In this document: positions 1 to 64,000 of the stretch, one piece after another
How positions within the stretch are numbered: position 1 is the stretch's first letter
Layout of the letters: every line of letters starts with the position of its first letter
From: an uncultured Clostridia bacterium
GTDB lineage: Bacteria; Bacillota; Clostridia; Christensenellales; DTU072
Length of the DNA stretch: 64,000 bases
Assembly (NCBI GenBank): GCA_944372095.1
Contig: CALVYG010000003.1
Span: 21,347-85,346 of the forward strand
Reading direction: 5' to 3'
Position numbers and translations under genes: made by a program
Notes under the pieces: model-generated
The model's input: only the letters and a program-made list of their open reading frames with translations
Databases searched by the model: none
What the model was told of the DNA's origin: nothing

Positions 1-1600
1 ACAAATTCATATCTTCCCTGTTCATAAGAAATACCCTTTCCTCGTTCGTCGAACGGTATATACTGTCAAGTTCGCACTCGGTAAAAGCCGTCTGTGTAAA
101 AGTTTCGTCCAGCCAGTTCGTCAAAAAAATTGGAAACTCGTCGTGGATTCCGAACTCCATCGGCATACTGTCCAATGCCGAATCTGCCGCCAGTTGATAA
201 GCGTAATCGTTCTTTTTTAGTATTTTCCAATCTATCGGTTCGAACTTATAGCAAGTAATCATGCGCGCACCGAGTCCCGCTTCACGCTGAGGCACGACGG
301 AACCTCTGACAGCAGTACCGCCCTGTTCGCGGAATTTTGTAAAGTATACCCCACGATACTTTTCTCCGTCTATATATTCATCCCTTATCCATGTATACGG
401 CCTATCCGACGAATCTTTGAATAATACACTCCACCCTTTATTATCCGTTGCGTCGGGACAACCGAATGCTCTGAAAACCCCCAAGATTGCGGGATTATTT
501 ATTCGTATTTGAGGATAGACACCAAAGCGCACAAAATCTGCTCCGATAACGGCAACGACATTGTTTTCATCGCGCAACTCCATTGTGATCTTGGCAGAAA
601 CTTGCGATTCATGTTCTCCGTCGGATACCATATTTGCCTCGTCATCTTCTGTATCGCCCGCCAAGATGCCCACAGCGCCGCACAGAAAATTTATGCAGGC
701 CGTATAATCGTCAAACACGCCGCGGAACTCAAACACATGAGAAGCGTAGTTCTGATTCGGCAACATTACCCCCATATTGTTTCCAAGAGCAAAGCAAAGC
801 GCCCTGTCACTTTCTCCTTTTTTTCTGAAAAAGCCCGTATACAGCGTTGTGAGGCGCGTGGAGAGCACATCACTGTCCGAAACTACCACCATACCACGGG
901 AGTGATCTCTTGCATATAGGTTCTTTGCTACTTTCTCAATATATGCTCCAATTCCTCCGTCCTCCCCGCTCGCGACGACTGTATTGATTGAATCAACTCC
1001 CGCCATATATATCCTTTCATTCGGAATATGATCGAGAAGCTTGTTTTTTATCTCAATAGCGCGGCTTACACCAGTATTATCGTAGGCAATACAGATATCG
1101 TATGAGGCATTATTCTGATGCTCGTATTTTTCCTGTACGCCTACAATAAAGCCTACATAATATCTTAACTTCGCTTCTGCATTGTAATCCATTGTTTCGG
1201 CAATCTTTTGCATGGCGCGCCTATATAGAGCGTTACTTCCCACGGGAGCGGAATTGTACTCGCATAATACAAGTTTAGGATAGCGCGAACGTATTTCGTC
1301 ATCACTTTCAAATATTGTCTGTACCTGATATGCTGCAAGAAGCGCACCAAGATATGCCTCGGTGAGCGTTCTCGATCCGGGAGCACTTTCGATGGCTATT
1401 CCGAAAAGCCTGTGTGCCTCAGCAAAATTCGCACGGGTAAGGCAGTCATAAGCTTGTGATATAAGCGTGGGACGCGCCTGATCTATAACCGTTACGTTTG
1501 CGCAAAATCCACACCGAACGGCATGAGAAACAGAGTTTACCGCCTGCTCTATTTCTCTTTCGTTAAACGACGCACCGCAATGCTCACATATGTAAATCAT
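1..1600 (-). CDS. Partial CDS (C-terminus off the left edge): N-terminal zinc ribbon plus helical TPR-like segment, central TIR-like segment, C-terminal DUF6273-like module
   Basis: Absent from the ORF track because no stop lies in the window. My translation from ATG 1600-1598 (GGAGGG upstream) stays open to position 1 (~533 codons). Motifs: MIYICEHCGASFNE...VRCGFCANV (CxxC..CxxC); NNASYDICIAYDNTGVSRAIEIKNKLL...GMVVVSDSDVLS (TIR-like pattern, tentative); FVRFGVYPQ...YKFEPIDWKILKK (DUF6273-like pattern). Confidence 0.6.
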   Translation of the reverse strand, partial: MIYICEHCGASFNEREIEQAVNSVSHAVRCGFCANVTVIDQARPTLISQAYDCLTRANFAEAHRLFGIAIESAPGSRTLTEAYLGALLAAYQVQTIFESDDEIRSRYPKLVLCEYNSAPVGSNALYRRAMQKIAETMDYNAEAKLRYYVGFIVGVQEKYEHQNNASYDICIAYDNTGVSRAIEIKNKLLDHIPNERIYMAGVDSINTVVASGEDGGIGAYIEKVAKNLYARDHSRGMVVVSDSDVLSTRLTTLYTGFFRKKGESDRALCFALGNNMGVMLPNQNYASHVFEFRGVFDDYTACINFLCGAVGILAGDTEDDEANMVSDGEHESQVSAKITMELRDENNVVAVIGADFVRFGVYPQIRINNPAILGVFRAFGCPDATDNKGWSVLFKDSSDRPYTWIRDEYIDGEKYRGVYFTKFREQGGTAVRGSVVPQREAGLGARMITCYKFEPIDWKILKKNDYAYQLAADSALDSMPMEFGIHDEFPIFLTNWLDETFTQTAFTECELDSIYRSTNEERVFLMNREDMNL

Positions 1601-1633
1601 TTTTAACTATTTCCCTCCGTACAACTTATAGTC

Positions 1634-4600
1634 TTAGTCGTAATATACTATCTCAACGAGATTTTCATCAAAAAGTTCTCTAAATTCCGATTGCTTTACG
1701 GACATATATACCCGGCGAAGGTTGTCGCAACCGCTAAATGCTCCCACGCCTATTTTTTCTATACCTTCGTTGAGATATATTTCGATAATATCGGTATTTT
1801 TGAAAGCGCGTCGTGCAAGTTTTTTGGCATCGGAAATTTGTACCTCGCTCACGCAGGAAGAATTGCCCACCAAAAACTTGAATTTGAAAGCAAATCCGCG
1901 AGACCATCCCACAAACGGAACACTCAACATCGTAAGTTCGTCGCATTCCGCAAACGCATTTCGGCCTATTTTCTCCACGCTGTCGGGTATGATGAGCGAC
2001 TGCAGAGAATCACAATTTCTGAACGCGTTCGCACCTATCTTTTCGAGTTCGTTGCCAAATATAACCGCAGCAAGTTCGTAACATTCCGTGAAAGCGTTCT
2101 TGCCGATGCTCTTTGCCGAAGATATGTCGATTTGAGTGAGCGAAGCAGAACCCTCGAACGCCTGTTTCCCGATCTCCGAAATGTTACCGAGATTTATACT
2201 TTCCAAGCTGTCACAATTAAAGAAAGCGCGCTTCCCTATCGTTTCTACGCTTGACGGCAATCTCACTTCAGTAAGCTCGTAACAGTTTTTAAACGTTTCG
2301 GATGCAATATTTTCAAGTCCTGTCGAGGACAAATCGATAATTTTCAAACTGCCACAACCTTTGAACGCACCTTTCTCTATCTCGGTGACGGCAGACGGAA
2401 TGACTATTGTCTCGAGACTCGAACAATTCTCAAACGCATATTTGTCTATGGTGTGCGTATAGGGCGATAGAACAATTTCGGTAAACCCCGAATCTTTGAA
2501 CATTCCGCGCGTGATATGATTGATACTGTCGGGAAGTTTTATGGTTTCAAGTCCGTCGCATCCGACAAACACTCCGCTTCCCATTTCTTCCAACTCATCA
2601 AACTCGCTGATTTCCGTAAGCGAATTACAATTTTTGAACGCGCAGGATTTGATGACCTTAACGCCGTTTATGTCCAGCGTAGTAAGCGAAGTGCTGCCCT
2701 CAAAAGCCCTTTTCCCTATAATCTCGACGTCGGCGTTTATTTTTATACTCACAAGCGAATCGATTCCCCTGAATGCTCGCGAAGGTATTTTCTTCATATA
2801 AGTTATCTCGAGATGCTTTACTCCCGAGTCTTTGAAAGCGTAATTAAATGTTTTCGGCGTGTCGCGATCGGGTCCGATAAAGGGCATATATACCGACGTA
2901 AGCTTTATGCAACCTCTGCAAACATCGCGCCCTATACTGTCCGCCACCCTGAGATCCAGCGTTTCAAGCGAAAAGCAATCCCTAAATGCACGCGCTTCCA
3001 CGACGTCGATGTTATAACCGATATTCACTGTACTAAGCGAAACACATCCCTCGAATAAACCACGCGGTATCGTCATTATTCCGCTTGCGGATAAATCGAC
3101 ACTTTCAAGCGAACCACAGTTCCTGAACGCGTAGTCGCCAATGCTTGTCAATGCCTCGTTAAACACTATCTCCGTAAGCGCAGTACAGCCCCTAAACGCA
3201 TTTTTACCAATGCTTTTAAGGCTTGACGGAAACTCGTCGATTATCAGCGCGCTGCAATTTCGGAACGCATTATTCCCTATCTCCGTTACGCCTTCAAGGT
3301 CAATACTGGAAAGTTTTTCACAATCACGAAAAGCATCTTTTTCTATACGGGAAACCTGCTCGCCGAAACTAACGGATACGAGTCTGTCCATGTTATTAAA
3401 CATTTTACTGTATATTTCGTCGATCTCCTCAATGTGTAGCGTTTGGATATTATTACCTTTCCCGAACAGAAAATTTACGGGCTTCAACGAATCCCGATCG
3501 ACACCCGAGAATGGGATGGTGACGGAAGTAAGATTATCACAATCATTAAAGATTCGGCGACCAAGTGCTTTGATATCGGAACTTATAATGATGTTTTCAA
3601 GTGAATCACAGTTCCTAAAAGAATCATCGCCGATGCTCGTTACGAAATCTGTAATATTGGTATAGACCAGCGAGGTGCAATCCCTAAACAAGTCATCCGG
3701 GATTTCGTCAACCGTCATTTCGGAATTAAACTCGAAAACCGTACATTTATCCATGCTGCGAAATGCACCCTCTCCAAGCTTCGTGAGTGCTCCGCGAACG
3801 GCAAGTGAGTTTATCGCGTCGCAATTACGGAAAGCGTTTTCCTCTATAACTTCAACACTTTCGGGCAATTCGTCAAGAACCAAAGAAGTGCAGTCGTCGA
3901 ACGCATAACTTCCTATTTCCGTTACGCCTTCGAGGTCAATATAGACGAGATTTTTGCACCCACTGAAAGCGTAAGATTCTATCTTATTTACAGGTTTAAC
4001 GAAAGTGACACTTTCAAGTTTATCCATATCTTTGAACATATTTTTATAGACTATGTCACATTCGGTCAATATGATATCGGCAATTTGACACTTTTTCCCG
4101 AAAATATAAGTTGCGTTCCTTAGGTCGTCTTGGTTTTCCCCTATAAATGGAATCTGTACCGTTTCAAGATTATCACATTCGGCAAATACATTCTTCCCCA
4201 TGTTTTCGATTTCGGACAAAACTATGTCCGTCAAAGCAGTATTTACGAATGCCTCTTTGCCGATATTTACGGCATTGTTCAAAAATGATACGTTACCGAG
4301 TGAGGAACAGTTTTTAAATGCCTCTTTGCCTACCGTTATCCTTACATCGGGGTTCGAATGTACTATTTCCGTGAGAGCCTCGCAACCTTTGAACGCTTTC
4401 GCTTCGATTATCTCCACTTCGGCGGGCAGCAAAATATTTTCGAGGTCCACGCAGTCTTTGAAAGCGTTTTTACCTATTTTGTTCAAAGTCGAATTGCCAA
4501 AATCGAACGTTGTCAAATTATCGCATTTAAGGAATGCTCCGTAAGCTATTTCTGATAGTTCCGCATCCACTTTAACGGAATAAAAATCGTCTTTATAGAA

Positions 4601-5800
4601 TGCGTAAAGGTCTATACCGACAACTTGTTTGCCGTCGATGTCACTCGGAATTTCGAGCACATCGATATCCTCGTCCACAAGTCCCGCGATATAGATTTCA
4701 CTTTCCGATACGTTCCTGTAATATAGGGTTTCGTTATAGCCGTCGTATCTTTCATAAAAAACTGTAACCGATAACAGCGCAAACAACGACAATGCGCCGA
4801 ACACGGCGGCGGTCACTGCCACGCGTTTAGTGAAATACCGATATTCCGGACGTTTCTTTTTACGCCTGAAAACGGCGCGTACGGCGCTGAACGCAATAAA
4901 AAGCACGGAGGACGCCCATATCGACAGCAATACGACATTTGCGGTAGTCGCACCGAAGTTTTTAAGGAGTGTATATTTATACTGATAAACTATCGCTATC
5001 AGCATCACAAGCATTATAAACCCTAACAAGAACGGAAACACTCGATAACGGAAATCTCGCCGCCGAGCGCGATCCTCGCGATAGGCGCGATTTATCTGTT
5101 CCGGAAAATTATTGAAATCGTGTTCAGGCACAAGTAGTTTCATTCTAAATATATTTTGCGAACGTATGGCGTTAATGCTTCTTATGCCTGCATTAGAAAG
5201 TTCATTCGAATCGCTGTCCGAAAAAATTCCGCCCGCGCTCAAAGCCGTCTTTACGCGGTGGGGATATCTGCGGCGAATATTGCCCCATAAAATATTGACG
5301 TTTCGTGTTTCTATAATATCCTCGAAAACGGAAAATCTCATAAGGTCCACGACCTCGTTTGCGCGGCGGACACCGAGTTCTATAAAATCAAGTTCGCATA
5401 GTTGCCATACGTCCTGAACAAACACTGTTTTTCCAAAGTCGTCGTCATTTCCTCTTATCGCCGTTTCGAATTTCTCGCGCGCTTCTTCCCACACTTCTAA
5501 GTCCACGGGCAACTCTCTTTTTTTAGATTTTAAGTATCGGGTTGCCTTCCTCCATACCGTCGAAAGCGCGACCTTAGGCAAATCTCCATATGCTCGTCCC
5601 GTCTTAGCATCCCTTACAAAATACGCGCCTTCCTTGCGGCTTTTGAAAAGAATAAATCCAAACCTCGTTTCAAGTATCGTACGGTTTTCAATAGTCTGTT
5701 TGCGGTCAAAATCAAATTTTGTAAAAAGAACGTCGTCGTCCGTCATTGCGTTACCGTTCGTATTCAGTTCCGTTTCCGTATAGGATATGTATTCCTGCAT
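1634..5800 (-). CDS. Membrane-anchored BspA-type leucine-rich-repeat protein with a ~260-aa cytoplasmic N-terminal domain
   Basis: The track ORF 1634..5815 starts at TTG. ATG at 5800 (MQEYISY) has GAGGAAA 6 nt upstream. Three hydrophobic helices (FPFLLGFIMLVMLIAIVY, VVLLSIWASSVLFIAFSAV, VAVTAAVFGALSLFALLSV) with an RRKKKR loop, then >1000 aa of repeats of the form AFxxCxsLxsIxiPxsVxxIgxxAF. Confidence 0.85.
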   Translation of the reverse strand: MQEYISYTETELNTNGNAMTDDDVLFTKFDFDRKQTIENRTILETRFGFILFKSRKEGAYFVRDAKTGRAYGDLPKVALSTVWRKATRYLKSKKRELPVDLEVWEEAREKFETAIRGNDDDFGKTVFVQDVWQLCELDFIELGVRRANEVVDLMRFSVFEDIIETRNVNILWGNIRRRYPHRVKTALSAGGIFSDSDSNELSNAGIRSINAIRSQNIFRMKLLVPEHDFNNFPEQINRAYREDRARRRDFRYRVFPFLLGFIMLVMLIAIVYQYKYTLLKNFGATTANVVLLSIWASSVLFIAFSAVRAVFRRKKKRPEYRYFTKRVAVTAAVFGALSLFALLSVTVFYERYDGYNETLYYRNVSESEIYIAGLVDEDIDVLEIPSDIDGKQVVGIDLYAFYKDDFYSVKVDAELSEIAYGAFLKCDNLTTFDFGNSTLNKIGKNAFKDCVDLENILLPAEVEIIEAKAFKGCEALTEIVHSNPDVRITVGKEAFKNCSSLGNVSFLNNAVNIGKEAFVNTALTDIVLSEIENMGKNVFAECDNLETVQIPFIGENQDDLRNATYIFGKKCQIADIILTECDIVYKNMFKDMDKLESVTFVKPVNKIESYAFSGCKNLVYIDLEGVTEIGSYAFDDCTSLVLDELPESVEVIEENAFRNCDAINSLAVRGALTKLGEGAFRSMDKCTVFEFNSEMTVDEIPDDLFRDCTSLVYTNITDFVTSIGDDSFRNCDSLENIIISSDIKALGRRIFNDCDNLTSVTIPFSGVDRDSLKPVNFLFGKGNNIQTLHIEEIDEIYSKMFNNMDRLVSVSFGEQVSRIEKDAFRDCEKLSSIDLEGVTEIGNNAFRNCSALIIDEFPSSLKSIGKNAFRGCTALTEIVFNEALTSIGDYAFRNCGSLESVDLSASGIMTIPRGLFEGCVSLSTVNIGYNIDVVEARAFRDCFSLETLDLRVADSIGRDVCRGCIKLTSVYMPFIGPDRDTPKTFNYAFKDSGVKHLEITYMKKIPSRAFRGIDSLVSIKINADVEIIGKRAFEGSTSLTTLDINGVKVIKSCAFKNCNSLTEISEFDELEEMGSGVFVGCDGLETIKLPDSINHITRGMFKDSGFTEIVLSPYTHTIDKYAFENCSSLETIVIPSAVTEIEKGAFKGCGSLKIIDLSSTGLENIASETFKNCYELTEVRLPSSVETIGKRAFFNCDSLESINLGNISEIGKQAFEGSASLTQIDISSAKSIGKNAFTECYELAAVIFGNELEKIGANAFRNCDSLQSLIIPDSVEKIGRNAFAECDELTMLSVPFVGWSRGFAFKFKFLVGNSSCVSEVQISDAKKLARRAFKNTDIIEIYLNEGIEKIGVGAFSGCDNLRRVYMSVKQSEFRELFDENLVEIVYYD

Positions 5801-5817
5801 TTTTAATTTCCTCAATT

Positions 5818-6582
5818 TCAGTTTCTTTCCGCCCTATAACAGCTGTTTAATGCATCGTATATTATGGCGTAAGCATATTTTATTCTGCTTTTTCCGTCTA
5901 TGCACTCAAATCTTTCCGTAGCATAAACGCCCGTACAGCACCCATTGTTATCCAAGACGGGAGATACGCAAATTAAATCCTCGTCGTTTGACACTGCGTT
6001 TGAGAGGCGTACTTCGAGCTTTACTTTATCTCCATCATATGTTACAACGTCGAACTCCCTTGAATCAAATACTTTTCCAAGCATACAGGCGTTACACGCG
6101 TTCAGCAATGCATATCCCAAAGGATTTTCGGCACAATCGTTTTTTGTCGGTTTTATTTTACAGCTTAAAACAGTATTTTTGGGCTGTTTAGCGTCCGTGC
6201 TTTCCAATCCTATCCTTAGTCCGGTCATGGCTATTTCCGAGAAATTCCCTGTAAATCTTCCACGCACAAAATCACGCTCAACGATATCGAAAACCTTTCC
6301 CTCAGTGCTTCTTAAAACATATACGGGTTTGGCTCGTCCCGCTCCGTCCTTGTAATATACGGAATCAACGCGTTCCGTATTCCTTATTATTTCCAAAACA
6401 GTCTCATAACGAAACGTTCCGTTTTTCGGAAGCCCCGTAATGATATAACGAAACTCGTTTTTTGCACCGCCCGCCTTGTAGACTATAACCGCACTATCGG
6501 GATTTGCCCCCGTGAAGCAGACCGCGAGGGCGATCTGCTCGGCAACCAACTCTTCGGGCATTTTATGTTTATTCACAAGCAT
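5818..6582 (-). CDS. Hypothetical protein (254 aa), no recognisable motif
   Basis: ATG at 6582 with AAGAGGT upstream. Its stop lies about 15 nt from the start of the next gene, and it sits inside the co-directional array. Confidence 0.6.
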   Translation of the reverse strand: MLVNKHKMPEELVAEQIALAVCFTGANPDSAVIVYKAGGAKNEFRYIITGLPKNGTFRYETVLEIIRNTERVDSVYYKDGAGRAKPVYVLRSTEGKVFDIVERDFVRGRFTGNFSEIAMTGLRIGLESTDAKQPKNTVLSCKIKPTKNDCAENPLGYALLNACNACMLGKVFDSREFDVVTYDGDKVKLEVRLSNAVSNDEDLICVSPVLDNNGCCTGVYATERFECIDGKSRIKYAYAIIYDALNSCYRAERN

Positions 6583-6607
6583 TTTTGTTTACCTCTTAAA
6601 AGTAAAT

Positions 6608-9600
6608 TTATTCTTCATCGGTAACCTCGCTCTCTGCGGACGTTATGAGCGTAAGCATGACAGTGGCGTTTGAAAGATTGTAATTGTGAGCATAATTGTC
6701 GTTAAGTTCGATTTTTAACTCATAAACTCCCGCTTCGGAAAGCGCGTTGCCGTCCACGAGTTCAAGGAACTGTTCTTCTCCCTCTTTCTTATACAGAACT
6801 GTGTATGCCGAAAGATCGAGATTCCCTACTTCCACTGCCACCTCATAACCATTGTCGGTTATATTACCCGTAAACGAACTGCTCTCTGCATCATTCCACC
6901 ATACGGCGGCGACGGAACAACGGCTAATATTCAGCGTACATTTTGTGTTGCCGGTTGCACCCGTAAGTGTATAATTGGAATTATCTCCGAGAGTAAGCTC
7001 AAATTCGTAACTTCCTGCATTTATTGCTTCCGGTCCCGTTACTGTATATTCATCGGTACCTATCATAACCGAGTCCGTTCCCTTAACGGTAACCGTCGGC
7101 TTATGCGCCTTGCCGTCATATTCCGCTTCGGTATTCGTCCATTCGATACTGACGGGACGAGGAACAATCGTGAGCGTACATTTTGTGTTGCCGGTTGCAT
7201 CCGTAAGTGTATAATTGGAATTATCTCCGAGAGTAAGCTCAAATTCGTAACTTCCTGCATTTATTGCTTCCGGTCCCGTTACTGTATATTCATCGGTACC
7301 TATCATAACCGAGTCCGTTCCCTTAACGGTAACCGTCGGCTTATGCGCCTTGCCGTCATATTCCGCTTCGGTATTCGTCCATTCGATACTGACGGGACGA
7401 GGAACAATCTTGATGGTTTCGGAACGTCCGATCGCGTTATCCAATTCGTAATTATTTGCATCAGAAGAATCGGAGAACGTCACGTTCGCTATACTTACCG
7501 TATATGTCCCTACGGCGGTGAAGCTGTTCTCTCCGTTATAAGTTATAGATGAAACCGCATCCCCGTCCGCTAAATTACTTGCGGTCGCGCTCAATGTATA
7601 TCCCGAAACAACATATTCCTTGTCTCCGGAATTTTCCCATTTGAATTCTAAAATGCGCTTTCGGATTTCGAAGTTTAAAGTAATATTCTCTCCTCCGTCC
7701 GTTGTGTAGTTGTCGTTACCGAGCGCCGTGAGTTTTATACTATAACTACCCGCGTTGGTTACGTTGGTAACACCTTCATAAGTGAATGAGAATACGTCCG
7801 TACCGATAACGTTTTTCACTTCGGCGCTGATTGTCGCCGCCTTGCCGTCATAATCAGTCAAATTATCGATTGACGCCTTATTCCCACCGTCTTTTATATA
7901 ATACCATTCAATTTTTACCGCCAACGGCGTGATTTCATAGGTATATTCGGTTTTTGCCTCATCTGAAAGCGTATAATTTGCTGCGTCCTCCCCGCCTATA
8001 CCCGTAACTCTAATTTTCTTTTCTCCCACGTCGACTGCATTGCTTGAAATATATTCGTAAGCCACCGTCACATCGACGTCCCCATGAATATTAAATTTCG
8101 CCGTCGGATAAAGACTTGTTCCGTTATATGTAAACGTCTTTTTATCCCAAACAGGCGCGCCGAGCTCACACACGCTTATACTCCAATTATGACTTGTCGT
8201 GTCGGTGTTTAACGTATAGTTACCGCTTGGGTCGTCGACGGAGGCATTCGCGGTATATTCCCCTGCATTTCTGTAACTATTACCACTATATTTCAGCGAC
8301 ACCCCGTCGTCATACGTTCGTCCGTCCTTATCGGATTCGGCTCCCGTGAAACATGAGGCTTCTACGGATATGGTTTCTGCGTTAAACGTAAATTGGTTTC
8401 CTCCCGTCCATTTAACGTCGATAACTTTGGGGATAATCTTCCACTCTTTGGTGAGCCCTTCGTCAGGCAATTTGAAGTTATCGGCATCGTCTCCCGAAAG
8501 TCCTGTGATTTTGGCCGTATAATCTCCGACATTTGTCTTCTCGTTTTCTTCGTAATTCAGTATGACATCTTTCGACTTACCCAAATCGTCGGATATTTCA
8601 TTTTGAAGTTTGTATGTAGAATAGCGATAAACAAGGCTTTCAAATCCCTCTTTTGTATTGTCGCCTGTAAAATCCTTTTCATTGCTCCATGTCCAGCCGG
8701 AAAGCGTAAGCTCAGCTTTTTGAATCTCATAGCTTATCTCAAGATTGTCCTGTGGTAGAGAATAATTCCCCGAATCGACGGAGTCCACCTTGAGGGAGTA
8801 ACTGCCGGCATTAGAGAATGGCGCTATTGTGCGCTTGTTATCCTCTTTTTTTACTCTTATCTCGGTTGAATAACTACCTGTGCCGACAACTTTCAAACCG
8901 ACCTCGTCGTCTCCTAAGATACCTTCTACCGTGAGACTCTGTCCATTGTTGTTTCCGTCATATACATAAGGCTGAACGGCATTCCATTTAAGCGTGAGTT
9001 GTTTATGGATTATTTTCCATTCATATTCAGCATTATTATCAAGCTTATAGTTGTCGTTACCAAGAGAACTAATACTTGTTGTGTATTTGCCGACGTTGGT
9101 TTTTGCTTCATTACCGCTATACTCTATGGTAATTGTATCTCCGTCACAAATCTGATTGCCAAACGAAGCCGTAGGCGCGGCAATTTCATCTCCGGTATAC
9201 ACAAACTCATTATCTGCGTTTCCTGTGTAAACGGCTTCAAAATTCCAGGACGGAGTCACACTCTTAGGTTCTATGGTAAAACTATATGTTTGTCCTGCGA
9301 ACTTATAGTTCGATATATTTTCTCCGAGTTGAGTTTGAAGCAGGTTGAGCGTTAAAGATAGACTGTATGTCCCGGCATTCTTGATTTCGCCATTCTCATT
9401 GTCAAACTCTATTCTGATATTTTTCTCCGATGCGTCGGCTGCTGCAACGTTTCCAAATACGGCATAAGCTTTTGCTGCTACTCCGTTATATGTGAAATAT
9501 GTCTGTTTAGATAGAGATATACTGTTGTATCCGTAATCGTTAAGAACCAATTGGCGCTCTTCAATCGTAAACTCTGCGTCATAGTCCGATATTGAATAAT

Positions 9601-12600
9601 TTTTGCTCTCAAAGTTCGCGGCCATTACGCTAAGTGTATACTTTCCGGCATTTTTCCCCGTTGTAGTAAGCGTAAATTTTTTGCCGTCGTCGGAAAACGT
9701 ACCGCTCATTCCCTTGAAGGACACATTCTTGGCGTCACTGTTATAGAATCCGGAATAAACGAGTTCAAGCGTCTGCAATGTGCCGTCATACACATATTCC
9801 TTTTCTTCTATTTGAGGTTCGGACAAAGGCTTTTTAGCTATGCTCACCACCTGAGAAATACCGCTAAATTCATAGTTGTTGAGCGTTTCGTTGATGTTTA
9901 TCAAGCCTTCACCCACGGAAAGCGTATAAATGCCCGCGTCCGTTATGTCGAAACGGATATTGAAATTTCCGTACATGTCCTTTGAAATGCTTATCTCATC
10001 TGCACCCGAAGGATTATTGAAGCTCGTTTTATCGAAATGCTCATAATCGGTCCCCGCAATATTGGTAATGTTTAGGCTTACTCTTTGAGATTCGCCGTTA
10101 TATATAAGACCATCGGTACCGCTAAATGAGGCCGACAACCCTCTTTTCTTAATATTCCATTTGAATATTCGATCGTTATCCTCTGAATTAAGTTTATAGT
10201 TGTCGCTATTGACGCCGGTTATCGATGCCTCATATGAACCTGCGTTTCTTGCCTCACCGTCGCCACTGTAAGTAAAAACAATTTTGCCCGTATCCTCAGA
10301 CACTACTCCGGTAACCGTCGCCGAAACTTTGTGTTTCGCGGAGTCATAAGTTACAGAATCTTTATCGTCTCCGTCCAGCGTCCACGACTCAACGTCTAAC
10401 GTCTTCGGTACAATTTTCCACTCGTGCGACAACCTGGTACATTCGTCTATCGAATAGTTGGTGTTACCGATACCTGTTAGCGTTGTGGTGTATGTGCCTG
10501 CGTTTTTGCATACGCTATTGTCGCTTCCGGTGGTTTTGTACATCGGTTTAATCTCATCGTCCGACACAACACCGTCATATGTCATAAATACATAATGCGC
10601 TTTGCCTGTATACTCGACCTCTGAATTTGTTTCGCTGCCCTCTGTCTGCCAGCTTCCCCGCCAATTAAAGCTTGTCAGATATTTGGGGATTATTATAAAT
10701 TCGGCTTCTTCGGTAACGGTTTCATAGTTTTTTACGTCTTTGACAGACTTTTTCTTGTATTCAGCGGTAAGCTTATATTCCCCAGCGAATATAACACCAA
10801 CCCCTTGCGCGCCCATCGCCCCCTCGGAGAGTACCTCTCCGTCTTCTTTCTTGAAAACGAGATTGACAACAATATCATCTGGAATATCAAGCGCGTCTAT
10901 GCTCTGTCTTGAACCGTTATACTCCCGATTGTATTTTTCCGAAACGGAAGAATTTCCTTTTTCCAAAGCCTTCTTGCTTATTTCCACTTTAAGTAGGTCT
11001 GTCGCCTCCGAACGCTCTCCCGTGGGCGCAACGGCGATTACGGTAAGCGTGTACAACCCTGCCTCCGGAACATTTTGCACCTTTATTGACCCGGTCTCAG
11101 CCTCAAGCTCTCCATCGCGCTCCCACCTGTATAAAAAATTTACGGATGCATCGTGAGCCGGGATCGCCTTGAGCGTAAGAATTCGTTCTTCATCATATGT
11201 GAAACGTATCCCTTGGTCTCCCGAATCATAATTGTCGTCTGTGAATTCGGTAGCTATGCTCGCTTCGGGAAGGTTCAACTGCCACTTCGCAGTCAGCGAA
11301 AGATCCTCGCTGATGTCTTCCGTAGTCGCTATCTCCTCATCATCGTCAAACCACTTTACACCCGCATCGAAACCATATCTTATCGATTCAGCTTTGGGAA
11401 GTTCTATCGTTTCACCATCCGCCCAATACAGACGCTCGGCAGCAGACTCGGGAACATATGTTCCCCAATCGAGTTCTACGGTATATTCTTCAGCCCATTT
11501 TGCATAAAGTGAAGTAGACCGAGTGAATGTAAGTTTTTCGCTTTCCGAAAACTTGCACTCTCTAAGGAAATCGGAATCGTAATACCATCCGCGAAAAGCA
11601 TATCCGTCTTTTGCTCCGTCGGTCGCCACTTCGCGGTTATTCTTGATATACGCAAGAGTGTCTACGGAAATCGGCGTGCCTGTATTGTTTTCCCCGACGA
11701 GATCTTCGTACCCAAGAGTTACCTCAGTGCCTGTTTTTGCAATGATGCTCTCAATATAATAATCACTGTCGGTAAAGAAATCGATACAGAATTCACTTTC
11801 TTCGAGAATGGGACTGAAATTTTTGGCGTATTCCGGATTCTCCTTGCGGTATTTGTTGTATATATTCTTATCTACCTGAACGGAAACATCGGTATTCAGC
11901 CCTTCCAAAGAGTCTATTCGTCCCACGTTTTCTCCACTAAGAATGATCGTCTCTAGGGAAGCGGCGTCAAAACAATTTGCCGAAAACGCCGCCTTGCTGG
12001 AATACTTTATTGTTGTCAGCGCACTTCCGGAAACGGCACCCTTTCCTATGGACTCCACACTTTCAGGAAGTTCCAATGCCGTAATTTGATTGTTTACTAT
12101 GGCACCGCTTTCAATATAACGCAGTTCGCTGACTATCTTTTCCGTGCCGTCATCCGATTTTTTTTGTATGCCGAATGTAATGCTGTCTATCTTATTTATA
12201 GTGAATATCTCATCGTCCGTAAACGCCCCTGACGCTATGCCTATAACGGGTTTATTGTTATATTCGGACGGAATGTTCACTTGGGTGGAGGTGCCATTAT
12301 AAACGCCCGTTACGATATATGCACTGCCATCTTCGTTAAGTTCGTATTTGAGCGCACGCGTATCGGAAAAAATATCGTATACTTTGGGCGGTGCTTTATA
12401 CGCAAGCAACGCCAGAACTTGGCACGCAATTATGCACACGGCCATTATAGCATACGCCCTGATATATGCTTGTGAGGTGCTTTTTCGCTTCTCCGGACTT
12501 ATCCTGACCTCCTGCCTGACGAACGCATTAAGCGATTTGCGTTCGAGAACGGGAATTATTATGTATACTATCAACGAAACTATAAGCTGTATCACAGCTA

Positions 12601-12967
12601 TTATCATAAGATCCGTTCTCAAAAATCCCTCGTCCACATAACATAGCGCCATTGCAACAAGTATGGCAATTACCCATCCCGCTCCCGCTACATATGCCAG
12701 AATACTCATCACTCTCGCGTAGATTCCCGCAAATATGCGCAGCATAAAGTCCAATACACATACGCATATCTGTAATGCGTTAATTCCGATTATCACATAC
12801 ACCGCTATAAGAAAATAATCGGGACTACCTTTTCTCTGTATCAAAAACAGCGTCGTGAGCGATCCCGCTAAAATCACAATGAACCCAAGTAAAGTCAACA
12901 GATATCTCGCAAATACGATGTTCTTGTGTTCTTTAAGTATTATCGACGTTTTATTTGCTTCACTCAT
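6608..12967 (-). CDS. Giant (2119 aa) surface protein: 5-TM N-terminal anchor, BspA-type LRRs, Listeria-Bacteroides (Flg_new-like) repeats, and about 17 or more MBG/YDG-type repeats
   Basis: ATG 12967 with GGAGAAG upstream. Five N-terminal hydrophobic helices. YAFRGWYYDSDF...LYAKW matches the Flg_new pattern. Many ~80-aa units of the form 'Y(D/N)G..h...v......y....n.naG.Y......gn.NY.l' match the MBG-type pattern. Confidence 0.9.
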   Translation of the reverse strand: MSEANKTSIILKEHKNIVFARYLLTLLGFIVILAGSLTTLFLIQRKGSPDYFLIAVYVIIGINALQICVCVLDFMLRIFAGIYARVMSILAYVAGAGWVIAILVAMALCYVDEGFLRTDLMIIAVIQLIVSLIVYIIIPVLERKSLNAFVRQEVRISPEKRKSTSQAYIRAYAIMAVCIIACQVLALLAYKAPPKVYDIFSDTRALKYELNEDGSAYIVTGVYNGTSTQVNIPSEYNNKPVIGIASGAFTDDEIFTINKIDSITFGIQKKSDDGTEKIVSELRYIESGAIVNNQITALELPESVESIGKGAVSGSALTTIKYSSKAAFSANCFDAASLETIILSGENVGRIDSLEGLNTDVSVQVDKNIYNKYRKENPEYAKNFSPILEESEFCIDFFTDSDYYIESIIAKTGTEVTLGYEDLVGENNTGTPISVDTLAYIKNNREVATDGAKDGYAFRGWYYDSDFLRECKFSESEKLTFTRSTSLYAKWAEEYTVELDWGTYVPESAAERLYWADGETIELPKAESIRYGFDAGVKWFDDDEEIATTEDISEDLSLTAKWQLNLPEASIATEFTDDNYDSGDQGIRFTYDEERILTLKAIPAHDASVNFLYRWERDGELEAETGSIKVQNVPEAGLYTLTVIAVAPTGERSEATDLLKVEISKKALEKGNSSVSEKYNREYNGSRQSIDALDIPDDIVVNLVFKKEDGEVLSEGAMGAQGVGVIFAGEYKLTAEYKKKSVKDVKNYETVTEEAEFIIIPKYLTSFNWRGSWQTEGSETNSEVEYTGKAHYVFMTYDGVVSDDEIKPMYKTTGSDNSVCKNAGTYTTTLTGIGNTNYSIDECTRLSHEWKIVPKTLDVESWTLDGDDKDSVTYDSAKHKVSATVTGVVSEDTGKIVFTYSGDGEARNAGSYEASITGVNSDNYKLNSEDNDRIFKWNIKKRGLSASFSGTDGLIYNGESQRVSLNITNIAGTDYEHFDKTSFNNPSGADEISISKDMYGNFNIRFDITDAGIYTLSVGEGLININETLNNYEFSGISQVVSIAKKPLSEPQIEEKEYVYDGTLQTLELVYSGFYNSDAKNVSFKGMSGTFSDDGKKFTLTTTGKNAGKYTLSVMAANFESKNYSISDYDAEFTIEERQLVLNDYGYNSISLSKQTYFTYNGVAAKAYAVFGNVAAADASEKNIRIEFDNENGEIKNAGTYSLSLTLNLLQTQLGENISNYKFAGQTYSFTIEPKSVTPSWNFEAVYTGNADNEFVYTGDEIAAPTASFGNQICDGDTITIEYSGNEAKTNVGKYTTSISSLGNDNYKLDNNAEYEWKIIHKQLTLKWNAVQPYVYDGNNNGQSLTVEGILGDDEVGLKVVGTGSYSTEIRVKKEDNKRTIAPFSNAGSYSLKVDSVDSGNYSLPQDNLEISYEIQKAELTLSGWTWSNEKDFTGDNTKEGFESLVYRYSTYKLQNEISDDLGKSKDVILNYEENEKTNVGDYTAKITGLSGDDADNFKLPDEGLTKEWKIIPKVIDVKWTGGNQFTFNAETISVEASCFTGAESDKDGRTYDDGVSLKYSGNSYRNAGEYTANASVDDPSGNYTLNTDTTSHNWSISVCELGAPVWDKKTFTYNGTSLYPTAKFNIHGDVDVTVAYEYISSNAVDVGEKKIRVTGIGGEDAANYTLSDEAKTEYTYEITPLAVKIEWYYIKDGGNKASIDNLTDYDGKAATISAEVKNVIGTDVFSFTYEGVTNVTNAGSYSIKLTALGNDNYTTDGGENITLNFEIRKRILEFKWENSGDKEYVVSGYTLSATASNLADGDAVSSITYNGENSFTAVGTYTVSIANVTFSDSSDANNYELDNAIGRSETIKIVPRPVSIEWTNTEAEYDGKAHKPTVTVKGTDSVMIGTDEYTVTGPEAINAGSYEFELTLGDNSNYTLTDATGNTKCTLTIVPRPVSIEWTNTEAEYDGKAHKPTVTVKGTDSVMIGTDEYTVTGPEAINAGSYEFELTLGDNSNYTLTGATGNTKCTLNISRCSVAAVWWNDAESSSFTGNITDNGYEVAVEVGNLDLSAYTVLYKKEGEEQFLELVDGNALSEAGVYELKIELNDNYAHNYNLSNATVMLTLITSAESEVTDEE
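6933..7409 (-). repeat. Near-perfect 240-bp-period tandem duplication inside the 2119-aa gene (one 80-aa MBG-type unit duplicated)
   Basis: 6933-7169 and 7173-7409 are identical apart from one base (6960 c vs 7200 t), which gives TLTGATGN vs TLTDATGN in the protein. Both copies encode IVPRPVSIEWTNTEAEYDGKAHKPTVTVKGTDSVMIGTDEYTVTGPEAINAGSYEFELTLGDNSNYTL. Confidence 0.97.
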
Positions 12968-12997
12968 ATCACTTACTTCTCCTGTCCCCTTATGCTA

Positions 12998-14743
12998 TTA
13001 CTTTTCCAAAGTTTCTTCAGTCATAATATCACGCGACTGCATCTTTTTGAGATTCCCGAGTGCCGTGACTCTGTATTGGGTAATCCTGTGTCCCTTCCCC
13101 TTTCTCTGCCGCAAAAAAACCGTGCCGTCTATTCTCGTGACCATATGTCGCTTGCCACTGTCTATTTCGTGACAGGTCGCACACACGAATCCGAGATCGG
13201 TATCCGTCCCCGCGTCGCCGCTACCGCGATAGTACTCTCCGCCGCATATACTGCATTTGACGCATTTGTCTGCGTTGGCTATCAGCAGGTCGTCTCCGGA
13301 TAAACTGTATTTTGCTGCAACGTTTCTTTTGAACTTGGCAAGTATTGTTTTGGCTTCGGCGGTAGTCAATTCTTCTTCGCTCTTCCCGAGTGTGTCGTGA
13401 CAATATTTTCCGCGGAAACCCTCAAATTCCTCATAACCTGCTATCTTTTCGTACGCATAATTGACTATTGCCATCTGCTTCAGCGGAATGACGCTCCTGC
13501 AAACACCTTCCGAATCCACTCTGCCCATGTCGTATACCCATTCGATGGCTTCGCGACAACGGCAATAGTTAATCCCCCCCTCCAAAGAAGCGTTCGTCAA
13601 AGTTCTGATAAACTCTCTGCCGGGCGCAAGTTTTACGTTGCGGTAAGGATCCATCAGCACCCCTACTTTGTCGGCTAACACTTTTTTATAATTGTAATGC
13701 CACTCTCCGCATACCGGACAACATTCAAGACACTCAGCACACCCGGTAAGATGCACAAGACGCCCCTTATCACTCATAGTTTCGTACAATGCATCCTTAT
13801 TGATATGTATTTTGTTGACGGCTCCGCCAATGGATACTAACGCGCTGTCACATGTATTACATTCAAACGCGCTTCTGCTGAGATTGTCGCTGCCACGGCT
13901 CATGCCGGCAAAATATTGAGTCCGGAAAATACCCTCCGACTTGCCGTTGCCTACCCTCACAAGAATGTCCTGTGCGCGTAGGCGAATTTCGAAAATCGAT
14001 TTGATGGATATTCTCTGTATATCCGTTTCCGATTCGTGATATGCGTTAAACACGGCTTTTCTGATTAGATCGGAATTCAGTTTGAGGTTTTCTCGCGCTT
14101 CACCCGTAAGCAGGCTTATCGTACCTCCTTCCAATCCGTCCACTATCTCGTTCGGAACAACTTTTACAGCCCCGTCCGTCAACATAAAACTGAATGTCTC
14201 AGAAGTCGCAGATACTCCCGTATCCTTTATAAGATAGCATTTGAATACGCTGACTCGCTTCATATTGTCGGGCGTAGACTCGAAACTTATATCCTCTTCA
14301 ATGGGAAGATTTTCTCCGGCAACAGGACGATTGTACTTGTATCCTATGATGTCATCAATATTATCTACAATTTTCTTTCTGTCTATCTGTATAGCCTCGT
14401 CGTCGGACCGAAGCAGATATGTTACATGCTCATAAACTTTGTTTATTAGCGTTGCAGAAGACCTTGGGTCGATTACGGCATACTGTTTGTTTATGCTTTC
14501 GTAAAACAAGGGACTAATCCCGGATCCTATCCCAATATCCACTCCGCTTTCGTCCGATTCATAGTTATCACCAGACGAACCGGGATCGTACGGTTCGTTA
14601 ATGACTATATAGTTGTCGCCGTCAATACAAATGCTCTCAGCGTCCCCGTATCTTTTTTTGAACTCGACAACTTCGTTTTTCAGCGTGGACTCAAAATCAC
14701 CGCCAAATGTAAATTTTAATTGTCTTGCTATATCTGTCAGCAC
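12998..14743 (-). CDS. Cys-rich (multi zinc-ribbon-like) hypothetical protein
   Basis: The track ORF starts at TTG 14749, only 2 nt after GGAGGA. GTG 14743 has better spacing. CxxC-type clusters: CNTCDS, CAECLECCPVCGEWH, CRCRE, CVKCSICGGEYY...CATCHE. Confidence 0.7.
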   Translation of the reverse strand: MLTDIARQLKFTFGGDFESTLKNEVVEFKKRYGDAESICIDGDNYIVINEPYDPGSSGDNYESDESGVDIGIGSGISPLFYESINKQYAVIDPRSSATLINKVYEHVTYLLRSDDEAIQIDRKKIVDNIDDIIGYKYNRPVAGENLPIEEDISFESTPDNMKRVSVFKCYLIKDTGVSATSETFSFMLTDGAVKVVPNEIVDGLEGGTISLLTGEARENLKLNSDLIRKAVFNAYHESETDIQRISIKSIFEIRLRAQDILVRVGNGKSEGIFRTQYFAGMSRGSDNLSRSAFECNTCDSALVSIGGAVNKIHINKDALYETMSDKGRLVHLTGCAECLECCPVCGEWHYNYKKVLADKVGVLMDPYRNVKLAPGREFIRTLTNASLEGGINYCRCREAIEWVYDMGRVDSEGVCRSVIPLKQMAIVNYAYEKIAGYEEFEGFRGKYCHDTLGKSEEELTTAEAKTILAKFKRNVAAKYSLSGDDLLIANADKCVKCSICGGEYYRGSGDAGTDTDLGFVCATCHEIDSGKRHMVTRIDGTVFLRQRKGKGHRITQYRVTALGNLKKMQSRDIMTEETLEK

Positions 14744-14767
14744 AACCAATTCCTCCGTTGAGATACT

Positions 14768-17368
14768 TTATTCATTTATACTTCCGAATCCGACGTCATC
14801 GGCAGACATCATATTTTCCGTTACGTTGAAGAAATCCCCGAACGCCTTGATGAAAACGTCATACATTGCACACCTGATTCCCTCGATTTTGTCGTATTCT
14901 ACGCGAAACATCTCCTTTGCTGCAACCGCTTCCTCGCTTTTTATCGATGCAATAATCGATTTTGCTGCGCGTTCGCTTTTGTTTATCGTCGCTTTTGTCT
15001 CCAACATACTCTTTTCAAAAACCTCATCCGCACTCGCAGAGTGAATACTCCTGCCCGCAGATCGGTTTTCAACAAGTTTTCGATATTCCTCGACGTATTC
15101 ATTTATTGCAGAATAAAAATTGTTAACACCCCTGAAAAACTGCCTTGGATTATTGACTTTGAGCTTTTCATACTTCGGACAATCCGCACAGTTAGCCGGC
15201 GGCGGACACATCCCGCGCAAGTATTTTATGCACGCTCCGAAAAATACATATCGGCTATCCCCGGAACGCGCGCCTACAGGTATAACTTTCCTGAATCCCG
15301 ATTTCCCTATCGGCGGCGGATCTATATTCTCCACAGAATCGCCACCCTCCTCTATGGTAACACTGCTCCCAATCACCATCCCGAAGCATTTTCCGATATG
15401 TTTCATCTGCGAAAGCCTGAATTTTGCTTCGGGAGAGAAAAAGACATTTTGCGTGTTGATTCCGGATAACTCGTTCGTGAAAGCAGCGGCAACATCTTCC
15501 TCCGACAGAGAGTTCTCCACTGCCATGCGCGTCGCTATATACACCGCTTCGAGTTTTTTGACGCGCGAAGCATATTCCCCGCTCATATTCTCGCTTTTGT
15601 CCGTAACCTCGCTTAAGTCACAGCTTTTATTGATATACTTTTCGGAAATATTGCCACTAAGATCGTCTCGCATCGCCATAAGTATTATTCTCGGAGCGAA
15701 ACGCATACTCTTGGCTTTATCCATAAGCCCCGCAAAAAATCTGTCCGCAGGGTGCAGATCCGCAAAATATATCGCGCGTACAGCGTAATCGTAAGGCGTT
15801 GCCGCAAAATGAGGTATATCTGTTACGGCTACTACCGCGCCGTCGGATAATGAATCGCCCATAATCTCGTCCACACTGTCCATATATCGATAGCCGAATT
15901 TCTCCGAAAGTTTTCTGATCGACGTCACGGCCTCATCCATCGCCTCACGTGAAACGACTATAATAAACGGTTTTCTTCCCCCTTTCTCCGCAGAAATCGC
16001 TTTGAACACCGCGAGATATTTATTAAACCTGCAATCGTTTTGCTCTACGGACGTAAATACGGTTTCGTTATCCCTTTTCGGAACGGAGCCATGACGCTTA
16101 TCGAGAATGTATCCGAAAAAAGAGTCGAGCCTCTTCACCCTCACAACTTCAAAGTCCGTTGCAGATAGCGGATACGCTATACCGCCGAACGATTCCACAA
16201 GCTCCGCTATCTCTTCCGCTTTATGCGCCTCAACGGCGCGCACTTCCGTTTTATCGGATAAAAGCACATTATACACTAAACGCGCAAAATTTCTTCCTCC
16301 GTCCGTAATAAAGTCAAGCATATTGTCGAACCAGTAATCCTCCGACAATGCCGTACCGCGCATTTTGACATATGCTCTTACCGTTTGAAGAAACAACTCT
16401 CGCTGCGTCATAAACCCGAACATATCCGAAATGCGCTTAGCCAAAGCACCGACGTCGCTGAAGCGTGAACCCGCAAAACTCATTACGTAATCCGCAATGC
16501 CTTCGTTTTCGAGTGCGGTATTTAAAGTGTATTGCAGAACATCGGAATTCTGCGCTGTGAGAATATCCGCTATTTTCTTTGCTAACTTGTTTAATCCCAA
16601 ATTGTCCGTCAGTTTCTTTGCCACATATAAATTAACGCCCGCACCCGCCGTAAGACAATCGCTGTATACCACTACTCTACCCGCAGAATCGGCTATTTTT
16701 GCCAGTCGCTTATAGGACCTAATCCGCGGTGTATAGTATACTTCACTGTTAAAAAACATGACGTCATACTCAAACGGATCTATTGTGTCGACGGAGTGCT
16801 TTCCGGTATTTTTGCATTTTTTGAGTTCAAATAATCCATATACTTCGTCCATATACACGAAATCGTATTCGGCGTCCGCCATCAAATCGGCTAACGCATA
16901 TTGAAGCCTTCTATCTGAATATCTCCTTATACTTCCGTCGAGGCTGACGTCCGCAAAAAATTCCTTGTTCAAAATCGGCGTCCCCGAATAATCCTCCAAC
17001 GCGATTATAAGATACGGATAATTCTTTTTTATAATCTTAGCAATAAAATTTTTGTCAATGCCCGCACAGTCGTTTATGTTTACTATACCCGCGCCTTCAA
17101 ATAAACTGTCCATCTTTTGTACGGTATCCACGACAAAAATTTTTCCGAAACAATGTTCCAAACACGTAGCAAGCTCCGCTGCGGTAACAGTCTCGGGCGT
17201 AATGGCAAGAAACGACTCCGTCTTGTTTTCGGTAAAATATGATATTAGCGCCGAAACCACCCTGTGCTTTGCAGAATCGGCAATAAACAATCTCTCGGAG
17301 TCGGCCAGCTTTTCAATGTATTTGCCGACTTTTTCCCCCTCTGCCGCCATACCGTTTACCATCATCAT
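14768..17368 (-). CDS. Large (866 aa) hypothetical partner of the SNF2 helicase; C-terminal Cys-knuckle plus helical module paralogous to the SNF2 C-terminus
   Basis: ATGATGATG follows GGAGGA and overlaps the SNF2 stop (ATGA, 17365-17368); the exact start (17368, 17365 or 17362) is ambiguous. I saw no GxxGxGK(T/S). CPPPANCADCPKYEK...NNFYSAINEY resembles the SNF2 tail DCSDARDCNKCPNYSQ...NSYSEFTKAA. Confidence 0.7.
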   Translation of the reverse strand: MMMVNGMAAEGEKVGKYIEKLADSERLFIADSAKHRVVSALISYFTENKTESFLAITPETVTAAELATCLEHCFGKIFVVDTVQKMDSLFEGAGIVNINDCAGIDKNFIAKIIKKNYPYLIIALEDYSGTPILNKEFFADVSLDGSIRRYSDRRLQYALADLMADAEYDFVYMDEVYGLFELKKCKNTGKHSVDTIDPFEYDVMFFNSEVYYTPRIRSYKRLAKIADSAGRVVVYSDCLTAGAGVNLYVAKKLTDNLGLNKLAKKIADILTAQNSDVLQYTLNTALENEGIADYVMSFAGSRFSDVGALAKRISDMFGFMTQRELFLQTVRAYVKMRGTALSEDYWFDNMLDFITDGGRNFARLVYNVLLSDKTEVRAVEAHKAEEIAELVESFGGIAYPLSATDFEVVRVKRLDSFFGYILDKRHGSVPKRDNETVFTSVEQNDCRFNKYLAVFKAISAEKGGRKPFIIVVSREAMDEAVTSIRKLSEKFGYRYMDSVDEIMGDSLSDGAVVAVTDIPHFAATPYDYAVRAIYFADLHPADRFFAGLMDKAKSMRFAPRIILMAMRDDLSGNISEKYINKSCDLSEVTDKSENMSGEYASRVKKLEAVYIATRMAVENSLSEEDVAAAFTNELSGINTQNVFFSPEAKFRLSQMKHIGKCFGMVIGSSVTIEEGGDSVENIDPPPIGKSGFRKVIPVGARSGDSRYVFFGACIKYLRGMCPPPANCADCPKYEKLKVNNPRQFFRGVNNFYSAINEYVEEYRKLVENRSAGRSIHSASADEVFEKSMLETKATINKSERAAKSIIASIKSEEAVAAKEMFRVEYDKIEGIRCAMYDVFIKAFGDFFNVTENMMSADDVGFGSINE

Positions 17369-20300
17369 TCCTCCGTAATGATTTCGTCGTCGAATTCGAC
17401 ATTCTCGTCCATATTGCTCATAAATTCGGCAATGGAGAGCGTTTTGATAAACTTTTCAAACATTGCCGCGCTCTCAAGCACGCTGTCGCACTGTTTATAA
17501 AACTGTTTAAGCACTCTGTCGATATAACGTTTCACCACGTCGTCCCAATAGAGTTTCTTGATTGGATTCATTATAGCGTCAAACTCTTTTATTGTCATGA
17601 CGAAAGGCTTCATGGGATCGGATTTAAGATTGGTTTTCAGCTTGCTCTTAAGTTCTTCAAATTCCTTCCTGCGGGAGCGAAAAAACGCATCTTGTCTGCT
17701 CATTTTGTTATCCTGCCCCTGTACGAGCGTTCCCCTTGCGCTGAGCGTTGAGAGCATGTTTTCGTAAAACTTTATACTTTCTCCTGCAAATTTTTCGGCG
17801 GCTTTGGTAAATTCAGAATAACTGTTTACGACGCCTTCTCCGCCTTCGGATTTACATTGCGAATAATTCGGGCATTTATTGCAATCGCGTGCGTCACTGC
17901 AATCGAGAAATACGTTACGCCTGCTGTTAAAACGAACAACTTTATCCTTGTCGGAATCATCGCGCCTGCCTTTATATATGGAATTGACGAACATTTTCTC
18001 ATATACTTTTCTCATCGCGTTGATATACACAAAATCTGCCTTGGTAAAATCTTTGTCCGTTCCGAATTCCGCGCTGAACTCATCCGCTGCATGGTCAATA
18101 TCCGTCCTGTCAACCTCCTCGGTGCATAATCTGTAGAGAATTAAATAGAATTTTTCAAGCTTATTGACATTGCCTTCAAACGAAATATCTTCTTTTGCCT
18201 CGGAAGTCTGTACGTTCTCGCGGCTTTCCTCAGGTACGGAAACTATACCCGTCGTCTCCCCCATCCACTGCGTGAACATAAGCATTTCGTTGGCGAAAAA
18301 GTTGATTACAAATCCACTCATATCGTTTAACGGAACGAATGATATTATATTGATGGACTGCTCCTGGCTTGCAGGTCTGATACGGTCAATACGCCCTATC
18401 CTCTGCTCCATTTTGAGAGGGTCGTAATTGATGTCGAAATTGATTATTGTATTGGCTTTCTGTAAATCGACGCCTTTTTCATAACGCTTAGGGTCTATTA
18501 TAACAAGAAGATTGCCTCTGTATCGGTTTATATCGTCGGTCTGCTCGGAAACTCTCCAGCTCTGCTTTACACTGCTTATACCGTAACGCTCGAAAGCCTT
18601 ATCGAATTTTTTCTTCGTAGATTCATTTATCGCACCGAGTTTTTCCGTCAACGGACTGCATCCCTGATAAGCAAACCACTTCGTGATAATATCGCGGTAT
18701 CTCCCGTCAGCAAACAACAGCACCATGTTGTTTATATTGCCCAAAGAAGCATCGGTGCCTTCCATGAGCTTATTTACCAACGCGAGTTTATACTCTATCA
18801 TATTTTCGTCCCCTATCTGCACCGATTCGTAATAGCTGTGCTGCGGCAAATGATGTTCGTCTCCTCCACTCATGGAGTCGTTTATGTATGCGAAAAGTTG
18901 CTTTGCGGCAGCAAAACGCTTTTGCTTTGAAGCTTCCGTACCTTTCAATGTTCCGTAGTTTGGCAATGATTCGATATCCACCTCGCCGCTATGCAATGCA
19001 GATATATCCTTATTCCTCGTCGTAAGATAGGAATCGAAAAACCTGTCTATACGTTGCAGATATATTACGTTTCCGTTGCGCTTTGGCCATATGGGCAGAT
19101 TGCGATATCTTTCCATCTTTCCGCTCTTGAGCATATCCGTAACGCTCGCATCGGGAAAGTTCCCGAGATTGTAAGTCTGATGACGCGTGTGGCGGATACC
19201 GTATTTTCTGTATGTGTTATACCATCTGCGCGGACCATCTTTGAGAACAAGCATATCCCTTATCCTCTTTATTGGCTCATTATTTTCTCCAATGAAATCC
19301 TCTTCAAATCTCAGCCTTATAGGGTTATCTAGAAGTGCGCGGAACACTACTCGGGTGCGCATATCCGACGTAGGTTCTATACCCTTCATTAGTTCCAAGA
19401 TTCCGTCGTTTAACAACAACGAATTCACGTCATCCAGGCGTTGGTCTATCGCTCCGTCCTCATGCTTGGTTTCAAGTTTATATGCAGAAAGAAGGTTCAT
19501 TACCACCTCGTTTATCGACATATACGAGAAATGACTCAGAAGATAATTTTTAATGTTTTCGGCATCAGAAGCGTTCTTTTCGATATATTGCGTGTGCATG
19601 TACGGGAAAGCATATTTGTTCCCCGCGCTGTTTTTGGGTGCTTCGCGCAAATATTCGGAATGATGATCCGTAAAAAACTCGGCGGCAATTTCGGTAATGC
19701 ATTTATAAACGCTTTGCCTTATGTCGTCGATCGATTTCGGATCTGCCGTATCAAGATCTCGCGAGAGAACTTCGTAAGTTTCCGCATCCTTGTTGCACGC
19801 AAGTAAAGTCAGGAGATAAAAATCTACCATATCCGACTTTATCGGAGTCGCCGTGAGAAATATTTTACGTTTGGCTTTGTCCGCCAAGTCCTTGAGTTTT
19901 TTATATAGACTTGTTTTTTCTATGAAATAATAATCATCGAATAGTTCGTATCTGTTAAATTGCTTCGCGGGATATTTTTCTACGAATTCGGCTTGCCTTA
20001 AATGGAAATCGTCCGTGTTTACCTTCGCTCGTACGTCGATATAGTCATGGACTTCATCCACAATCACGGTTTGATATGCTGCGTCAATAAAAAAATCGAT
20101 GACTTTGTACGATTCGTAATAAGGAATTATTCCTTCGCCATCCTGAGTGGAATATTCGTGTCTATAATTTTTTATCTCCGGCGCAAGTTCATGATTCAAA
20201 AACGGCGTCGTGGCTCCGGTTTGGGAATCCGTTGAAGATATCGGCACCACGAGAATGGGATATTTCTTGCTTAATCCACCCGAAATACGGGCGCTTTCTT

Positions 20301-21258
20301 CGGGATGCATAGTAAGGAATTTCCCGAGAAGCGCGTAAAGCGACGCCAGCTCCGCCTCCAACAAAGCAATGTATTTTCTGTTAAAATTCTCTACTCTCCT
20401 GAATACGGATTCTAGCTGGCGCTCACCATTAGGCACGGACCTCATATAATCCGCTACGGCTTTACTTGAACCGAATTTTAGCGTGAGTTCGGCGTTAAAC
20501 TTCTCACTTGCCAAAACTATCTTCTCTGCCGTCGCGTCATACCTCAATCCGTCGATATCCAAACCCACATCACTGAAAGAATTTTTTAACGCGTCTATGA
20601 CGCAATATATATCCTTTTTGAAATAATTTATAAGTACTTCCGCAATATCTCTGCCCGAAGAATCATCTTGACTGTGCGTTATCGTAAGAACAGGAGCGGC
20701 TTCGTTCTCGGCTAAACGCGCTCCTTTCGTCGTTATTCCGAAACCGATTTCGCTTCTGAACGCCTCGAAAACGCTGATGTAAAAATCGCTAATACATGAA
20801 AGGCTCTTTACTTCGGGAAACGTCACGCCGTTTTGGGTATATTTCTTTATCCCGAATTTCTCTTCCAACTCGTATTCCCACTTGCGAGACATTATTTCAT
20901 TAGGCACGATTATGAGCAGTGACCTTAATTCGTTACGGCTTGCGAGTTCCGATATAATCATGCCCGCTTCTATCGTCTTTCCCATACCCACCTGATCGGA
21001 TAATATACCGCTCTTGTTCAAGTTGAATACAAAATCGTATACCGCTTCTTCCTGATAGGAATAGTAACTGTGATCGCTTTTCTGCCCGAACCAGTTAAAA
21101 CGGTTATAATAATCCTCTTTCAAACGCAATTCCTGCCTGCTTTCGACTTTGCTTACTTCTTTGAGCAGTTCAGTAATTCTATGAATTTGTTCTTCGCTCG
21201 AATCCTCTACCGCCGCCTTTTCGTGTTTCGGCATTTCAACATCGTATTCGCTTAACAT
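17365..21258 (-). CDS. SNF2/RAD54-family (superfamily 2) helicase-like ATPase, 1297 aa, with large insertions and a Cys-rich C-terminal module
   Basis: ATG 21258 with GGAGAAAA upstream. Motif I LSDQVGMGKTIEAG; Ia LLIIVPNEI; II VIVDEVHDY; III IFLTATPIKSDMVDFY; V-VI GVDLQKANTIINFDINYDPLKMEQRIGRIDRI. Confidence 0.9.
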   Translation of the reverse strand: MLSEYDVEMPKHEKAAVEDSSEEQIHRITELLKEVSKVESRQELRLKEDYYNRFNWFGQKSDHSYYSYQEEAVYDFVFNLNKSGILSDQVGMGKTIEAGMIISELASRNELRSLLIIVPNEIMSRKWEYELEEKFGIKKYTQNGVTFPEVKSLSCISDFYISVFEAFRSEIGFGITTKGARLAENEAAPVLTITHSQDDSSGRDIAEVLINYFKKDIYCVIDALKNSFSDVGLDIDGLRYDATAEKIVLASEKFNAELTLKFGSSKAVADYMRSVPNGERQLESVFRRVENFNRKYIALLEAELASLYALLGKFLTMHPEESARISGGLSKKYPILVVPISSTDSQTGATTPFLNHELAPEIKNYRHEYSTQDGEGIIPYYESYKVIDFFIDAAYQTVIVDEVHDYIDVRAKVNTDDFHLRQAEFVEKYPAKQFNRYELFDDYYFIEKTSLYKKLKDLADKAKRKIFLTATPIKSDMVDFYLLTLLACNKDAETYEVLSRDLDTADPKSIDDIRQSVYKCITEIAAEFFTDHHSEYLREAPKNSAGNKYAFPYMHTQYIEKNASDAENIKNYLLSHFSYMSINEVVMNLLSAYKLETKHEDGAIDQRLDDVNSLLLNDGILELMKGIEPTSDMRTRVVFRALLDNPIRLRFEEDFIGENNEPIKRIRDMLVLKDGPRRWYNTYRKYGIRHTRHQTYNLGNFPDASVTDMLKSGKMERYRNLPIWPKRNGNVIYLQRIDRFFDSYLTTRNKDISALHSGEVDIESLPNYGTLKGTEASKQKRFAAAKQLFAYINDSMSGGDEHHLPQHSYYESVQIGDENMIEYKLALVNKLMEGTDASLGNINNMVLLFADGRYRDIITKWFAYQGCSPLTEKLGAINESTKKKFDKAFERYGISSVKQSWRVSEQTDDINRYRGNLLVIIDPKRYEKGVDLQKANTIINFDINYDPLKMEQRIGRIDRIRPASQEQSINIISFVPLNDMSGFVINFFANEMLMFTQWMGETTGIVSVPEESRENVQTSEAKEDISFEGNVNKLEKFYLILYRLCTEEVDRTDIDHAADEFSAEFGTDKDFTKADFVYINAMRKVYEKMFVNSIYKGRRDDSDKDKVVRFNSRRNVFLDCSDARDCNKCPNYSQCKSEGGEGVVNSYSEFTKAAEKFAGESIKFYENMLSTLSARGTLVQGQDNKMSRQDAFFRSRRKEFEELKSKLKTNLKSDPMKPFVMTIKEFDAIMNPIKKLYWDDVVKRYIDRVLKQFYKQCDSVLESAAMFEKFIKTLSIAEFMSNMDENVEFDDEIITEE

Positions 21259-21280
21259 GATTTTCTCCGTTTTTGTTTTT

Positions 21281-22429
21281 TTATCGTGTTTTATTTTTTA
21301 TGAAGCCCGCACGCAAACTGCCTACATACAATTCGCCATTAAAGAGACTCACCTTATTGCTGGTCATTTCAAGGACGAAACTGCGTTCAGTAACCTCGCG
21401 CATCCTGTCTTTGTAGCGCCTTATAATTTCCGCTCTCGCATCGGTGATCTTGACGTAACGCAACTGTCTTTCGTTATCCTCCAATATAAGGTTAAAGTGT
21501 GCGTTTTCGTTAAACAGTTCGCCGTCCGACTGAGACTTAATCTCGGAAACGGGATAGGTATAGCACACCTTTTCCGAACCCGTATGCGATTTATAATATA
21601 CGTACAATACGTTATTAAAAGACTGTATCGTCGTTATATCGAAACCAACCTTAAAGCCAAATCGACACACACTCCCGGGATTCCCTAAACGCAATTTACA
21701 AACCCGGTTTTCGGATACCCAAAGTATATCGCCGCCGTCTGAAACTATAAGCGGTTCTCTGACAAACTCTCCGTTTTCGATATTAAATTCACCATTTCCT
21801 ATCATAACCGTTTCTATGCGGCGTTTGTCGGGTACAAAACGATAATACCCGAGTTTCTCGTCATGAATAACAAATATATTTGAACCTATACATGATACGA
21901 AACTGCTTGTCGCATACGTAGACGGGAGTTCGACGGCGGCCATGGGTTTAAGCTTTATCTTCCCCGCAATGTCTATTAAATAAACGGTAAGGTTGCACTT
22001 GTCTTTCTCCGAGGCGATTGCCACAAGATAGTACCCGACGCCTGTCTCCTGCGGAAGACATATGATACCCCATGCCCTAACGGTTTCTCCGGGATACAAC
22101 ACGCGATTGGCGTCATAGATAATATATCCGTTCGCATCCAACGCGAACACGGCACCGTTTAACCAAAGTTCGGGCAGACCTTCTTCGGACATGCGACGAC
22201 TGTAAACGTACCTGACGTCTCCGGGTCCTATGACGCAGTTATTCCCTATGTCGCCGTTTGTAAGCAGCCGGAACTTGCAATCAACAAGGGTATTTTTCCG
22301 ATCCACATATTGCTTCCAATCGTTAAACTCACCCACTATCTCCTGTCCGTATGCAGAAGAACGCACGCTAAGTTTCGACGTATAGAACAGCTTTTCTTTT
22401 TTAGTTGCTTTATAAAAGCATTTCAGCAT
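21281..22429 (-). CDS. Hypothetical beta-rich protein (382 aa), possibly propeller-like
   Basis: ATG 22429 with GGAGAGAGGA upstream. Gaps of 14 and 22 bp to its neighbours. I recognised no catalytic motif. Confidence 0.6.
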   Translation of the reverse strand: MLKCFYKATKKEKLFYTSKLSVRSSAYGQEIVGEFNDWKQYVDRKNTLVDCKFRLLTNGDIGNNCVIGPGDVRYVYSRRMSEEGLPELWLNGAVFALDANGYIIYDANRVLYPGETVRAWGIICLPQETGVGYYLVAIASEKDKCNLTVYLIDIAGKIKLKPMAAVELPSTYATSSFVSCIGSNIFVIHDEKLGYYRFVPDKRRIETVMIGNGEFNIENGEFVREPLIVSDGGDILWVSENRVCKLRLGNPGSVCRFGFKVGFDITTIQSFNNVLYVYYKSHTGSEKVCYTYPVSEIKSQSDGELFNENAHFNLILEDNERQLRYVKITDARAEIIRRYKDRMREVTERSFVLEMTSNKVSLFNGELYVGSLRAGFIKNKTR

Positions 22430-22443
22430 TGTCCTCTCTCCGC

Positions 22444-24978
22444 TCAGCCCCTCGTAATCATGATGTTTTCTCCGTAACGATCTTCATTTCTGAGTCCCCT
22501 GTTGTTTAGAAGAATTGTATATATATCCTGCTCGCTCCCCTCGGCAAATCTGCGCTTATAGTCGCACAGATCTTCTTTTGTAAAATAACTTGCCAACGGC
22601 GATTCCTTGCCGTTCAAGTCGAGCCTTTCTATTATAAACTGTTCCAATCGCCTGTTTATCGGTGCGTCTTTAAGCATTTCCAATGACATATATCCTTTAC
22701 TGTCAGTGGGTTTCATGATCTCGGCATAGCCGTAGCGATGCTCAATACAATATCTTTTCAATTCATCGTATTTATCTATGTTTAGATGATAAGCCGCAGT
22801 ACGGAAGTTTTTCATCTCTATTATGACAATTCTTCCTTTGTAGTCTTTCACAACAAAATCGGGATAATACTTGTGGTTTGCAAGCCTAGCAGAGACGTAT
22901 TCGAGCTCTGCGCTCTGTGCCTTAATGTCCGACAAAAATCCCGTTTTCGCCATAAGAGACGCAAACCTGCTCTCAAGAAAAGAGTCGCATTCAAGGGTTC
23001 TTATTTTGCCCGCGATGTCTACCTCGAGCGTGCAACGATGCTTTGTTGTCTCATCGTATTCTTTTTCTATGTCCGGAAACAGTTCGTCAAGATCCGCTTC
23101 GGGAACAATCTTTACGTTCTCGGGATATGTAATGAGCGACTCAATAAGACGGCACTTTTCCGAATCGGGAATCCGTGAAGCCACAATGCTGCGTTTTTCC
23201 CATCTTTGGTTGTTTTCTCCGCGAAGTCCTGCTTCCTCGGCGTTTTTTCCGTTAAGTTCGGCGTCCTCAAAATATTCACCCAAATTCTCTTCGAAATCAT
23301 CGTTATCGTACTCCGCATTGCCTAAGTCATTTAAGGTGTCTCCGGCGTCCTGTATATTCGTGTAATTTGTGCTTTCGGCATCTTTTTGTTGCATCGGCAA
23401 AGCATCGCTCGGGTCGGAGCTCTCAATTCCTCCTTCGTTGATAAAGTAATTATTTTTTTTTCCTGTCGAAATATTCGGATTGTCGCCGTCGCATGAAACG
23501 GGCGAATTTTTATCATCTTTAGCTGAATCTCCTAAGTCCTTTTTCTTGGCGGGGGGCGTCAATCCAAGCACTTCATATGCCTTTGGCATGGCTATGCGAC
23601 CCTGTGCCTGAATCATTAACAAGCCTTTTTTAATGAGATAAGCTTCATACTTTTGTTTGAGTACGTTATTGCTCTCGTTCATTGCTCTGGCGAGCGTATC
23701 GATACTGACGGGACCGCCGCCATACCTCTTGACGATAATGCCGAGCAATTGTCTGTCTCCCTCTTCAAGTCCGTACTTGTCTATACGGCTGCTCTTGAAG
23801 TATTCCTCAATAATGTCCGACGTAATTCTTATGTTACACTTGCGAATTTGTTCAACACTGTTGAAATGCCCCTGTAAGCGGATACCGTTTCTTTCGGCAT
23901 ACCTCACAAGCGCGTTACTGGATATCATGTTCACCATGTTGTTGGCAATCCTGGGATTATTTCTGCAACGCTTGGCTATACTCAAAGCGTCGGTGTCGTA
24001 TATACTCATGCCGCCGCGGTAAAATGATTTGGCGATAATTTGCGCAATCACATTGTCGTTGTATTCTTTAAGGCGCACAAGTATAGTGCGTTGAGTCAAC
24101 GGACCCGCAAGTTCTCCAAGCTCCGTTGTCGCACCGATGAGCGTAAAGGGCGGCAATTCTATCGTTTCTGTCCTTGCGAGTTTTCCTTTGCCCTCAGTAT
24201 ATGTAATGCAATGATCCTGCAACGCCGAATACAATAGCGACTCCGCAATTTCTTTGGGTAGCGTATGTATCTCGTCAATAAAAACTATATCTTTCGCTTT
24301 GAGAGATTTCAGCATGGCAAGCATACTGTTCATGTTTATGCCGTTTACATTGATTTCTTTGAGGCTCATCCCCATTTCATTGGCGATGATTCTCGCAAAC
24401 GTCGTTTTTCCTAAACCGTGCGACCCGTATAAAATCAAATGCGGCAATACCGTGTCCTTTAATTTGGCGGCGTTTATCAGCGTAGAAACACAGTTTACGG
24501 CATCGGATTGCCCGACATATTCCGATAACCATTGCGGCGCCATAGCGTTAAGTCTGCGGTTTTTCGGTCCATGCGATTGTTCCTTCTTTAACGGGTCTAC
24601 AATATCTATGGGTCTAAGCGACTTTCCGGTATCTTTTTGTGGCGTTTCTCTTCCATCTGCGTTGAACGATTTGTCAGATTTTTGAAAAAGCTCGTCAACC
24701 GTTTGATATTGCTTATCGGGTGCGCTATCCGCATCTCCTTTTTTTTCTTTTGCCGAATCGGCTTTAATTTTAGACTGAGCTTCATCGGCAAGCGACAGAC
24801 ACGAATTGTAGTAGCGCATATACTTTGCTCTGACTTCCCCGCCGGACAGGCTCGCTATGACCAACGCTATCTCGCATGCTTTTAGAAAGCATTTTCGCGC
24901 CCCGGCGTAATCGCCGTCGCGCATTTTTTCCTCCGCCTCGGTAAGAGATGATACTATTTGGCGTTCTTTATCCTGCAT
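22444..24978 (-). CDS. Fusion protein: N-terminal MIT-like domain + RuvB-like AAA+ ATPase with winged helix + C-terminal PD-(D/E)xK (TnsA-N/restriction-endonuclease-like) nuclease domain
   Basis: MIT-like: EAEEKMRDGDYAGARKCFLKACEIALVIASLSGGEVRAKYMRYYNSCLSLADEAQSKI. RuvB-like: HLILYGSHGLGKTTFARIIANEMG, IVFIDEIHTL, LPPFTLIGATTELGELAGPL, NPRIANNMVNMI, GLEEGDRQLLGIIVKRYGGGPVSIDTLARAM...YEAYLIKKGLL. Nuclease: YYPDFVVKDYKGRIVIIEMK (nt 22810-22869). Confidence 0.85.
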   Translation of the reverse strand: MQDKERQIVSSLTEAEEKMRDGDYAGARKCFLKACEIALVIASLSGGEVRAKYMRYYNSCLSLADEAQSKIKADSAKEKKGDADSAPDKQYQTVDELFQKSDKSFNADGRETPQKDTGKSLRPIDIVDPLKKEQSHGPKNRRLNAMAPQWLSEYVGQSDAVNCVSTLINAAKLKDTVLPHLILYGSHGLGKTTFARIIANEMGMSLKEINVNGINMNSMLAMLKSLKAKDIVFIDEIHTLPKEIAESLLYSALQDHCITYTEGKGKLARTETIELPPFTLIGATTELGELAGPLTQRTILVRLKEYNDNVIAQIIAKSFYRGGMSIYDTDALSIAKRCRNNPRIANNMVNMISSNALVRYAERNGIRLQGHFNSVEQIRKCNIRITSDIIEEYFKSSRIDKYGLEEGDRQLLGIIVKRYGGGPVSIDTLARAMNESNNVLKQKYEAYLIKKGLLMIQAQGRIAMPKAYEVLGLTPPAKKKDLGDSAKDDKNSPVSCDGDNPNISTGKKNNYFINEGGIESSDPSDALPMQQKDAESTNYTNIQDAGDTLNDLGNAEYDNDDFEENLGEYFEDAELNGKNAEEAGLRGENNQRWEKRSIVASRIPDSEKCRLIESLITYPENVKIVPEADLDELFPDIEKEYDETTKHRCTLEVDIAGKIRTLECDSFLESRFASLMAKTGFLSDIKAQSAELEYVSARLANHKYYPDFVVKDYKGRIVIIEMKNFRTAAYHLNIDKYDELKRYCIEHRYGYAEIMKPTDSKGYMSLEMLKDAPINRRLEQFIIERLDLNGKESPLASYFTKEDLCDYKRRFAEGSEQDIYTILLNNRGLRNEDRYGENIMITRG

Positions 24979-25014
24979 AATCTGTCCTTTATAAAACGCA
25001 CAACCGTCCGTGAA

Positions 25015-25599
25015 TTATTTATTTATTTCCTCACGGAGGCTTGCAAGTTTTTTCTCTATCTCGTCGTTGCTCATACCTGACTGACTTTTACCATATATTT
25101 TATTGTCAATCTCGGTATCGTCCACGTTGCTGATTTTATCCGCAAATACGCCGACCTCGTTTTGGTTAGATTCTAAAACTTCGATAACTTCCTCTGTTTG
25201 CGCGGTAACCTTTTCCATTGCTTCCTGAATTTCGTTCACAAACTTGCTCATATCCTCTGTGGTGTTTGCAGCAATACTTTTACCTATATCTCCAAGCGCA
25301 TGCACAAAATCTGTCGTCATTGCAGACATTTCTTTCATCTGCGATACAATTCTGAGATTGACCAGCATCGCAAACGTACGCTTCTTTTCCCCTATCGTCA
25401 ATTTGAGCGCTTTTTTAGCCAACTCAATCTGTTCCGGCAACGCTTCGCGCATGGCTACTTTGGCGGCATTGATATAAACTTGTTCCTGATCCTCGAGCTT
25501 TTTGATGCGCCTTTCAAGCTGGTTCATAGCCTTATTGACTGCCATTCTGCGCTCGCGCTCTTTTTCGGCCTTACTCTTAAACAAATTAGGTTTTTTCAT
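25015..25599 (-). CDS. Snf7/ESCRT-III-like (PspA/Snf7 superfamily) coiled-coil protein, 194 aa, with MIM1-like C-terminal helix
   Basis: AAGGAG SD. The helical pattern LERRIKKLEDQEQVYINAAKVAMRE..ELAKKALKLTIGEKKRTFAMLVNLRIVSQMKEMSAMTTDFVHALGDIGKSI..MSKFVNEIQEAMEKV aligns by eye with the CHMP/Snf7 core. The tail NDEIEKKLASLR fits (D/E)xxLxxRLxxL(K/R). Confidence 0.7.
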   Translation of the reverse strand: MKKPNLFKSKAEKERERRMAVNKAMNQLERRIKKLEDQEQVYINAAKVAMREALPEQIELAKKALKLTIGEKKRTFAMLVNLRIVSQMKEMSAMTTDFVHALGDIGKSIAANTTEDMSKFVNEIQEAMEKVTAQTEEVIEVLESNQNEVGVFADKISNVDDTEIDNKIYGKSQSGMSNDEIEKKLASLREEINK

Positions 25600-25655
25600 G
25601 TTTGCTCCTTAATAAATATTCAATATATACTTGTTGTTTTCGTTCGAACGAGCCT

Positions 25656-26825
25656 TTATGACTGATTGTCGGTTAAGCTTTGAACAAGCTCTTCCACAGT
25701 CGGCAGATCACATATTTTGAGCGTGGATAAAACGTTTTTATCGTTCAATTCTCTTACGGAAAGTTGTCCAAGCCTGATGTTCTGCCTTGCCATCATTTTC
25801 TCGAAAAGCATTCTGACATCCCTCGCGTTACCAAAGTATTTTCCCCTTGCGCTCTTAAGTTCCGCAAGACGATCGGTAATTGCCGTTCGGACAACCTCGG
25901 GGTCTTCCTCGAAAACAAATTTCTGTTTTTTGCAGAGTTTTATCAGAATGTTGTACATTTCTTTCGGGGCGTAATCTTCAAATTCAATCGTCCAATTAAA
26001 GCGGGAAGCAAAACCTACATTCGACTTCATGGCGGCATCCATTTCATCTGAATAACCTGCAAGTATCACCACAAAATCAGCACGGTTGTTTTCGACCGCG
26101 GTAAGCAAAACGTCTATTGCCTCCTTTCCGAAATCGCTTCCCGAATCAGCTTTATAAAGAGTATAAAACTCGTCGACAAACAATACTCCGCCTAAGGCCG
26201 AATCCACAACTTCCTGCGTCTGCTGAGCCGTATGCCCCACATACTTCCCTACTAGACCGACCCTTGCGTTTACTTCCACAAGGTGGCCTTTGCTAAGTAA
26301 CCCGAGCGCACTGAAAATATCACCCATAATTCTTGCAACGGTAGTTTTTCCTGTCCCGGGATTGCCCTTAAAAATCATGTGATTGGAAGAAGCATATATC
26401 GGAAGTCCCTGTTCTTCTCTAAACTTGTTTATGCGGATTTGCTGTATAATCTGCATAACCCTGTTTTTCACGTTATGAAGACCCTCGAGCGAATTAAGCT
26501 CTTCCAGCGCGCTTTCCAGCGAAGGCGCGGGTTTTGAGGACGAATCATCTGCTTTGGCATTGTTTTGTCCGCCTGTTTTCGCGCCGGCACAAGGGGTGGA
26601 CTTAACCACTTTACCGCCGACTTTATCTATCATATTCTTGATAGACATGGCTTGCTCGACATATGCCTGTCGCTCGCTTCCCGAAGACTGTTCCGCCAAA
26701 ACAACGGCGCTTTTCAGAGCGCGTTGCAAAAAAATCATTGCTTGATTATAATTATTTTGTTCAAGATATTTCAGCGCAGTCTCACGATTGGTGCGATATT
26801 CCTTCTTCAATTCTTCATTCGGCAT
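25656..26825 (-). CDS. MIT-like domain + AAA+ ATPase (SpoVK/CbbX/EccA-type core); Vps4-like architecture
   Basis: GGAGGG SD. N-terminus ALKYLEQNNYNQAMIFLQRALKSAVVLAEQSSGSERQAYVEQAMSIKNMIDKV has the MIT pattern, followed by a low-complexity linker. Then MIFKGNPGTGKTTVARIMG (Walker A), GGVLFVDEFYTL (Walker B), VVILAGY and GFASRF. Confidence 0.8.
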   Translation of the reverse strand: MPNEELKKEYRTNRETALKYLEQNNYNQAMIFLQRALKSAVVLAEQSSGSERQAYVEQAMSIKNMIDKVGGKVVKSTPCAGAKTGGQNNAKADDSSSKPAPSLESALEELNSLEGLHNVKNRVMQIIQQIRINKFREEQGLPIYASSNHMIFKGNPGTGKTTVARIMGDIFSALGLLSKGHLVEVNARVGLVGKYVGHTAQQTQEVVDSALGGVLFVDEFYTLYKADSGSDFGKEAIDVLLTAVENNRADFVVILAGYSDEMDAAMKSNVGFASRFNWTIEFEDYAPKEMYNILIKLCKKQKFVFEEDPEVVRTAITDRLAELKSARGKYFGNARDVRMLFEKMMARQNIRLGQLSVRELNDKNVLSTLKICDLPTVEELVQSLTDNQS

Positions 26826-26843
26826 TACGATTCCCTCCGAAAA

Positions 26844-27458
26844 CTAATTGAGTCCGTTCATCTTCTTCAATTCCGACAGTTCATTATCGAAAGATTTGTT
26901 CTCGTCGCGAACATTTTCAACAGAAATTTCTTCGGCGGACGACGTTGCGTCTTTGATTAAAGCTTCGACTTCGGGATCGACTTCAAACTGCATAGACATC
27001 GCATCCATTCCGTCGTAAGCAGCCTCCTGATTTGCCGTGCTTTCTTCTAGTCGATGCCATATATCATCTACTTTCCCCATTCCCGCAAATATATTGATAT
27101 CTTTAAAAAGATTTTGCATGCGCTTACTCACGTTATCAATAACAGACGGAAGCGAATCGTCTTGCTGTTGCTCGTAAATCATAAGCATCATTTCCGCCTG
27201 AGGTATGAATTGCTGCGCACGCATAATGGCATTGACCGTAATTTTAAGCGATTTTGCGGCAATGTTATAAATTATAGGATCCTTTTTTTGCTTTGCCTGA
27301 CGGCAAATCTCAATCATTTTATCCCTAACGCTTTCAAGCTTTCCGATTTGATTGGAAACTTTTCTGATTTCCAACCTTGTCGAGGCTTTGACTTGCAAAA
27401 CACCGGACAAATCGTCGGTGGGTCCGATATCCTTTTTATCCTTATTAAAAAAAGCCAT
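26844..27458 (-). CDS. Snf7/ESCRT-III-like coiled-coil protein, 204 aa, with acidic region and MIM1-like tail
   Basis: AGGAGA SD. Core: EIRKVSNQIGKLESVRDKMIEICRQAKQKKDPIIYNIAAKSLKITVNAIMRAQQF...VIDNVSKRMQNLFKDI. Acidic stretch: DPEVEALIKDATSSAEE. The tail NKSFDNELSELK has hydrophobics at positions 4/8/11 and K at 12. Confidence 0.65.
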   Translation of the reverse strand: MAFFNKDKKDIGPTDDLSGVLQVKASTRLEIRKVSNQIGKLESVRDKMIEICRQAKQKKDPIIYNIAAKSLKITVNAIMRAQQFIPQAEMMLMIYEQQQDDSLPSVIDNVSKRMQNLFKDINIFAGMGKVDDIWHRLEESTANQEAAYDGMDAMSMQFEVDPEVEALIKDATSSAEEISVENVRDENKSFDNELSELKKMNGLN

Positions 27459-27476
27459 ATTTCTCCTAAAATAATA

Positions 27477-28127
27477 TTATTGTTTATTCATTTTGTTCAA
27501 ACGGTCTATAGTATCCTGCAAATCCTTATCGTAAAATTCTTTTGAACTTCCCGCTGAGTTTGAGATGCCGGAACTACCGTATTTTGCGTTAATTAACCCA
27601 TCGACAAGCGGGTCCGATTCAAAATTGTCGAAAGTTTCCGAAGAAAATTCGGGCATCATCGCGTCAATTTGCATCTGCCACTCTTCAATATACTGTTGTT
27701 GCATCTCCATATCGGCGTTCATTTTCATAACATTGTTCTCGAATTCGCGCTGAGCGGACGGGTCGTACAGGAATTTCCCAGCACCGTTAATTATAGTGCT
27801 CATCGACTTATTAATCTCTTTGCAGGACGCACTCATTTCCCCCATCGCCATAACGATATCGATCTGCCCCAACACGCGCTCAAGCATCTTTTTTCTTCTC
27901 AGCGCAACTTTGACAACCGATGCGTATTGCTTATACATCATACCGTTTGAGGCACGCTTTGCTTCCGCAGCTTTATCAACGCACTCTTCGAGTTTTTTTT
28001 CAGCTTTGCCGAGTTCTGCCACAACTTTTGCGCGTTCGGTTTTAGCCGCAGTCCTGTCACGGATTTCGGCTTGGGCCTTAGCTTGCTCTTCTTCTGCACG
28101 CTTTTTCTTACTCTTAACCCAAATCAT
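27477..28127 (-). CDS. Snf7/ESCRT-III-like coiled-coil protein, 216 aa (CHMP1-like pattern), with MIM1-like tail
   Basis: AAGGAGA SD. Core: KKLEECVDKAAEAKRASNGMMYKQYASVVKVALRRKKMLERVLGQIDIVMAMGEMSASCKEINKSMSTII...REFENNVMKMNADMEMQQQYIEE. Tail: DKDLQDTIDRLNKMNKQ. Confidence 0.7.
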   Translation of the reverse strand: MIWVKSKKKRAEEEQAKAQAEIRDRTAAKTERAKVVAELGKAEKKLEECVDKAAEAKRASNGMMYKQYASVVKVALRRKKMLERVLGQIDIVMAMGEMSASCKEINKSMSTIINGAGKFLYDPSAQREFENNVMKMNADMEMQQQYIEEWQMQIDAMMPEFSSETFDNFESDPLVDGLINAKYGSSGISNSAGSSKEFYDKDLQDTIDRLNKMNKQ

Positions 28128-28172
28128 ATTGTCTCCTTGTTTGATTCTCCGTTTAGTCTTTGCATAACCTGA

Positions 28173-29075
28173 CTAATTGTCGTTCCTTATCGCCTGTTTG
28201 AAAGAAGAACGGGATTCCTCTTTTTCTTCGACTTCGAAATTTCTGAACGCCTTATTTAGTTCATTGTCTTTTTCCGCATTTATAGCATTCTTGAACGAAG
28301 ACTGTGTCTCCGAACGATTCCTGGAATCGGACGCAGAATATATATTCTTTTCATTATCATCAATAAGCTCCGTTTTTTCGATAAATGTAGCTTTTTTGAT
28401 ATTGAGTTCTTCCACACGCTTAGCAAAAACCTCCGGACTTGTTACCATTGAGCCATCTATTCTTTCCAAAGCATCCATCTGCCCGTCCAAAGAAATTGCC
28501 GCAAGGTTAGCGTTGTACGCTTTTACGGAAAGTAAAACGATTTCTTTTAAATTTTTAACTTGTTTGTCATATTTGTTATATTGCGTTTCGATTCTTACAA
28601 ATTCTGCACTACCTTCGGCCAAATCTTTACCTTTGAGCATTAACTCTCGCATTAAAGCTTCGAGTTCGGCTTGTTTGTTGAGATTGTCATCGATTTCTCC
28701 GACAAGAGTGGCTTGCTTGCGCTTTATTTGAATCTGCTCGTCCGTGTACAGCTCGGAGCCATGCTTGCGCGAATCATAGACAGCCTCCTTTAGCATCTCG
28801 GCACATTGGGCAAACTCTGCATCTTTCCCCGCCCTACAAAGATTGCTCATATCTCCAATAAGTTCGGAAATGCGCTTATCAATAGCTGCTTGCTTTTTGG
28901 GATTGGCATTTTTGGGACAATTCACTTTGTCCAAAAGACGAAGTATGACATTAAGATACTTTATCGTCCCATAGTTATGTTTTTCGTGCATTTCTGCAAT
29001 AAAATCGTTAACGCTTGCTTTGAATTCTATCGTATTTTTTTTGAATTTTTTTTCATAACCGAAAAGTGGTAACAT
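28173..29075 (-). CDS. Coiled-coil protein (300 aa), possibly a fourth, divergent PspA/ESCRT-III-like subunit or adaptor
   Basis: AGGAGAAA SD. Long heptad-like central region (aa ~100-230). The C-terminal tail carries a duplicated motif, SSFKNAINAEKDN / SSFKQAIRNDN. Confidence 0.6.
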   Translation of the reverse strand: MLPLFGYEKKFKKNTIEFKASVNDFIAEMHEKHNYGTIKYLNVILRLLDKVNCPKNANPKKQAAIDKRISELIGDMSNLCRAGKDAEFAQCAEMLKEAVYDSRKHGSELYTDEQIQIKRKQATLVGEIDDNLNKQAELEALMRELMLKGKDLAEGSAEFVRIETQYNKYDKQVKNLKEIVLLSVKAYNANLAAISLDGQMDALERIDGSMVTSPEVFAKRVEELNIKKATFIEKTELIDDNEKNIYSASDSRNRSETQSSFKNAINAEKDNELNKAFRNFEVEEKEESRSSFKQAIRNDN

Positions 29076-29096
29076 TTTTATTTCTCCTATATTCTA

Positions 29097-30071
29097 TTAT
29101 TTAGAAAGCTTTGCGCCGCATTTGGAGCAAAAATTGGTGCCTTTTTTGTACTTTGTACCGCACTCAGAACAATAAACAACATAATTGTCCGCATTGCCGC
29201 GTCTTTTATCGTCACAATCATTGTCGCGTTCGTCCGTACTGAATGTCTTTCCGTTCGTTTTATAAACAATTTTACTTTCGGAGTTCTGTGCGAGATAAAA
29301 CGGCATCATCGCGTCGACGTTTTTTTTCAAAACATCGGCATCGGAGAAGCGTCCTCTATTTTCGTTGATAGTTATCTCCGTCGACATCTTCGCACTATTC
29401 AAACGCGCACGATTTCTCGTATGCTCCGGAGAGTAGTCGAAACAGTCGATTACAAAATCCATAATGGTCAGTCCGTTAGCAACGAAACGCTTATTGAGGT
29501 CGCTTTTAATTTCTTCGGCGCATGCAAGCATTTTGGTCTGAGCCTCGATCATATCGCAGGAAGCCGCAAGAGCGGCGATCCTTGAAAGTATTACCGCGCT
29601 TGCCTCTGTACGTAAATAATCTCTCACCGACGATTTGGTTATGACGCCGTTGTCGGCATATGGCATGGAACTGACAAAACTGTAATAGTTGTCGATGACA
29701 AACTTATACTTGCCGCGAGCAATAGCGGTACAATCCACGCCGAAATCAGGATCAAAACACTTTACGGCATTAGGCCCGGCAAGTCCCCATTCCGCGTCAA
29801 AGAAAGAATTTTGATCTACTGCGTCTATGGAAATACTTTCGGATGGATAAGGCTTATTTCCGCCTATAATTTTTTTATCATTCTTATTAAACAAACCGTA
29901 AATTGTAGAAACCTTCCCGCCCATAAGCGTCTGAACTCCGCCTTCTGCTTTGACTATAAGGGTAATTCCGACATCGGGTTTAAGCACCGTATTGGGAGAT
30001 GCCCCTACTGCGGACACTTTCCAGCAAACAATTTCATCACGGAATCTTTTTTCAACTTTGATTTCAGTCAC
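29097..30071 (-). CDS. SPFH (Band-7_1 / B. subtilis YdjI-like) domain protein with C-terminal zinc ribbon
   Basis: The track ORF extends to ATG 30104, but GTG 30071-30069 lies 8 nt after GGGAGG (30080-30085). Colinear from memory with YdjI: ARGKYKFVIDNYYSFVSSM, VRDYLRTEASAVILSRIAAL, AEEIKSDLNKRFVANGLTIMDFVIDCFDYSPE. C-terminus: YCSECGTKYKKGTNFCSKCGAKL. Confidence 0.75.
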   Translation of the reverse strand: MTEIKVEKRFRDEIVCWKVSAVGASPNTVLKPDVGITLIVKAEGGVQTLMGGKVSTIYGLFNKNDKKIIGGNKPYPSESISIDAVDQNSFFDAEWGLAGPNAVKCFDPDFGVDCTAIARGKYKFVIDNYYSFVSSMPYADNGVITKSSVRDYLRTEASAVILSRIAALAASCDMIEAQTKMLACAEEIKSDLNKRFVANGLTIMDFVIDCFDYSPEHTRNRARLNSAKMSTEITINENRGRFSDADVLKKNVDAMMPFYLAQNSESKIVYKTNGKTFSTDERDNDCDDKRRGNADNYVVYCSECGTKYKKGTNFCSKCGAKLSK

Positions 30072-30165
30072 AATAAATACCTCCCGAATTGATTGTACAT
30101 GCAAACAAGGGCGGCACTAAAGAAAAAACAAAACCCCCTCATCCGTGTCTTGCAAAACTTTTTTT

Positions 30166-30194
30166 ATTATATCAACACGCGCGTTTTTTGTCAA
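30166..30194 (-). promoter_or_regulatory. Consensus sigma-A-type promoter in front of the 15-gene array
   Basis: Minus strand reads TTGACA (30194-30189), then 17 nt, then TATAAT (30171-30166). It lies about 95 nt upstream of the GTG at 30071. Confidence 0.65.
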
Positions 30195-30626
30195 TAAAAG
30201 TCGACGACGTTTATCAAATTTTATACCATAATGAATAGAAATACTTATAAATTATGATTATGTTGATATTATTGCGTTTAGAACTTCTCGTGCATGCATG
30301 CGCACGAAAAGACTTAGCTTTATACAAACGGTGGGTCTTATAATGGAAATATATCTACAATTCAAAAATTTGAAAAAAGTAAGTATATATAAAAAAATAT
30401 GCAAATTCAAAGACAAACGCTGACGATAGGGTTATAAGTGTTCTCGTTCATATCAACCACTTCTTTGATCTCTTCCGAAATGGAGATGGATTGGTTGATC
30501 TTATCCATACCCAATTCGTCGATCATGGTAAAGATGTGATGCTCCTTTTCCATGCGTATCGCTTCGGCGGTCTCTTTCCGCGATTACAGTTTATTCGAGT
30601 TATCCCCTTGTCTCCACCACAAACAG

Positions 30627-30657
30627 AAAACACCGCAAATTAAGCGGTGTTTTTTTA
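30627..30657 (+). terminator. Orphan intrinsic-terminator-like hairpin
   Basis: aaaACACCGC-aaattaa-GCGGTGTttttttt. The T-tract is on the plus strand, and a weaker TTTTCTGTTT tract is on the minus strand. No convincing gene lies upstream on either strand. Confidence 0.5.
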
Positions 30658-30830
30658 TGACAAAGGGATGAGAACCCCTGATAAAATTCGCAAGTTTACT
30701 CATTGCGCAATTTTGACAATGGTTATTAAATACTGGTTAAATTCGTTTGTCCTAAAATAAGAAATTCGCTCAGACTTTCAATAAAATGTAACTTTTTCCT
30801 CTTCTCTTTATGCTTTTTCTTCTTTTTGCG

Positions 30831-30859
30831 TTGCAAAATCTTCTCTTTTTTTCTATAAT
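30831..30859 (+). promoter_or_regulatory. Sigma-A-type promoter of the Na+ transporter gene
   Basis: TTGCAA (30831-30836), then 17 nt, then TATAAT (30854-30859). It lies inside the 5' extension of track ORF 30810..32246, which argues for the ATG at 30894. Confidence 0.6.
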
Positions 30860-30893
30860 ACCTTTGTATCAGCTTTTTTACAAAGGATTTTTT

Positions 30894-32246
30894 ATGAAAC
30901 ACGTTCGCTCCGCTAAAAATAATTGGTCCGGTAGATTCGGGTTCCTTATGGCTGCCGTCGGCTCCGCCGTCGGTATCGGAAATATCTGGCGCTTCCCTTA
31001 TGTCGCCGGTCAGCAAGGCGGCGCCGTTTTCTTGATTGTTTATGTCGCTATGATTGTTTTTATCGGCTTCTCCGCTATGATTGCAGAATTCGCTATCGGC
31101 AGAAATGCCGCCAGTAACGTTATCGACGCTTTCTCTTCTCAGAAAAAAGCCTGGGGAATTGTCGGTATTTTAAGCTGTATCGTTTCTTTTATTATCGTTT
31201 CTTACTATTCCGTTATCGGCGGTTGGGTCATTCGCTACGCCGTCGGTTATATCGCAGGCGGTAACTTCGTCGCCGACGCAGATTATTCCATCGCTTTCTC
31301 TTCCTTCGTTTCCAACCCCTATTTGCCGATTATTTTTACTTTCGTTTTTATGGCTCTCTGTTTCCTTATTCTTATGTTCGGCGTTCAGAAAGGTATCGAA
31401 AGAGTTAATAAGATTCTTATGCCGATGCTTTTTATTATGTTGGTCTTTGTTATGATTGTTTCTTTGACTATGGACGGCGCAAAACAGGGGGTTGAATTCT
31501 TTATCGTTCCCGATATTAACAGAATCGAAGCTTCCGGCGGTATTGTCGGTATTCTCCTCGCAGCTTTGGGACAGTCTTTTTATTCTCTTTCTATCGGTAT
31601 CGGTATCGGCACTACTTACGGTTCCTATGCCCGTAAAGATGTCAGCCTTACTCAGAACACAGCTATAATTTGCATTTCCGATACGCTTGTTGCAGTTGTG
31701 GCGGGGTTTGCCATTCTTCCCGCAGTTTTTGCCGCAGGTCAGGAACCCACTGCCGGCGCAGGCCTTATTTTCGTCACTTTGCCGGCTGTTTTCGCTTCTC
31801 TTCCTCACGTCCTAGGTATGATTGTCGGCGCTGTTTTCTTCCTTCTCGTTTTCTTTGCCGCTCTCACTTCCGCCATCGCTCTTATCGAAGTCAACGTCGC
31901 AGTCCTCTCGGAAAAACTTAAACTTAACCGAAAACTCGCCGTTGCCATTGTCGTTCTTGCCGCTTTTTTCCTGGCAATTTTCGTTTCTCTTTCTCAGGGC
32001 GCTGTCGAAATGTTCGACCTTCTTAATATCCTTGACGTTTTCTCAAACACCTTTATGCTTCCCTTAATAGGAATACTTACTTGTATCTATGTGGGTTTCG
32101 TCTGGAAAACTCAGAATGCCGTTAAAGAAATTTCTCTTTCCGGTCCGTTCAAATTGGCAAAAATATGGGCTTTCAACATTAAGTTTATTTGCCCCGTCTT
32201 TATCGGCGCTCTCTTTGTTTACGGAATAGTTTCCTTATTTATCTGA
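30894..32246 (+). CDS. Sodium-dependent transporter, neurotransmitter:sodium symporter (SNF/NSS) family
   Basis: MKHVRSAKNNWSGRFGFLMAAVGSAVGIGNIWRFPYVAGQQGGAVFL is the NSS signature. About 11-12 hydrophobic helices. AAAGGA SD 6 nt before ATG 30894. Confidence 0.9.
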   Translation: MKHVRSAKNNWSGRFGFLMAAVGSAVGIGNIWRFPYVAGQQGGAVFLIVYVAMIVFIGFSAMIAEFAIGRNAASNVIDAFSSQKKAWGIVGILSCIVSFIIVSYYSVIGGWVIRYAVGYIAGGNFVADADYSIAFSSFVSNPYLPIIFTFVFMALCFLILMFGVQKGIERVNKILMPMLFIMLVFVMIVSLTMDGAKQGVEFFIVPDINRIEASGGIVGILLAALGQSFYSLSIGIGIGTTYGSYARKDVSLTQNTAIICISDTLVAVVAGFAILPAVFAAGQEPTAGAGLIFVTLPAVFASLPHVLGMIVGAVFFLLVFFAALTSAIALIEVNVAVLSEKLKLNRKLAVAIVVLAAFFLAIFVSLSQGAVEMFDLLNILDVFSNTFMLPLIGILTCIYVGFVWKTQNAVKEISLSGPFKLAKIWAFNIKFICPVFIGALFVYGIVSLFI

Positions 32247-32302
32247 CAATAATTTTATTGCCTTTACAAATATTACCCGTTTACAAATATTTTCCTTTTC
32301 TT

Positions 32303-33541
<1,239 letters not shown>

Positions 33542-33559
33542 TTATGCTTTATCTATATT

Positions 33560-35137
33560 TTAAATTCCGCTTTGCCCGTAGTTTGAAAGTACTCGTGCCG
33601 ACGGGTCGTTTACATTACATCCTTCCCATTCTTTATTCGGCATCCAGAAATCTTTAATCATTTCGCCGTTATCGGGATAGTATTTTTCAAACAGTTCCCT
33701 ATATAAAAGCGATTCTTTTGTAAATGGCGTTGCGTGCGTATATTTCTTTCTCTTTTCTTCAAATTCTTTGTTCGTGTAAAGTTTTTCCGCATGGTCCTTG
33801 ATATGGTTTACCAACGAATGTCCGACCGCATCGCTGAATGCGGCTTTTTCTCTGAATAATATGTTCTCGGGTAAATAATCTCCCTCAAAAGCTTTTCTCA
33901 ATAAATATTTTCCTTTTCCGTACACGTTCATTTTCTTTTCCGGATTTATGCTGAGCACATACGAAACAAAATCCAAATCTCCGAAAGGTACGCGCGCTTC
34001 CATTGAATTTACGCTTATGCATCTGTCTGCACGCAGAACGTCGTACATATAAAGTTCTTTTACCCTTTTTACGGATTCTTTTTGGAATTCTTCTGCGTCA
34101 GGAGCAAAATCAGTGTATTTATACCCGAATAGTTCGTCGCTTATCTCACCGGTAAGTAAAACTCTTATATCGGTTTTTTCCCTTATTGCCTTACATAACA
34201 AGTACATTCCGACGCTGGCTCTAACGGTTGTTATGTCGTATGTTCCCAGCATATACACCACTTCTTCCAACGACCCGATTACGTCTTCTTTTGTTATAAT
34301 AACTTCGGTATGCTCGCTTTTTATGTAATCTGCGACTTCTTTTGCATACTTCAAATCAATTGCATCCTCTTTCATTCCGATTGCAAAAGTCCTTATAGGT
34401 TTTTTTAACAGCTTCGACGCCACCGCACATACAAGCGAACTGTCCAGCCCCCCCGAAAGCAAAAATCCTATCGGAGCATCTGCGTCAAGTCTTTTTTCTA
34501 TTCCTTTTATAAGCTTGTCTTTTATTTTTCCGCATATTTCTTCAAGCGTTCCGTCTTGATACTTTTTTACTTCCGTTATATTGCGGTATTGTATAAACTT
34601 TCCTTCGCTGTAATAGTATCCCGGAGGAAAAGGATATATTTTTTTACATATACCCGTAAGATTCTTTGCTTCGCTTGCAAAGATTATTCCTGCCGGCGTA
34701 TAACCGTAAAATAAAGGCCGTATCCCTATCGGGTCTCTCGCTGCTAAAAAACTCCTTTTTTCGCCGTCGTATATTATAAGAGCATATTCGGCATCGAGCA
34801 TACCGAACATTTCCGTTCCGTATTTCTCATACATCGGCAATAATATTTCCGAATCGCTCTCACTTTCAAACACAACGCCTTCATCTTCGAGTCCTTGTTT
34901 TATCTTTCTGAACCCGTAAACTTCTCCGTTACAGACAATATAATTTTTTCCTCGTCTGAACGGTTGCATTCCTTTCTCGTCAAGCCCCATTATAGACAGT
35001 CTGTGAAATGCCAATATGCCTTCTCCTACATCAATTATTCTTGACATATCAGGTCCGCGGGACACGGTTTTCATAAACCCTTCTTCAAATATCTCCGCAG
35101 GTACTCCGTACCCTTCCATTCCCATTATCGAACACAT
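33560..35137 (-). CDS. asnB: Asparagine synthase (glutamine-hydrolysing)
   Basis: N-terminal MCS... (Cys2 Ntn nucleophile). PP-loop motif FLLSGGLDSSLVCAVA. Length 525 aa. AAAGGAGAG SD. Confidence 0.9.
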   Translation of the reverse strand: MCSIMGMEGYGVPAEIFEEGFMKTVSRGPDMSRIIDVGEGILAFHRLSIMGLDEKGMQPFRRGKNYIVCNGEVYGFRKIKQGLEDEGVVFESESDSEILLPMYEKYGTEMFGMLDAEYALIIYDGEKRSFLAARDPIGIRPLFYGYTPAGIIFASEAKNLTGICKKIYPFPPGYYYSEGKFIQYRNITEVKKYQDGTLEEICGKIKDKLIKGIEKRLDADAPIGFLLSGGLDSSLVCAVASKLLKKPIRTFAIGMKEDAIDLKYAKEVADYIKSEHTEVIITKEDVIGSLEEVVYMLGTYDITTVRASVGMYLLCKAIREKTDIRVLLTGEISDELFGYKYTDFAPDAEEFQKESVKRVKELYMYDVLRADRCISVNSMEARVPFGDLDFVSYVLSINPEKKMNVYGKGKYLLRKAFEGDYLPENILFREKAAFSDAVGHSLVNHIKDHAEKLYTNKEFEEKRKKYTHATPFTKESLLYRELFEKYYPDNGEMIKDFWMPNKEWEGCNVNDPSARVLSNYGQSGI

Positions 35138-35216
35138 TCCGCAATGCTCTCCTTTTTGCGTTTTACTTTCGAAACTCCGTTGTCAAAACCTTTTTGTTTC
35201 TTTCCCCAATCATTTC

Positions 35217-35250
35217 GTCCGCCTGTTTGGTATTGTCAAAACAGGCGGAC
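35217..35250. other. Strong intergenic stem-loop between amt-PII and asnB (possible terminator or processing site)
   Basis: GTCCGCCTGTTT-10 nt-AAACAGGCGGAC (12-bp stem). The T-rich tract (CGTTTTCGTTTT) is on the plus strand only, so its role for the minus-strand operon is unclear. Confidence 0.35.
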
Positions 35251-35274
35251 CGTTTTCGTTTTAATATATTCTTC

Positions 35275-37038
35275 TCACTCTACATCCTGCAAAGCAGCAT
35301 ATCCCTCTTCTCCCGTACGCACCTTAACCACATTTTCAACGTCGTAAACAAATATTTTTCCGTCTCCTATATGTCCGGTGTAAAGAACTTTTTTCGCAGT
35401 CTCTATTACCTCTCTCACAGGCACTTTGCTTACTACGATATCAACTTGTATTTTAGGAAGCAAAGTAGGTTCGACCTTGACTCCTCTGTAATATTCAGGT
35501 TGTCCTTTTTGGGCTCCGCAACCCATAACATGAGATACCGTCATTCCCGTAATACCGATTTTCATCATAGCGTCTTTCAGACTTTCGAGCATACGCTCCC
35601 TGCACACTATTTCCACTTTTGTAAATTTCGGTCCGTTGCTTCCACTTTCGGCAAAGACCGGCTCTCTTCTCACTTCCACCGCTTCGGATACGGGTACGTC
35701 TCCGCTTACCGTAATAGCTTCCGGATATGCTACGTTTTCAACCGCAGGAACGAAATCCGCATATGCGCTCGGCAATCCGTGTTCGGTTATATCCAGCCCT
35801 CTGAGTTCTTCTTCTTCGCTGACTCTGAGCCCTATTGTTTTCTTTATTACAAAAAATATAAGCGTCATTGTTCCTATCGTCCATGCGAGTATACAGATTA
35901 TACCTAATAGCTGAATTCCGAAAACTTTCATCCCTTCCGCAAAACTCGTTCCGTGGATAAGCGCGTATATAGGTCCGTCTATTCCTGCCGCTGACGTTGA
36001 CGTAGCGAACAATCCGGCTGCCAGCGTTCCCCATACTCCGTTGACAAGATGCACCGCCACAGCACCGACAGGGTCGTCAATATGCAGCTTTACGTCAACA
36101 ACTATTACGGCTACGACGACAAGTATCCCGGATACGATTCCTATAATAAGCGAGCCGACCATGTCGATTGCATTGCACCCTGCGGTAACGGCAACCAATC
36201 CGGCAAGAGACGCGTTAAGACACATTGATACATCGGGTTTTTTGTTTTTAATCCAGGTATATATCATGCAAACTACCGTTGACGTTGCAGGCGCTATTGT
36301 AGTCGTTGCAAATATCTGAGCAAGTTCCGTTCCGCTTTTTGCCGCAGCTCCGTTGAATCCGTACCAGCCAAACCACAGAATAAATACTCCCAACGCTCCC
36401 AGCGGTATGGAATGTCCCGGAAATGCGTTTACTTTTGTTACTTTGCCTTCGGAATTTCTAATGTACTTTCCTATTCTCGGTCCGACCATTATTGCTCCTA
36501 TAAGCGCTGTCACGCCGCCTACGCTGTGTATCGCGGCAGAGCCGGCAAAATCTATGAATCCCATTTGGGCCAGCCAGCCTCCGCCCCATACCCAGTGCGC
36601 TTCTATCGGATATACGACCAAGCTTATCATAAACGAATAAATGCAATACGAAAGAAATTTTGTTCTTTCGGCCATTGCTCCCGAAACTATCGTTGCGGCT
36701 GTTGCACAGAATACAAGGTTAAACACAAAAGTTGACCAATCGTAATTTTCAAAATCCGTCAGCATCCCGGCTGTCGGCGCTCCCAAAAATCCTCCGAGCG
36801 CGTCTGCCCCAAACAACAATCCCGCTCCGAGAACTATAAACGCTATTGTTCCTATGCAGAAATCCATCAGGTTTTTCATTATTATGTTACCGGCGTTTTT
36901 TGCGCGGGTGAATCCGGTTTCCACCATTGCAAACCCTGCCTGCATAAAGAACACCAATGCCGCGCCTATTAAAAACCATATCCCGAACGCTGTGTCCGTA
37001 ACTTGTTTCTCTATAAATTCCACAATATCGTTTGACAT
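35275..37038 (-). CDS. amt: Ammonium transporter (Amt family) fused to a C-terminal P-II (GlnB/GlnK-like) domain
   Basis: Amt core: FAMVETGFTRAKNA, AIHSVGGVTALIGAIMVGPR, AVHLVNGVWGTL. The last ~115 aa read FTKVEIVCRERMLESLKDAMMKIGITGMTVSHVMGCGAQKGQPEYYRGVKV...GDGKIFVYDVENVVKVRTGE, which is a P-II fold signature including the T-loop. Confidence 0.9.
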   Translation of the reverse strand: MSNDIVEFIEKQVTDTAFGIWFLIGAALVFFMQAGFAMVETGFTRAKNAGNIIMKNLMDFCIGTIAFIVLGAGLLFGADALGGFLGAPTAGMLTDFENYDWSTFVFNLVFCATAATIVSGAMAERTKFLSYCIYSFMISLVVYPIEAHWVWGGGWLAQMGFIDFAGSAAIHSVGGVTALIGAIMVGPRIGKYIRNSEGKVTKVNAFPGHSIPLGALGVFILWFGWYGFNGAAAKSGTELAQIFATTTIAPATSTVVCMIYTWIKNKKPDVSMCLNASLAGLVAVTAGCNAIDMVGSLIIGIVSGILVVVAVIVVDVKLHIDDPVGAVAVHLVNGVWGTLAAGLFATSTSAAGIDGPIYALIHGTSFAEGMKVFGIQLLGIICILAWTIGTMTLIFFVIKKTIGLRVSEEEELRGLDITEHGLPSAYADFVPAVENVAYPEAITVSGDVPVSEAVEVRREPVFAESGSNGPKFTKVEIVCRERMLESLKDAMMKIGITGMTVSHVMGCGAQKGQPEYYRGVKVEPTLLPKIQVDIVVSKVPVREVIETAKKVLYTGHIGDGKIFVYDVENVVKVRTGEEGYAALQDVE

Positions 37039-37077
37039 TTTTTTAATCCTCCTTTTATTTCTTAACGTTGGTTCATT

Positions 37078-39165
37078 TTATACCGAAAATAACAATTCCC
37101 CGTACGAAGGCATCGGCCAGTATTCTTTTGCGGTTATCGTTTCAAGTTCGTCGCCGTACGAACGTATTTTTTCCATTGTCGGAATTATGCTGTCCTTGCA
37201 AAATCTTGACAGCTCTTCATAACCCATATCTTTTGCCGTTGCTATCAATCCTTTCAATACGCCTGTTTCATCGTATAGTTTCCCGCTCAACGCGGCAATC
37301 TTTGAAACGATACTCTTTTCGTATCCGCAATCTGCGTCGGCAATGAGTTGTTTTTTCGCAATCGCCGCAGATGACAATTCTTTCGAATAAGCGGTAACCG
37401 CAGGTAAAATATCTTTTGACGCAATATCAAGCATTGTAAGCGCTTCGATATTGATTACTTTGCAATAGTTTTCCAACGCAATTTCGTACCTTGCGCGCGC
37501 CTCGTTCGGGGTAAACACTCCGTGCGTCGAGAACAGTTTCAGATTTTTTTCGGAAACGTAGTACGGTAATGCGTCGGGAGTCGTTTTCAGGTTAAGTAAA
37601 TCCCTTCTTTCAGCCTCTGCTATCCACTCTTCGTCATAGCCGTTTCCGTTGAATATAATTCTCTTATGTTCTTTGATTACCCTCTTTATCAGCGAGTCCA
37701 ACGCAATGCGGAAATCTGTTGCGCTTTCCAGTTCATCGGCAAACTGCCTCAGTTCCTCCGCTACCGCCGTATTCAGAATTATATTTGCACATGATATTGA
37801 CGCGGCGGACCCCAGCATACGGAATTCAAACTTGTTTCCGGTAAACGCAAACGGTGAAGTCCTGTTTCTGTCTGTTGCGTCTTTCGGGAATTTCGGCAAG
37901 ACGTCAACTCCTATTTTCATCTGCACTTTTCCCTTGGACTTATAATCCTTTCCCGATTCGATTGCATTAAGTATTCCTTCCAGTTCGTCGCCGAGGAAAA
38001 TAGATACTATCGCAGGGGGAGCCTCGTTTGCTCCCAATCTGTGGTCGTTTCCTGCCGATGCCACCGATATTCTCAACAAATCCTGATATTCGTCAACGGC
38101 TTTTATTACCGCACATAAAAATATTAAAAATTGTGCGTTTTCATACGGCGTATCCCCGGGTTCGAGTAAGTTTATTCCCGTATCGGTGGATATCGACCAG
38201 TTATTATGTTTTCCGCTTCCGTTTACTCCTTCAAACGGCTTTTCGTGCAACAGACATACCAGTCCGTGTTTTTTTGCCGTTTTCTGCATTATTTCCATTG
38301 TAAGCTGATTATGGTCTGTTGCTATATTCGTCGTTGCGAATATCGGCGCCAATTCGTGCTGTGCGGGAGATACTTCGTTATGTTCCGTTTTAGCAAGTAT
38401 TCCGAGTTTCCACAGTTCTACGTTAAGTTCGTTCATGAACGCCTGTACTCTCGGCTTAATCGTTCCGAAATAGTGGTCTTCAAGCTCCTGTCCCTTCGGC
38501 GCCATCGCTCCGAACAATGTCCTTCCGGTAAATATCAAGTCTTTCCTTTTTTCGTATAACGCTCTGTCTATCAAAAAATATTCCTGTTCGGGACCGACCG
38601 TAGTCTTTACGCTCGTTACGTTGCTGTTTCCGAAAAGTTTAAGTACCCGTAATGCCTGTTTGTTGATTGCTTCCATTGACCTTAAAAGCGGAGTCTTCTT
38701 ATCCAGAGCTTCTCCTCCGTAAGCGCAGAACGCCGTAGGAATACATAAACATTTGTCTTTTATAAACGCATAGCTTGTCGGGTCCCAGGCAGTATACCCT
38801 CTCGCTTCAAATGTTGCCCTCAATCCTCCGGACGGAAAACTCGATGCGTCGGGCTCGCCCTTTACAAGTTCTTTCCCGCTGAATTCCATTATTACTCCGC
38901 CCTCTTTTGTGGGCGATATGAAACTGTCGTGTTTTTCGGCGGTTATTCCGGTCATCGGCTGGAACCAATGCGTATAATGCGTCGCACCCTTTTCCGTTGC
39001 CCAATCCTTCATTGCGTTCGCAACCACGTTTGCCACCGATATGTCAAGCGGTTTCCCTTCTTTTATTGTTTTCTGCATTGCTTTGTAAGTGTCTTTGGGG
39101 AGTCTCTCTTTCATCACGGAATCCCCGAATACCATCGAACCGAATAATTCCGAAATCTGTGCCAT
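37078..39165 (-). CDS. glnN: Glutamine synthetase, type III
   Basis: 695 aa. The N-terminus [34 protein letters not shown] is typical of GS-III, as are [16 protein letters not shown] and [29 protein letters not shown]. Confidence 0.9.
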
Positions 39166-39202
39166 TTTTCTTTTCTCCTTTCATTGCTTTTATTTTGCAA
39201 AC

Positions 39203-39243
39203 AAAAAAAGCGCCACGGACTCTCCGTCCGCAGCGCCTTTGCT
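39203..39243 (-). terminator. Leader (attenuator) terminator between the glnN promoter and the glnN start, with an overlapping small AAAGGC-loop hairpin
   Basis: Minus strand reads AGC-AAAGGC-GCU (39243-39232), overlapping AGGCGCUGCGGAC-GGAGA-GUCCGUGGCGCUU followed by U7. It lies about 35 nt upstream of the SD. Confidence 0.65.
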
Positions 39244-39256
39244 GTTATTTGCCCAC

Positions 39257-39285
39257 AGTATAGCACCCTCATTTTTCGTTGTCAA
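39257..39285 (-). promoter_or_regulatory. Sigma-A-type promoter of the glnN / amt-PII / asnB operon
   Basis: Minus strand reads TTGACA (39285-39280), then 17 nt, then TATACT (39262-39257). Confidence 0.6.
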
Positions 39286-39527
39286 GCATTTTTATCGATT
39301 TTTTTTGCTCGCTTTTTGCTGTTTTCTCCACTTTTACTTGTTGAATATACTTATTTTTATTTTAATTCATATTTTCAATGATACTTATTATATTATTTTA
39401 TTAAACTAGTTGATTAAGCTTTTTTGAAAATTTTTTTTCTTTTTTTTATCCGTATTCGTCTTTCAGTCCGGTCCGTCTTTGCAAAAAAATTATGAATACC
39501 GTTATGGAAAAATTTTTTCTCAAACAC

Positions 39528-39556
39528 TTGACAACGCTTTTTACGAGTGTTATATT
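39528..39556 (+). promoter_or_regulatory. Sigma-A-type promoter of the glutamate-synthase operon
   Basis: TTGACA (39528-39533), then 17 nt, then TATATT (39551-39556). Confidence 0.6.
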
Positions 39557-39562
39557 AAACGG

Positions 39563-39619
39563 GAACAAAGACGTTCGCATGATAAGCGGTAGTGTCCGCT
39601 TGGTGCGGACGTTTTTTTT
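39563..39619 (+). promoter_or_regulatory. Leader attenuator: two short hairpins followed by an overlapping intrinsic terminator (candidate ANTAR target)
   Basis: P1 is GAAC-AAAGAC-GUUC (39563-39576). P2 is AAGCGG-UAGUGU-CCGCUU (39584-39601). The terminator is GUCCGC-UUGGU-GCGGAC followed by U8 (39594-39619). The P2 3' arm shares bases with the terminator 5' arm. Confidence 0.6.
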
Positions 39620-39639
39620 ATTTTGTTGGAGATACGCTT

Positions 39640-40725
39640 ATGTTGGAAGGTCAATTCAGAAATCCGTCGGGATGCGCTATAAGCGCCATATTCGATAAAT
39701 CGGGGAAAAGATTCAGCGGCGACGCTATTATATCTTCTATTTCCGTTATGCACGAACGCAGCAACGGGCTCGGCGGAGGGTTCGCTTGTTACGGAATTTA
39801 TCCCGAATATAAAGATTATTATGCGTTTCATATTTTTTACGATTCCGTTCAGTCCAAGCGCGATTGCGAAGACTACCTTGAAGATTTGTACGATATTGTA
39901 AATCTCAGCAAAATCCCCACAAGAAAAATAAAAGAAATTACCGACGAACCTCTTATTATGCGGTATTTCGTCGCTCCTTTGAAAACAAAACTCGACAGCT
40001 TTCAACTGGGTGAAGAAGAATATGTTTCGCGCAGCGTGTTCCATATAAACACTCATATAAAAGGAGCGTATATTTTTTCTTCCGGTAAAAATATGGGAAT
40101 ATTCAAAGCGGTCGGGTACCCCGAAGACGTAGGCAGATTTTACATGCTTGAAAATTACGAAGGATATTGTTTTACCGCGCACGGCAGGTATCCGACAAAT
40201 ACCCCCGGTTGGTGGGGCGGCGCACATCCGTTCGGATTACTGTCCCTTTCCGTTGTTCATAACGGCGAAATTTCTTCCTATGACGCAAACAGAAGCGCAA
40301 TGGAAACTTACGGCTATAAATGCACTCTCCTGACGGATACGGAAGTTATTACCTATATTATTGACTATCTCACGCGTAAAAAGGGCCTCACGTTTTCGGA
40401 AGCGGCAACGGTTATGGCTGCTCCGTTCTGGCAAACCATCGAGCGCGCAGAAAAAAAGGAAAGAGAACGCCTTACATATCTGAGAAATATTTTCGCCTCG
40501 CAACTTGTAACCGGACCGTTCTCAATTCTTGTCGGATTTGACGGCGGAATAATGGCGCTTAACGACCGGCTTAAACTCCGTTCGCTTGTCGCCGCGGAAA
40601 AGGGTTCGCGCGTTTATATCGCAAGCGAAGAATGCGCTATCAGAAAAGTCGAGCCTTCCCCGGATAAAATAATTTATCCGAAAGGCGGCGAACCTGTTAT
40701 CTATACTTTGGAGGCGCAACAATGA
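39640..40725 (+). CDS. Class-II glutamine amidotransferase subunit of split (archaeal-type) glutamate synthase
   Basis: ATG 39640 follows GGAGAT; the track start 39592 would overlap the leader terminator. Motifs: PSGCAISAIF...HERSNGLGGGFA, FTAHGRYPTNTPGWWGGAHPF, VVHNGEISSY. Confidence 0.85.
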   Translation: MLEGQFRNPSGCAISAIFDKSGKRFSGDAIISSISVMHERSNGLGGGFACYGIYPEYKDYYAFHIFYDSVQSKRDCEDYLEDLYDIVNLSKIPTRKIKEITDEPLIMRYFVAPLKTKLDSFQLGEEEYVSRSVFHINTHIKGAYIFSSGKNMGIFKAVGYPEDVGRFYMLENYEGYCFTAHGRYPTNTPGWWGGAHPFGLLSLSVVHNGEISSYDANRSAMETYGYKCTLLTDTEVITYIIDYLTRKKGLTFSEAATVMAAPFWQTIERAEKKERERLTYLRNIFASQLVTGPFSILVGFDGGIMALNDRLKLRSLVAAEKGSRVYIASEECAIRKVEPSPDKIIYPKGGEPVIYTLEAQQ

Positions 40726-42236
40726 TTAATTACGGCGTAAATTTATTTGAAGTAGTAAGAAATTATGACAAGTGCATAAATTGCAGAGTCTGTGAAAGAC
40801 AATGCGCCAATCACGTTCACCGCTTGGGGACAAGTTACGACGGCAAAAATCAGAAAATGTTTTCCGACAGTTCTTTATGCGTAAATTGCCAAAGGTGCGT
40901 TTGTCTGTGCCCTGTCGGCGCCCTTAAAATTACGGAAAACGAAAACAAGTTCCGTTCCAATTCAAACTGGCAAATGCGATATCTTACGGAAATATACAAG
41001 CAAGCCGAAACAGGCGGAGTTTTACTTTCGTCTATGGGCAACCCCGAACCTTTTCCCGTATACTTTGATAAAATTCTGCTCAACGCGTCCCAGGTAACCA
41101 ATCCGTCAATCGACCCGCTCAGAGAACCTATGGAAACAAGAGTTTTCTTAGGTTCACGTCCGCAGGAAATACGGCGCGGCGACGACGGAAAAATTATTCC
41201 GGTAAAACCGTTGCAATTATCCCTTTCCATGCCGATGATGTTCTCAGCAATGAGCTACGGCTCGATAAGCTATAACGCCCACGCATCCCTTGCCCGCGCG
41301 GCGGAAAAACTCGGAATTTACTACAATACGGGCGAAGGCGGACTGCACGAAGATTTTTATAAGTACGGAAAAAATACGATTGTTCAGGTTGCCTCGGGCA
41401 GATTCGGTGTTCATAAGGATTATCTCAGTAGCGGCGCAGCGATAGAAATTAAAATCGGTCAAGGCGCAAAACCGGGTATAGGCGGACACCTTCCCGGCGC
41501 AAAGATAGTCGGAGACGTTTCGCGAACGCGTATGATTCCGGAAGGCTCCGACGCCGTATCTCCCGCTCCGCATCACGACATATATTCAATAGAAGACTTA
41601 CGTCAGCTCGTTTATTCTATCAAAGAAGCAACAGGATATACTAAACCCGTAATAGTAAAAATAGCCGCCGTTCACAATGTTGCGGCAATCGCAAGCGGAA
41701 TAGCGAGAAGCGGAGCCGATATAATCGCAATCGACGGATTCCGAGGCGGTACCGGCGCCGCTCCGACGAGAATCAGAGATAACGTCGGTATCCCTATCGA
41801 ACTTGCTCTTGCAAGCGTTGACGCACGTCTGAGAGAAGAGAAAATCCGCGACAACGTCTCCATCGTCTGTGCCGGCAGTATCCGATGCAGCGCAGATATC
41901 GTTAAAGCCGTCTGTTTAGGCGCGGACGCCGTATACCTCGGAACCGCCGCGCTCGTCGCTATGGGATGCCATTTATGCAGAACTTGCAATTTGGGTAACT
42001 GTAACTGGGGTATTGCTACCCAAAAACCTGATTTGGTTAAACGTCTTAACCCCGATATCGCTTCGGAAAGATTGGTCAATCTGCTTACGGGATGGAACCA
42101 CGAGATTCAGGAGATGATGGGCGGTATGGGTATAAACTCAATTGAAAGTCTGCGCGGTAACCGTCTTATGCTGCGCGGCGTCGGACTTAACGAAAAAGAA
42201 TTATCCGTTCTCGGTATTAAACACGCCGGTGAATAA
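40722..42236 (+). CDS. Glutamate synthase FMN-binding (GltB domain 2-like) subunit with N-terminal 2x[4Fe-4S] ferredoxin domain
   Basis: CINCRVCERQC and CVNCQRCVCLCP; MMFSAMSYGSISYNAHASLARAAEKLGIYYNTGEGGL; IKIGQGAKPGIGGHLPG. ATGA overlap with the upstream gene. Confidence 0.85.
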   Translation: MINYGVNLFEVVRNYDKCINCRVCERQCANHVHRLGTSYDGKNQKMFSDSSLCVNCQRCVCLCPVGALKITENENKFRSNSNWQMRYLTEIYKQAETGGVLLSSMGNPEPFPVYFDKILLNASQVTNPSIDPLREPMETRVFLGSRPQEIRRGDDGKIIPVKPLQLSLSMPMMFSAMSYGSISYNAHASLARAAEKLGIYYNTGEGGLHEDFYKYGKNTIVQVASGRFGVHKDYLSSGAAIEIKIGQGAKPGIGGHLPGAKIVGDVSRTRMIPEGSDAVSPAPHHDIYSIEDLRQLVYSIKEATGYTKPVIVKIAAVHNVAAIASGIARSGADIIAIDGFRGGTGAAPTRIRDNVGIPIELALASVDARLREEKIRDNVSIVCAGSIRCSADIVKAVCLGADAVYLGTAALVAMGCHLCRTCNLGNCNWGIATQKPDLVKRLNPDIASERLVNLLTGWNHEIQEMMGGMGINSIESLRGNRLMLRGVGLNEKELSVLGIKHAGE

Positions 42237-42679
42237 TGGAGGTCGTTATGAAAAGGATTTATGTCAATGAAAAATGGTGTCTCGGCTGTCACCTGTGCGA
42301 ATATTTCTGCGTATACGCCAACAGCGGTATTTCGGATATGACGGAAGCCATAAAAAATAAACCTTTTGTGCCTCGTGTCAATGTTGAGTGTGCGGAAAAT
42401 TCGACATTCGCGGTAAATTGCCGTCAATGTGAAAATCCGATTTGCGTATCCGCCTGCATCTCGGGCGCACTGTCAAAAAACGATGACGGGATTATTACCG
42501 TAGACAAATCCAAATGCGTCGGGTGCGGAAGCTGCGTTATGGTTTGTCCTTTCGGCGCGATTTCCGTCGACGGAAACGGCGTTGCAAATAAATGCGAGCT
42601 TTGTTTTTCCAATTCGTTCGGGTCCCCGCTTTGCGTAACTCACTGCCCGAATAATGCTATTGTTTTTGAGGAGAGATAA
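42236..42679 (+). CDS. 4Fe-4S dicluster ferredoxin-domain protein
   Basis: CLGCHLCEYFC, CRQCENPICVSAC, CVGCGSCVMVCP and CELC...C clusters. TAATG overlap with the upstream gene. Confidence 0.8.
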   Translation: MEVVMKRIYVNEKWCLGCHLCEYFCVYANSGISDMTEAIKNKPFVPRVNVECAENSTFAVNCRQCENPICVSACISGALSKNDDGIITVDKSKCVGCGSCVMVCPFGAISVDGNGVANKCELCFSNSFGSPLCVTHCPNNAIVFEER

Positions 42680-42680
42680 T

Positions 42681-43907
42681 ATGAAATACGTTCTTATCGG
42701 AGGCTCTATCGCTTGCTACGGCGCTATAATCGGTATTAAAAGTCTGGATAAAAACGCCGACATTACCGTTTTCGGCGATGAAAATTCACCGCTTTATTCT
42801 CGTCCGCTTATATCGTATTTCCTCGAAGGTAAGACTTCGAAAGAAAATCTTGCTTTTCGCGGTGCCGATTTTTATTGCAAAAACGGCGTTAATAATTTAT
42901 CATATAAGATAACGGCAATAAATCCCGAATTGAAGACGGTAAAGGCGGAAAACGGTAAAAATTATCCGTACGATAAACTGTTTTTCGGAACAGGCTCCCG
43001 TCCGTTCGTTCCGCCGATACAGGGACTTGAAAAAGTTAAAAACAAAACTTGTTTTTACACTGCCGACGACGCTTTCAGATTAAAAAAGACGCTGAATGCC
43101 GACTCGCGTCTGCTGATTGTCGGAGCGGGACTCATCGGACTTAAATGCGCGGAAGGTTGTTACCATATAACAAAAAATATAACCGTTATAGACCTGCAAA
43201 CAAGGGTTCTTCCCACCGCCACTACCCCGAAGGTCGCACGGATACTTGAAAACGTTTTAACGGAAAAAGGGATTACTCAACGTCTTGGCGTAAGCGTAAA
43301 TTCTTTTGAAGAAAACTCCGCTGTTCTGTCAACGGGAGAAAAAATTCCGTTTGATGTCGTAGTTCTCGCAATGGGCGTCCGTCCCGTTACAGAACCTCTT
43401 GCGTCAGCCGGCGCTCTGACTTCACGGGGGATAATCGTTGACGAGTATATGCGAACTTCTGTTCCCGACGTTTTTTCCGCAGGCGATTGCGCCGAATCTT
43501 ATGACGCGGTAAGCGGTGAAAAAAGACTTTTGCAACTTTTTCCCAGCGCATATAACGGCGGCTTGATTGCAGGTAAAAACATGGCAGGCGCAAACGAATC
43601 TTTTCTCACCGACGTTGCCTTGAACTCCACGTCTTTCTTCGGTCTCAGGTTCACGTCATGCGGCTCTTACGACGGCGAACTTATCGAAACCGAAAACGGA
43701 ACGGATTATAAGGCTTTATATATTAAAAACGGACTCCTTAACGGATATATTCTCGTAGGAAATACAGATTGCGCAGGAATATACACGAACATTATTTCAC
43801 ACCGTATTCCGCTTAAAGATACGGATAATAAACTTTTATTCGGTTCGCCGTCTCTTGCCGTATACGACGTTGCGACGCGGAATAAACTTCTTTCGGAAAA
43901 AGTGTAG
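42681..43907 (+). CDS. FAD/NAD(P)-dependent pyridine-nucleotide-disulfide-type oxidoreductase (electron-input subunit)
   Basis: ATG 42681 follows GAGGAGAG. MKYVLIGGSIACYGAI (dinucleotide fold 1), LLIVGAGLIGLKCAE (fold 2), VFSAGDCAE. Confidence 0.8.
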   Translation: MKYVLIGGSIACYGAIIGIKSLDKNADITVFGDENSPLYSRPLISYFLEGKTSKENLAFRGADFYCKNGVNNLSYKITAINPELKTVKAENGKNYPYDKLFFGTGSRPFVPPIQGLEKVKNKTCFYTADDAFRLKKTLNADSRLLIVGAGLIGLKCAEGCYHITKNITVIDLQTRVLPTATTPKVARILENVLTEKGITQRLGVSVNSFEENSAVLSTGEKIPFDVVVLAMGVRPVTEPLASAGALTSRGIIVDEYMRTSVPDVFSAGDCAESYDAVSGEKRLLQLFPSAYNGGLIAGKNMAGANESFLTDVALNSTSFFGLRFTSCGSYDGELIETENGTDYKALYIKNGLLNGYILVGNTDCAGIYTNIISHRIPLKDTDNKLLFGSPSLAVYDVATRNKLLSEKV

Positions 43908-43917
43908 GAGGCAATAA

Positions 43918-44631
43918 ATGGAAATCAGTGCAAAAAATATAACCGCAACCGACATAAACGAATTTCTGAAAACCTCAAACGAAACGGTAACACTTACCGA
44001 CGTGCTCGGAGAAAGATTTATTGCCTGCGGACTGAAAGAAAAAACCGTAAAAATTTACGGCACGCCCGGCAATGCTCTCGGAGCATATCTTGACGGAGCA
44101 ACCGTAGACGTCTTCGGAAACGGTCAGGACGCCGTAGGCGATACAATGAACGCCGGGGCAATTATTATCCGCGGAAGCGCAGGCGACGCACTCGGATACG
44201 CCATGCGCGGAGGAGAAATTTTCGTTCGCGGCGACGCCGGATACAGAATCGGCGTTCATATGAAAGAATATCATCGGAAAAAGCCGGTTATAATTATCGG
44301 CGGAACGGCGGGAAGTTTCCTCGGAGAATATATGGCGGGTGGAATTATCATAATCTTGAACCTCAATAATTCTCCTTCGCCGGTCGGAAACTTTACCGGC
44401 GTCGGTATGCACGGAGGAAAAATCTTTATCCGCGGCGCCTTAAACGCGACTCTTCCTCCGCAGGTTAAATGCGAAAAAGCTTCAACGGATGACCTTGATT
44501 CAATCAAAGGATACCTTAAATCCTTTTCAGACATATTCGGATTGGATATAAACAGTTTAACGGACGACAGCTTTTCCGTTCTTTCGCCGGATTCTACCAA
44601 TCCGTATAAACGCTTATATACAAACAATTAA
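43918..44631 (+). CDS. Glutamate synthase GXGXG-motif (GltB domain 3-like) subunit
   Basis: VDVFGNGQDAVGDTMNAGAIIIRGSAGDALGYAMRGGEIFVRGDAGYRIG...IIGGTAGSFLGEYMAGGIIII. AGGAGG SD. Confidence 0.85.
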   Translation: MEISAKNITATDINEFLKTSNETVTLTDVLGERFIACGLKEKTVKIYGTPGNALGAYLDGATVDVFGNGQDAVGDTMNAGAIIIRGSAGDALGYAMRGGEIFVRGDAGYRIGVHMKEYHRKKPVIIIGGTAGSFLGEYMAGGIIIILNLNNSPSPVGNFTGVGMHGGKIFIRGALNATLPPQVKCEKASTDDLDSIKGYLKSFSDIFGLDINSLTDDSFSVLSPDSTNPYKRLYTNN

Positions 44632-44663
44632 TTATACATACAACTTTTTTTGGAGGTTGAACA

Positions 44664-45911
44664 ATGACTACCGCTTCTGAGTTGTCGCAATTTATCAAAG
44701 AAAACGACGTAAAATTCGTAAGGCTTTCTTTTATCGACCTTGACGGAAGGCAGAAGAATCTTTCGGTAATGGCGGAAGAACTCCCCCGCGTACTGAACAC
44801 GGGAGTTCCGTTCTCTGCCGCCGCGGCAGGATTTAACGGGGATTCCGGTGACGACCTGTTTCTTTTCCCCGACGTATCCACTCTGCATATTCTCCCTTGG
44901 CGGCCTCAACACGGACGTGTAGCGCGTTTTTTGAGTTTTATCAAACACTCAGACGGCAGAAAGGCTTATTTCGATTCACGCGCATTGCTTGCCGATGCTG
45001 TTTCCGAAATTCGCTCCGCGGGAATTTCCTGTGACCTCGGAACAGACTGCGAGTTTTATCTTTTCAAAACCGACGACGAGGGATTTCCCACCAAAAACAC
45101 TCACGATAACGCCGGCTATTTCGATATCGCACCTCTTGACAAAGGTGAAAATGTCCGTAGAGAAATCTGTTTGTGTCTTGAAGAAATGGGTATACGTCCG
45201 CTTTCTTCCCATCACGAACGAGGTCCGGGACAAAATGAAATAAATTTTGCCTCGACTCACGCTCTCGAAGCCTGCGACAATTATACCATTTTTCAGTCTG
45301 TGGTTAAAGCTATCGCCTCCCGTAACGGATTATTCGCTTCTTTTATGCCTAAACCCCTCGAAAACCGAAGCGGGAACGGCTTGGCACTGAACATTACTCC
45401 TTACAAAAATAAAACTCCTCTCTTTAATTCCGACAAACTTTCCCCGCTCGCGGAAAGTTTCGTTGCCGGTATACTGAACAGAGCGAAGGACACGGGACTG
45501 ATTTTTAATTCCTTCCCGAATTCTTACGAACGACTCGGAAAATTCGGCGCTCCCGATACGGCAGAATTCGGCGCTAAGCGCGGCGCGTTTATGCGACTCA
45601 CTTCAAAATACGGCGAACCTTGCCTTGAACTGCGCTCACCGGATAACGCCTGTAATTTATATATAGTGCTCACGCTCATTCTCAAAGCCGGATTTGAAGG
45701 TATAAAAAACGGTGAAAAATTGCCTTCTGCAAAAATTCTTTTACCTTCGTCTCTTTATCAGGCTATCGGTTTTGCAAAAAACAGCGAATTTCTTTATAAC
45801 GCACTCGGTAAAAATTATGTAGAGGATATTATTAACAGGAAAACCGTTCTTGCCGAAGAATACGAGTCGGACAAGGAACAATCAAATCAATCTGCTTTCG
45901 AAAGGATATAA
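44664..45911 (+). CDS. Glutamine synthetase family protein (GlnA/type I-like, short form, 415 aa)
   Basis: N-terminal beta-grasp VKFVRLSFIDLDGRQKNLSV; catalytic-domain pattern SSHHERGPGQNEINF, ASFMPKP...SGNGLALN. Confidence 0.75.
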   Translation: MTTASELSQFIKENDVKFVRLSFIDLDGRQKNLSVMAEELPRVLNTGVPFSAAAAGFNGDSGDDLFLFPDVSTLHILPWRPQHGRVARFLSFIKHSDGRKAYFDSRALLADAVSEIRSAGISCDLGTDCEFYLFKTDDEGFPTKNTHDNAGYFDIAPLDKGENVRREICLCLEEMGIRPLSSHHERGPGQNEINFASTHALEACDNYTIFQSVVKAIASRNGLFASFMPKPLENRSGNGLALNITPYKNKTPLFNSDKLSPLAESFVAGILNRAKDTGLIFNSFPNSYERLGKFGAPDTAEFGAKRGAFMRLTSKYGEPCLELRSPDNACNLYIVLTLILKAGFEGIKNGEKLPSAKILLPSSLYQAIGFAKNSEFLYNALGKNYVEDIINRKTVLAEEYESDKEQSNQSAFERI

Positions 45912-45919
45912 GGAACTTT

Positions 45920-46489
45920 ATGCTCAGCGCACTTATTGTTTCCGCAAGTAAATCGATGACGGATTTTTTTATAGGTATGCTTGCGAGAATAACCTACGAA
46001 GAACCTGTAACGGTTAAAACCTGCGGAGAAGCACGCAGAATTCTCGTCGAACGCCCTTTTGATTTGTGCATAATAAATTCCCCTCTTCCCGACGAAACGG
46101 GATATAAGCTTTCTACCGACATAATAGGAGCAAAAGCCAATCAGGTTATTCTTGTTTTGAAACAGGACGTATCGTACGAAATATCCGCAAAGGTTGAAGA
46201 TTACGGCGTATTTACCGTAGAAAAACCTGTTTCGTCCGTCACATTCTGGACCGCTCTGAAAATGGCTGCCGCTTCTTACAGAAGACTTAACGCCGTTGAA
46301 AACGAAAACGAAAATTTAAAGCGTAAACTTAACGAACTTAAACTTATTAACCGCGCAAAATGCCTGCTTATTGAAAAAGAAAATCTTACGGAAGAAGAGG
46401 CACATAAAAAAATCGAACGCGACGCCATGCGGTACCGCCTTTCAAAAGTCCGTATCGCTGACGAAATTATAAACCAATACGAAGATTAA
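45920..46489 (+). CDS. Response-regulator receiver + ANTAR RNA-binding antiterminator
   Basis: REC-like N-terminal half (FDLCIINSPLPDETG). The C-terminus LKLINRAKCLLIEKENLTEEEAHKKIERDAMRYRLSKVRIADEII is the ANTAR signature. Confidence 0.85.
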   Translation: MLSALIVSASKSMTDFFIGMLARITYEEPVTVKTCGEARRILVERPFDLCIINSPLPDETGYKLSTDIIGAKANQVILVLKQDVSYEISAKVEDYGVFTVEKPVSSVTFWTALKMAAASYRRLNAVENENENLKRKLNELKLINRAKCLLIEKENLTEEEAHKKIERDAMRYRLSKVRIADEIINQYED

Positions 46490-46510
46490 ATTATACGGAA
46501 GGAAAAAAAG

Positions 46511-48130
46511 ATGACTAAATTCATATTTGTTACAGGCGGAGTTGTATCGGGCCTCGGTAAAGGTATTACCGCCGCATCGCTGGGACGTTTACTTAAACAA
46601 CGCGGATTGAAAGTTGCCGCTCAGAAACTCGACCCGTATATGAACGTTGACCCGGGAACAATGAGCCCTTATCAGCACGGTGAAGTTTTTGTTACCGACG
46701 ACGGCGCGGAAACAGACCTTGATTTAGGACATTACGAGAGGTTTATCGATGAGAACCTGAACCGGTACAGTAACCTCACTTCGGGCAAAGTATACTGGAC
46801 CGTTCTTAACAAAGAACGACGGGGTGAATATCTGGGCGAAACCGTTCAGATTATTCCTCATGTCACAAACGAAATAAAATCCTTTATTCTTAAAAACGCA
46901 GAAGTAACAAAAGCCGATGTTATGATAACCGAAATCGGCGGAACAATCGGAGATATCGAATCGCAGCCGTTCATTGAAGCCATACGTCAGCTTTCCATAG
47001 AAACAGGTCGGCGTAATTGTCTGTTCATACACGTCTGCCTTGTTCCTTATATATCGGGTTCCGACGAATTCAAATCCAAACCGACTCAACATTCCGTTAA
47101 AGAATTACAGGCTATGGGAATTCATCCCGACATAATCGTAACCCGCTCCGACAAAGACGTAGGAGAAGATATAAGAAAGAAAATTTCTTTATTCTGCAAC
47201 GTGGAAAAAGATTGCGTTATTTCCAATACAACTCTTGATTGCCTGTACGAAGTACCTCTCATGCTCCACAACGAAAAAATGGACGAAGTCGTATGCCGCG
47301 AGCTCGGAATAGACGCCCCCGAAGCCGACCTTACCCAATGGAAAGCCATGGTTGATTCCGTTCACTCCCGTAAAGGGCAGGTCGTTATTGCTCTTGTCGG
47401 GAAATACGTAAAACTTCACGATTCCTATCTGTCGGTAATCGAAGCTCTTAACCACGCAAGCTTTGCATGCGGAAAGGTTCTGAAAATCAGATGGGTTGAC
47501 AGCGACTCCGTCACGGACGTTACCGCGAAAGACGTTTTTGCCGGTTGCGACGGAATTATAGTCCCCGGCGGATTCGGCGACCGCGGCATAGAAGGAATGA
47601 TTTGGTCATGCCGCTATGCACGCGAAAATAACATTCCTTATTTCGGTATTTGTTTAGGTATGCAAATTGCCGTTATGGAGTATTCAAGACACGTTTTAGG
47701 ATACCTTGACGCCACCAGTACGGAATTTGATAAAAACACGGCGCATCCCGTTATAGACCTCATGCCCGACCAGAAAGGAGTCATAAAAGGCGGAACTATG
47801 CGCCTTGGCGCATACCTGTGTTTGATTTCCGACGGCTCGGTTATGATGAAATGTTACGGCGAAAATCTTATTTCCGAAAGACACCGTCACCGTTTCGAAT
47901 ATAATAACGTTTACCGCAACGAACTTATCTCAGCCGGACTTTCGGTATGCGGAACTTCACCTGACGGCAAACTTGTCGAAGCCGTTGAAATCTCTGACAG
48001 GGATTTCTTCATCGGCGTTCAGTTCCACCCTGAATTCAAAAGCAGACCCAATAAACCTCATCCGCTTTTTGTCGGATTCGTTAAAGCTTCCGATAAATTC
48101 GGTTGCAATAACTCGCTTAAACATCAATAA
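46511..48130 (+). CDS. pyrG: CTP synthase
   Basis: [51 protein letters not shown], and the GATase part GICLGMQ...HRHRFE. Confidence 0.97.
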
Positions 48131-49001
48131 TTCTGCGTCCGCAAATAAAATACGAATCGCGCGTTTGGCTTATTTTTTCTATTACCGCATGGTCGGAAGC
48201 CGTATGTAATATGTATCCGTCACCGAGATACAACGCTACGTGCCCTATCCGTTCCGTTCCCGTCTTATAGTACCTCGACGCATTCGTAAAAAACATCAGG
48301 TCGCCTCTTTTCAGGTCGGCTTTTTCAACTTCCTTTCCCTGGTATACCTGCGTACGCGTGTTTATCTGTAAAACTTCGTCCGCGCCGTAATAGAAAATAT
48401 ATTGCATCAGCGAAGAACAGTCAAACTCGGTTATGTCGAAACTTTTAATTAAATTACCGTACCCGTCGTGCAGTCTTACAGCGCCGTAAACATACTCCGT
48501 TCCGAGTAATTCGCAGCCTGTTTCTATTACCTTTTCAATCCTGTCGTCGGTTTTATCCGTTTCGTAAAGCTCGGTATAGATTTCGGATGCGGAAATATAT
48601 GCGTCTACTCCTTTATAAACAGTTTTATACCACCCGTCCTCTTTTCCCGTATACATCACCATATCGCCTTTATCGAGCATTCCGAGCGTACCGTACCCTG
48701 TTCCGGCTCCTTTCCTGACGTTCAATCCGTTACATTTTGAACGGATATAAACCGCTTTACCGATATTTGACGGTAAACTGTCATCTACCGTTGTTTCTCC
48801 GCCTGTCGGTATTTCTGTTCCGCTATCTTCGTTTTTACCGTCTTCCGTTTCATCTGCCGTCGCTCCGTTTTCTGCCGGTTTTTCGTTCTCATATCTGCCT
48901 TTCACATCGGTATCGGTTTCTTCCGCACGGGTGCAGCCGAACAGAGACAATCCCGAAAAAACGAATAAAAAAATAAGACTTAACGTTAAAATCTTCTTCA
49001 T
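48117..49001 (-). CDS. Lipoprotein with SH3-like domain and C-terminal NlpC/P60 (C40) peptidoglycan endopeptidase domain
   Basis: ATG 49001 ([23 protein letters not shown], a lipobox) follows GGAGAAAA; the track start 49037 would overlap a terminator hairpin. NlpC/P60 motifs: [32 protein letters not shown]. Confidence 0.85.
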
Positions 49002-49021
49002 GCGTTTTTCTCCTTTATCGC

Positions 49022-49069
49022 AAAAAAATAATACCACACAAAAAGGGAACTTTTTGGTGGTATTTTTTT
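49022..49069. terminator. Bidirectional intrinsic terminator (ends rmuC on the minus strand)
   Basis: AAAAAAAT-ATACCACACAAAAAG-GGAAC-TTTTTGGTGGTAT-TTTTTTT, with an A-tract and a T-tract flanking a ~13-bp stem. Confidence 0.7.
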
Positions 49070-49093
49070 ACATTAAGCTGAAATTAAGACTTT

Positions 49094-50272
49094 TTATTCG
49101 ATTTCCGAAACAGATTCGGGAAGCGCTATACGTTCCGCTTTATCCAATGTATTCATTATTTTTACGGTTTTTTGGTTCAAATCGTCAAGCGTTCTTCCCA
49201 CTGTTCCGATTTGTCTCTGCGCATTTTCTATTACTCCCGAATATTTAATGAAATCCGCTCTGAATTTTATCAGCAAGTCAAAAACTTCTCTGCTTGATTT
49301 CTGCACCGCAAGCGTTCTGAATCCCAATTGCAGGCTGTTTAAGAGCGCGGTTACGGTCGTAGGCCCTACCGGAATTACTTTGTATTTTCTGCTGAGTTCT
49401 TCCAATAATCCGGGATTTCTCGCTACTTCCGCGTACAATCCCTCTATCGGAAGATACATTAACGCAAAATCTACCGTTTTTGGCGGTAAAATATAATTTT
49501 CTCTGATACTCCTTGCCTGAATTTTAATGGCGTTTTCCAACGCTTTTACCGCTTCCGCCACCGCCGCCTGGTTGCCCGACTCTGACGCCGACACCAATCT
49601 CTGATAGTCTTCTAACGGGAATTTCGCGTCTATCGGAAGATATACCTTTTCCTCTTCTTTCTTTCCGGGCATCACCACCGCGAAATCCACTACACGGCGG
49701 CTTTCTCCCGTTCTCCCTAAATTAAGCTGTGATTTATATTGCTCCGTAGTGAAAATGTTGTCCAGTATATTTAATAAACTTGTTTCTCCGTATACGCCTC
49801 TTGTTTTTACGTTGCCGAGAATTCTTCTTAAATCCGTTACGCCGCTTGTTAGACTCTGCATCTCACCTAGTCCTTTATTGACTGCGTCCAGTCTTTCGTT
49901 AATCGCTTTTACCGTCTCCCCCAGCCTTTCGCTTAACGCACTTGTCAGTTTTTCTTCGACAACCTGACGCATTTCTCCGAGCCTTTTTTCGTTATCCTCT
50001 CTGATTTCTCCGAGATTTTTGTCAAGCGAAACGCGCATCTCTCCGATGCGCTTTTCATTGTTTTCCAAAACCGTATTTATATTCTGCGTAACGGCTTCCA
50101 GCGTCGTTTTTACTCCGCCTATCAGCGCGTTGTTCGATACGGTTGTTGCCGTATTTACGGTTTCTTTTATCGATTTATCCATTTGCCGCATTTCTTCGGC
50201 AAGTCTGTCCACCTTTTCACTGAGTTCTTTCTGTTTTGCAAGTATCTTCTTTTTCCCGAATATAAAACACAT
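49094..50272 (-). CDS. rmuC: DNA recombination protein RmuC
   Basis: Long N-terminal coiled coil, then VDFAVVMPGK...YLPIDAKFPLEDY...VDFALMYLPIEGLY...KVIPVGPTTVTALL, the RmuC nuclease-like signature. Confidence 0.85.
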   Translation of the reverse strand: MCFIFGKKKILAKQKELSEKVDRLAEEMRQMDKSIKETVNTATTVSNNALIGGVKTTLEAVTQNINTVLENNEKRIGEMRVSLDKNLGEIREDNEKRLGEMRQVVEEKLTSALSERLGETVKAINERLDAVNKGLGEMQSLTSGVTDLRRILGNVKTRGVYGETSLLNILDNIFTTEQYKSQLNLGRTGESRRVVDFAVVMPGKKEEEKVYLPIDAKFPLEDYQRLVSASESGNQAAVAEAVKALENAIKIQARSIRENYILPPKTVDFALMYLPIEGLYAEVARNPGLLEELSRKYKVIPVGPTTVTALLNSLQLGFRTLAVQKSSREVFDLLIKFRADFIKYSGVIENAQRQIGTVGRTLDDLNQKTVKIMNTLDKAERIALPESVSEIE

Positions 50273-50291
50273 CTTCTTTCGTTTCGCTCTT

Positions 50292-53200
50292 TTATTTGAT
50301 TTTATTCCCTTTCGGTATACCCTTGACTCCCTTTCTGTAAATCGAATTGCGGTATGCCTTATTATAACTGTTCAGGAATTTTCTGTGACGGATTCCCGCT
50401 ATTATTACAACAAGTATCACTATTCCGAACAGAGCCGCCCCGATATATATAAGATATCTCAACATCTTTGTGTCAAGTTCCAATCCGAGAATGGTTCCGT
50501 AAGTTCCTTCCGTTGTGGCGGATTGCTGCATTTCCGCTTTTACGCACAACACATATGTCGAAAGTTCTTCCGTATCGAATTTTACCGTTCTTCCGTCGGG
50601 TTGAATTTCCGTTCCGTTTATAAGTTTAACGCTTCCGTCGTCGGATAGTTCGTACACCGAGAAATATATGTAATTCCTGTAATCTTCCGCTATCGGCAGC
50701 GTTACGGTTATATCGCTTGCGCTGGTCTGAGAATATGCGCCGTCAAGCGCTATTCTGTATATCGACACAACCGTTCTCGGCTGAGTTTCCGAAACCGTCT
50801 TTGCCAGCATTGCCTGCGCGTTCGTATACGTGTCGGTGGTCGAACCGTACTCCGTTACGTTTATCGTCGCTCCGGGCGCGAAATCTCCGTCTATCGATAC
50901 TCCGAGGTCTTCGTCTATCAATAACAATACTTCGCACGATTCTTTCAAATCCATCAGCTTGTTATACAGGTTTGACGTAAAACATGCTCGTTGGTCAAGC
51001 GTAAGATTCTTATATTCGTCGTACACCCTTAATATATCCTCGTAATCCTCACGCTCTACCATATTTATTGCCGGCAAAGCTATTACGTTGTCTTCCGTCT
51101 TTTCCACTTCGTCCATAAGCGCCTGTAACTTCCCGAACTGCGTCAGGAAATTCTGATAATACGCATAATATTTGCTTGTGGAATCTCCCGTTATCGCATC
51201 CTGTATCCAACCTTTTCCGTATATCTCGTAATCGTTGAACGTTTGCATATAATCATACATTTCGGCATAATCGCTTCTGAGCTCGAAACTCGTCCTGTTA
51301 TACAGTCTTTCAAGATAATCCTGATATCCTTGTATTTCCTTTCTGAGCGTATTTTCTCTGTCGTTAAGACGTGAAATAAGGTTTTCAAAATACCCTATTC
51401 TGCTTGAATCCATATAAATACGGGCTTTATCGAGTGCGGCTTCATATGCGTCCACCTGCGCAAGGTCTTCGTCAGTAAGCGTCAGATTGTTTACCGTAAG
51501 CCTGAACGGCAGCACGTAAAAATCTATGCTCGCTTCGTTTCCGGCATAATCTTTCACATATACCCTTACATACCCTCTGTACTCTTCTCCGGTGTTCTTA
51601 TCGTACCTTGTGGAATTGTCTACGCTGCTCGTGCTGAGGATATATCCTTTCGGTGAAAACGCAAAACCTCTCGTTTCCTCTTTTATTGTGATATATTCGC
51701 AGATTTCTATGTTCGCTTCTTCCACATATACCCTTAAATCGATATAATATTCTTCTCCCTGAATTACGTTCATTCCGCCGTCAAAACGTATTATCGGCGG
51801 CGTGGTATCGATATTGATAACGAATTCGGATACATACGTCAATCCCGATTTTGACGTCGCCGTAACCGTTATTACGCAAGATTCCGACCTTTCGATTGAC
51901 CCGACGGAATCGCTCCACCTTGTCGGTTCGCTCTCGGCGGCCGTGCTGTCTTTATTCTTTACGGTATACCAATATTCCACTTCCGATACGTTTTGCGCTA
52001 TCGTGCTCTTTGAAACGCTAACGGTGTCTTTATTCGTCCATTGTCCGCTCGATATAAGTTCCGTTACGCTCGATTGCTGCCTGAACGCCTGCCCTGTTAG
52101 CGCAAATTCCGGCACTACCTGGTCTACAGCTATTCTTACTTTCTCTTGCGTATGTAGCTGCGACGTGCTGTTTCCGATTGCGGTTATCGTCAGTACCGCG
52201 TCTCTGTTCAGATTGAATCCGTCCAGCGTATCCGTGCTGAACAACGTATAGTTTGTAAGTTTCTTTCCGTAAGAACCTTCTTCCGCAGTCGAAATTATGG
52301 ACGAACCGTCGTTGTATTCAAGGTAGTACATATACGTGATTCCGCTTGCGGGCATTTTTATCGTATTTATCTGTATCGTTATCGGTCCGCTTGACCATTT
52401 TACGGGGTCTTTCGTCAAATCCGCTTCCCCGCCGTAATACGATAAATTGTCTTTGTCCAGAAGTATTACTTCAAATTCGGGCTCCGTGTTTTCCATTGCG
52501 ATATATACGTTTCCGTAAACTTTCGTCGCTCCGGCTTTATTCCTTGCCCTGAACATAAACACTCCGTTTACGCCGTTATCAAACGGCAGGCTCCCGTCCG
52601 CATCGACGTATTCTCTCAATATGTCGGGACTGAACGACAGCGTGACGTCTTCTCCCGAACTGAACCATCTTTCAACTCCGTAATCCAGATAGTTATACCA
52701 GCTTAACCCGTTATCCAGACTGAATTGGAACATAATATAGTCGGATTCGCCGGTAGGCGCTACGCTTCCCGTTCCCGACGCAAATATGTATACGTTATCT
52801 TTCCAAAGATATGTGAACATTCCCGTCTGTTCGCTGTATATACCGTTTTGCTCGTCATACCTTAGCGACCCCTCTATTTCGCTCGGGTCGCACACAAATT
52901 TATATACCCGGGACAGCTTGACCGCTCCGCTTGACAATTCTTCCGCTCCGAGCGCTTCCGTTCCGACCTCGTTTATGGCGTACAGTCCGTAATACACCGT
53001 CGAATATGTGTTGTCGGAAATCGTTATTCCGGCAGATTCGAACATCCCTGCCGAATTGCTTCCCAATAAGTTAAAATCGGTTTTGTTGTAGTTAAGTTCC
53101 GTTACTTCCGCGCCGAGAGGCAGATAATAGAAACTTATCTTCGAGCGGGAATCGTCCGTAACACTTCTCAAACTTATTTCTTCGGTACTGTAATAAGTCA

Positions 53201-56200
53201 GTACGGTAATTTCTTCTCCGCCGACATTCATAGTACTCATATCCCCTCTTACGCCTTCGGCAAAATCCGCCGACGGCGTACGCGAATATGTTATTGCCTC
53301 GTCGATGTCGGGCGTGGTATTGTCTATTTTGATTCCCATTACCGACGCCGCTTCCTGCTTGCTCCGATATCCCGCTCCGTTGCATACCGATACGGCGATA
53401 TATCCTGAATATCCTTCGTCGGAAAACGGCAGCGTGAATTCGTAACTGTATGAATCTTCATATTCGACAAGCAGTCCGTTGTCGACCTGTATCCACCCGA
53501 CCGACGGAATTCCGCCGCTCAAAGTTGACAGTCTCATATAGTAAAACGTATATGAGGAATCTATTTTTAATCCGCCGACTTCGTCGGTCTTAATTTCCAT
53601 TGTAACGAGAAGTCTTCCTTTTACCCACTGTCCCGCCTGCATCTGCTCGGTAACGTCGGTTCCGTTGTCGTCAGCTTCGAGTTCGTACGTTATTACAAGA
53701 TTTTTTGTGTCGTAATGCAGTTTTATTACATAGGGCCCCGCTTTTATCGCGCTCCCTTTAAAATCTCTCGCCGTACTTTCAATGAATATTGCGATATATA
53801 TATCTCCGATGCTGTCCGCGGGAATGGCTATCGGCATTGTTTCGCCTGCCGCTATCGTCACAAAATATGCTTCGGTAAGGTTTTGCGCATAATCGAGCAG
53901 CTGGTCTCCGTTCATTCCTTCGCCGTCAAAAAGCTGATATTTTATTATATAATGGTCTTCCGTATTTTCCCTGTCTATACTGCTTGCGAAAACAAAATTA
54001 GTATCTTCGCACACCGAGAACCCGTAATCGCTCATATCTATGTATCTCTGTCCGCTTGCTCCGCTTATTTCAACCTTTTCGTCTTTATCTCCGCTTACGG
54101 CATTGAATTCGCTTACCGCTATTACGTCGGATGTGTCGATATTCGCGGTAAAATCGGCGTCCGTATATTTCCCGCTGTTTGTATAAATTCGATATTTATA
54201 TTCCTTGCTTCCGATATATATTTTCTCCCCGGCGCCGATTTCTTCGTTAAGATTCAGCGTTATACGGTAAATATACCATTGCCATTCAACGCCGTTTTCA
54301 TCCTTTTCAAGCACCGTTTCCGTAACCGTCATCTGTTGATTTCTCGGCTGCCAGACTATCTCTCCCGTCTGTTCGTCTTTTAAAATCTCTCCGTTTTCGG
54401 TTGCATAAATCATTTCCTTAACGTAAATTCCGCTTACGCTTTCCCTGACTTTCAGCACAAGAACAATCTGTCCGTTCACCCACCCGGGGTTTTCCACGTC
54501 GAGATATATGTAATCTTCCTGCGGAATATTTTCCGTAGGATGAATGTATGCCGACAGATTATAAACGGGTTGCAGAACGTCAATACGGATTTTATCGTCG
54601 GTGGTTTCCGTATTTGCGCTGCGCTTTCCCGCAGCATTCTTCGCATAAATGGAAAACGTACTGTCCGCGCTTGCAACAAGGTCGAACTCGTACCACCACC
54701 TGACTTCGCTTTCTTTTTCTTCGTGGAACTCAACCGCGCGGCCGCGCGCCGACATTTCTCCGCCCACGGCATTGGTCGCCTGGTAATAGAAATCGTATAT
54801 CGTGGTCGGTATGCTGTACGTCCCGTCCGTGCCTCTTTTGCTGTCCGTAGGCACGCTCACCCTTATAACGGCTTTGTCCGCTATCCAGCCCGATGAATTT
54901 ATTTCCGCGGTTACTTCCCCCAGTTCTATCAGATACGCGCTTTTTATAAGCGTAAACGTAGCTTCCGCTTCGTCGCTTATCAGCCCCGCATTGCTCATTA
55001 TACGGAATTTGAACGTTCTGGTAACGCTTATCAGCTCTTTTGTGCTTGCGGTTAAAACATATCCCTTTTCTCCCGTCGGAGACTGTACCTGCGTGGTCAT
55101 ATTCCGCCAGTTCCCGGAATATATTCCGTCTATTTTTTCCTGATACTGGAATACCGTTCCGCTTGCGTTGTTGATTGCCGCGCCAGATGCGTTTCTGTTA
55201 TATACATAGACTTCTATATCCCCGTTCGCATATCCGAAAGATATCGTTCCGAACGCGTCTTTCGTCGCGGTAAGCGTTTTCTTTTTGGTATCGTCGTCCG
55301 GGTCCGTCGTTGCCGCGCTCAGGTCTACGTTGGGCTTTGCAGCGTCGATGTTTACGTTAAACGCGGTTCCGTATTCGTACACAAGCCCCGCTTCGTTCGT
55401 TGCTCGGAATTTTATCGAACCCGTCGTCGTCGTAAACGTATTGCTTTCTATCGCGTCGATGTAGTCTCCTCCTCCCACCGATACCGTATACGTTACGTTA
55501 CTGCAACATTTACTCACGTTCTGTAACGAAAACGTCACCTGCTTGCTCGTCCAGGAATTGTTTACGTATTCAATACGGTTCCCCGATAAATCCACAGTTT
55601 CCGCCGTTACGTTGAATTCGGGAAGATACGGGTCCATTTTTACGGGATATTCTCCCTCGGCTTCGCCGTATTTCCATATGTCTTCCTTCGTATTCGACAC
55701 GTTTGTTACGCGGAACCATATTACCTGACTTACCAACGCTCTGTTTTTTATTTCGATAATGTTGGTATTCGTCACGGGTATATAGTTTTTGCCGTTGTCG
55801 ACGGAATAAGAAAGAAGTTCTTTCTTGGGGTCAAACGCCTGTCCGCCGCCCTCTTCCATAAGTCCTGTCGTTATTTCGAACGTTATTGACGACGAAAGCC
55901 ATCTTCCGTCATACGGATTTCCTCCCGGCATTCTTGCCTTTACTCCCGCAATCGTCGGGACGTAATCGGACGCGCTTACGGTATATTTAAGTTCGAATTC
56001 CGTCGGATAATATTCAATCACGTTGGAAACGGTTCCGCTTCCCGTCGCAACCGTATATTCTCTGCGGAAATACACATATCCGTAAAAACTTACGTTCGCG
56101 TCAGTTTCCGCCCATATATACGTAACTTCCGCTCCGTCTTCGGTTACATCGACTTTATTTTCGTTTTTATTTATCGTTATCCAGGTTGCGCCGAGTTTAT

Positions 56201-56546
56201 CCGCTTCGGTTGTAAGTCTTGTTTCCGATTTGCAATACTTAAACGTGCTTCCGCTGAAAACGTTCCCGTCGGATATTTTCACAAAGAAATCGATTTCGGT
56301 ATCTGCCGAAACGTCGAGAGGCTGACTGACTATCTCGAAATTATCGGCGGGGCTCTGCCCTTCGCTTATTCTTGTTCTGACGGACGGAGTCCATTTATAA
56401 TCCTCCGCAGCTTCCGCCGCGCCCGCGCTTACGTCCGTACGCGCGTACGAAAAAAGCGTTACCGCTCCGATTATTGCGATAATCACGGCAATCATTGCCG
56501 TCAACAGGTTCTTTCTCGCCTTCAAAACCATAATTCTACCTTCCAT
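50292..56546 (-). CDS. Giant (2084 aa) beta-rich surface protein with N-terminal signal/anchor and C-terminal TM helix plus basic tail
   Basis: N-terminus LLTAMIAVIIAIIGAVTLFSYA; C-terminus LIYIGAALFGIVILVVIIAGIRHRKF. I recognised no enzymatic motifs. The start could be ATG 56546 or ATG 56531. Confidence 0.85.
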   Translation of the reverse strand: MEGRIMVLKARKNLLTAMIAVIIAIIGAVTLFSYARTDVSAGAAEAAEDYKWTPSVRTRISEGQSPADNFEIVSQPLDVSADTEIDFFVKISDGNVFSGSTFKYCKSETRLTTEADKLGATWITINKNENKVDVTEDGAEVTYIWAETDANVSFYGYVYFRREYTVATGSGTVSNVIEYYPTEFELKYTVSASDYVPTIAGVKARMPGGNPYDGRWLSSSITFEITTGLMEEGGGQAFDPKKELLSYSVDNGKNYIPVTNTNIIEIKNRALVSQVIWFRVTNVSNTKEDIWKYGEAEGEYPVKMDPYLPEFNVTAETVDLSGNRIEYVNNSWTSKQVTFSLQNVSKCCSNVTYTVSVGGGDYIDAIESNTFTTTTGSIKFRATNEAGLVYEYGTAFNVNIDAAKPNVDLSAATTDPDDDTKKKTLTATKDAFGTISFGYANGDIEVYVYNRNASGAAINNASGTVFQYQEKIDGIYSGNWRNMTTQVQSPTGEKGYVLTASTKELISVTRTFKFRIMSNAGLISDEAEATFTLIKSAYLIELGEVTAEINSSGWIADKAVIRVSVPTDSKRGTDGTYSIPTTIYDFYYQATNAVGGEMSARGRAVEFHEEKESEVRWWYEFDLVASADSTFSIYAKNAAGKRSANTETTDDKIRIDVLQPVYNLSAYIHPTENIPQEDYIYLDVENPGWVNGQIVLVLKVRESVSGIYVKEMIYATENGEILKDEQTGEIVWQPRNQQMTVTETVLEKDENGVEWQWYIYRITLNLNEEIGAGEKIYIGSKEYKYRIYTNSGKYTDADFTANIDTSDVIAVSEFNAVSGDKDEKVEISGASGQRYIDMSDYGFSVCEDTNFVFASSIDRENTEDHYIIKYQLFDGEGMNGDQLLDYAQNLTEAYFVTIAAGETMPIAIPADSIGDIYIAIFIESTARDFKGSAIKAGPYVIKLHYDTKNLVITYELEADDNGTDVTEQMQAGQWVKGRLLVTMEIKTDEVGGLKIDSSYTFYYMRLSTLSGGIPSVGWIQVDNGLLVEYEDSYSYEFTLPFSDEGYSGYIAVSVCNGAGYRSKQEAASVMGIKIDNTTPDIDEAITYSRTPSADFAEGVRGDMSTMNVGGEEITVLTYYSTEEISLRSVTDDSRSKISFYYLPLGAEVTELNYNKTDFNLLGSNSAGMFESAGITISDNTYSTVYYGLYAINEVGTEALGAEELSSGAVKLSRVYKFVCDPSEIEGSLRYDEQNGIYSEQTGMFTYLWKDNVYIFASGTGSVAPTGESDYIMFQFSLDNGLSWYNYLDYGVERWFSSGEDVTLSFSPDILREYVDADGSLPFDNGVNGVFMFRARNKAGATKVYGNVYIAMENTEPEFEVILLDKDNLSYYGGEADLTKDPVKWSSGPITIQINTIKMPASGITYMYYLEYNDGSSIISTAEEGSYGKKLTNYTLFSTDTLDGFNLNRDAVLTITAIGNSTSQLHTQEKVRIAVDQVVPEFALTGQAFRQQSSVTELISSGQWTNKDTVSVSKSTIAQNVSEVEYWYTVKNKDSTAAESEPTRWSDSVGSIERSESCVITVTATSKSGLTYVSEFVINIDTTPPIIRFDGGMNVIQGEEYYIDLRVYVEEANIEICEYITIKEETRGFAFSPKGYILSTSSVDNSTRYDKNTGEEYRGYVRVYVKDYAGNEASIDFYVLPFRLTVNNLTLTDEDLAQVDAYEAALDKARIYMDSSRIGYFENLISRLNDRENTLRKEIQGYQDYLERLYNRTSFELRSDYAEMYDYMQTFNDYEIYGKGWIQDAITGDSTSKYYAYYQNFLTQFGKLQALMDEVEKTEDNVIALPAINMVEREDYEDILRVYDEYKNLTLDQRACFTSNLYNKLMDLKESCEVLLLIDEDLGVSIDGDFAPGATINVTEYGSTTDTYTNAQAMLAKTVSETQPRTVVSIYRIALDGAYSQTSASDITVTLPIAEDYRNYIYFSVYELSDDGSVKLINGTEIQPDGRTVKFDTEELSTYVLCVKAEMQQSATTEGTYGTILGLELDTKMLRYLIYIGAALFGIVILVVIIAGIRHRKFLNSYNKAYRNSIYRKGVKGIPKGNKIK

Positions 56547-56763
56547 TCTTTTACCTTTTCAGCCTCTGCAAACCAAAATTCCGTCATCAGAATTCTCACC
56601 GCAGACAATTAGTCAAATATATATTACCATAAATAATATTTTATATCAATACTTTTATAGAATTTTTAAGCCGGTTTCGTGCTGACGCCTTACCTGTTTT
56701 CTTTCGGTTTTCCGCGAGGAATAAAAATTTTTGAAAAAAATTCGCTTTTTATGCAAAAAGTAG

Positions 56764-56792
56764 TTTACAAATGCCACGTTAGTAAATATAAT
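56764..56792 (+). promoter_or_regulatory. Sigma-A-type promoter of the acidic zinc-ribbon gene
   Basis: TTTACA (56764-56769), then 17 nt, then TATAAT (56787-56792). Confidence 0.55.
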
Positions 56793-56848
56793 ATATCCAC
56801 GATTGCGGCACGCAAAATAACGCTTTCTTAAAATTTAAGGAGATAATT

Positions 56849-57349
56849 ATGGCCAAGTATAAAAAATGTCCGCGTTGCGAAATCAATTATATTCTTGAAG
56901 AAGAGGATTACTGCGAAATCTGTAAACAGGAATTGAGCGGCGCCAAACATAACGACGAAGTCGATATCGACGAAGAAGACGATGACGTGGGACTCTGCCC
57001 CGTCTGCCACAAGAATTATCTGAACGACGGTGAAACCGTTTGCGAAATGTGCGCAAGCAGAACCGATTTAGACAAATCTTCTCTTACCGACGATATCGAT
57101 GAGGAAGAACCGGAAGAAAACGAAGATATGTTCAATTCTTCCGAAGACGACGAATGGGAACTCTCTCTCGAAGAGATGCAGGACGAAGAATTCGCGGAAG
57201 ACGAATTCGAAGAAGAAAACGAGGAAGACGAATTCGAAGAAAGCGAAGAAGACGTTGACGATTTTCAAGGCGACCTCGACGTTTCTCTCGACGAGCTTGA
57301 CGAACTCGACGACGATACGGAAGAAGAATCCGAAGAAGAAGACGAATAA
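56849..57349 (+). CDS. Small protein with two N-terminal zinc-ribbon-like CxxC pairs and a ~95-aa poly-acidic tail
   Basis: AAGGAGA SD. CPRC..17 aa..CEIC and CPVC..13 aa..CEMC. The tail is dominated by D/E (EEPEENEDMFNSSEDDEWE...DDTEEESEEEDE). Confidence 0.75.
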   Translation: MAKYKKCPRCEINYILEEEDYCEICKQELSGAKHNDEVDIDEEDDDVGLCPVCHKNYLNDGETVCEMCASRTDLDKSSLTDDIDEEEPEENEDMFNSSEDDEWELSLEEMQDEEFAEDEFEEENEEDEFEESEEDVDDFQGDLDVSLDELDELDDDTEEESEEEDE

Positions 57350-57452
57350 ACCTTTCGACGGAACAGCAATCTCTCTGTAAATTCGGGTTTAGGATACCCG
57401 TTTGTCGTGTTCGGTATCGCCGAAGCGGTTATTTGACTGAAATTTTATAATA

Positions 57453-57490
57453 AAAACGCCCCGCGGCAAATCAGTGCCGCGGGGCGTTTT
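57453..57490. terminator. Bidirectional intrinsic terminator between the convergent 56849..57349 and 57505..60543 genes
   Basis: AAAACGCCCCGCGGC-aaatcagt-GCCGCGGGGCGTTTT, a GC-rich 11-bp core flanked by A- and T-tracts. Confidence 0.8.
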
Positions 57491-57504
57491 GTAATCTTTT
57501 TTCG

Positions 57505-60500
57505 TCAGTTTATTTTCTTGAACTCAAAGAACGACCCGTTATCGGATGCCGAAACGCTTCCCGTTCCGTCATAATAATTCAGTCCGCTGCCGTTTCCGCC
57601 GTTGGATGCGTCAAACGCATAATAGAACTGATGTTTCGATACTTCGCTTGCTCCGCTTTCCGTCGCCGCAAGCACTACCGTGCCGCCGGCAAACGTCAGC
57701 GTGTAGTCCGCTCCGTCAAGATTGAATACGGGAATATAATAGTTTCCGTCTTCCGCAAGAAACGCGGCGTCGGTTTCGGGATTTACGTTCACCGTTATGC
57801 TCCCGCCGAGAATTATCGTAAGATATTCCTGCACGGTACGCGAAGCAAAATTCTCTCCTTGGTATGCCGCGACAAATTCCGCGATGCTGTTATACGTTCC
57901 TCCGGCAAGAGTTACCGTCGGGTCCGCAATAAGCGCGTAATTTGCTTTCGGCACTCCTTCTTCTATCACTATCGGCTCGTCCACAAATCCGATTATCCCC
58001 TCTATCATTCCGTTTAGATTGCTGTTCCATATAAATGCGCGCTGTTCTTTCGGCGTTTTTGTCATATCGAATTTTTCTCCCGAAGCGTCGATTACCCCTA
58101 TCCCTGCAAGTTTTGCAAGCGACGAATCCTTTATCTTGGTTGCCATTTCTCCGCTTATTTCTTTTATGCTCGTATCAGCCGAAAGCAGACTCAGCACGCC
58201 CTCAGACATTTCCTCTTCGGTGAATATGTCTCCGAGCGCAAGCGTATCGAGTCTGGTATTGAGTCCGATTATCGGACGGTCGTATCCGTCGTAATATTTT
58301 GTTTCGTATACCTCGTAATATTCTTCCCCTTCTATCGTTATCGTTACGGGAATTCCGTTTTCCGTTATGCAAACATAAGGAATCGGCGTTCCGTCGCTAT
58401 CGGTTACATATACATACAGATATCCGTCAAGCTGTCTTGCAATATATTCCTCCCCGGGTACGGTTCCGTCGGCTTCCGCTTTGTTTACGGCGGTTTTTCT
58501 GTCTCTTAACGCCGCATATTCTATCGATTGAAGAACAGGAGCGCTGCTTTCGGTTATATCTATCATTTCGTCCATAAACAGCTTGTTTACCGTTTCGTCC
58601 ATCTCCTCCACGCGCGTATTTTTAAGGCTGCGCATAAGCGGAGTCGTGTTCGGGTCGTTTTCGTCTATTTCCACGACTTCTCCGAACGTTATGGTCTTCA
58701 TTTTGTCGTCAAGACCGATTAACGGGATGTATTTTCCGTTATAAAGTCTTGTTTCGTATAATTTGTACTTTCCGCCTTCCGTAACGGCGCTACCCTTTTC
58801 GTCTTCCACGCATACGTAAGCCAGTCCGAGCGCGGAATATTTATAGATATATCCTTCTTTTTCGTAAGAAACATAATCGGGATTGTTCATCCGGTATATT
58901 TCCGTCGATTCGTCCAATGCGGCAATGTCAATGTACGCAATCGCGCTTTCGAGCGACGATTCGCTGAGCGACTTCATCGTCTGCGTCGCCGTTTCTCCTA
59001 TAAGTTCTCCGACAAAAAGCTCTTTTACTCTGTCGTCCACGCTCGACAACGGCCGATAAAAACCGTCGTATTCCTTTGTCGCGATAAGTACGTAGTTCCC
59101 GTCGGGCGTTGTTTCTATTGTTCCGTTTTCACCGATTTTCGCCACGTACGGAACATATCCGCCTTTTCCGTCCGACAAATATCTGTACACGTATCCTTCA
59201 AGTTCTTTCTCGGGTTCGCCGTAATCAATAAATTCCGCTCCGCTTGCGGTGACGGTTATCGTTTCCAGCGACGCATATTTCAATGCCACAAGCGTTTTAC
59301 TCGATTCTTCCGTGATATTCATTACTTCGTCAAGGAACAATTTTTTAACGTCTTCCGAAATACTGCCGAGAGTGCTGTCTTTCAGACTCCACATCAGTTT
59401 ATCGTCTTCCGTAACTTCGATTATGTCTCCTATTTTTGAAGTTTTAACAGTATCGTTTATTCCTATAAGCGGATAATTCTTCCGTTCCGCTCCTTCTCCC
59501 GAAAGTTTGGTTTCGTAGCAAAGATAAGTTCCCGTTTCGGCGTCGAAAACTTTTTCGCCGTTCTCGATAACGTGGACATACGCCGTTCCGTCGGAAGCGT
59601 ATATGTATTCATAGCCTTCTTTTTCGAGACCGGCAGCGTCCGCATACGCCGCGCTCAGCCGGAACTCTTCGTTCTGTAAATCGTACGACGCTTTATCGAG
59701 CTTCACCGTCACGCTTTCTATCGACGCATATTTCATCGACTGCAATATTTTTTCCGAATTTTCGTCGATATTCATTATTTCGCCTATAAACAGCGCGTTT
59801 ATTATTCCGTCCGCTTCTTCTCCGCCGAGTTCGCCAATTTTGGTGTCTTTAAGCGCAATCAGAACGGAATTGCTTTCGTTCTCGTCGATTTCGATTACGT
59901 CCGACAGTTTCAGACCGTTGATTTTATCGGTAAGCGCTTCACCGCCGAGTTCGTCTATCGTCAAATCCTGTATCGCCACAAGAACCGCATTGCTTTCGTT
60001 TTCGTCGATTACGACAAACTGGTTGAGCTGCCTTTGAGAAAGATTTTCAAAAGCGTCCGCAAGCGGCGTGGAAAGAAATTCGCGGTCGGTGAAAAGAGGC
60101 ATATCCGGAAATGCCACGTCGAATTTTTCACCGACTTTTTCAACCGTAAGAGAATTGCTTATAGTCGCGCCCAAATCGCTGAAAGTACTGTCTTTAACGG
60201 CAGAGGCCTCCACTCCGACCGTCTCGTATAAAGCGTTGCTTATTACGGGATAGCCTACAAGTCCTTCAAGCTGCCCGACAGTAGTAACGCTCATATCGGA
60301 AATGGCTGCAAGGAATTCCTTTCCCCATTCCAAAACGGTTTTATTCTTTATTTCGTCGGAAAAATCCAGTTCGACGCCTTCGGGCAGCATTCCGCCTACA
60401 CTTTCTTCAATCTGCCCGACAGTCGCTTTTGTCAGAACAAAATATAATCCTCCGACAATTCCGCCCAGCGCGATAACCATTCCGAGAATTATGCATAACA

Positions 60501-60543
60501 ATACTAGAAAAATTTTGCCTATAACACTTCCGGTAAACTTCAT
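57505..60543 (-). CDS. Membrane-anchored 1012-aa protein built of repeated modules
   Basis: GAGGAGAAAA SD. N-terminal hydrophobic segment IGKIFLVLLCIILGMVIALGGIVGGLYFVL. Short repeats IDENESNxVLxAxxDxxIxELGGE, and four larger modules of the form 'LF.DE.M.I.E.S...L.S..YA....' followed by 'EGY.Y.Y......Y.....E.G.......Y.LYETK.Y.G.Y.PLIG'. Confidence 0.8.
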   Translation of the reverse strand: MKFTGSVIGKIFLVLLCIILGMVIALGGIVGGLYFVLTKATVGQIEESVGGMLPEGVELDFSDEIKNKTVLEWGKEFLAAISDMSVTTVGQLEGLVGYPVISNALYETVGVEASAVKDSTFSDLGATISNSLTVEKVGEKFDVAFPDMPLFTDREFLSTPLADAFENLSQRQLNQFVVIDENESNAVLVAIQDLTIDELGGEALTDKINGLKLSDVIEIDENESNSVLIALKDTKIGELGGEEADGIINALFIGEIMNIDENSEKILQSMKYASIESVTVKLDKASYDLQNEEFRLSAAYADAAGLEKEGYEYIYASDGTAYVHVIENGEKVFDAETGTYLCYETKLSGEGAERKNYPLIGINDTVKTSKIGDIIEVTEDDKLMWSLKDSTLGSISEDVKKLFLDEVMNITEESSKTLVALKYASLETITVTASGAEFIDYGEPEKELEGYVYRYLSDGKGGYVPYVAKIGENGTIETTPDGNYVLIATKEYDGFYRPLSSVDDRVKELFVGELIGETATQTMKSLSESSLESAIAYIDIAALDESTEIYRMNNPDYVSYEKEGYIYKYSALGLAYVCVEDEKGSAVTEGGKYKLYETRLYNGKYIPLIGLDDKMKTITFGEVVEIDENDPNTTPLMRSLKNTRVEEMDETVNKLFMDEMIDITESSAPVLQSIEYAALRDRKTAVNKAEADGTVPGEEYIARQLDGYLYVYVTDSDGTPIPYVCITENGIPVTITIEGEEYYEVYETKYYDGYDRPIIGLNTRLDTLALGDIFTEEEMSEGVLSLLSADTSIKEISGEMATKIKDSSLAKLAGIGVIDASGEKFDMTKTPKEQRAFIWNSNLNGMIEGIIGFVDEPIVIEEGVPKANYALIADPTVTLAGGTYNSIAEFVAAYQGENFASRTVQEYLTIILGGSITVNVNPETDAAFLAEDGNYYIPVFNLDGADYTLTFAGGTVVLAATESGASEVSKHQFYYAFDASNGGNGSGLNYYDGTGSVSASDNGSFFEFKKIN

Positions 60544-60591
60544 ATTTTCTCCTCGGCGTACACGTTCCCCCTTATGACGCCTTAATTATAT

Positions 60592-61512
60592 TCAAAACGG
60601 TTTTCCCGTAAAAACTCTCGCCGTACCGGTTATAAACCGCGCCGCCGTTTCCGCTTCCTCTTCTCCTGCCGTGGTCGTTCCGAATCTGCCTATCAGACCG
60701 GCTATCGCCTCCTGCATATTGGTAGACTGTACGAGGAAATTGTATAAGAAGTTGTTTTCGTAAAGCAGTTTTGTAAGCGTAGAAGAATTTATAACTTCGT
60801 TTACGGGGATAATCCAGGTATAAGTTCCGAGCAGTCTGATAACCGCAAGCACGCCCCATATAAGAACCATAGCAAGCGCCGCGCCCACAATAAATCCCAG
60901 TACCTTGTCCACAAAATGTCCGATGTACGTTCCGTGAACGAGTTTTTTAACGAAATACATCAGAATTCTGACGATGATATAACAAAGTATCCACAGGATT
61001 ATAAATACGACCGCCAACATAATATAAACGATAGCCGCCGTTGACAACGCCTGAGCAAGCGTAACGGTTTTCGCCGCCGCGCCTTCTTCCCCTGCCTCGG
61101 GATAAAGTATCGAAAGAGTGTTGTCGTTCGTGATAACCGAATCCAATATTCCGCCCAACATCGAATACTGCGTTGTTTTCAGATATTCGGTAATGCTTTC
61201 GTAAATGTCCGCTCCGTGTGTTATCGCCACCGTTCCGTCGGGATTGAACGTAATTTCCACGTTTGACGCGTCGAGTTCGGCGGGAATGACGTTTTGTATC
61301 GGCTCGTCGAGAGCATTGTATACATAATCGTCGATGTTTGTCTTGTCTATCAACAACGACGTTACGGTAGACGCCAGTACGATTGCCAGCACCAATGCCG
61401 CTATTCCGGAAACCAACCCGAATATAAGTTTATACATTCCGCGCCATAATCCGAAAATTATCAGCAGTACGGCAACCACTACGACTATCACGTCAAGTAT
61501 TAACCCGTTCAT
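60592..61512 (-). CDS. cvpA: CvpA-family membrane protein with an enlarged extracytoplasmic loop
   Basis: GAGGAGGA SD. MNGLILDVIVVVVAVLLIIFGLWRGMYKLIFGLVSGIAALVLAIVLAS is the typical CvpA N-terminus. Further TM helices follow. Confidence 0.7.
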   Translation of the reverse strand: MNGLILDVIVVVVAVLLIIFGLWRGMYKLIFGLVSGIAALVLAIVLASTVTSLLIDKTNIDDYVYNALDEPIQNVIPAELDASNVEITFNPDGTVAITHGADIYESITEYLKTTQYSMLGGILDSVITNDNTLSILYPEAGEEGAAAKTVTLAQALSTAAIVYIMLAVVFIILWILCYIIVRILMYFVKKLVHGTYIGHFVDKVLGFIVGAALAMVLIWGVLAVIRLLGTYTWIIPVNEVINSSTLTKLLYENNFLYNFLVQSTNMQEAIAGLIGRFGTTTAGEEEAETAARFITGTARVFTGKPF

Positions 61513-61859
61513 TTATCCTCCTCACGTCGCTTCCCCTGAAACCGAGGAAACACTTACAACTTTTAACTTGTATATCAAATATTATACCTTTACGCGCGTT
61601 TCTAGTCAAGAGAAAATTTCGCGCACGCGTACCGCAACCCGCGCGAGCTACTTTTTTTAACGGAAAATTTACCCGCCGCTCCGTTTTCGACGTTTTTGTT
61701 TTCTGTTCGATTATTGCCTGTAAAGGTACTTAATTATTGCGAACGGGGATTCCTTATCCGTAAATTAAGTTATAAATATTTTATTTTGACATTTCCGCAA
61801 TATACAAAATTTACCTTTTAATCGGAATAAAAAAAAACAAATCGGCAATCATCACGGTT

Positions 61860-62336
61860 ATGAGAATCACAGTCCCGAAACCGGTAGTAATCTGTATAGG
61901 CACGCCCAAAGTGCGCGGAGACAGTCTCGGCCCTCGCGTCGGAGACATCCTGATAGAAGAATATAAACTCGACGCGTATGTATACGGTCGGACGCGTTCG
62001 CCCGTAACGGGTCTGAACTGCAACAAGTATTTCGAACATATCCGCACCCACCATGCGCAAAGTCTCATAGTAGCGGTAGACGCGTGCCTGGGGAAAAGTT
62101 CGGATGTCGGTAAAATCAAATATTCCCTCGAAGGCTTGCGTGCGGGAAGCGCGCTCGGGAAAATTCTCGGCAAATTCGGCGACGTCGGATTTCTCGGCGT
62201 CGTCGCGCCGAAATCCGAAGATAACCTCGGCTCCCTTCAAAACGCCGATGACCTCGCCGTAGATATTCTTTCAAGAAAAATCGCAAAAAAAATTCAAAAT
62301 CTGATAGAAAATTTAAGGTTGAGTTATAATTTCTGA
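61860..62336 (+). CDS. yyaC: Sporulation protein YyaC (putative spore protease, DUF1256)
   Basis: VVICIGTPKVRGDSLGPRVG...LIVAVDACLGKSSDVGKI matches, from memory, the B. subtilis YyaC core (VIVCIGTDRSTGDSLGPLVG...VIAVDACLGR). Confidence 0.85.
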   Translation: MRITVPKPVVICIGTPKVRGDSLGPRVGDILIEEYKLDAYVYGRTRSPVTGLNCNKYFEHIRTHHAQSLIVAVDACLGKSSDVGKIKYSLEGLRAGSALGKILGKFGDVGFLGVVAPKSEDNLGSLQNADDLAVDILSRKIAKKIQNLIENLRLSYNF

Positions 62337-62442
62337 CGTACACTCCACTTAAAGTGTCGTAATAAAGATTAAACCGTTTGCTTTATCGGAATATTTTTGT
62401 TATACTGATTTATAATATTTTATACGGAAAAGAGGACATCAA

Positions 62443-64000
62443 GTGGATACAAAACCCAATAACAACAAAAGAACGATATTTATCATAATCGCCTTGATAA
62501 TCTGCGTGGTGATAGTGGCATTGCTGATATCCAATCTCAACCGCACGGCAACAAAATCATACAGCGAAATGTGGAACGATATACAGAGCGGAAACGTAAC
62601 GGAAATTGCGTTTACCGATTCGTATTCCGTAACCGTAACGCTGAAAGTCGGAACGGGCGATAACGGAAAACCCGTTACGGAAAAATATAACGTAATAGTC
62701 GTTTCGAGAACGCTTGCCGACGAAGTAAAAGCATATTGCGAAGCAAATAACCTCACCGTGCCGAAAATAACGTTGACCAATCCCAACAGCGGAACGTCGT
62801 GGTCAACGATAATTTCCATACTGAGTTTCGTGATAATAGCTGTGCTTGCGATTATTCTCATAATGGGAATGCGCGGAAAAGGCGGCAACGGCGCGCTCAC
62901 GTTCGGAAAAACCAAACCGAGAATAGCGTCAAACGTAAAAATAAGATTTTCCGACGTAGCAGGAGCGGAAGAAGAAAAGACCGAACTCTGCGAAATCGTC
63001 GATTTTCTTAAAAATCCGAAAAAATTCATCGATATCGGAGCAAAAATACCTCGCGGAGTATTGCTTGTAGGTCCTCCGGGAACAGGTAAAACGCTATTTG
63101 CAAAAGCGGTTGCCGGCGAAGCCAACGTACCGTTTTTCAGCATATCGGGAAGCGATTTCGTTGAAATGTTCGTAGGCGTGGGAGCAAGCAGAGTACGCGA
63201 TTTGTTCGCACAGGCGAAGAAAAATATGCCCTGTATAATATTTATCGACGAAATCGACGCCGTGGGCCGCCAGAGAGGCGCGGGACTCGGCGGAGGTAAC
63301 GACGAAAGAGAGCAAACCCTTAACCAGCTTCTCGTACAGATGGACGGATTTGAAACCAACGACGGAATAATCGTAATGGCTGCGACAAACAGAGCGGATA
63401 TTCTTGACCCCGCCCTGCTCCGTCCCGGCAGATTCGACCGCCAGATATACGTCAATATCCCCGACGTCAAAGGCAGAGAAGCCATATTCAAAGTTCACGC
63501 ACGCAACAAGCCTATAAGTCCCGACGTGGACTTCCGTACCCTCGCCCGTATGACAAGCGGGTTCAGCGGCGCGGATATAGCGAATCTTCTTAACGAAGCG
63601 GCCATTCTCGCCGCGCGCAACAACAGAAAAATCATTATAATGCACGATATCCTCGAAGGCATAAACAAAGTTATTGCCGGACCGCAGAAAAAATCGAGAG
63701 TAATAACCGAAAGCGATAAACGTATAACGGCATATCACGAAGCGGGACACGCAATAGTAGGCAGACTAATGAAATATTGCGACGCGGTTCAGGAAGTCAG
63801 TATCATTCCGAGAGGAATGGCGGCAGGATATACGTTAAGCCGTCCCAAGAACGACAACAGCCACGTCACCAAAAACAAACTCAACGACCAGATAGCAATG
63901 ATGCTCGGCGGCAGAGCAAGCGAAGCGATAGTTATATGCGATATATCGACAGGCGCGAGCAACGATATAAAGCGCGCGTCGGAAATTGCGCGGAAAATGG
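62443..64000 (+). CDS. ftsH: ATP-dependent zinc metalloprotease FtsH (3' end beyond the window)
   Basis: Not in the track because it is edge-truncated. GTG 62443 follows AAGAGGA. Two TM helices, [66 protein letters not shown], and the zinc site HEAGHAIVG. Confidence 0.97.

Follow-up and report, generated by a model that had tools for sequence, protein, structure and literature searches.

Organization of the operon

The window (the whole 64,000-nucleotide stretch of DNA that was analyzed) contains a gut Clostridia operon with genes for three ESCRT-III (Snf7/CHMP-like) proteins, designated E3a, E3b and E3c, and for two ATPases with a MIT-like N-terminus, designated AAA389 and RuvB844; all of the features described here lie on the minus strand. 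A sigma-70 promoter (TTGACA-17-TATAAT with TG) at 30166-30194 matches the consensus at 12/12 positions, is the sole perfect sigma-70 site within 12500-31000 and, judged by that match, is the likely start of the operon. The first gene, at 29097-30104, encodes an SPFH/Band-7 protein with a C-terminal zinc ribbon (Pfam Band_7_1, E 5.6e-6; Zn_Ribbon_1, E 2e-7), and a gene of this kind also heads related loci; on conspecific contigs the protein has been called as 324 aa. It is followed by CC300 (28173-29075), a 300-aa coiled-coil protein with an invariant N-terminal LFGY motif (residues M1, L4, F5, G6 and Y7), which is present in one to three tandem copies in related loci. CC300 gave no match in a Pfam search, and no homology to the E3a family was detectable.

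Next come E3c (216 aa, 27477-28127), E3b (204 aa, 26844-27458), AAA389 (25656-26825), E3a (194 aa, 25015-25599) and RuvB844 (22444-24978). AAA389 joins a MIT-like three-helix domain (residues 1-76; 26598-26825) to a SpoVK/CbbX/EccA-type AAA+ ATPase, while RuvB844 consists of a second such domain (residues 1-72; 24763-24978), a RuvB-like AAA+ module with a winged helix, and a C-terminal region bearing a PD-(D/E)xK motif. Beyond these lie a conserved 382-aa protein (21281-22429), which is syntenic in related loci L002, L006 and L007 and found no match in family searches, and a 1297-aa SNF2-family helicase of the DrmD/DpdE/BrxH type (17365-21258; Pfam SNF2-rel_dom and Helicase_C). Two more syntenic genes occupy 12998-17368, encoding proteins of 866 aa (14768-17368) and 583 aa (12998-14749); in L002 and L006-L008, tblastn finds matches to both on the 3' side of the SNF2 gene, and neither protein has a match in Pfam or PADLOC.

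Three ESCRT-III paralogs

A profile built from 101 diverse relatives of E3a matches CHMP2A (E 5.2e-8) and CHMP3 (E 5e-5) and has no PDB matches to PspA or Vipp1; Pfam Snf7 is matched by 21 of the 101 family members and PspA_IM30 by none. E3a alone stays below the Snf7 cut-off (E 0.0019; 18.3 bits, cut-off 27.3). Its AF2 model, with helices at residues 10-51, 55-112, 118-144, 146-156, 161-169 and 178-193, has the hairpin and the alpha3-alpha6 layout. CdvB provides the top Foldseek matches of this model, the E-values for the ESCRT-III fold being above 0.1, a level to be expected of helical folds that are small or extended; the closest structural relatives are CHMP2A, CHMP3 and CHMP1B. Assignment of the E3a family to ESCRT-III (Snf7/CHMP), and not to PspA, is supported. 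The family is patchily distributed, with 554 representative clusters among 1.84 billion representatives. The N-terminal LFKSK motif is invariant in the E3a alignment and is likely the membrane anchor of E3a-type proteins.

The preliminary description had reported three Snf7-like paralogs, each ending in a helix. The tails are present as quoted there, and, on hhalign comparison of profiles, the three proteins are paralogs: E3c aligns with the E3a family over its full length (probability 96.9%, E 1.8e-10, 191 columns), and E3b aligns with the E3c family (96.2%, E 2.7e-9, 199 columns) and with E3a (67.7%, E 4.9e-5). Homologs of E3c also match the E3a HMM, with E about 1e-6. Both E3b and E3c are fast-evolving. 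Homologs of E3b form only two clusters in 5.8 billion proteins, and none was found by tblastn of loci L001-L008 and L033; E3b is an extra, lineage-specific copy.

C-terminal tails

All three tails reach the stop codon of their gene. The E3a helix, NDEIEKKLASLREEINK (25018-25068), is MIM1-like, while those of E3b, NKSFDNELSELKKMNGLN (26847-26900), and E3c, DKDLQDTIDRLNKMNKQ (27480-27530), are candidate MIT-interacting motifs. As originally noted, each is preceded by a low-complexity or acidic linker -- GKSQSGMS in E3a, TSSAEEISVENVRDE in E3b and GSSGISNSAGSSKEFY in E3c -- and in E3a residues 172-177 of this linker are predicted to be disordered (pLDDT below 50). The tails are short, charged amphipathic helices. 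Their mean hydrophobicity lies between -0.27 and -0.58, they contain just 3-4 apolar residues each, and they are rich in D, E and K; since they are hydrophilic overall, a protein-protein motif fits them better than a lipid-binding helix.

A hydrophobic 4-8-11 pattern is found in the last 32 residues of 99 of 116 diverse E3a-family representatives, about 16 standard deviations above the 31 +/- 4 (maximum 44) obtained in 200 shuffles of the tails. L185 of E3a is invariant across alignment A1, and the family logo reads D1-x-[ED]-[ILV]4-[ED]-x-x-[LI]8-x-x-[LIV]11-x-K-x-[LI]15. The E3b and E3c tails are retained in homologs at 24-61% identity; an E3b homolog of 50% identity keeps SDNDLTELKKLAGLN, and in 9/9 E3c homologs the core hydrophobic-x-x-[LYF]-x-x-[ML]-[LVN] lies at the extreme C-terminus. 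The preliminary description had held that loss of the tails among homologs would count against it; they are conserved, so it does not fail on that ground. Its MIM1 label fares less evenly. The 4-8-11 spacing stands for the E3a family, but the charged positions taken to define MIM1, Arg7 and Lys/Arg12, are not conserved there (K/R occurs at position 7 in 40/98 members and at position 12 in 32/98), and in E3c-type tails the conserved hydrophobics are shifted to 8/11/14-15. A strict MIM1 reading of these sequences is thus weak. In addition, each of the three paralogs has, ahead of its tail, a second conserved C-terminal element (alpha5), [ST]D-x-E-[IL]-[DE]-x-[LM]-I, which could be the true MIT contact instead of the tail.

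MIT-like domains and their ATPases

The MIT-like domain of AAA389 is modeled by AF2 (pLDDT 86.7) as three helices, at residues 2-22, 26-46 and 49-76, and the first 22 Foldseek PDB matches of the model are all MIT domains (TM-scores reaching 0.89, rmsd 1.1 A); their E-values exceed 0.04, again as helical folds of small size or extended shape would lead one to expect. By hhalign the AAA389 domain is related to the MIT domains of Vps4-architecture ATPases that adjoin E3a relatives elsewhere (95.7%, E 9e-9), as is the RuvB844 domain (97.4%, E 9e-12), and the two domains of the operon are homologous to each other (97.4%, E 1e-11), in agreement with the two MIT-like N-termini initially proposed. The RuvB844 N-terminus also matches the MIT HMM at E 1e-21. 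The Vps4-architecture proteins also carry AAA, AAA_lid_3 and Vps4_C domains, and one of them matches Pfam MIT (E 2.8e-5); the profile of their N-termini matches the MIT domains of Chs1, VPS4B and Sulfolobus Vps4 over the full length. Pfam MIT itself matches neither the AAA389 nor the RuvB844 N-terminus, both having weak TPR_2 matches only, and small profiles of the two domains themselves have no significant match to PDB MIT domains, so that MIT membership of both rests on transitive homology and fold.

The AAA389 motor matches NCBIfam spore_V_K (E 2.4e-76) and CbbX (E 2.8e-69), Pfam AAA and AAA_lid_6, and, in PDB, CbbX (E 1.2e-55) and EccA1 (E 2.6e-44); its NCBIfam scores are all far under the equivalog cut-offs (256 vs 423 bits for SpoVK). 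The motor has intact Walker motifs, A (GNPGTGKTT) and B (VLFVDEF). AAA389 is not an ortholog of Vps4; its motor is SpoVK/CbbX/EccA-type. RuvB844 matches Pfam RuvB_N (E 1.9e-41) and RuvB_C (E 1.8e-15), scoring 275 bits with NCBIfam RuvB against a cut-off of 282. The PD-(D/E)xK motif, YYPDFVV...IIEMK, spans residues 704-723 (22810-22869), in a C-terminal region with weak endonuclease matches.

Related loci and genomic context

Thirty-three loci with an E3a relative have been collected from Clostridia, Planctomycetota (which supply many of them), Bacteroidaceae and Hydrogenedentes, and 30 of the 33 include an ORF with an N-terminal MIT domain. Among the top 150 E3a-family representatives, 17 have the ESCRT-III domain fused to another C-terminal region, MIT being present in none; partners in the fusions scanned were RuvB, RuvB plus NERD, and FtsK, the FtsK/SpoIIIE fusions including the FtsK_alpha domain. 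RuvB-type motors are seen with either an N-terminal MIT domain, as in the window, or an N-terminal ESCRT-III domain and no MIT. Because the ESCRT-III-RuvB and ESCRT-III-FtsK fusions retain the tail helix, the tail has a further role independent of recruiting the fused motor. Fusion-bearing locus L023 still encodes two MIT-AAA ATPases, which could make use of the retained tail. The operon immediately follows ftsA-ftsZ in loci L009 and L012.

The SNF2 helicase matches DrmD in NCBIfam (E 1.2e-30) and PADLOC (E 4e-27), with strong DrmD/DpdE/BrxH matches and weak ZorD matches, and L002 and L006-L008 have syntenic counterparts of 46-47% identity. PADLOC matched no other operon component except for weak AAA matches. 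Sister loci encode BrxL-like, ZnR-TIR, ZnR-trypsin and kinase proteins, and related loci also SNF2 and nuclease proteins; these effector genes suggest a membrane-linked defense system. On conspecific contigs GmrSD, or a MTase together with a PDDEXK gene, is inserted directly upstream of the operon, and the neighboring site is a defense hotspot.

Proposed mechanism and alternatives

We regard this region, with moderate confidence, as the core of a bacterial system built on ESCRT-III, in which the tails dock MIT ATPases. E3a, E3b and E3c would co-polymerize on the inner membrane face via their LFK-type N-termini, and the C-terminal helices would act as MIT-interacting motifs, docking both MIT-bearing enzymes on the polymer. 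AAA389 would replace Vps4 as the remodeling or disassembly motor, and RuvB844 would combine a RuvB-like DNA motor with a PD-(D/E)xK nuclease in one protein, with the SNF2 helicase following. More speculatively, and judging by genomic context, the whole module may be a membrane-coupled system of defense or conflict, delivering DNA-processing effectors to a site on the membrane. Docking of the two ATPases on a single polymer is plausible; the gene order, E3c-E3b-MIT-SpoVK and then E3a-MIT-RuvB, equally allows cognate ESCRT-III/ATPase pairs. The computable evidence, all of it indirect, points towards MIT-tail recruitment: the tails and MIT-like N-termini first observed are confirmed, and the MIT-MIM recruitment proposed from them is partly supported. 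According to recent reviews, bacteria do not have such an arrangement of ESCRT-III proteins with docking-type tails and MIT ATPases, and a description of an ESCRT-III/MIT-ATPase system was not found in the searchable literature.

It is rather unlikely that the terminal helices instead act inside the ESCRT-III polymer, within one subunit or between subunits (in autoinhibition or lateral contacts), or bind another product of the operon such as the SPFH protein or CC300, with MIT recognizing another part of the polymer, such as the alpha5 motif, or something else. Such roles would agree with the conserved alpha5 motif of all three paralogs, the unconserved MIM1 salt-bridge positions, the differing hydrophobic register of the E3c tails, and retention of the tail in fusions to RuvB and FtsK though the motor is already tethered; however, the two MIT-AAA ATPases kept in L023 could use that tail, the tails lie at the extreme C-terminus beyond a disordered linker, like MIMs, and E3a is structurally closest to CHMP2A, CHMP3 and CHMP1B, the eukaryotic subunits with MIM1. 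That the helices bind membrane, like Vipp1 helix H7, sensing or stabilizing stressed membrane, seems very improbable given their few apolar residues and D/E/K-rich composition, the family's matches to CHMPs and not to PspA or Vipp1, and the invariant LFKSK motif as the likely anchor, even though an SPFH protein is encoded alongside and C-terminal helices of the ESCRT-III/PspA superfamily, to which these proteins belong, can bind lipid.

That the likeness is purely fortuitous, the proteins being generic coiled coils and the ATPases an unrelated, functionally unlinked pair capped by generic TPR-like helices, is already disfavored and hardly credible. The window proteins do fall under the Pfam cut-off for Snf7 and have no Pfam MIT match, and small helical folds yield many weak matches; against this stand the family-level CHMP2A match, the exclusively MIT top fold matches, the gene pair kept in 30/33 loci across phyla, the excess of the tail pattern over shuffles, and the exchange of MIT for ESCRT-III on RuvB motors, which argues for a link. 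At the level of the whole system, a role not in immunity but in membrane abscission coupled to DNA clearing or transfer (division, sporulation-type engulfment or DNA-containing vesicles) is on balance unlikely; the RuvB-nuclease and SNF2 proteins would then serve to remove or shift DNA where a membrane neck closes. Fusion to FtsK/SpoIIIE DNA pumps, FtsK_alpha included, the position behind ftsA-ftsZ in two loci and the many Planctomycetota loci all favor it, but the patchy distribution, the variable, defense-typical accessory genes (TIR, BrxL-like, trypsin-like, kinases, DrmD-like SNF2), the adjacent hotspot and the fast evolution of E3b and E3c do not.

Comparison with known systems

The docking system favored here has a close parallel in the archaeal and eukaryotic ESCRT-III/Vps4 machineries (CdvB/CdvC; CHMP2/3/1-VPS4), in which several Snf7-family paralogs are likewise encoded together. 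Its best relatives are CHMP2A, CHMP3, CHMP1B and CdvB, with which it shares an LF-K type N-terminus, a flexible linker leading to a terminal amphipathic helix (acidic at 1/3/5, hydrophobic at 4/8/11) and partner ATPases that begin with a MIT three-helix bundle, and sister loci have the true Vps4 architecture. It differs in having a bacterial host, in carrying MIT on a SpoVK/CbbX-type AAA+ and a RuvB-nuclease rather than a Vps4-type AAA, in the unconserved Arg7 and Lys/Arg12 of the E3a family, and in being linked to enzymes that act on DNA, namely SNF2, the nuclease and the FtsK/RuvB fusions; genes for ESCRT-I/II or CdvA were not seen. The archaeal 'Meth_adaptin' systems bring together ESCRT-III, an ATPase resembling Vps4 and an SPFH protein with coiled-coil and zinc-ribbon parts (Makarova et al. 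2024, PMC10936438), and the present operon is also headed by an SPFH-zinc-ribbon protein, but no adaptin-appendage, GOLD or ProX was seen here, and the ATPase types and DNA-processing partners differ.

Bacterial PspA/Vipp1 (IM30) systems with SPFH partners, such as B. subtilis pspA-ydjGHI, belong to the same superfamily and are similarly associated with SPFH/Band-7 proteins, but the E3a family matches Snf7/CHMP (21 vs 0 of 101 members for PspA_IM30), and PspA systems are said to be without a Vps4-like partner (PMC7619361). Occasional bacterial Snf7/PspA-AAA+ neighborhoods are mentioned by Ravi et al. 2024 (PMC11237479), the searched passages of which do not mention MIT-bearing SpoVK/RuvB ATPases or tail motifs. 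Zorya and other membrane-anchored defense systems offer a functional analogy only: they too pair a membrane-associated module with a SNF2-family helicase and a nuclease, but there are no MotAB-like ZorAB proteins here, the membrane module is ESCRT-III/SPFH, and the components are not in PADLOC. The AAA389 motor falls within the CbbX/SpoVK/EccA clade, though its N-terminal MIT domain and ESCRT-III neighborhood are foreign to those families. CbbX works by gripping its substrate at the C-terminal tail, and an N-terminal TPR-type helical domain is found in EccA; in concept, both are close to a tail-recruited remodeler.

Organization of the operon

The ESCRT-III genes and the MIT ATPases sit within one long minus-strand operon. 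Reading away from a putative sigma-70 promoter with a perfect consensus match (window positions 30194-30166, minus strand), the genes, all on the minus strand, are SPFH-ZnR, an SPFH/Band-7 protein with a C-terminal zinc ribbon (29097-30104, 335 aa); the coiled-coil protein CC300 (28173-29075, 300 aa); the ESCRT-III-like paralogues E3c (27477-28127, 216 aa) and E3b (26844-27458, 204 aa); AAA389, an MIT-like domain joined to a SpoVK/CbbX-type AAA+ (25656-26825, 389 aa); E3a, of the Snf7/CHMP type of ESCRT-III (25015-25599, 194 aa); RuvB844, with an MIT-like domain, a RuvB-like AAA+ and a nuclease motif (22444-24978, 844 aa); P382 (21281-22429, 382 aa); SNF2, a DrmD-like helicase (17365-21258, 1297 aa); and P866 and P583 (together 12998-17368, 866 and 583 aa). 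Flanking genes at 32303-33469, 6608-12967 and 1634-5815 encode a collagen-like Gly-X-Y repeat protein, which in conspecific contigs gives weak or faint matches to Pfam Collagen and a Pel9A-like beta-helix, and two very large surface proteins carrying BspA-type LRR, MBG and Listeria-Bacteroides repeats. All of these, including the large BspA-LRR/MBG surface-protein genes further downstream, are probably unrelated to the system and outside it.

Each ESCRT-III gene shares its reading frame with the gene that follows: E3c with E3b, E3b with AAA389, and E3a with RuvB844 (junctions at 27459-27479, 26826-26846 and 24979-25017). Translation of the latter two junctions gives one stop codon and 6-12 codons between the genes. 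The shared frame could be chance, at about 1 in 27; occasional read-through to a fusion of an ESCRT-III subunit and the following gene product is conceivable, since natural ESCRT-III-RuvB fusions exist elsewhere.

The ESCRT-III-like proteins

Taken at the level of its family, and judged by sequence and by the layout of its predicted fold, E3a is a member of ESCRT-III/Snf7. The single sequence stays below the 27.3-bit cut-off of Pfam Snf7 (PF03357; E 0.0019, 18.3 bits) and reaches CHMP2A at a sub-threshold E of 0.025. The A11 profile, an alignment of 101 diverse relatives, matches CHMP2A at E 5.2e-8, CHMP3 at 5e-5 to 7e-4, CHMP1B at 0.017 and CdvB at 0.095, and gives no match to PspA/Vipp1 in the PDB. 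Pfam Snf7 is matched individually by 21 of the 101 members at E<=0.01 (best 9.6e-7) and PspA_IM30, also in Pfam, by none. The family is small but real: an index of 5.8 billion proteins holds 21 clusters, and a full HMM search raises the number to 554 representative clusters. A mobile-element origin was rejected, as relatives of E3a are absent from the phage, plasmid and IMG/VR collections.

In the AF2 model of E3a (pLDDT 77), helices 10-51 and 55-112 pair in a long hairpin. Helices 118-144, 146-156 and 161-169 come next, and the last helix, 178-193, is set off from them by a disordered stretch. This is the ESCRT-III layout of a long alpha1-alpha2 hairpin, alpha3-alpha5 and a C-terminal alpha6. 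Its best Foldseek matches in the PDB are S. islandicus CdvB (prob 0.97), followed by CHMP1B, CHMP2A-CHMP3 and Asgard ESCRT-IIIB, all at a non-significant E>=0.12, as commonly happens with extended helical proteins.

E3b and E3c are placed in ESCRT-III solely by hhalign to E3a and E3c. By this measure E3c and E3a are paralogues along their full length (96.9%, E 1.8e-10), while E3b has its paralogue in E3c (96.2%, E 2.7e-9) and is more distantly related to E3a (67.7%). Common to the three proteins are an LF-type N-terminus, the alpha5 motif [ST]DxE[IL][DE]x[LM]I, a linker and a terminal helix.

The adjacent CC300 was considered as a fourth ESCRT-III protein and rejected for now, at an hhalign probability of 0.9% against the E3a family. 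Its own family, found as 1-3 tandem copies (loci L002, L005, L006, L007, L008 and L033), has an invariant N-terminal M-x-x-LFGY-x-K that resembles ESCRT-III N-termini; the window copy begins MGLFGY. Distant loci carry a second helical protein of about 200 aa, which begins in the MGLL or MGIW manner, ends in an acidic tail and is encoded immediately before the E3a or MIT-AAA gene (L010:9356-9991, L009:9382-10008, L024:8122-8739, L028:5383-6000, L030:3114-3722). The 'MGLL...' protein was considered as an E3c orthologue, but resembles E3c only weakly (hhalign 46%, against 1% for E3a), with no PDB matches; it may be a divergent second ESCRT-III subunit.

MIT-like domains and their motors

The preliminary description had proposed MIT-like N-termini on two proteins of the operon, and this is borne out by hhalign homology and by the AF2 fold of the AAA389 domain. 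Over their first ~75 residues AAA389 and RuvB844 can be aligned gap-free, and the alignment extends to the N-termini of ATPases encoded downstream of E3a homologues in other bacteria, a group of Vps4 architecture (AAA, AAA_lid_3 and Vps4_C). In profile-profile comparison of these groups, AAA389 matches the Vps4-type group at 95.7% (E 9e-9), RuvB844 matches it at 97.4% (E 9e-12), and RuvB844 matches the AAA389 group at 97.4% (E 1e-11). The N-terminal profile of the Vps4-type group in turn matches, over their full length and at E 7e-5 to 3e-3, the MIT domains of Chs1 (chitin synthase 1; 7e-5), VPS4B/SKD1 (8e-4) and Sulfolobus Vps4, and one of its members reaches Pfam MIT at E 2.8e-5 (24.6 bits, below the cut-off of 30). 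Neither window protein matches Pfam MIT (PF04212), TPR_2 alone appearing at E 0.03-0.3; against the PDB, the AAA389 subgroup profile by itself finds consensus-TPR designs and nothing else, and that of RuvB844 finds the Chs1 MIT weakly (E 0.066). Since these small profiles are weak on their own, the window domains are assigned to MIT through their hhalign link to the Vps4-type group and through fold. AF2 models residues 1-85 of AAA389 (pLDDT 86.7) as a bundle of three helices for which Foldseek ranks 1-22 in the PDB are all MIT domains (E 0.04-0.4), among them those of Sulfolobus Vps4, MITD1, katanin p60, VPS4A/B, yeast Vps4, spartin and NRBF2. The comparison with the MIT of S. acidocaldarius Vps4 gives a TM-score of up to 0.79/0.89 and an rmsd of 1.1 A. 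We conclude that both window ATPases carry predicted domains of MIT fold, with homologues at the N-termini of Vps4-like enzymes. In some conspecific contigs the RuvB-like gene is called 18 residues shorter (826 aa; L036:10676-13156, and the proteins P0189, P0193 and P0198), which would cut off part of MIT-like helix 1; this is either a difference in start codon or mere gene calling.

From their domain content, neither of the two window motors is a Vps4, whose architecture (MIT, a classical AAA with AAA_lid_3, and a Vps4_C helix) is found in neither. AAA389 has AAA and AAA_lid_6 and is a member of the SpoVK/CbbX/EccA clade. RuvB844 matches Pfam RuvB_N at E 1.9e-41 and RuvB_C at E 1.8e-15, scores 275.2 against the NCBIfam RuvB cut-off of 282, and has as extras the N-terminal MIT and a C-terminal PD-(D/E)xK motif at residues 704-723; no ruvA was identified by Pfam or NCBIfam among the operon genes scanned. 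Judged on these features, RuvB844 is a paralogue that resembles RuvB and is distinct from the housekeeping enzyme. The full Vps4 architecture is present in the sister loci L009, L010, L014, L023 and L024, with Vps4_C scoring up to 25.8 bits (cut-off 21.3); by phmmer the AAA domain of these ATPases is closest to Cdc48/p97.

C-terminal tails

The tails of E3a (NDEIEKKLASLREEINK, nt 25018-25068), E3b (NKSFDNELSELKKMNGLN, nt 26847-26900) and E3c (DKDLQDTIDRLNKMNKQ, nt 27480-27530), all on the minus strand, had been reported as MIM1-type helices. The tails themselves were confirmed as quoted, each reaching the stop codon and ending within 0-5 residues of it, and the linker described before each is indeed Ser/Gly-rich or acidic in all three proteins; in the E3a model the linker has a pLDDT below 50 and is followed by the helix at 178-193. 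The match to MIM1 stands as regards the extreme C-terminal helix after a linker and the 4-8-11 spacing, but Arg7 and Lys/Arg12 are not conserved family-wide. When homologous tails are aligned, L185 (MIM position 8) is invariant in 17 E3a relatives with identities down to 32%, the flanking pattern being retained, and the hydrophobic 4-8-11 pattern occurs within the last 32 residues in 99 of 116 near-full-length representatives of E3a-family clusters at 50% identity, versus 31+-4 (maximum 44) in 200 shuffles. Position 1 is D or E in 61/98 of the family and position 3 in 63/98; unbiased features of the tail are D at 1, D/E at 3 and 5, K at 13 and L/I at 15.

Positions 7 and 12 define eukaryotic MIM1. 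K or R is found at position 7 in 40/98 members of the E3a family and at position 12 in 32/98, where E is the commonest residue; in the window, positions 7 and 12 are K and R in E3a, E and K in E3b, and T and N in E3c. A strict MIM1 assignment is therefore rejected, and the tails are best named MIM1-like. The tails of E3b (F4, L8, L11) and E3c (L4, I8, L11) fit the hydrophobic spacing. The E3b tail is retained in all three sequences available, and nine E3c homologues have, at the extreme C-terminus, conserved hydrophobic residues at 8, 11 and 14/15, with position 4 hydrophobic in 3/9; conservation in these two proteins rests on 3 and 9 sequences because the homologue searches gave two clusters each. 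All three tails are hydrophilic overall, which argues against lipid-binding helices. They are MIM1-like candidate MIT-docking helices, and reading them as a recruitment signal is partly supported.

Related loci and fusions

When one genome was scanned for each species, E3a relatives turned up in 33 loci, spanning Clostridia, Planctomycetota, Bacteroidaceae, Hydrogenedentes and others, and the whole operon is reproduced in the close ones. By MIT-domain HMM, 30 of the 33 have an ORF with an N-terminal MIT, usually adjoining the E3a homologue; several have two, in the order ESCRT-III gene, MIT-ATPase, ESCRT-III gene, MIT-ATPase.

Long fusion proteins make up 17 of the best 150 E3a-family representatives; in them the ESCRT-III domain and tail are followed by a low-complexity linker and a further C-terminal region (a genomic example lies at L023:8024-9835). 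In the ten scanned with Pfam this region is RuvB or RuvB+NERD (P0077, P0085, P0174, P0121) or FtsK/SpoIIIE (P0099, P0119, P0129, P0128, P0167). The linkers are rich in Pro, Ser and Gln; the RuvB-like motor sometimes comes with the NERD nuclease, and the FtsK/SpoIIIE DNA pump with an FtsK_alpha domain. With an MIT HMM that scores the window controls at 1e-22, none of the 17 has an MIT domain. RuvB motors are thus either covalently joined to ESCRT-III or provided with an N-terminal MIT, giving two modes of attachment within the E3a family. This swap, seen in sequence comparison, is the strongest indirect support for the candidate MIT-tail recruitment, for which the adjacency of the genes in 30 of the 33 loci is indirect evidence as well; the swap would speak to attachment between MIT and ESCRT-III, not to the tail as the contact site.

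Possible function

Genomic context leads us to favour, loosely, a role in defence. The SNF2 protein of the operon resembles DrmD, DpdE and BrxH. Sister loci include genes for a BrxL-like ATPase (E 1.7e-116), for Ser/Thr kinases, and for zinc-ribbon proteins of two kinds, one with TIR and the other with a trypsin protease. PADLOC and PHROGs gave nothing specific beyond the SNF2 helicase and generic AAA matches. In conspecific contigs, either GmrSD or a methyltransferase with a PDDEXK gene occupies the position immediately upstream of the operon. A 2025 paper (PMC12065111) reports that many BrxL proteins end in MIT_C, a domain of PLD fold that also belongs to MITD1, a eukaryotic protein that binds ESCRT-III; taken with the BrxL-like gene beside the ESCRT-III/MIT-AAA genes of L009, this is a hint that ESCRT-binding modules and BREX-type components have an older connection. 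The ESCRT-III-FtsK fusions of the E3a family, and the position of the operon beside ftsA-ftsZ in L009 and L012, suggest instead membrane abscission coupled to DNA handling; the adjacency may point to a connection with cell division, or a single lineage may simply have them side by side by coincidence.

Several observations on these surroundings can be added. In simpler ESCRT-III/MIT-AAA operons of other bacteria the partner genes vary (L009:12035-15618; L016:6430-8160 and 9436-10281; L023:6681-7997; L024:14521-15960; L027:10586-12763) and are of types typical of defence systems; the BrxL-like ATPase is without a matched Lon protease domain, and one kinase has an FGE-sulfatase domain and another an RDD domain. 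The variable spot in the conspecific contigs is the gap between an SNF-family symporter gene and the operon, equivalent to window positions ~30200-30800 (L034:2402-4789, L035:3120-4760): one strain has GmrSD type IV restriction there, another a D12 methyltransferase and PDDEXK, and the window has neither. In L009 (5647-8097) and L012 (17-1009), two related Clostridiales MAGs, an SPFH/ESCRT-III/MIT-AAA operon lies directly downstream of apparent ftsA and ftsZ genes, called from N-terminal sequences alone.

The defence reading can be put as a mechanism, which we offer tentatively and as rather doubtful in its entirety: these would be unrecognised bacterial ESCRT-III systems in which an ESCRT-III/SPFH polymer bound to the membrane takes on interchangeable enzymes by an MIT-tail docking code, providing membrane-coupled immunity against invading DNA. 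The recruited enzymes would include the Vps4-architecture AAA, the SpoVK-type AAA and the RuvB-nuclease; in some members DNA motors (RuvB, FtsK) are fused straight to the ESCRT-III subunit. Such systems would span ~550 sequence clusters, drawn from Clostridia, Planctomycetota, Bacteroidota and further phyla.

Comparison with known systems

A 2025 review states that a Vps4-like ATPase appears to be absent in bacteria (PMC7619361). Ravi et al., 2024 (PMC11237479) report occasional bacterial neighbourhoods of Snf7/PspA and AAA+ genes and transfers of Vps4-like ATPases, and no mention of the ESCRT-III/MIT-ATPase architecture was found in the passages searched; nor was a description of such a system found in the searchable literature, subscription-only papers excepted. 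Taken more widely, what emerges is a family of bacterial ESCRT-III/MIT-ATPase systems whose motors are swapped and whose partners are DNA enzymes: the operon and its relatives combine true Snf7/CHMP-type subunits, conserved C-terminal helices of a docking type and adjoining MIT-domain ATPases.

If the helices bind MIT, the logic of ESCRT recruitment was not invented by archaea and eukaryotes, non-orthologous AAA+ motors can stand in for Vps4, and ESCRT-III polymers can be platforms for DNA-processing or immune effectors. Were the joint reading as an immune device true, the MIT-MIM network would predate the archaeal-eukaryotic ESCRT machinery, reach beyond it and be tied to bacterial defence modules (BrxL-like, TIR, DrmD-like SNF2). 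The system offers a compact bacterial model for studies of MIT-MIM specificity and ESCRT-III remodelling. Across the window operon and its relatives the MIT domain is borne by three different motor classes; in Vps4 it is carried on a classical AAA, whereas in the window it is found instead on a SpoVK/CbbX-type AAA+ and on a RuvB-type motor.

What the first reader, a model, noticed from the sequence alone, without database searches (positions are those of the whole stretch)
25656..26825. MIT domain grafted onto a SpoVK/CbbX/EccA-clade AAA+ rather than the classical Vps4 clade
The ATPase core (MIFKGNPGTGKTTVARIMG...GHLVEV..LVGKYVGHTAQQTQEVV..GGVLFVDEFYTL...DFGKEAIDVLL...VVILAGY...GFASRF) is nearly colinear with B. 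subtilis SpoVK as I recall it. It is not colinear with Vps4/katanin-type AAA proteins. If the N-terminus is truly MIT-like, the 'MIT + AAA' solution for handling ESCRT-III-like polymers arose here on a different AAA+ scaffold. A second time in the same operon it arose on a RuvB scaffold. That would be convergent domain recruitment.
Basis: partly seen in the sequence, partly recalled or inferred. Interest (0 to 1): 0.6.

Follow-up and report, generated by a model that had tools for sequence, protein, structure and literature searches.

The report
Bacterial Vps4 stand-in: MIT plus SpoVK-type ATPase
A gut Clostridia operon encodes three ESCRT-III-like membrane-remodelling proteins and two ATPases of non-Vps4 families (SpoVK/CbbX-type and RuvB-type). 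Each ATPase carries the small MIT "docking" domain that Vps4 uses to grab ESCRT-III, so bacteria appear to have rebuilt the ESCRT-III/Vps4 partnership on other motors.

Summary
The ORF at 25656-26825 (-) encodes 389 aa.

- **ATPase core (residues ~103-375).** It belongs to the SpoVK/CbbX/EccA family, not the Vps4 type. NCBIfam scores are 256, 234 and 233 bits. It has Pfam AAA_lid_6. PDB hits are CbbX at 1e-55 and Cdc48 at only 1e-5, with no Vps4. A neighbour-joining tree puts it with CbbX at 100% bootstrap. All catalytic motifs and a YVG pore loop are intact.
- **N-terminus (residues 1-76).** It models (pLDDT 88.6) as a three-helix bundle. Its best PDB matches are almost all MIT domains (TM 0.75-0.89). 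By sequence alone it cannot be told apart from a single TPR motif.
- **Second MIT.** A homologous MIT-like domain heads the downstream RuvB-nuclease fusion.
- **Related loci.** The same domain also heads classical Vps4-like AAA proteins that follow the same ESCRT-III-like gene family in other Clostridia and in Planctomycetota. One MIT module has therefore been shuffled across three ATPase scaffolds.
- **Neighbours.** Three genes are ESCRT-III/Snf7-like paralogues with C-terminal amphipathic helices. The operon also encodes an SPFH protein, an SNF2 helicase and unknown proteins. It sits beside a strain-variable defence slot.

Most likely the protein is a functional analogue of Vps4 that remodels these polymers. 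MIT-tail binding and disassembly are inferred, not shown. I found no prior description.

The parts
30166..30194 (-). Promoter-like site in front of the operon: TTGACA, 17 nt spacer, TATAAT, with a TG extension
   Evidence: 12 of 12 consensus matches, the best site in 18.5 kb. A terminator-like hairpin of the upstream unit lies at 30653-30627.
29097..30104 (-). SPFH (Band_7_1, YdjI-like) protein with a C-terminal zinc ribbon. It is the first gene of the operon.
   Evidence: Pfam Band_7_1 at 5.6e-6 and Zn_Ribbon_1 at 2e-7. Conserved in all group A loci. No transmembrane segment.
28173..29075 (-). 300-aa coiled-coil protein (CC300). Relatives carry an N-terminal MGLFGY motif (MLPLFGY in the window's own copy) and occur in 1-3 tandem copies.
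   Evidence: No Pfam hit. Conserved position. Not detectably related to the ESCRT-III-like paralogues by hhalign.
27477..28127 (-). ESCRT-III-like paralogue E3_216
   Evidence: hhalign to the bacterial E3 family next to Vps4-like AAAs: 99%, E 3.7e-18, over the full length. To E3_204: 97.7%. The C-terminal tail is ...DLQDTIDRLNKMNKQ.
26844..27458 (-). ESCRT-III-like paralogue E3_204, immediately upstream of the ATPase with an 18-nt gap
   Evidence: hhalign to E3_216 gives 97.7% (E 1.9e-12) and to E3_B gives 96.4%. In L006/L008/L009 its place is taken by an MIT-less second SpoVK-like AAA gene (Walker B degenerate in the L006 copy).
26598..26825 (-). Residues 1-76 of the target protein: MIT-like three-helix bundle
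   Evidence: AF2 model with pLDDT 88.6 and helices 3-22, 26-46 and 49-76. Foldseek top hits are MIT domains. Homologous to the MIT of RuvB-type and classical AAA partners.
26520..26597 (-). Residues 77-102: low-complexity linker that varies in length and sequence
   Evidence: Poorly conserved and gapped among the three full-length homologues. pLDDT drops to 58 at residues 71-80.
25656..26519 (-). Residues 103-389: SpoVK/CbbX/EccA-family AAA+ module. Motifs are Walker A GNPGTGKTT, pore loop KYVG, Walker B LFVDE, Arg finger SRF and sensor 2 GNARDVR, plus the AAA_lid_6 domain.
25015..25599 (-). ESCRT-III/Snf7-like paralogue E3_194. Relatives start M[GK]LFKSK (MKKPNLFKSK in the window's own copy). 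The C-terminus is ...DEIEKKLASLREEINK.
   Evidence: Pfam Snf7 is sub-threshold (E 0.0019; 7 of 16 relatives, best 1.9e-4). The family profile's top PDB hit is CHMP3 at E 0.1. The AF2 model's top Foldseek hits are CdvB, CHMP1B, CHMP2A/3 and Asgard ESCRT-IIIB. A C-terminal amphipathic motif is present in 10 of 12 relatives against a 5.5% background.
22444..24978 (-). 844-aa fusion. It has an MIT-like N-terminus (residues 1-75; 24754-24978), a linker, a RuvB module (P-loop, lid, winged helix) and a C-terminal domain with a PD-(D/E)xK-like motif (E...PDF...IEMK).
   Evidence: NCBIfam RuvB at 275 bits against a cut-off of 282. Pfam RuvB_N at 1.9e-41 and RuvB_C at 1.8e-15. MIT alignment. Invariant E80, D118, E132 and K134 in the C-terminal alignment. 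The nuclease assignment rests on the motif only; Pfam TnsA-like_N scores E 0.05.
21281..22429 (-). Conserved 382-aa protein of unknown function
   Evidence: No Pfam, NCBIfam, PADLOC or PDB match. Conserved in position.
17365..21258 (-). 1297-aa SNF2-family helicase, DrmD/DpdE-like
   Evidence: NCBIfam DrmD at 1.2e-30, well below its cut-off. PADLOC DrmD at 4e-27. Conserved in group A.
14768..17368 (-). Conserved 866-aa protein of unknown function, overlapping the SNF2 gene by 4 nt
12998..14749 (-). 583-aa protein of unknown function. Probably the last gene of the cassette; a 548-aa gene follows in L006.
   Evidence: Membership in the cassette is less certain.

Best explanation
The 389-aa protein is most likely a hexameric AAA+ protein remodeller of the SpoVK/CbbX family that acts as a functional analogue of Vps4.

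Proposed mechanism:
1. Its N-terminal MIT-like three-helix bundle sits on a flexible linker of about 25 residues. It docks onto the C-terminal amphipathic helices of the co-encoded ESCRT-III/Snf7-like paralogues E3_216, E3_204 and E3_194.
2. The ATPase ring then pulls subunits through its YVG pore loop. This turns over or disassembles ESCRT-III-like polymers at the membrane.
3. The YdjI-like SPFH/zinc-ribbon protein probably scaffolds those polymers at the membrane.
4. The same MIT module on the next ATPase (RuvB core plus a putative PD-(D/E)xK nuclease) would bring a DNA motor and nuclease to the same polymer. With the SNF2 helicase, this makes the 11-gene cassette a probable anti-mobile-element system.

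Shown here (computationally): the domain architecture, family placement, intact motifs, conserved gene order, and homology of the MIT modules across three ATPase scaffolds.

Inferred: MIT-tail binding, subunit extraction, membrane localisation and the defence role.
For: - **Architecture.** MIT-like fold, variable linker and SpoVK/CbbX-type core. Walker A and B, the Arg finger, sensor 2 and the aromatic pore loop are intact and conserved in 11 orthologues.
- **Partner identity.** E3_194, E3_216 and E3_204 are mutually homologous. E3_194 gives sub-threshold but consistent Snf7 and CHMP3 hits. Its model has an ESCRT-III-like helix pattern with CdvB/CHMP top matches.
- **Coupling.** In 33 GTDB loci the same E3 family is followed or flanked by an MIT-bearing ATPase. 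In about 11 Clostridia loci these are the SpoVK-type and RuvB-type. In about 20 Clostridia and Planctomycetota loci it is a classical AAA with AAA_lid_3 and, in most, a Vps4_C match (7 of 10 scanned at E<=0.01; 3 above Pfam's cut-off).
- **Fusion.** In L029 an E3-like domain is fused to a RuvB core.
- **Specificity of MIT.** The MIT HMM hits nothing but these ATPases in all the loci.
- **Tails.** A C-terminal [LIMFV]xx[LIMFV][KRQ]xx[LIM] helix occurs in 10 of 12 E3_194 and 8 of 16 group B tails, against 5.5% of control ORFs.
- **Operon.** A consensus promoter and gaps of -4 to 56 nt between genes.
- **SPFH precedent.** B. subtilis YdjI recruits PspA to the membrane (PMC8581546, cited in PMC10936438).
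- **Defence context.** Strain variants carry GmrSD or a methyltransferase/PDDEXK pair in the slot next to the operon. The SNF2 protein is DrmD-like.
Against: - No experiment or complex model supports MIT-tail binding.
- By sequence profile the N-terminal domain matches TPR_2 (9 of 23, best 4.9e-4) better than Pfam MIT (1 of 23, E 0.021). Its PDB profile hits are dominated by consensus TPRs.
- ESCRT-III membership of the small proteins is below every curated threshold: Snf7 scores 18.3 bits against 27.3, and Foldseek E is about 0.09 with low TM.
- The tail motif is loose. It is present in only 3 of 10 E3_216 and 0 of 2 E3_204 sequences.
- Known SpoVK, CbbX and EccA substrates are not ESCRT-III-like.
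- The ATPase could promote assembly or act as a regulator, like PspF, rather than disassemble.
- No PADLOC model recognises the cassette. It is absent from the phage, plasmid and IMG/VR sets. The defence role therefore rests on neighbourhood alone.
Confidence: 0.6

Rival explanations
1. The N-terminal bundle is a generic TPR-like adaptor, comparable to the TPR domain of EccA. It recognises some other client, for example the SPFH protein, CC300 or the unknown proteins. On this reading the ATPase is a chaperone for assembling the complex and has no ESCRT-III-specific docking.
For: The sequence profiles favour TPR_2 over MIT. Consensus TPR proteins top the PDB profile search. The exhaustive profile search recovers many multi-repeat TPR proteins. 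From my own knowledge and the 9lur/TIGR03922 match, EccA-family members use N-terminal TPRs.
Against: - The domain has only three helices of 20-28 residues rather than TPR-length helices. It is followed by a disordered linker.
- Foldseek ranks MIT domains first, with TM 0.75-0.89 against 0.35-0.47 for TPRs.
- The Pfam MIT model itself cross-hits TPR proteins, so the TPR signal is expected for a true MIT.
- The domain is homologous to the N-termini of Vps4_C-bearing classical AAAs that lie directly after E3 genes.
- An E3-RuvB fusion exists.
Confidence: 0.15
2. The gene is simply this organism's sporulation SpoVK or another housekeeping SpoVK/CbbX-family ATPase. Its adjacency to coiled-coil proteins is incidental.
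For: The best NCBIfam hit is SpoVK at 256 bits. The hosts are Clostridia, many of which sporulate (own knowledge).
Against: - The score is far below the SpoVK equivalog cut-off of 423 bits.
- The gene sits inside an operon with 18-56 nt gaps.
- The gene order is conserved down to ~45-50% core identity in about 11 species-level genomes.
- The added N-terminal domain is shared with the neighbouring RuvB fusion.
- Distribution is very patchy: 3 full-length clusters in 5.8 billion proteins.
Confidence: 0.05
3. The cassette is a cell-biological machine rather than an immune system. It could be an ESCRT-like membrane-fission or vesicle/DNA-export apparatus, or one linked to division or engulfment. 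The SpoVK-type ATPase would recycle the polymer and the RuvB/SNF2 motors would move DNA across or away from the constriction site.
For: ESCRT-III plus an MIT-ATPase drives division and DNA-containing vesicle release in archaea (PMC7619361). RuvB is a dsDNA translocase (own knowledge). No toxin-like effector or known defence model was detected apart from the SNF2 protein. The role proposed for the target protein is the same as in the best explanation.
Against: Distribution is sporadic across species. The operon sits beside a strain-variable slot holding GmrSD or a restriction-modification pair. It carries a PD-(D/E)xK-like motif and a DrmD-like helicase. A related locus, L004, lies next to an OLD-family nuclease and a DUF4011 helicase.
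Confidence: 0.2

Closest known systems
Vps4 / CdvC (ESCRT-IV), the MIT-bearing classical AAA ATPase of archaea and eukaryotes
   Same: It has an N-terminal MIT-like three-helix bundle, a flexible linker and a single AAA+ module with an aromatic pore loop. It is encoded directly beside several ESCRT-III-like paralogues that end in short amphipathic helices.
   Different: The ATPase core belongs to the SpoVK/CbbX/EccA family: AAA_lid_6 instead of AAA_lid_3, no Vps4_C, about 17% identity to classical Vps4-like bacterial AAAs, and never grouped with them. It is bacterial. The operon also holds an SPFH protein, a RuvB-nuclease fusion and an SNF2 helicase.
SpoVK, CbbX (red-type Rubisco activase) and EccA (type VII secretion ATPase)
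   Same: The AAA+ core is colinear and 43% identical to CbbX. The lid domain is the same, and so are the pore-loop (Y-[VI]-G-H-T) and sensor motifs.
   Different: It is below all three equivalog cut-offs. It carries an MIT-like N-terminal domain, where EccA has a long TPR domain and SpoVK and CbbX have no comparable domain (own knowledge). Its genomic context is ESCRT-III-like rather than Rubisco, ESX or sporulation.
Bacterial PspA/Vipp1 systems with accessory SPFH (B. subtilis YdjI) or AAA+ partners (PspF; the tandem AAA proteins noted by Ravi et al. 2024)
   Same: An ESCRT-III-superfamily polymer former is co-encoded with a Band_7_1 SPFH protein and an AAA+ ATPase.
   Different: The polymer proteins here look Snf7/CHMP-like rather than PspA-like: relatives begin MGLFKSK (MKKPNLFKSK in the window's own copy), and the hits are to Snf7, CHMP3 and CdvB, not PspA_IM30. 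The ATPases carry MIT domains. PspF and the reported tandem AAAs do not.
Eukaryotic MIT-domain enzymes recruited to ESCRT-III (VPS4, spastin, katanin, MITD1, ULK3, calpain-7, USP8, AMSH)
   Same: One portable MIT module is attached to different catalytic scaffolds that work at the same polymer (PMC9477494). Here the scaffolds are SpoVK-type AAA, RuvB-nuclease and classical AAA.
   Different: The setting is bacterial, the scaffolds are different, and there is no binding evidence yet.

Membership tests
SpoVK/CbbX/EccA family of AAA+ ATPases | Full-length colinear match to the family HMMs (TIGR02881, TIGR02880, TIGR03922) | tested here: met
   Scores of 256, 234 and 233 bits over residues ~104-374. 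PDB hits: CbbX 1.2e-55 and EccA1 2.6e-44.
SpoVK/CbbX/EccA family of AAA+ ATPases | AAA_lid_6 type lid domain | tested here: met
   PF17866 at 1.6e-9, residues 313-373.
SpoVK/CbbX/EccA family of AAA+ ATPases | Groups with family members in a tree, apart from classical AAA and RuvB | tested here: met
   Neighbour-joining tree with 100 bootstraps: family clade 100, A+B clade 0. The only named reference was CbbX. This is a distance tree, not maximum likelihood.
SpoVK proper (stage V sporulation protein K, equivalog) | Score at or above the curated equivalog cut-off | tested here: not met
   256.2 bits against a cut-off of 422.95. It is therefore not filed as SpoVK, CbbX or EccA.
Vps4/CdvC | N-terminal MIT domain | tested here: met
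   Met at the fold level only: model pLDDT 88.6, with top Foldseek hits to CdvC, VPS4 and katanin MITs at TM 0.75-0.89.
Vps4/CdvC | Classical AAA core with AAA_lid_3 | tested here: not met
   The lid is AAA_lid_6. The Pfam AAA score is 55.6 bits, against 129-147 bits in the bacterial Vps4-like set. No Vps4 appears among the PDB hits.
Vps4/CdvC | C-terminal Vps4_C oligomerisation helix | tested here: not met
   No PF09336 hit. It is present in 7 of the 10 classical bacterial relatives scanned; L022, L031 and L015 are above the cut-off.
Vps4/CdvC | ATP-dependent disassembly of ESCRT-III polymers | not testable with these tools
   Requires biochemistry.
MIT domain (PF04212) | Match to the Pfam model at the gathering score | tested here: not met
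   No hit for the window's two proteins. One of 23 group A N-termini scores E 0.021. The best hit in the classical bacterial set is 24.6 bits against a cut-off of 30.
MIT domain (PF04212) | Free-standing asymmetric three-helix bundle of about 75 residues | tested here: met
   Helices 3-22, 26-46 and 49-76. RMSD is 1.1-2.3 A to solved MIT domains.
MIT domain (PF04212) | Homology to MIT domains of Vps4-like proteins | tested here: met
   hhalign to the N-termini of classical AAA+Vps4_C bacterial proteins: 95.4% (E 2e-8). The RuvB-type set gives 97.4% (E 1.3e-11). Controls are <=10%.
MIT domain (PF04212) | Binds MIM elements in ESCRT-III tails | not testable with these tools
The only evidence is enrichment of the tail motif.
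ESCRT-III / Snf7 (PF03357), for the neighbouring E3 proteins | Match to the Pfam model at the gathering score | tested here: not met
   E3_194 scores 18.3 bits against 27.3. Seven of 16 relatives hit, best E 1.9e-4. The family profile hits CHMP3 at E 0.1.
ESCRT-III / Snf7 (PF03357), for the neighbouring E3 proteins | Alpha1-alpha2 hairpin followed by short helices and a C-terminal tail helix | tested here: inconclusive
   The model (pLDDT 78.5) has helices 10-51, 55-112, 118-144, 146-156, 161-169 and 178-193. The Foldseek top three hits are CdvB (probability 0.80-0.98), but E is 0.09-0.17 and TM is 0.3-0.5.
RuvB, for the second MIT-bearing ATPase | RuvB_N, RuvB lid and RuvB_C winged helix | tested here: met
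   Pfam E-values of 1.9e-41, 7.3e-5 and 1.8e-15. NCBIfam PRK00080 scores 275 bits against a cut-off of 282. It is a RuvB-family core, not the housekeeping RuvB.

The most novel reading that the evidence does not exclude
Bacteria have a modular MIT-MIM recruitment code like that of eukaryotes. A Snf7-type ESCRT-III polymer acts as a membrane platform, and one portable MIT module recruits interchangeable motors to it: classical Vps4-like AAA, SpoVK/CbbX-type AAA, or a RuvB-nuclease. In this Clostridia cassette the code would couple membrane remodelling to DNA destruction as a previously undescribed kind of anti-phage or anti-plasmid system.
Probability: 0.35. Interest if true: 0.85.

Novelty: new variant of a known kind. 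Interest (0 to 1): 0.68.

Why it matters
[quoted passage not shown] How bacterial ESCRT-III-superfamily polymers are disassembled is an open question.

This locus and its relatives offer concrete, testable candidates:
- Snf7-like proteins paired with MIT-bearing ATPases in Clostridia and Planctomycetota.
- Non-orthologous displacement of the motor, from classical AAA to SpoVK/CbbX-type and RuvB-type, while the docking module is kept.

Three consequences would follow if this holds:
- The specificity-determining part of the ESCRT-III/ATPase partnership would be the MIT-tail contact, not the ATPase clade.
- The SpoVK/CbbX family would gain a new type of client.
- ESCRT-III-like membrane machinery would be linked to nucleic-acid enzymes in a defence-island setting.

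Tried and rejected
- **GTDB scan with the ATPase alone** found nothing. The E3_194 family alignment was needed.
- **Sequence search of residues 1-94 against the PDB** gave only weak TPR motif matches, so the fold had to be modelled.
- **The first tree attempts failed.** One timed out. One was invalid because saturated distances gave NaN, so its comb-like tree and bootstrap values are discarded. One search is the valid run.
- **Plasmid, phage and IMG/VR searches** with E3_194 found nothing, so there is no evidence of carriage on known mobile elements.
- **Cluster look-up** gave no names or organism.
- **PDB profile searches** of the RuvB C-terminal domain and of the 382-aa protein were uninformative. 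The nuclease call rests on the motif alone.
- **Neighbourhoods of two tandem SpoVK-like database hits** (P0053, P0046) showed no PspA/ESCRT-III link. I could not show a pre-existing SpoVK-family/ESCRT-III association.
- **CC300 as a fourth ESCRT-III paralogue**, suggested by its MGLFGY start, is not supported by hhalign.
- **A separate bona fide spoVK in the genome** cannot be checked from a 64-kb window. There is none in the window.
Full report
**1. The observation**

The ORF at 25656-26825 on the minus strand is real. It is 389 aa with an ATG start, and a GGAGGG ribosome-binding site lies 7 nt upstream. It sits in a long co-directional gene array.
- A 12/12 consensus promoter lies at 30194-30166.
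- Intergenic gaps within the array range from -4 to 56 nt.

The array, in order, contains:
- an SPFH/Band_7_1 protein with a zinc ribbon (29097-30104);
- a 300-aa coiled-coil protein (CC300);
- two ~210-aa helical proteins (E3_216 and E3_204);
- the target ATPase;
- a 194-aa helical protein (E3_194);
- an 844-aa RuvB-like fusion;
- a 382-aa protein of unknown function;
- a 1297-aa SNF2 helicase;
- proteins of 866 and 583 aa of unknown function.

**2. The ATPase core**

Residues ~103-375 match the SpoVK, CbbX and EccA models colinearly at 256, 234 and 233 bits. All three scores are well below the equivalog cut-offs of 423-467 bits.
- Pfam finds AAA (55.6 bits) and AAA_lid_6.
- Against PDB sequences, CbbX scores 1.2e-55 and EccA1 scores 2.6e-44. 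Cdc48/p97 reaches only ~1e-5 and Vps4 does not appear.
- I built a neighbour-joining tree of AAA cores from 57 sequences and 260 columns, with Kimura distances and 100 bootstraps. A SpoVK/CbbX family that includes this protein has 100% support. The classical bacterial AAAs described in section 5 form a separate clade at 100%. The two are never joined.
- Walker A (GNPGTGKTT), the pore loop (KYVG), Walker B (LFVDE), the arginine finger (SRF) and sensor 2 (GNARDVR) are intact. They are conserved in all 11 orthologues.

The protein is therefore an active-looking member of the SpoVK/CbbX/EccA family. It is not an orthologue of any of the three named proteins. From my own knowledge, this family is distinct from the Vps4/katanin group but still lies in the broad classical AAA neighbourhood. 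RuvB is a genuinely remote clade.

**3. The N-terminus**

Sequence searches alone give only weak TPR-like hits. I made an AlphaFold2 model of residues 1-80 from a four-row alignment.
- It has pLDDT 88.6 and three helices (3-22, 26-46, 49-76), followed by a low-confidence tail.
- Foldseek against the PDB returns almost only MIT domains in the first ~24 ranks: Sulfolobus CdvC MIT bound to CdvB (2w2u), VPS4A/B, S. solfataricus Vps4, katanin p60 N-terminus and MITD1.
- Most of those matches have TM 0.75-0.89 and RMSD 1.1-2.3 A. TPR arrays align poorly, with TM 0.35-0.47. Foldseek E-values are only ~0.07 because the domain is short.

The caveat is that sequence cannot separate MIT from TPR here.
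- Scanned individually, group A N-termini hit Pfam TPR_2 in 9 of 23 cases and MIT in 1 of 23.
- Their profile finds consensus TPR proteins in the PDB through summed repeat matches to positions 10-37. True MITs score only E ~0.5-0.7.
- An exhaustive profile search of 1.84 billion proteins also recovers many TPR proteins.
- The Pfam MIT model itself scores 49-91 bits on those same TPR proteins, so this cross-talk is a property of MIT domains in general.

Helix lengths, the stand-alone three-helix format, the following linker and the structural ranking all favour MIT.

**4. The second MIT and the neighbours**

The RuvB-like protein starts with a domain that aligns to the ATPase N-terminus without internal gaps, apart from a 2-3-residue offset at the extreme N-terminus. 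It continues with the RuvB P-loop, lid and winged-helix domains (NCBIfam 275 bits against a cut-off of 282). It ends in a conserved domain with an E...PDF...IEMK motif typical of PD-(D/E)xK nucleases. The nuclease assignment is by motif only.

The small helical proteins look like ESCRT-III:
- E3_194 gives a sub-threshold Snf7 hit (E 0.0019). Seven of 16 relatives hit Snf7, best E 1.9e-4.
- The family profile's best PDB hit is CHMP3 (E 0.1, colinear), followed further down the list by CHMP2A (E 0.44).
- Its model (pLDDT 78.5) shows a long hairpin followed by shorter helices and a terminal helix. The top Foldseek matches are S. islandicus CdvB, then CHMP1B, CHMP2A/3 and Asgard ESCRT-IIIB. These are weak in E-value and TM, as expected for a flexible helical protein.
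- The relatives begin M[GK]LFKSK; the window's own copy begins MKKPNLFKSK. From memory, this resembles the MGLFGK start of CHMP3.
- E3_216 and E3_204 are homologous to this family: hhalign 99% (E 3.7e-18) and 96%.
- The extreme C-termini carry an amphipathic [LIMFV]xx[LIMFV][KRQ]xx[LIM] helix. It is present in 10 of 12 E3_194 and 8 of 16 related tails, against 5.5% of control ORFs. It is much less regular in E3_216 and E3_204.
- No operon protein has a transmembrane segment.

**5. Relatives elsewhere**

Only three full-length clusters of the ATPase exist in 5.8 billion proteins. The 70%-identical one keeps the whole gene order. The E3_194 family is wider: 21 proteins and 33 GTDB species loci. 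Annotating these loci shows two groups.

*Group A* (about 11 species-level loci):
- These are Clostridia MAGs, including Lachnospiraceae, Oscillospiraceae, Christensenellaceae and Ruminococcus bicirculans.
- They repeat the window's cassette.
- In some, E3_204 is replaced by a second, MIT-less SpoVK-like AAA gene. The L006 copy has a degenerate Walker B and arginine finger.

*Group B* (about 20 loci):
- These come from other Clostridia, Planctomycetota, Brocadiaceae and Hydrogenedentes.
- The E3 gene is directly followed, or in a few loci preceded, by a ~375-aa protein with an MIT-like N-terminus and a classical AAA core (Pfam AAA 129-147 bits).
- These proteins have AAA_lid_3. Seven of the ten scanned have a Vps4_C match at E<=0.01, above Pfam's cut-off in three. 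Three have a sub-threshold Pfam MIT hit, best 2.8e-5.

Profile-profile comparison shows that the three MIT sets are homologous over all three helices:

| Comparison | Probability | E-value |
|---|---|---|
| SpoVK-type vs RuvB-type | 97.9% | 4.5e-13 |
| RuvB-type vs classical | 97.4% | 1.3e-11 |
| SpoVK-type vs classical | 95.4% | 2e-8 |

Unrelated helical alignments and reversed controls give <=10% and E>=0.003.
- An HMM of all these MITs hits nothing but these ATPases in every locus.
- The exhaustive search finds single-stretch N-terminal matches on all three scaffolds: P0155 classical, P0171 and P0183 with AAA_lid_6, and P0218 RuvB.
- In a Bacteroidaceae locus (L029) an E3-like domain is fused to a RuvB core.

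The picture is one docking module moved between motors within a family of bacterial ESCRT-III-like systems.

**6. Context and likely role**

In strain variants of the window's own locus, the slot between the SNF-family symporter gene and the operon holds different contents:
- GmrSD in L040;
- a Dam-like methyltransferase plus a PDDEXK protein in L041;
- nothing in L042 or in the window.

That pattern is typical of a defence hotspot. The group B locus L004 lies beside an OLD-family nuclease and a DUF4011 helicase. The SNF2 protein resembles DrmD and DpdE. No PADLOC model covers the other genes. The family is absent from the plasmid, phage and IMG/VR collections searched.

I therefore favour an anti-mobile-element function for the cassette, with moderate confidence only. 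A cell-biological role in membrane fission or DNA export is not excluded.

**7. Mechanism proposed for the target**

- MIT docks on E3 tails.
- The SpoVK/CbbX-type ring extracts or unfolds subunits through the YVG pore.
- The SPFH protein provides a membrane scaffold, by analogy with B. subtilis YdjI and PspA (PMC8581546).
- The RuvB-nuclease is recruited through its own MIT.

Architecture, homology and synteny are shown. Binding, disassembly and localisation are inferred.

**8. What is known**

The literature searches found no description of an MIT domain on a SpoVK/CbbX-type or RuvB-type ATPase. They found no description of Snf7-like plus MIT-AAA pairs in Clostridia or Planctomycetota either.
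- Makarova et al. [quoted passage not shown]
- A 2025 review says a Vps4-like ATPase appears absent in bacteria.
- Ravi et al. 2024 report bacterial MIT+Vps4-like proteins only alone or with a TPR+6TM partner. They report PspA or TM-anchored Snf7 only with a tandem inactive+active AAA protein.
- The eukaryotic precedent for one MIT module on many enzymes is well documented (PMC9477494).

**9. Verdict**

The refinement is that the MIT module is shared by descent and shuffled, not reinvented. I class it as a new variant of a known kind: the ESCRT-III plus MIT-ATPase partnership with the motor replaced, in bacteria. Interest is about 0.68. The main weakness is that ESCRT-III membership and MIT-tail binding rest on sub-threshold sequence signals, predicted folds and gene context.

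Noticed in passing
L004:10001-11745; also L015-L028, L030, L031 and L034 (E3 gene followed by the AAA gene): About 20 bacterial loci from Planctomycetota, Brocadiaceae, Hydrogenedentes and other Clostridia, including the isolate 'Bacterium 1XD42-54'. Each encodes a Snf7-like protein directly followed by an MIT-like + classical AAA + AAA_lid_3 protein, most also with a Vps4_C match. These are bacterial ESCRT-III/Vps4-like pairs, which reviews say are absent.
   Followed up: partly
L029:8024-9835: A Bacteroidaceae MAG encodes a 603-aa protein in which an E3-like (ESCRT-III-like) N-terminal region is fused to a RuvB core. Two MIT-bearing classical AAA genes lie upstream (L029:4379-6748).
   Followed up: partly
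L040:2402-4789 and L041:3120-4760, corresponding to window ~30105-30809: In strain variants of the same locus, the gap between the SNF-family symporter gene and the operon holds GmrSD (L040) or a Dam-like methyltransferase plus a PDDEXK_11 protein (L041). It is empty in the window and in L042. This is a strain-variable defence slot.
   Followed up: partly
L006:9115-9933; also L008:9210-9809 and L009:20-358: In some relatives the E3_204 position is occupied by a second SpoVK-like AAA without an MIT. The L006 copy has a degenerate Walker B (VVNSPY) and an arginine finger changed to lysine, so it is probably an inactive partner subunit; the L008 copy (a short ORF) keeps an intact Walker B.
   Followed up: partly
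window 22444-23211 (-): The C-terminal ~250 residues of the RuvB-like fusion carry invariant E, PDF and IEMK residues, as in PD-(D/E)xK nucleases. No significant Pfam or PDB match was found.
   Followed up: partly
window 28173-29075 (-); L011:5757-7913: The coiled-coil protein family starts with MGLFGY, reminiscent of ESCRT-III N-termini, and occurs in one to three tandem copies. hhalign shows no relation to the E3 paralogues.
   Followed up: partly
window 1634-12967 (-): Just downstream of the cassette lie very large predicted surface proteins. One is 1393 aa with many BspA-type LRRs. Another is 2119 aa with MBG, Listeria-Bacteroides repeat and LRR domains.
   Followed up: no
window 32303-33469 (-): A protein with a long collagen-like GPTGPTG repeat followed by a beta-helix-like region. 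Pfam Collagen and Pel9A-like were seen in the equivalent gene of L041 and L042.
   Followed up: no
window 50292-56546 (-): A 2084-aa ORF that I did not examine.
   Followed up: no
L040-L042:5037-5189, equivalent to the window region upstream of 30194: A 50-aa gene is called between the defence slot and the SPFH gene in all three strain variants. Its function and reality were not assessed.
   Followed up: no
P0151 and P0153 (from the exhaustive search): The Pfam MIT and KATNA1_MIT models score 43-91 bits on ordinary multi-repeat TPR proteins. MIT/TPR cross-matching is therefore a general property of these profiles and not specific to this domain.
   Followed up: yes
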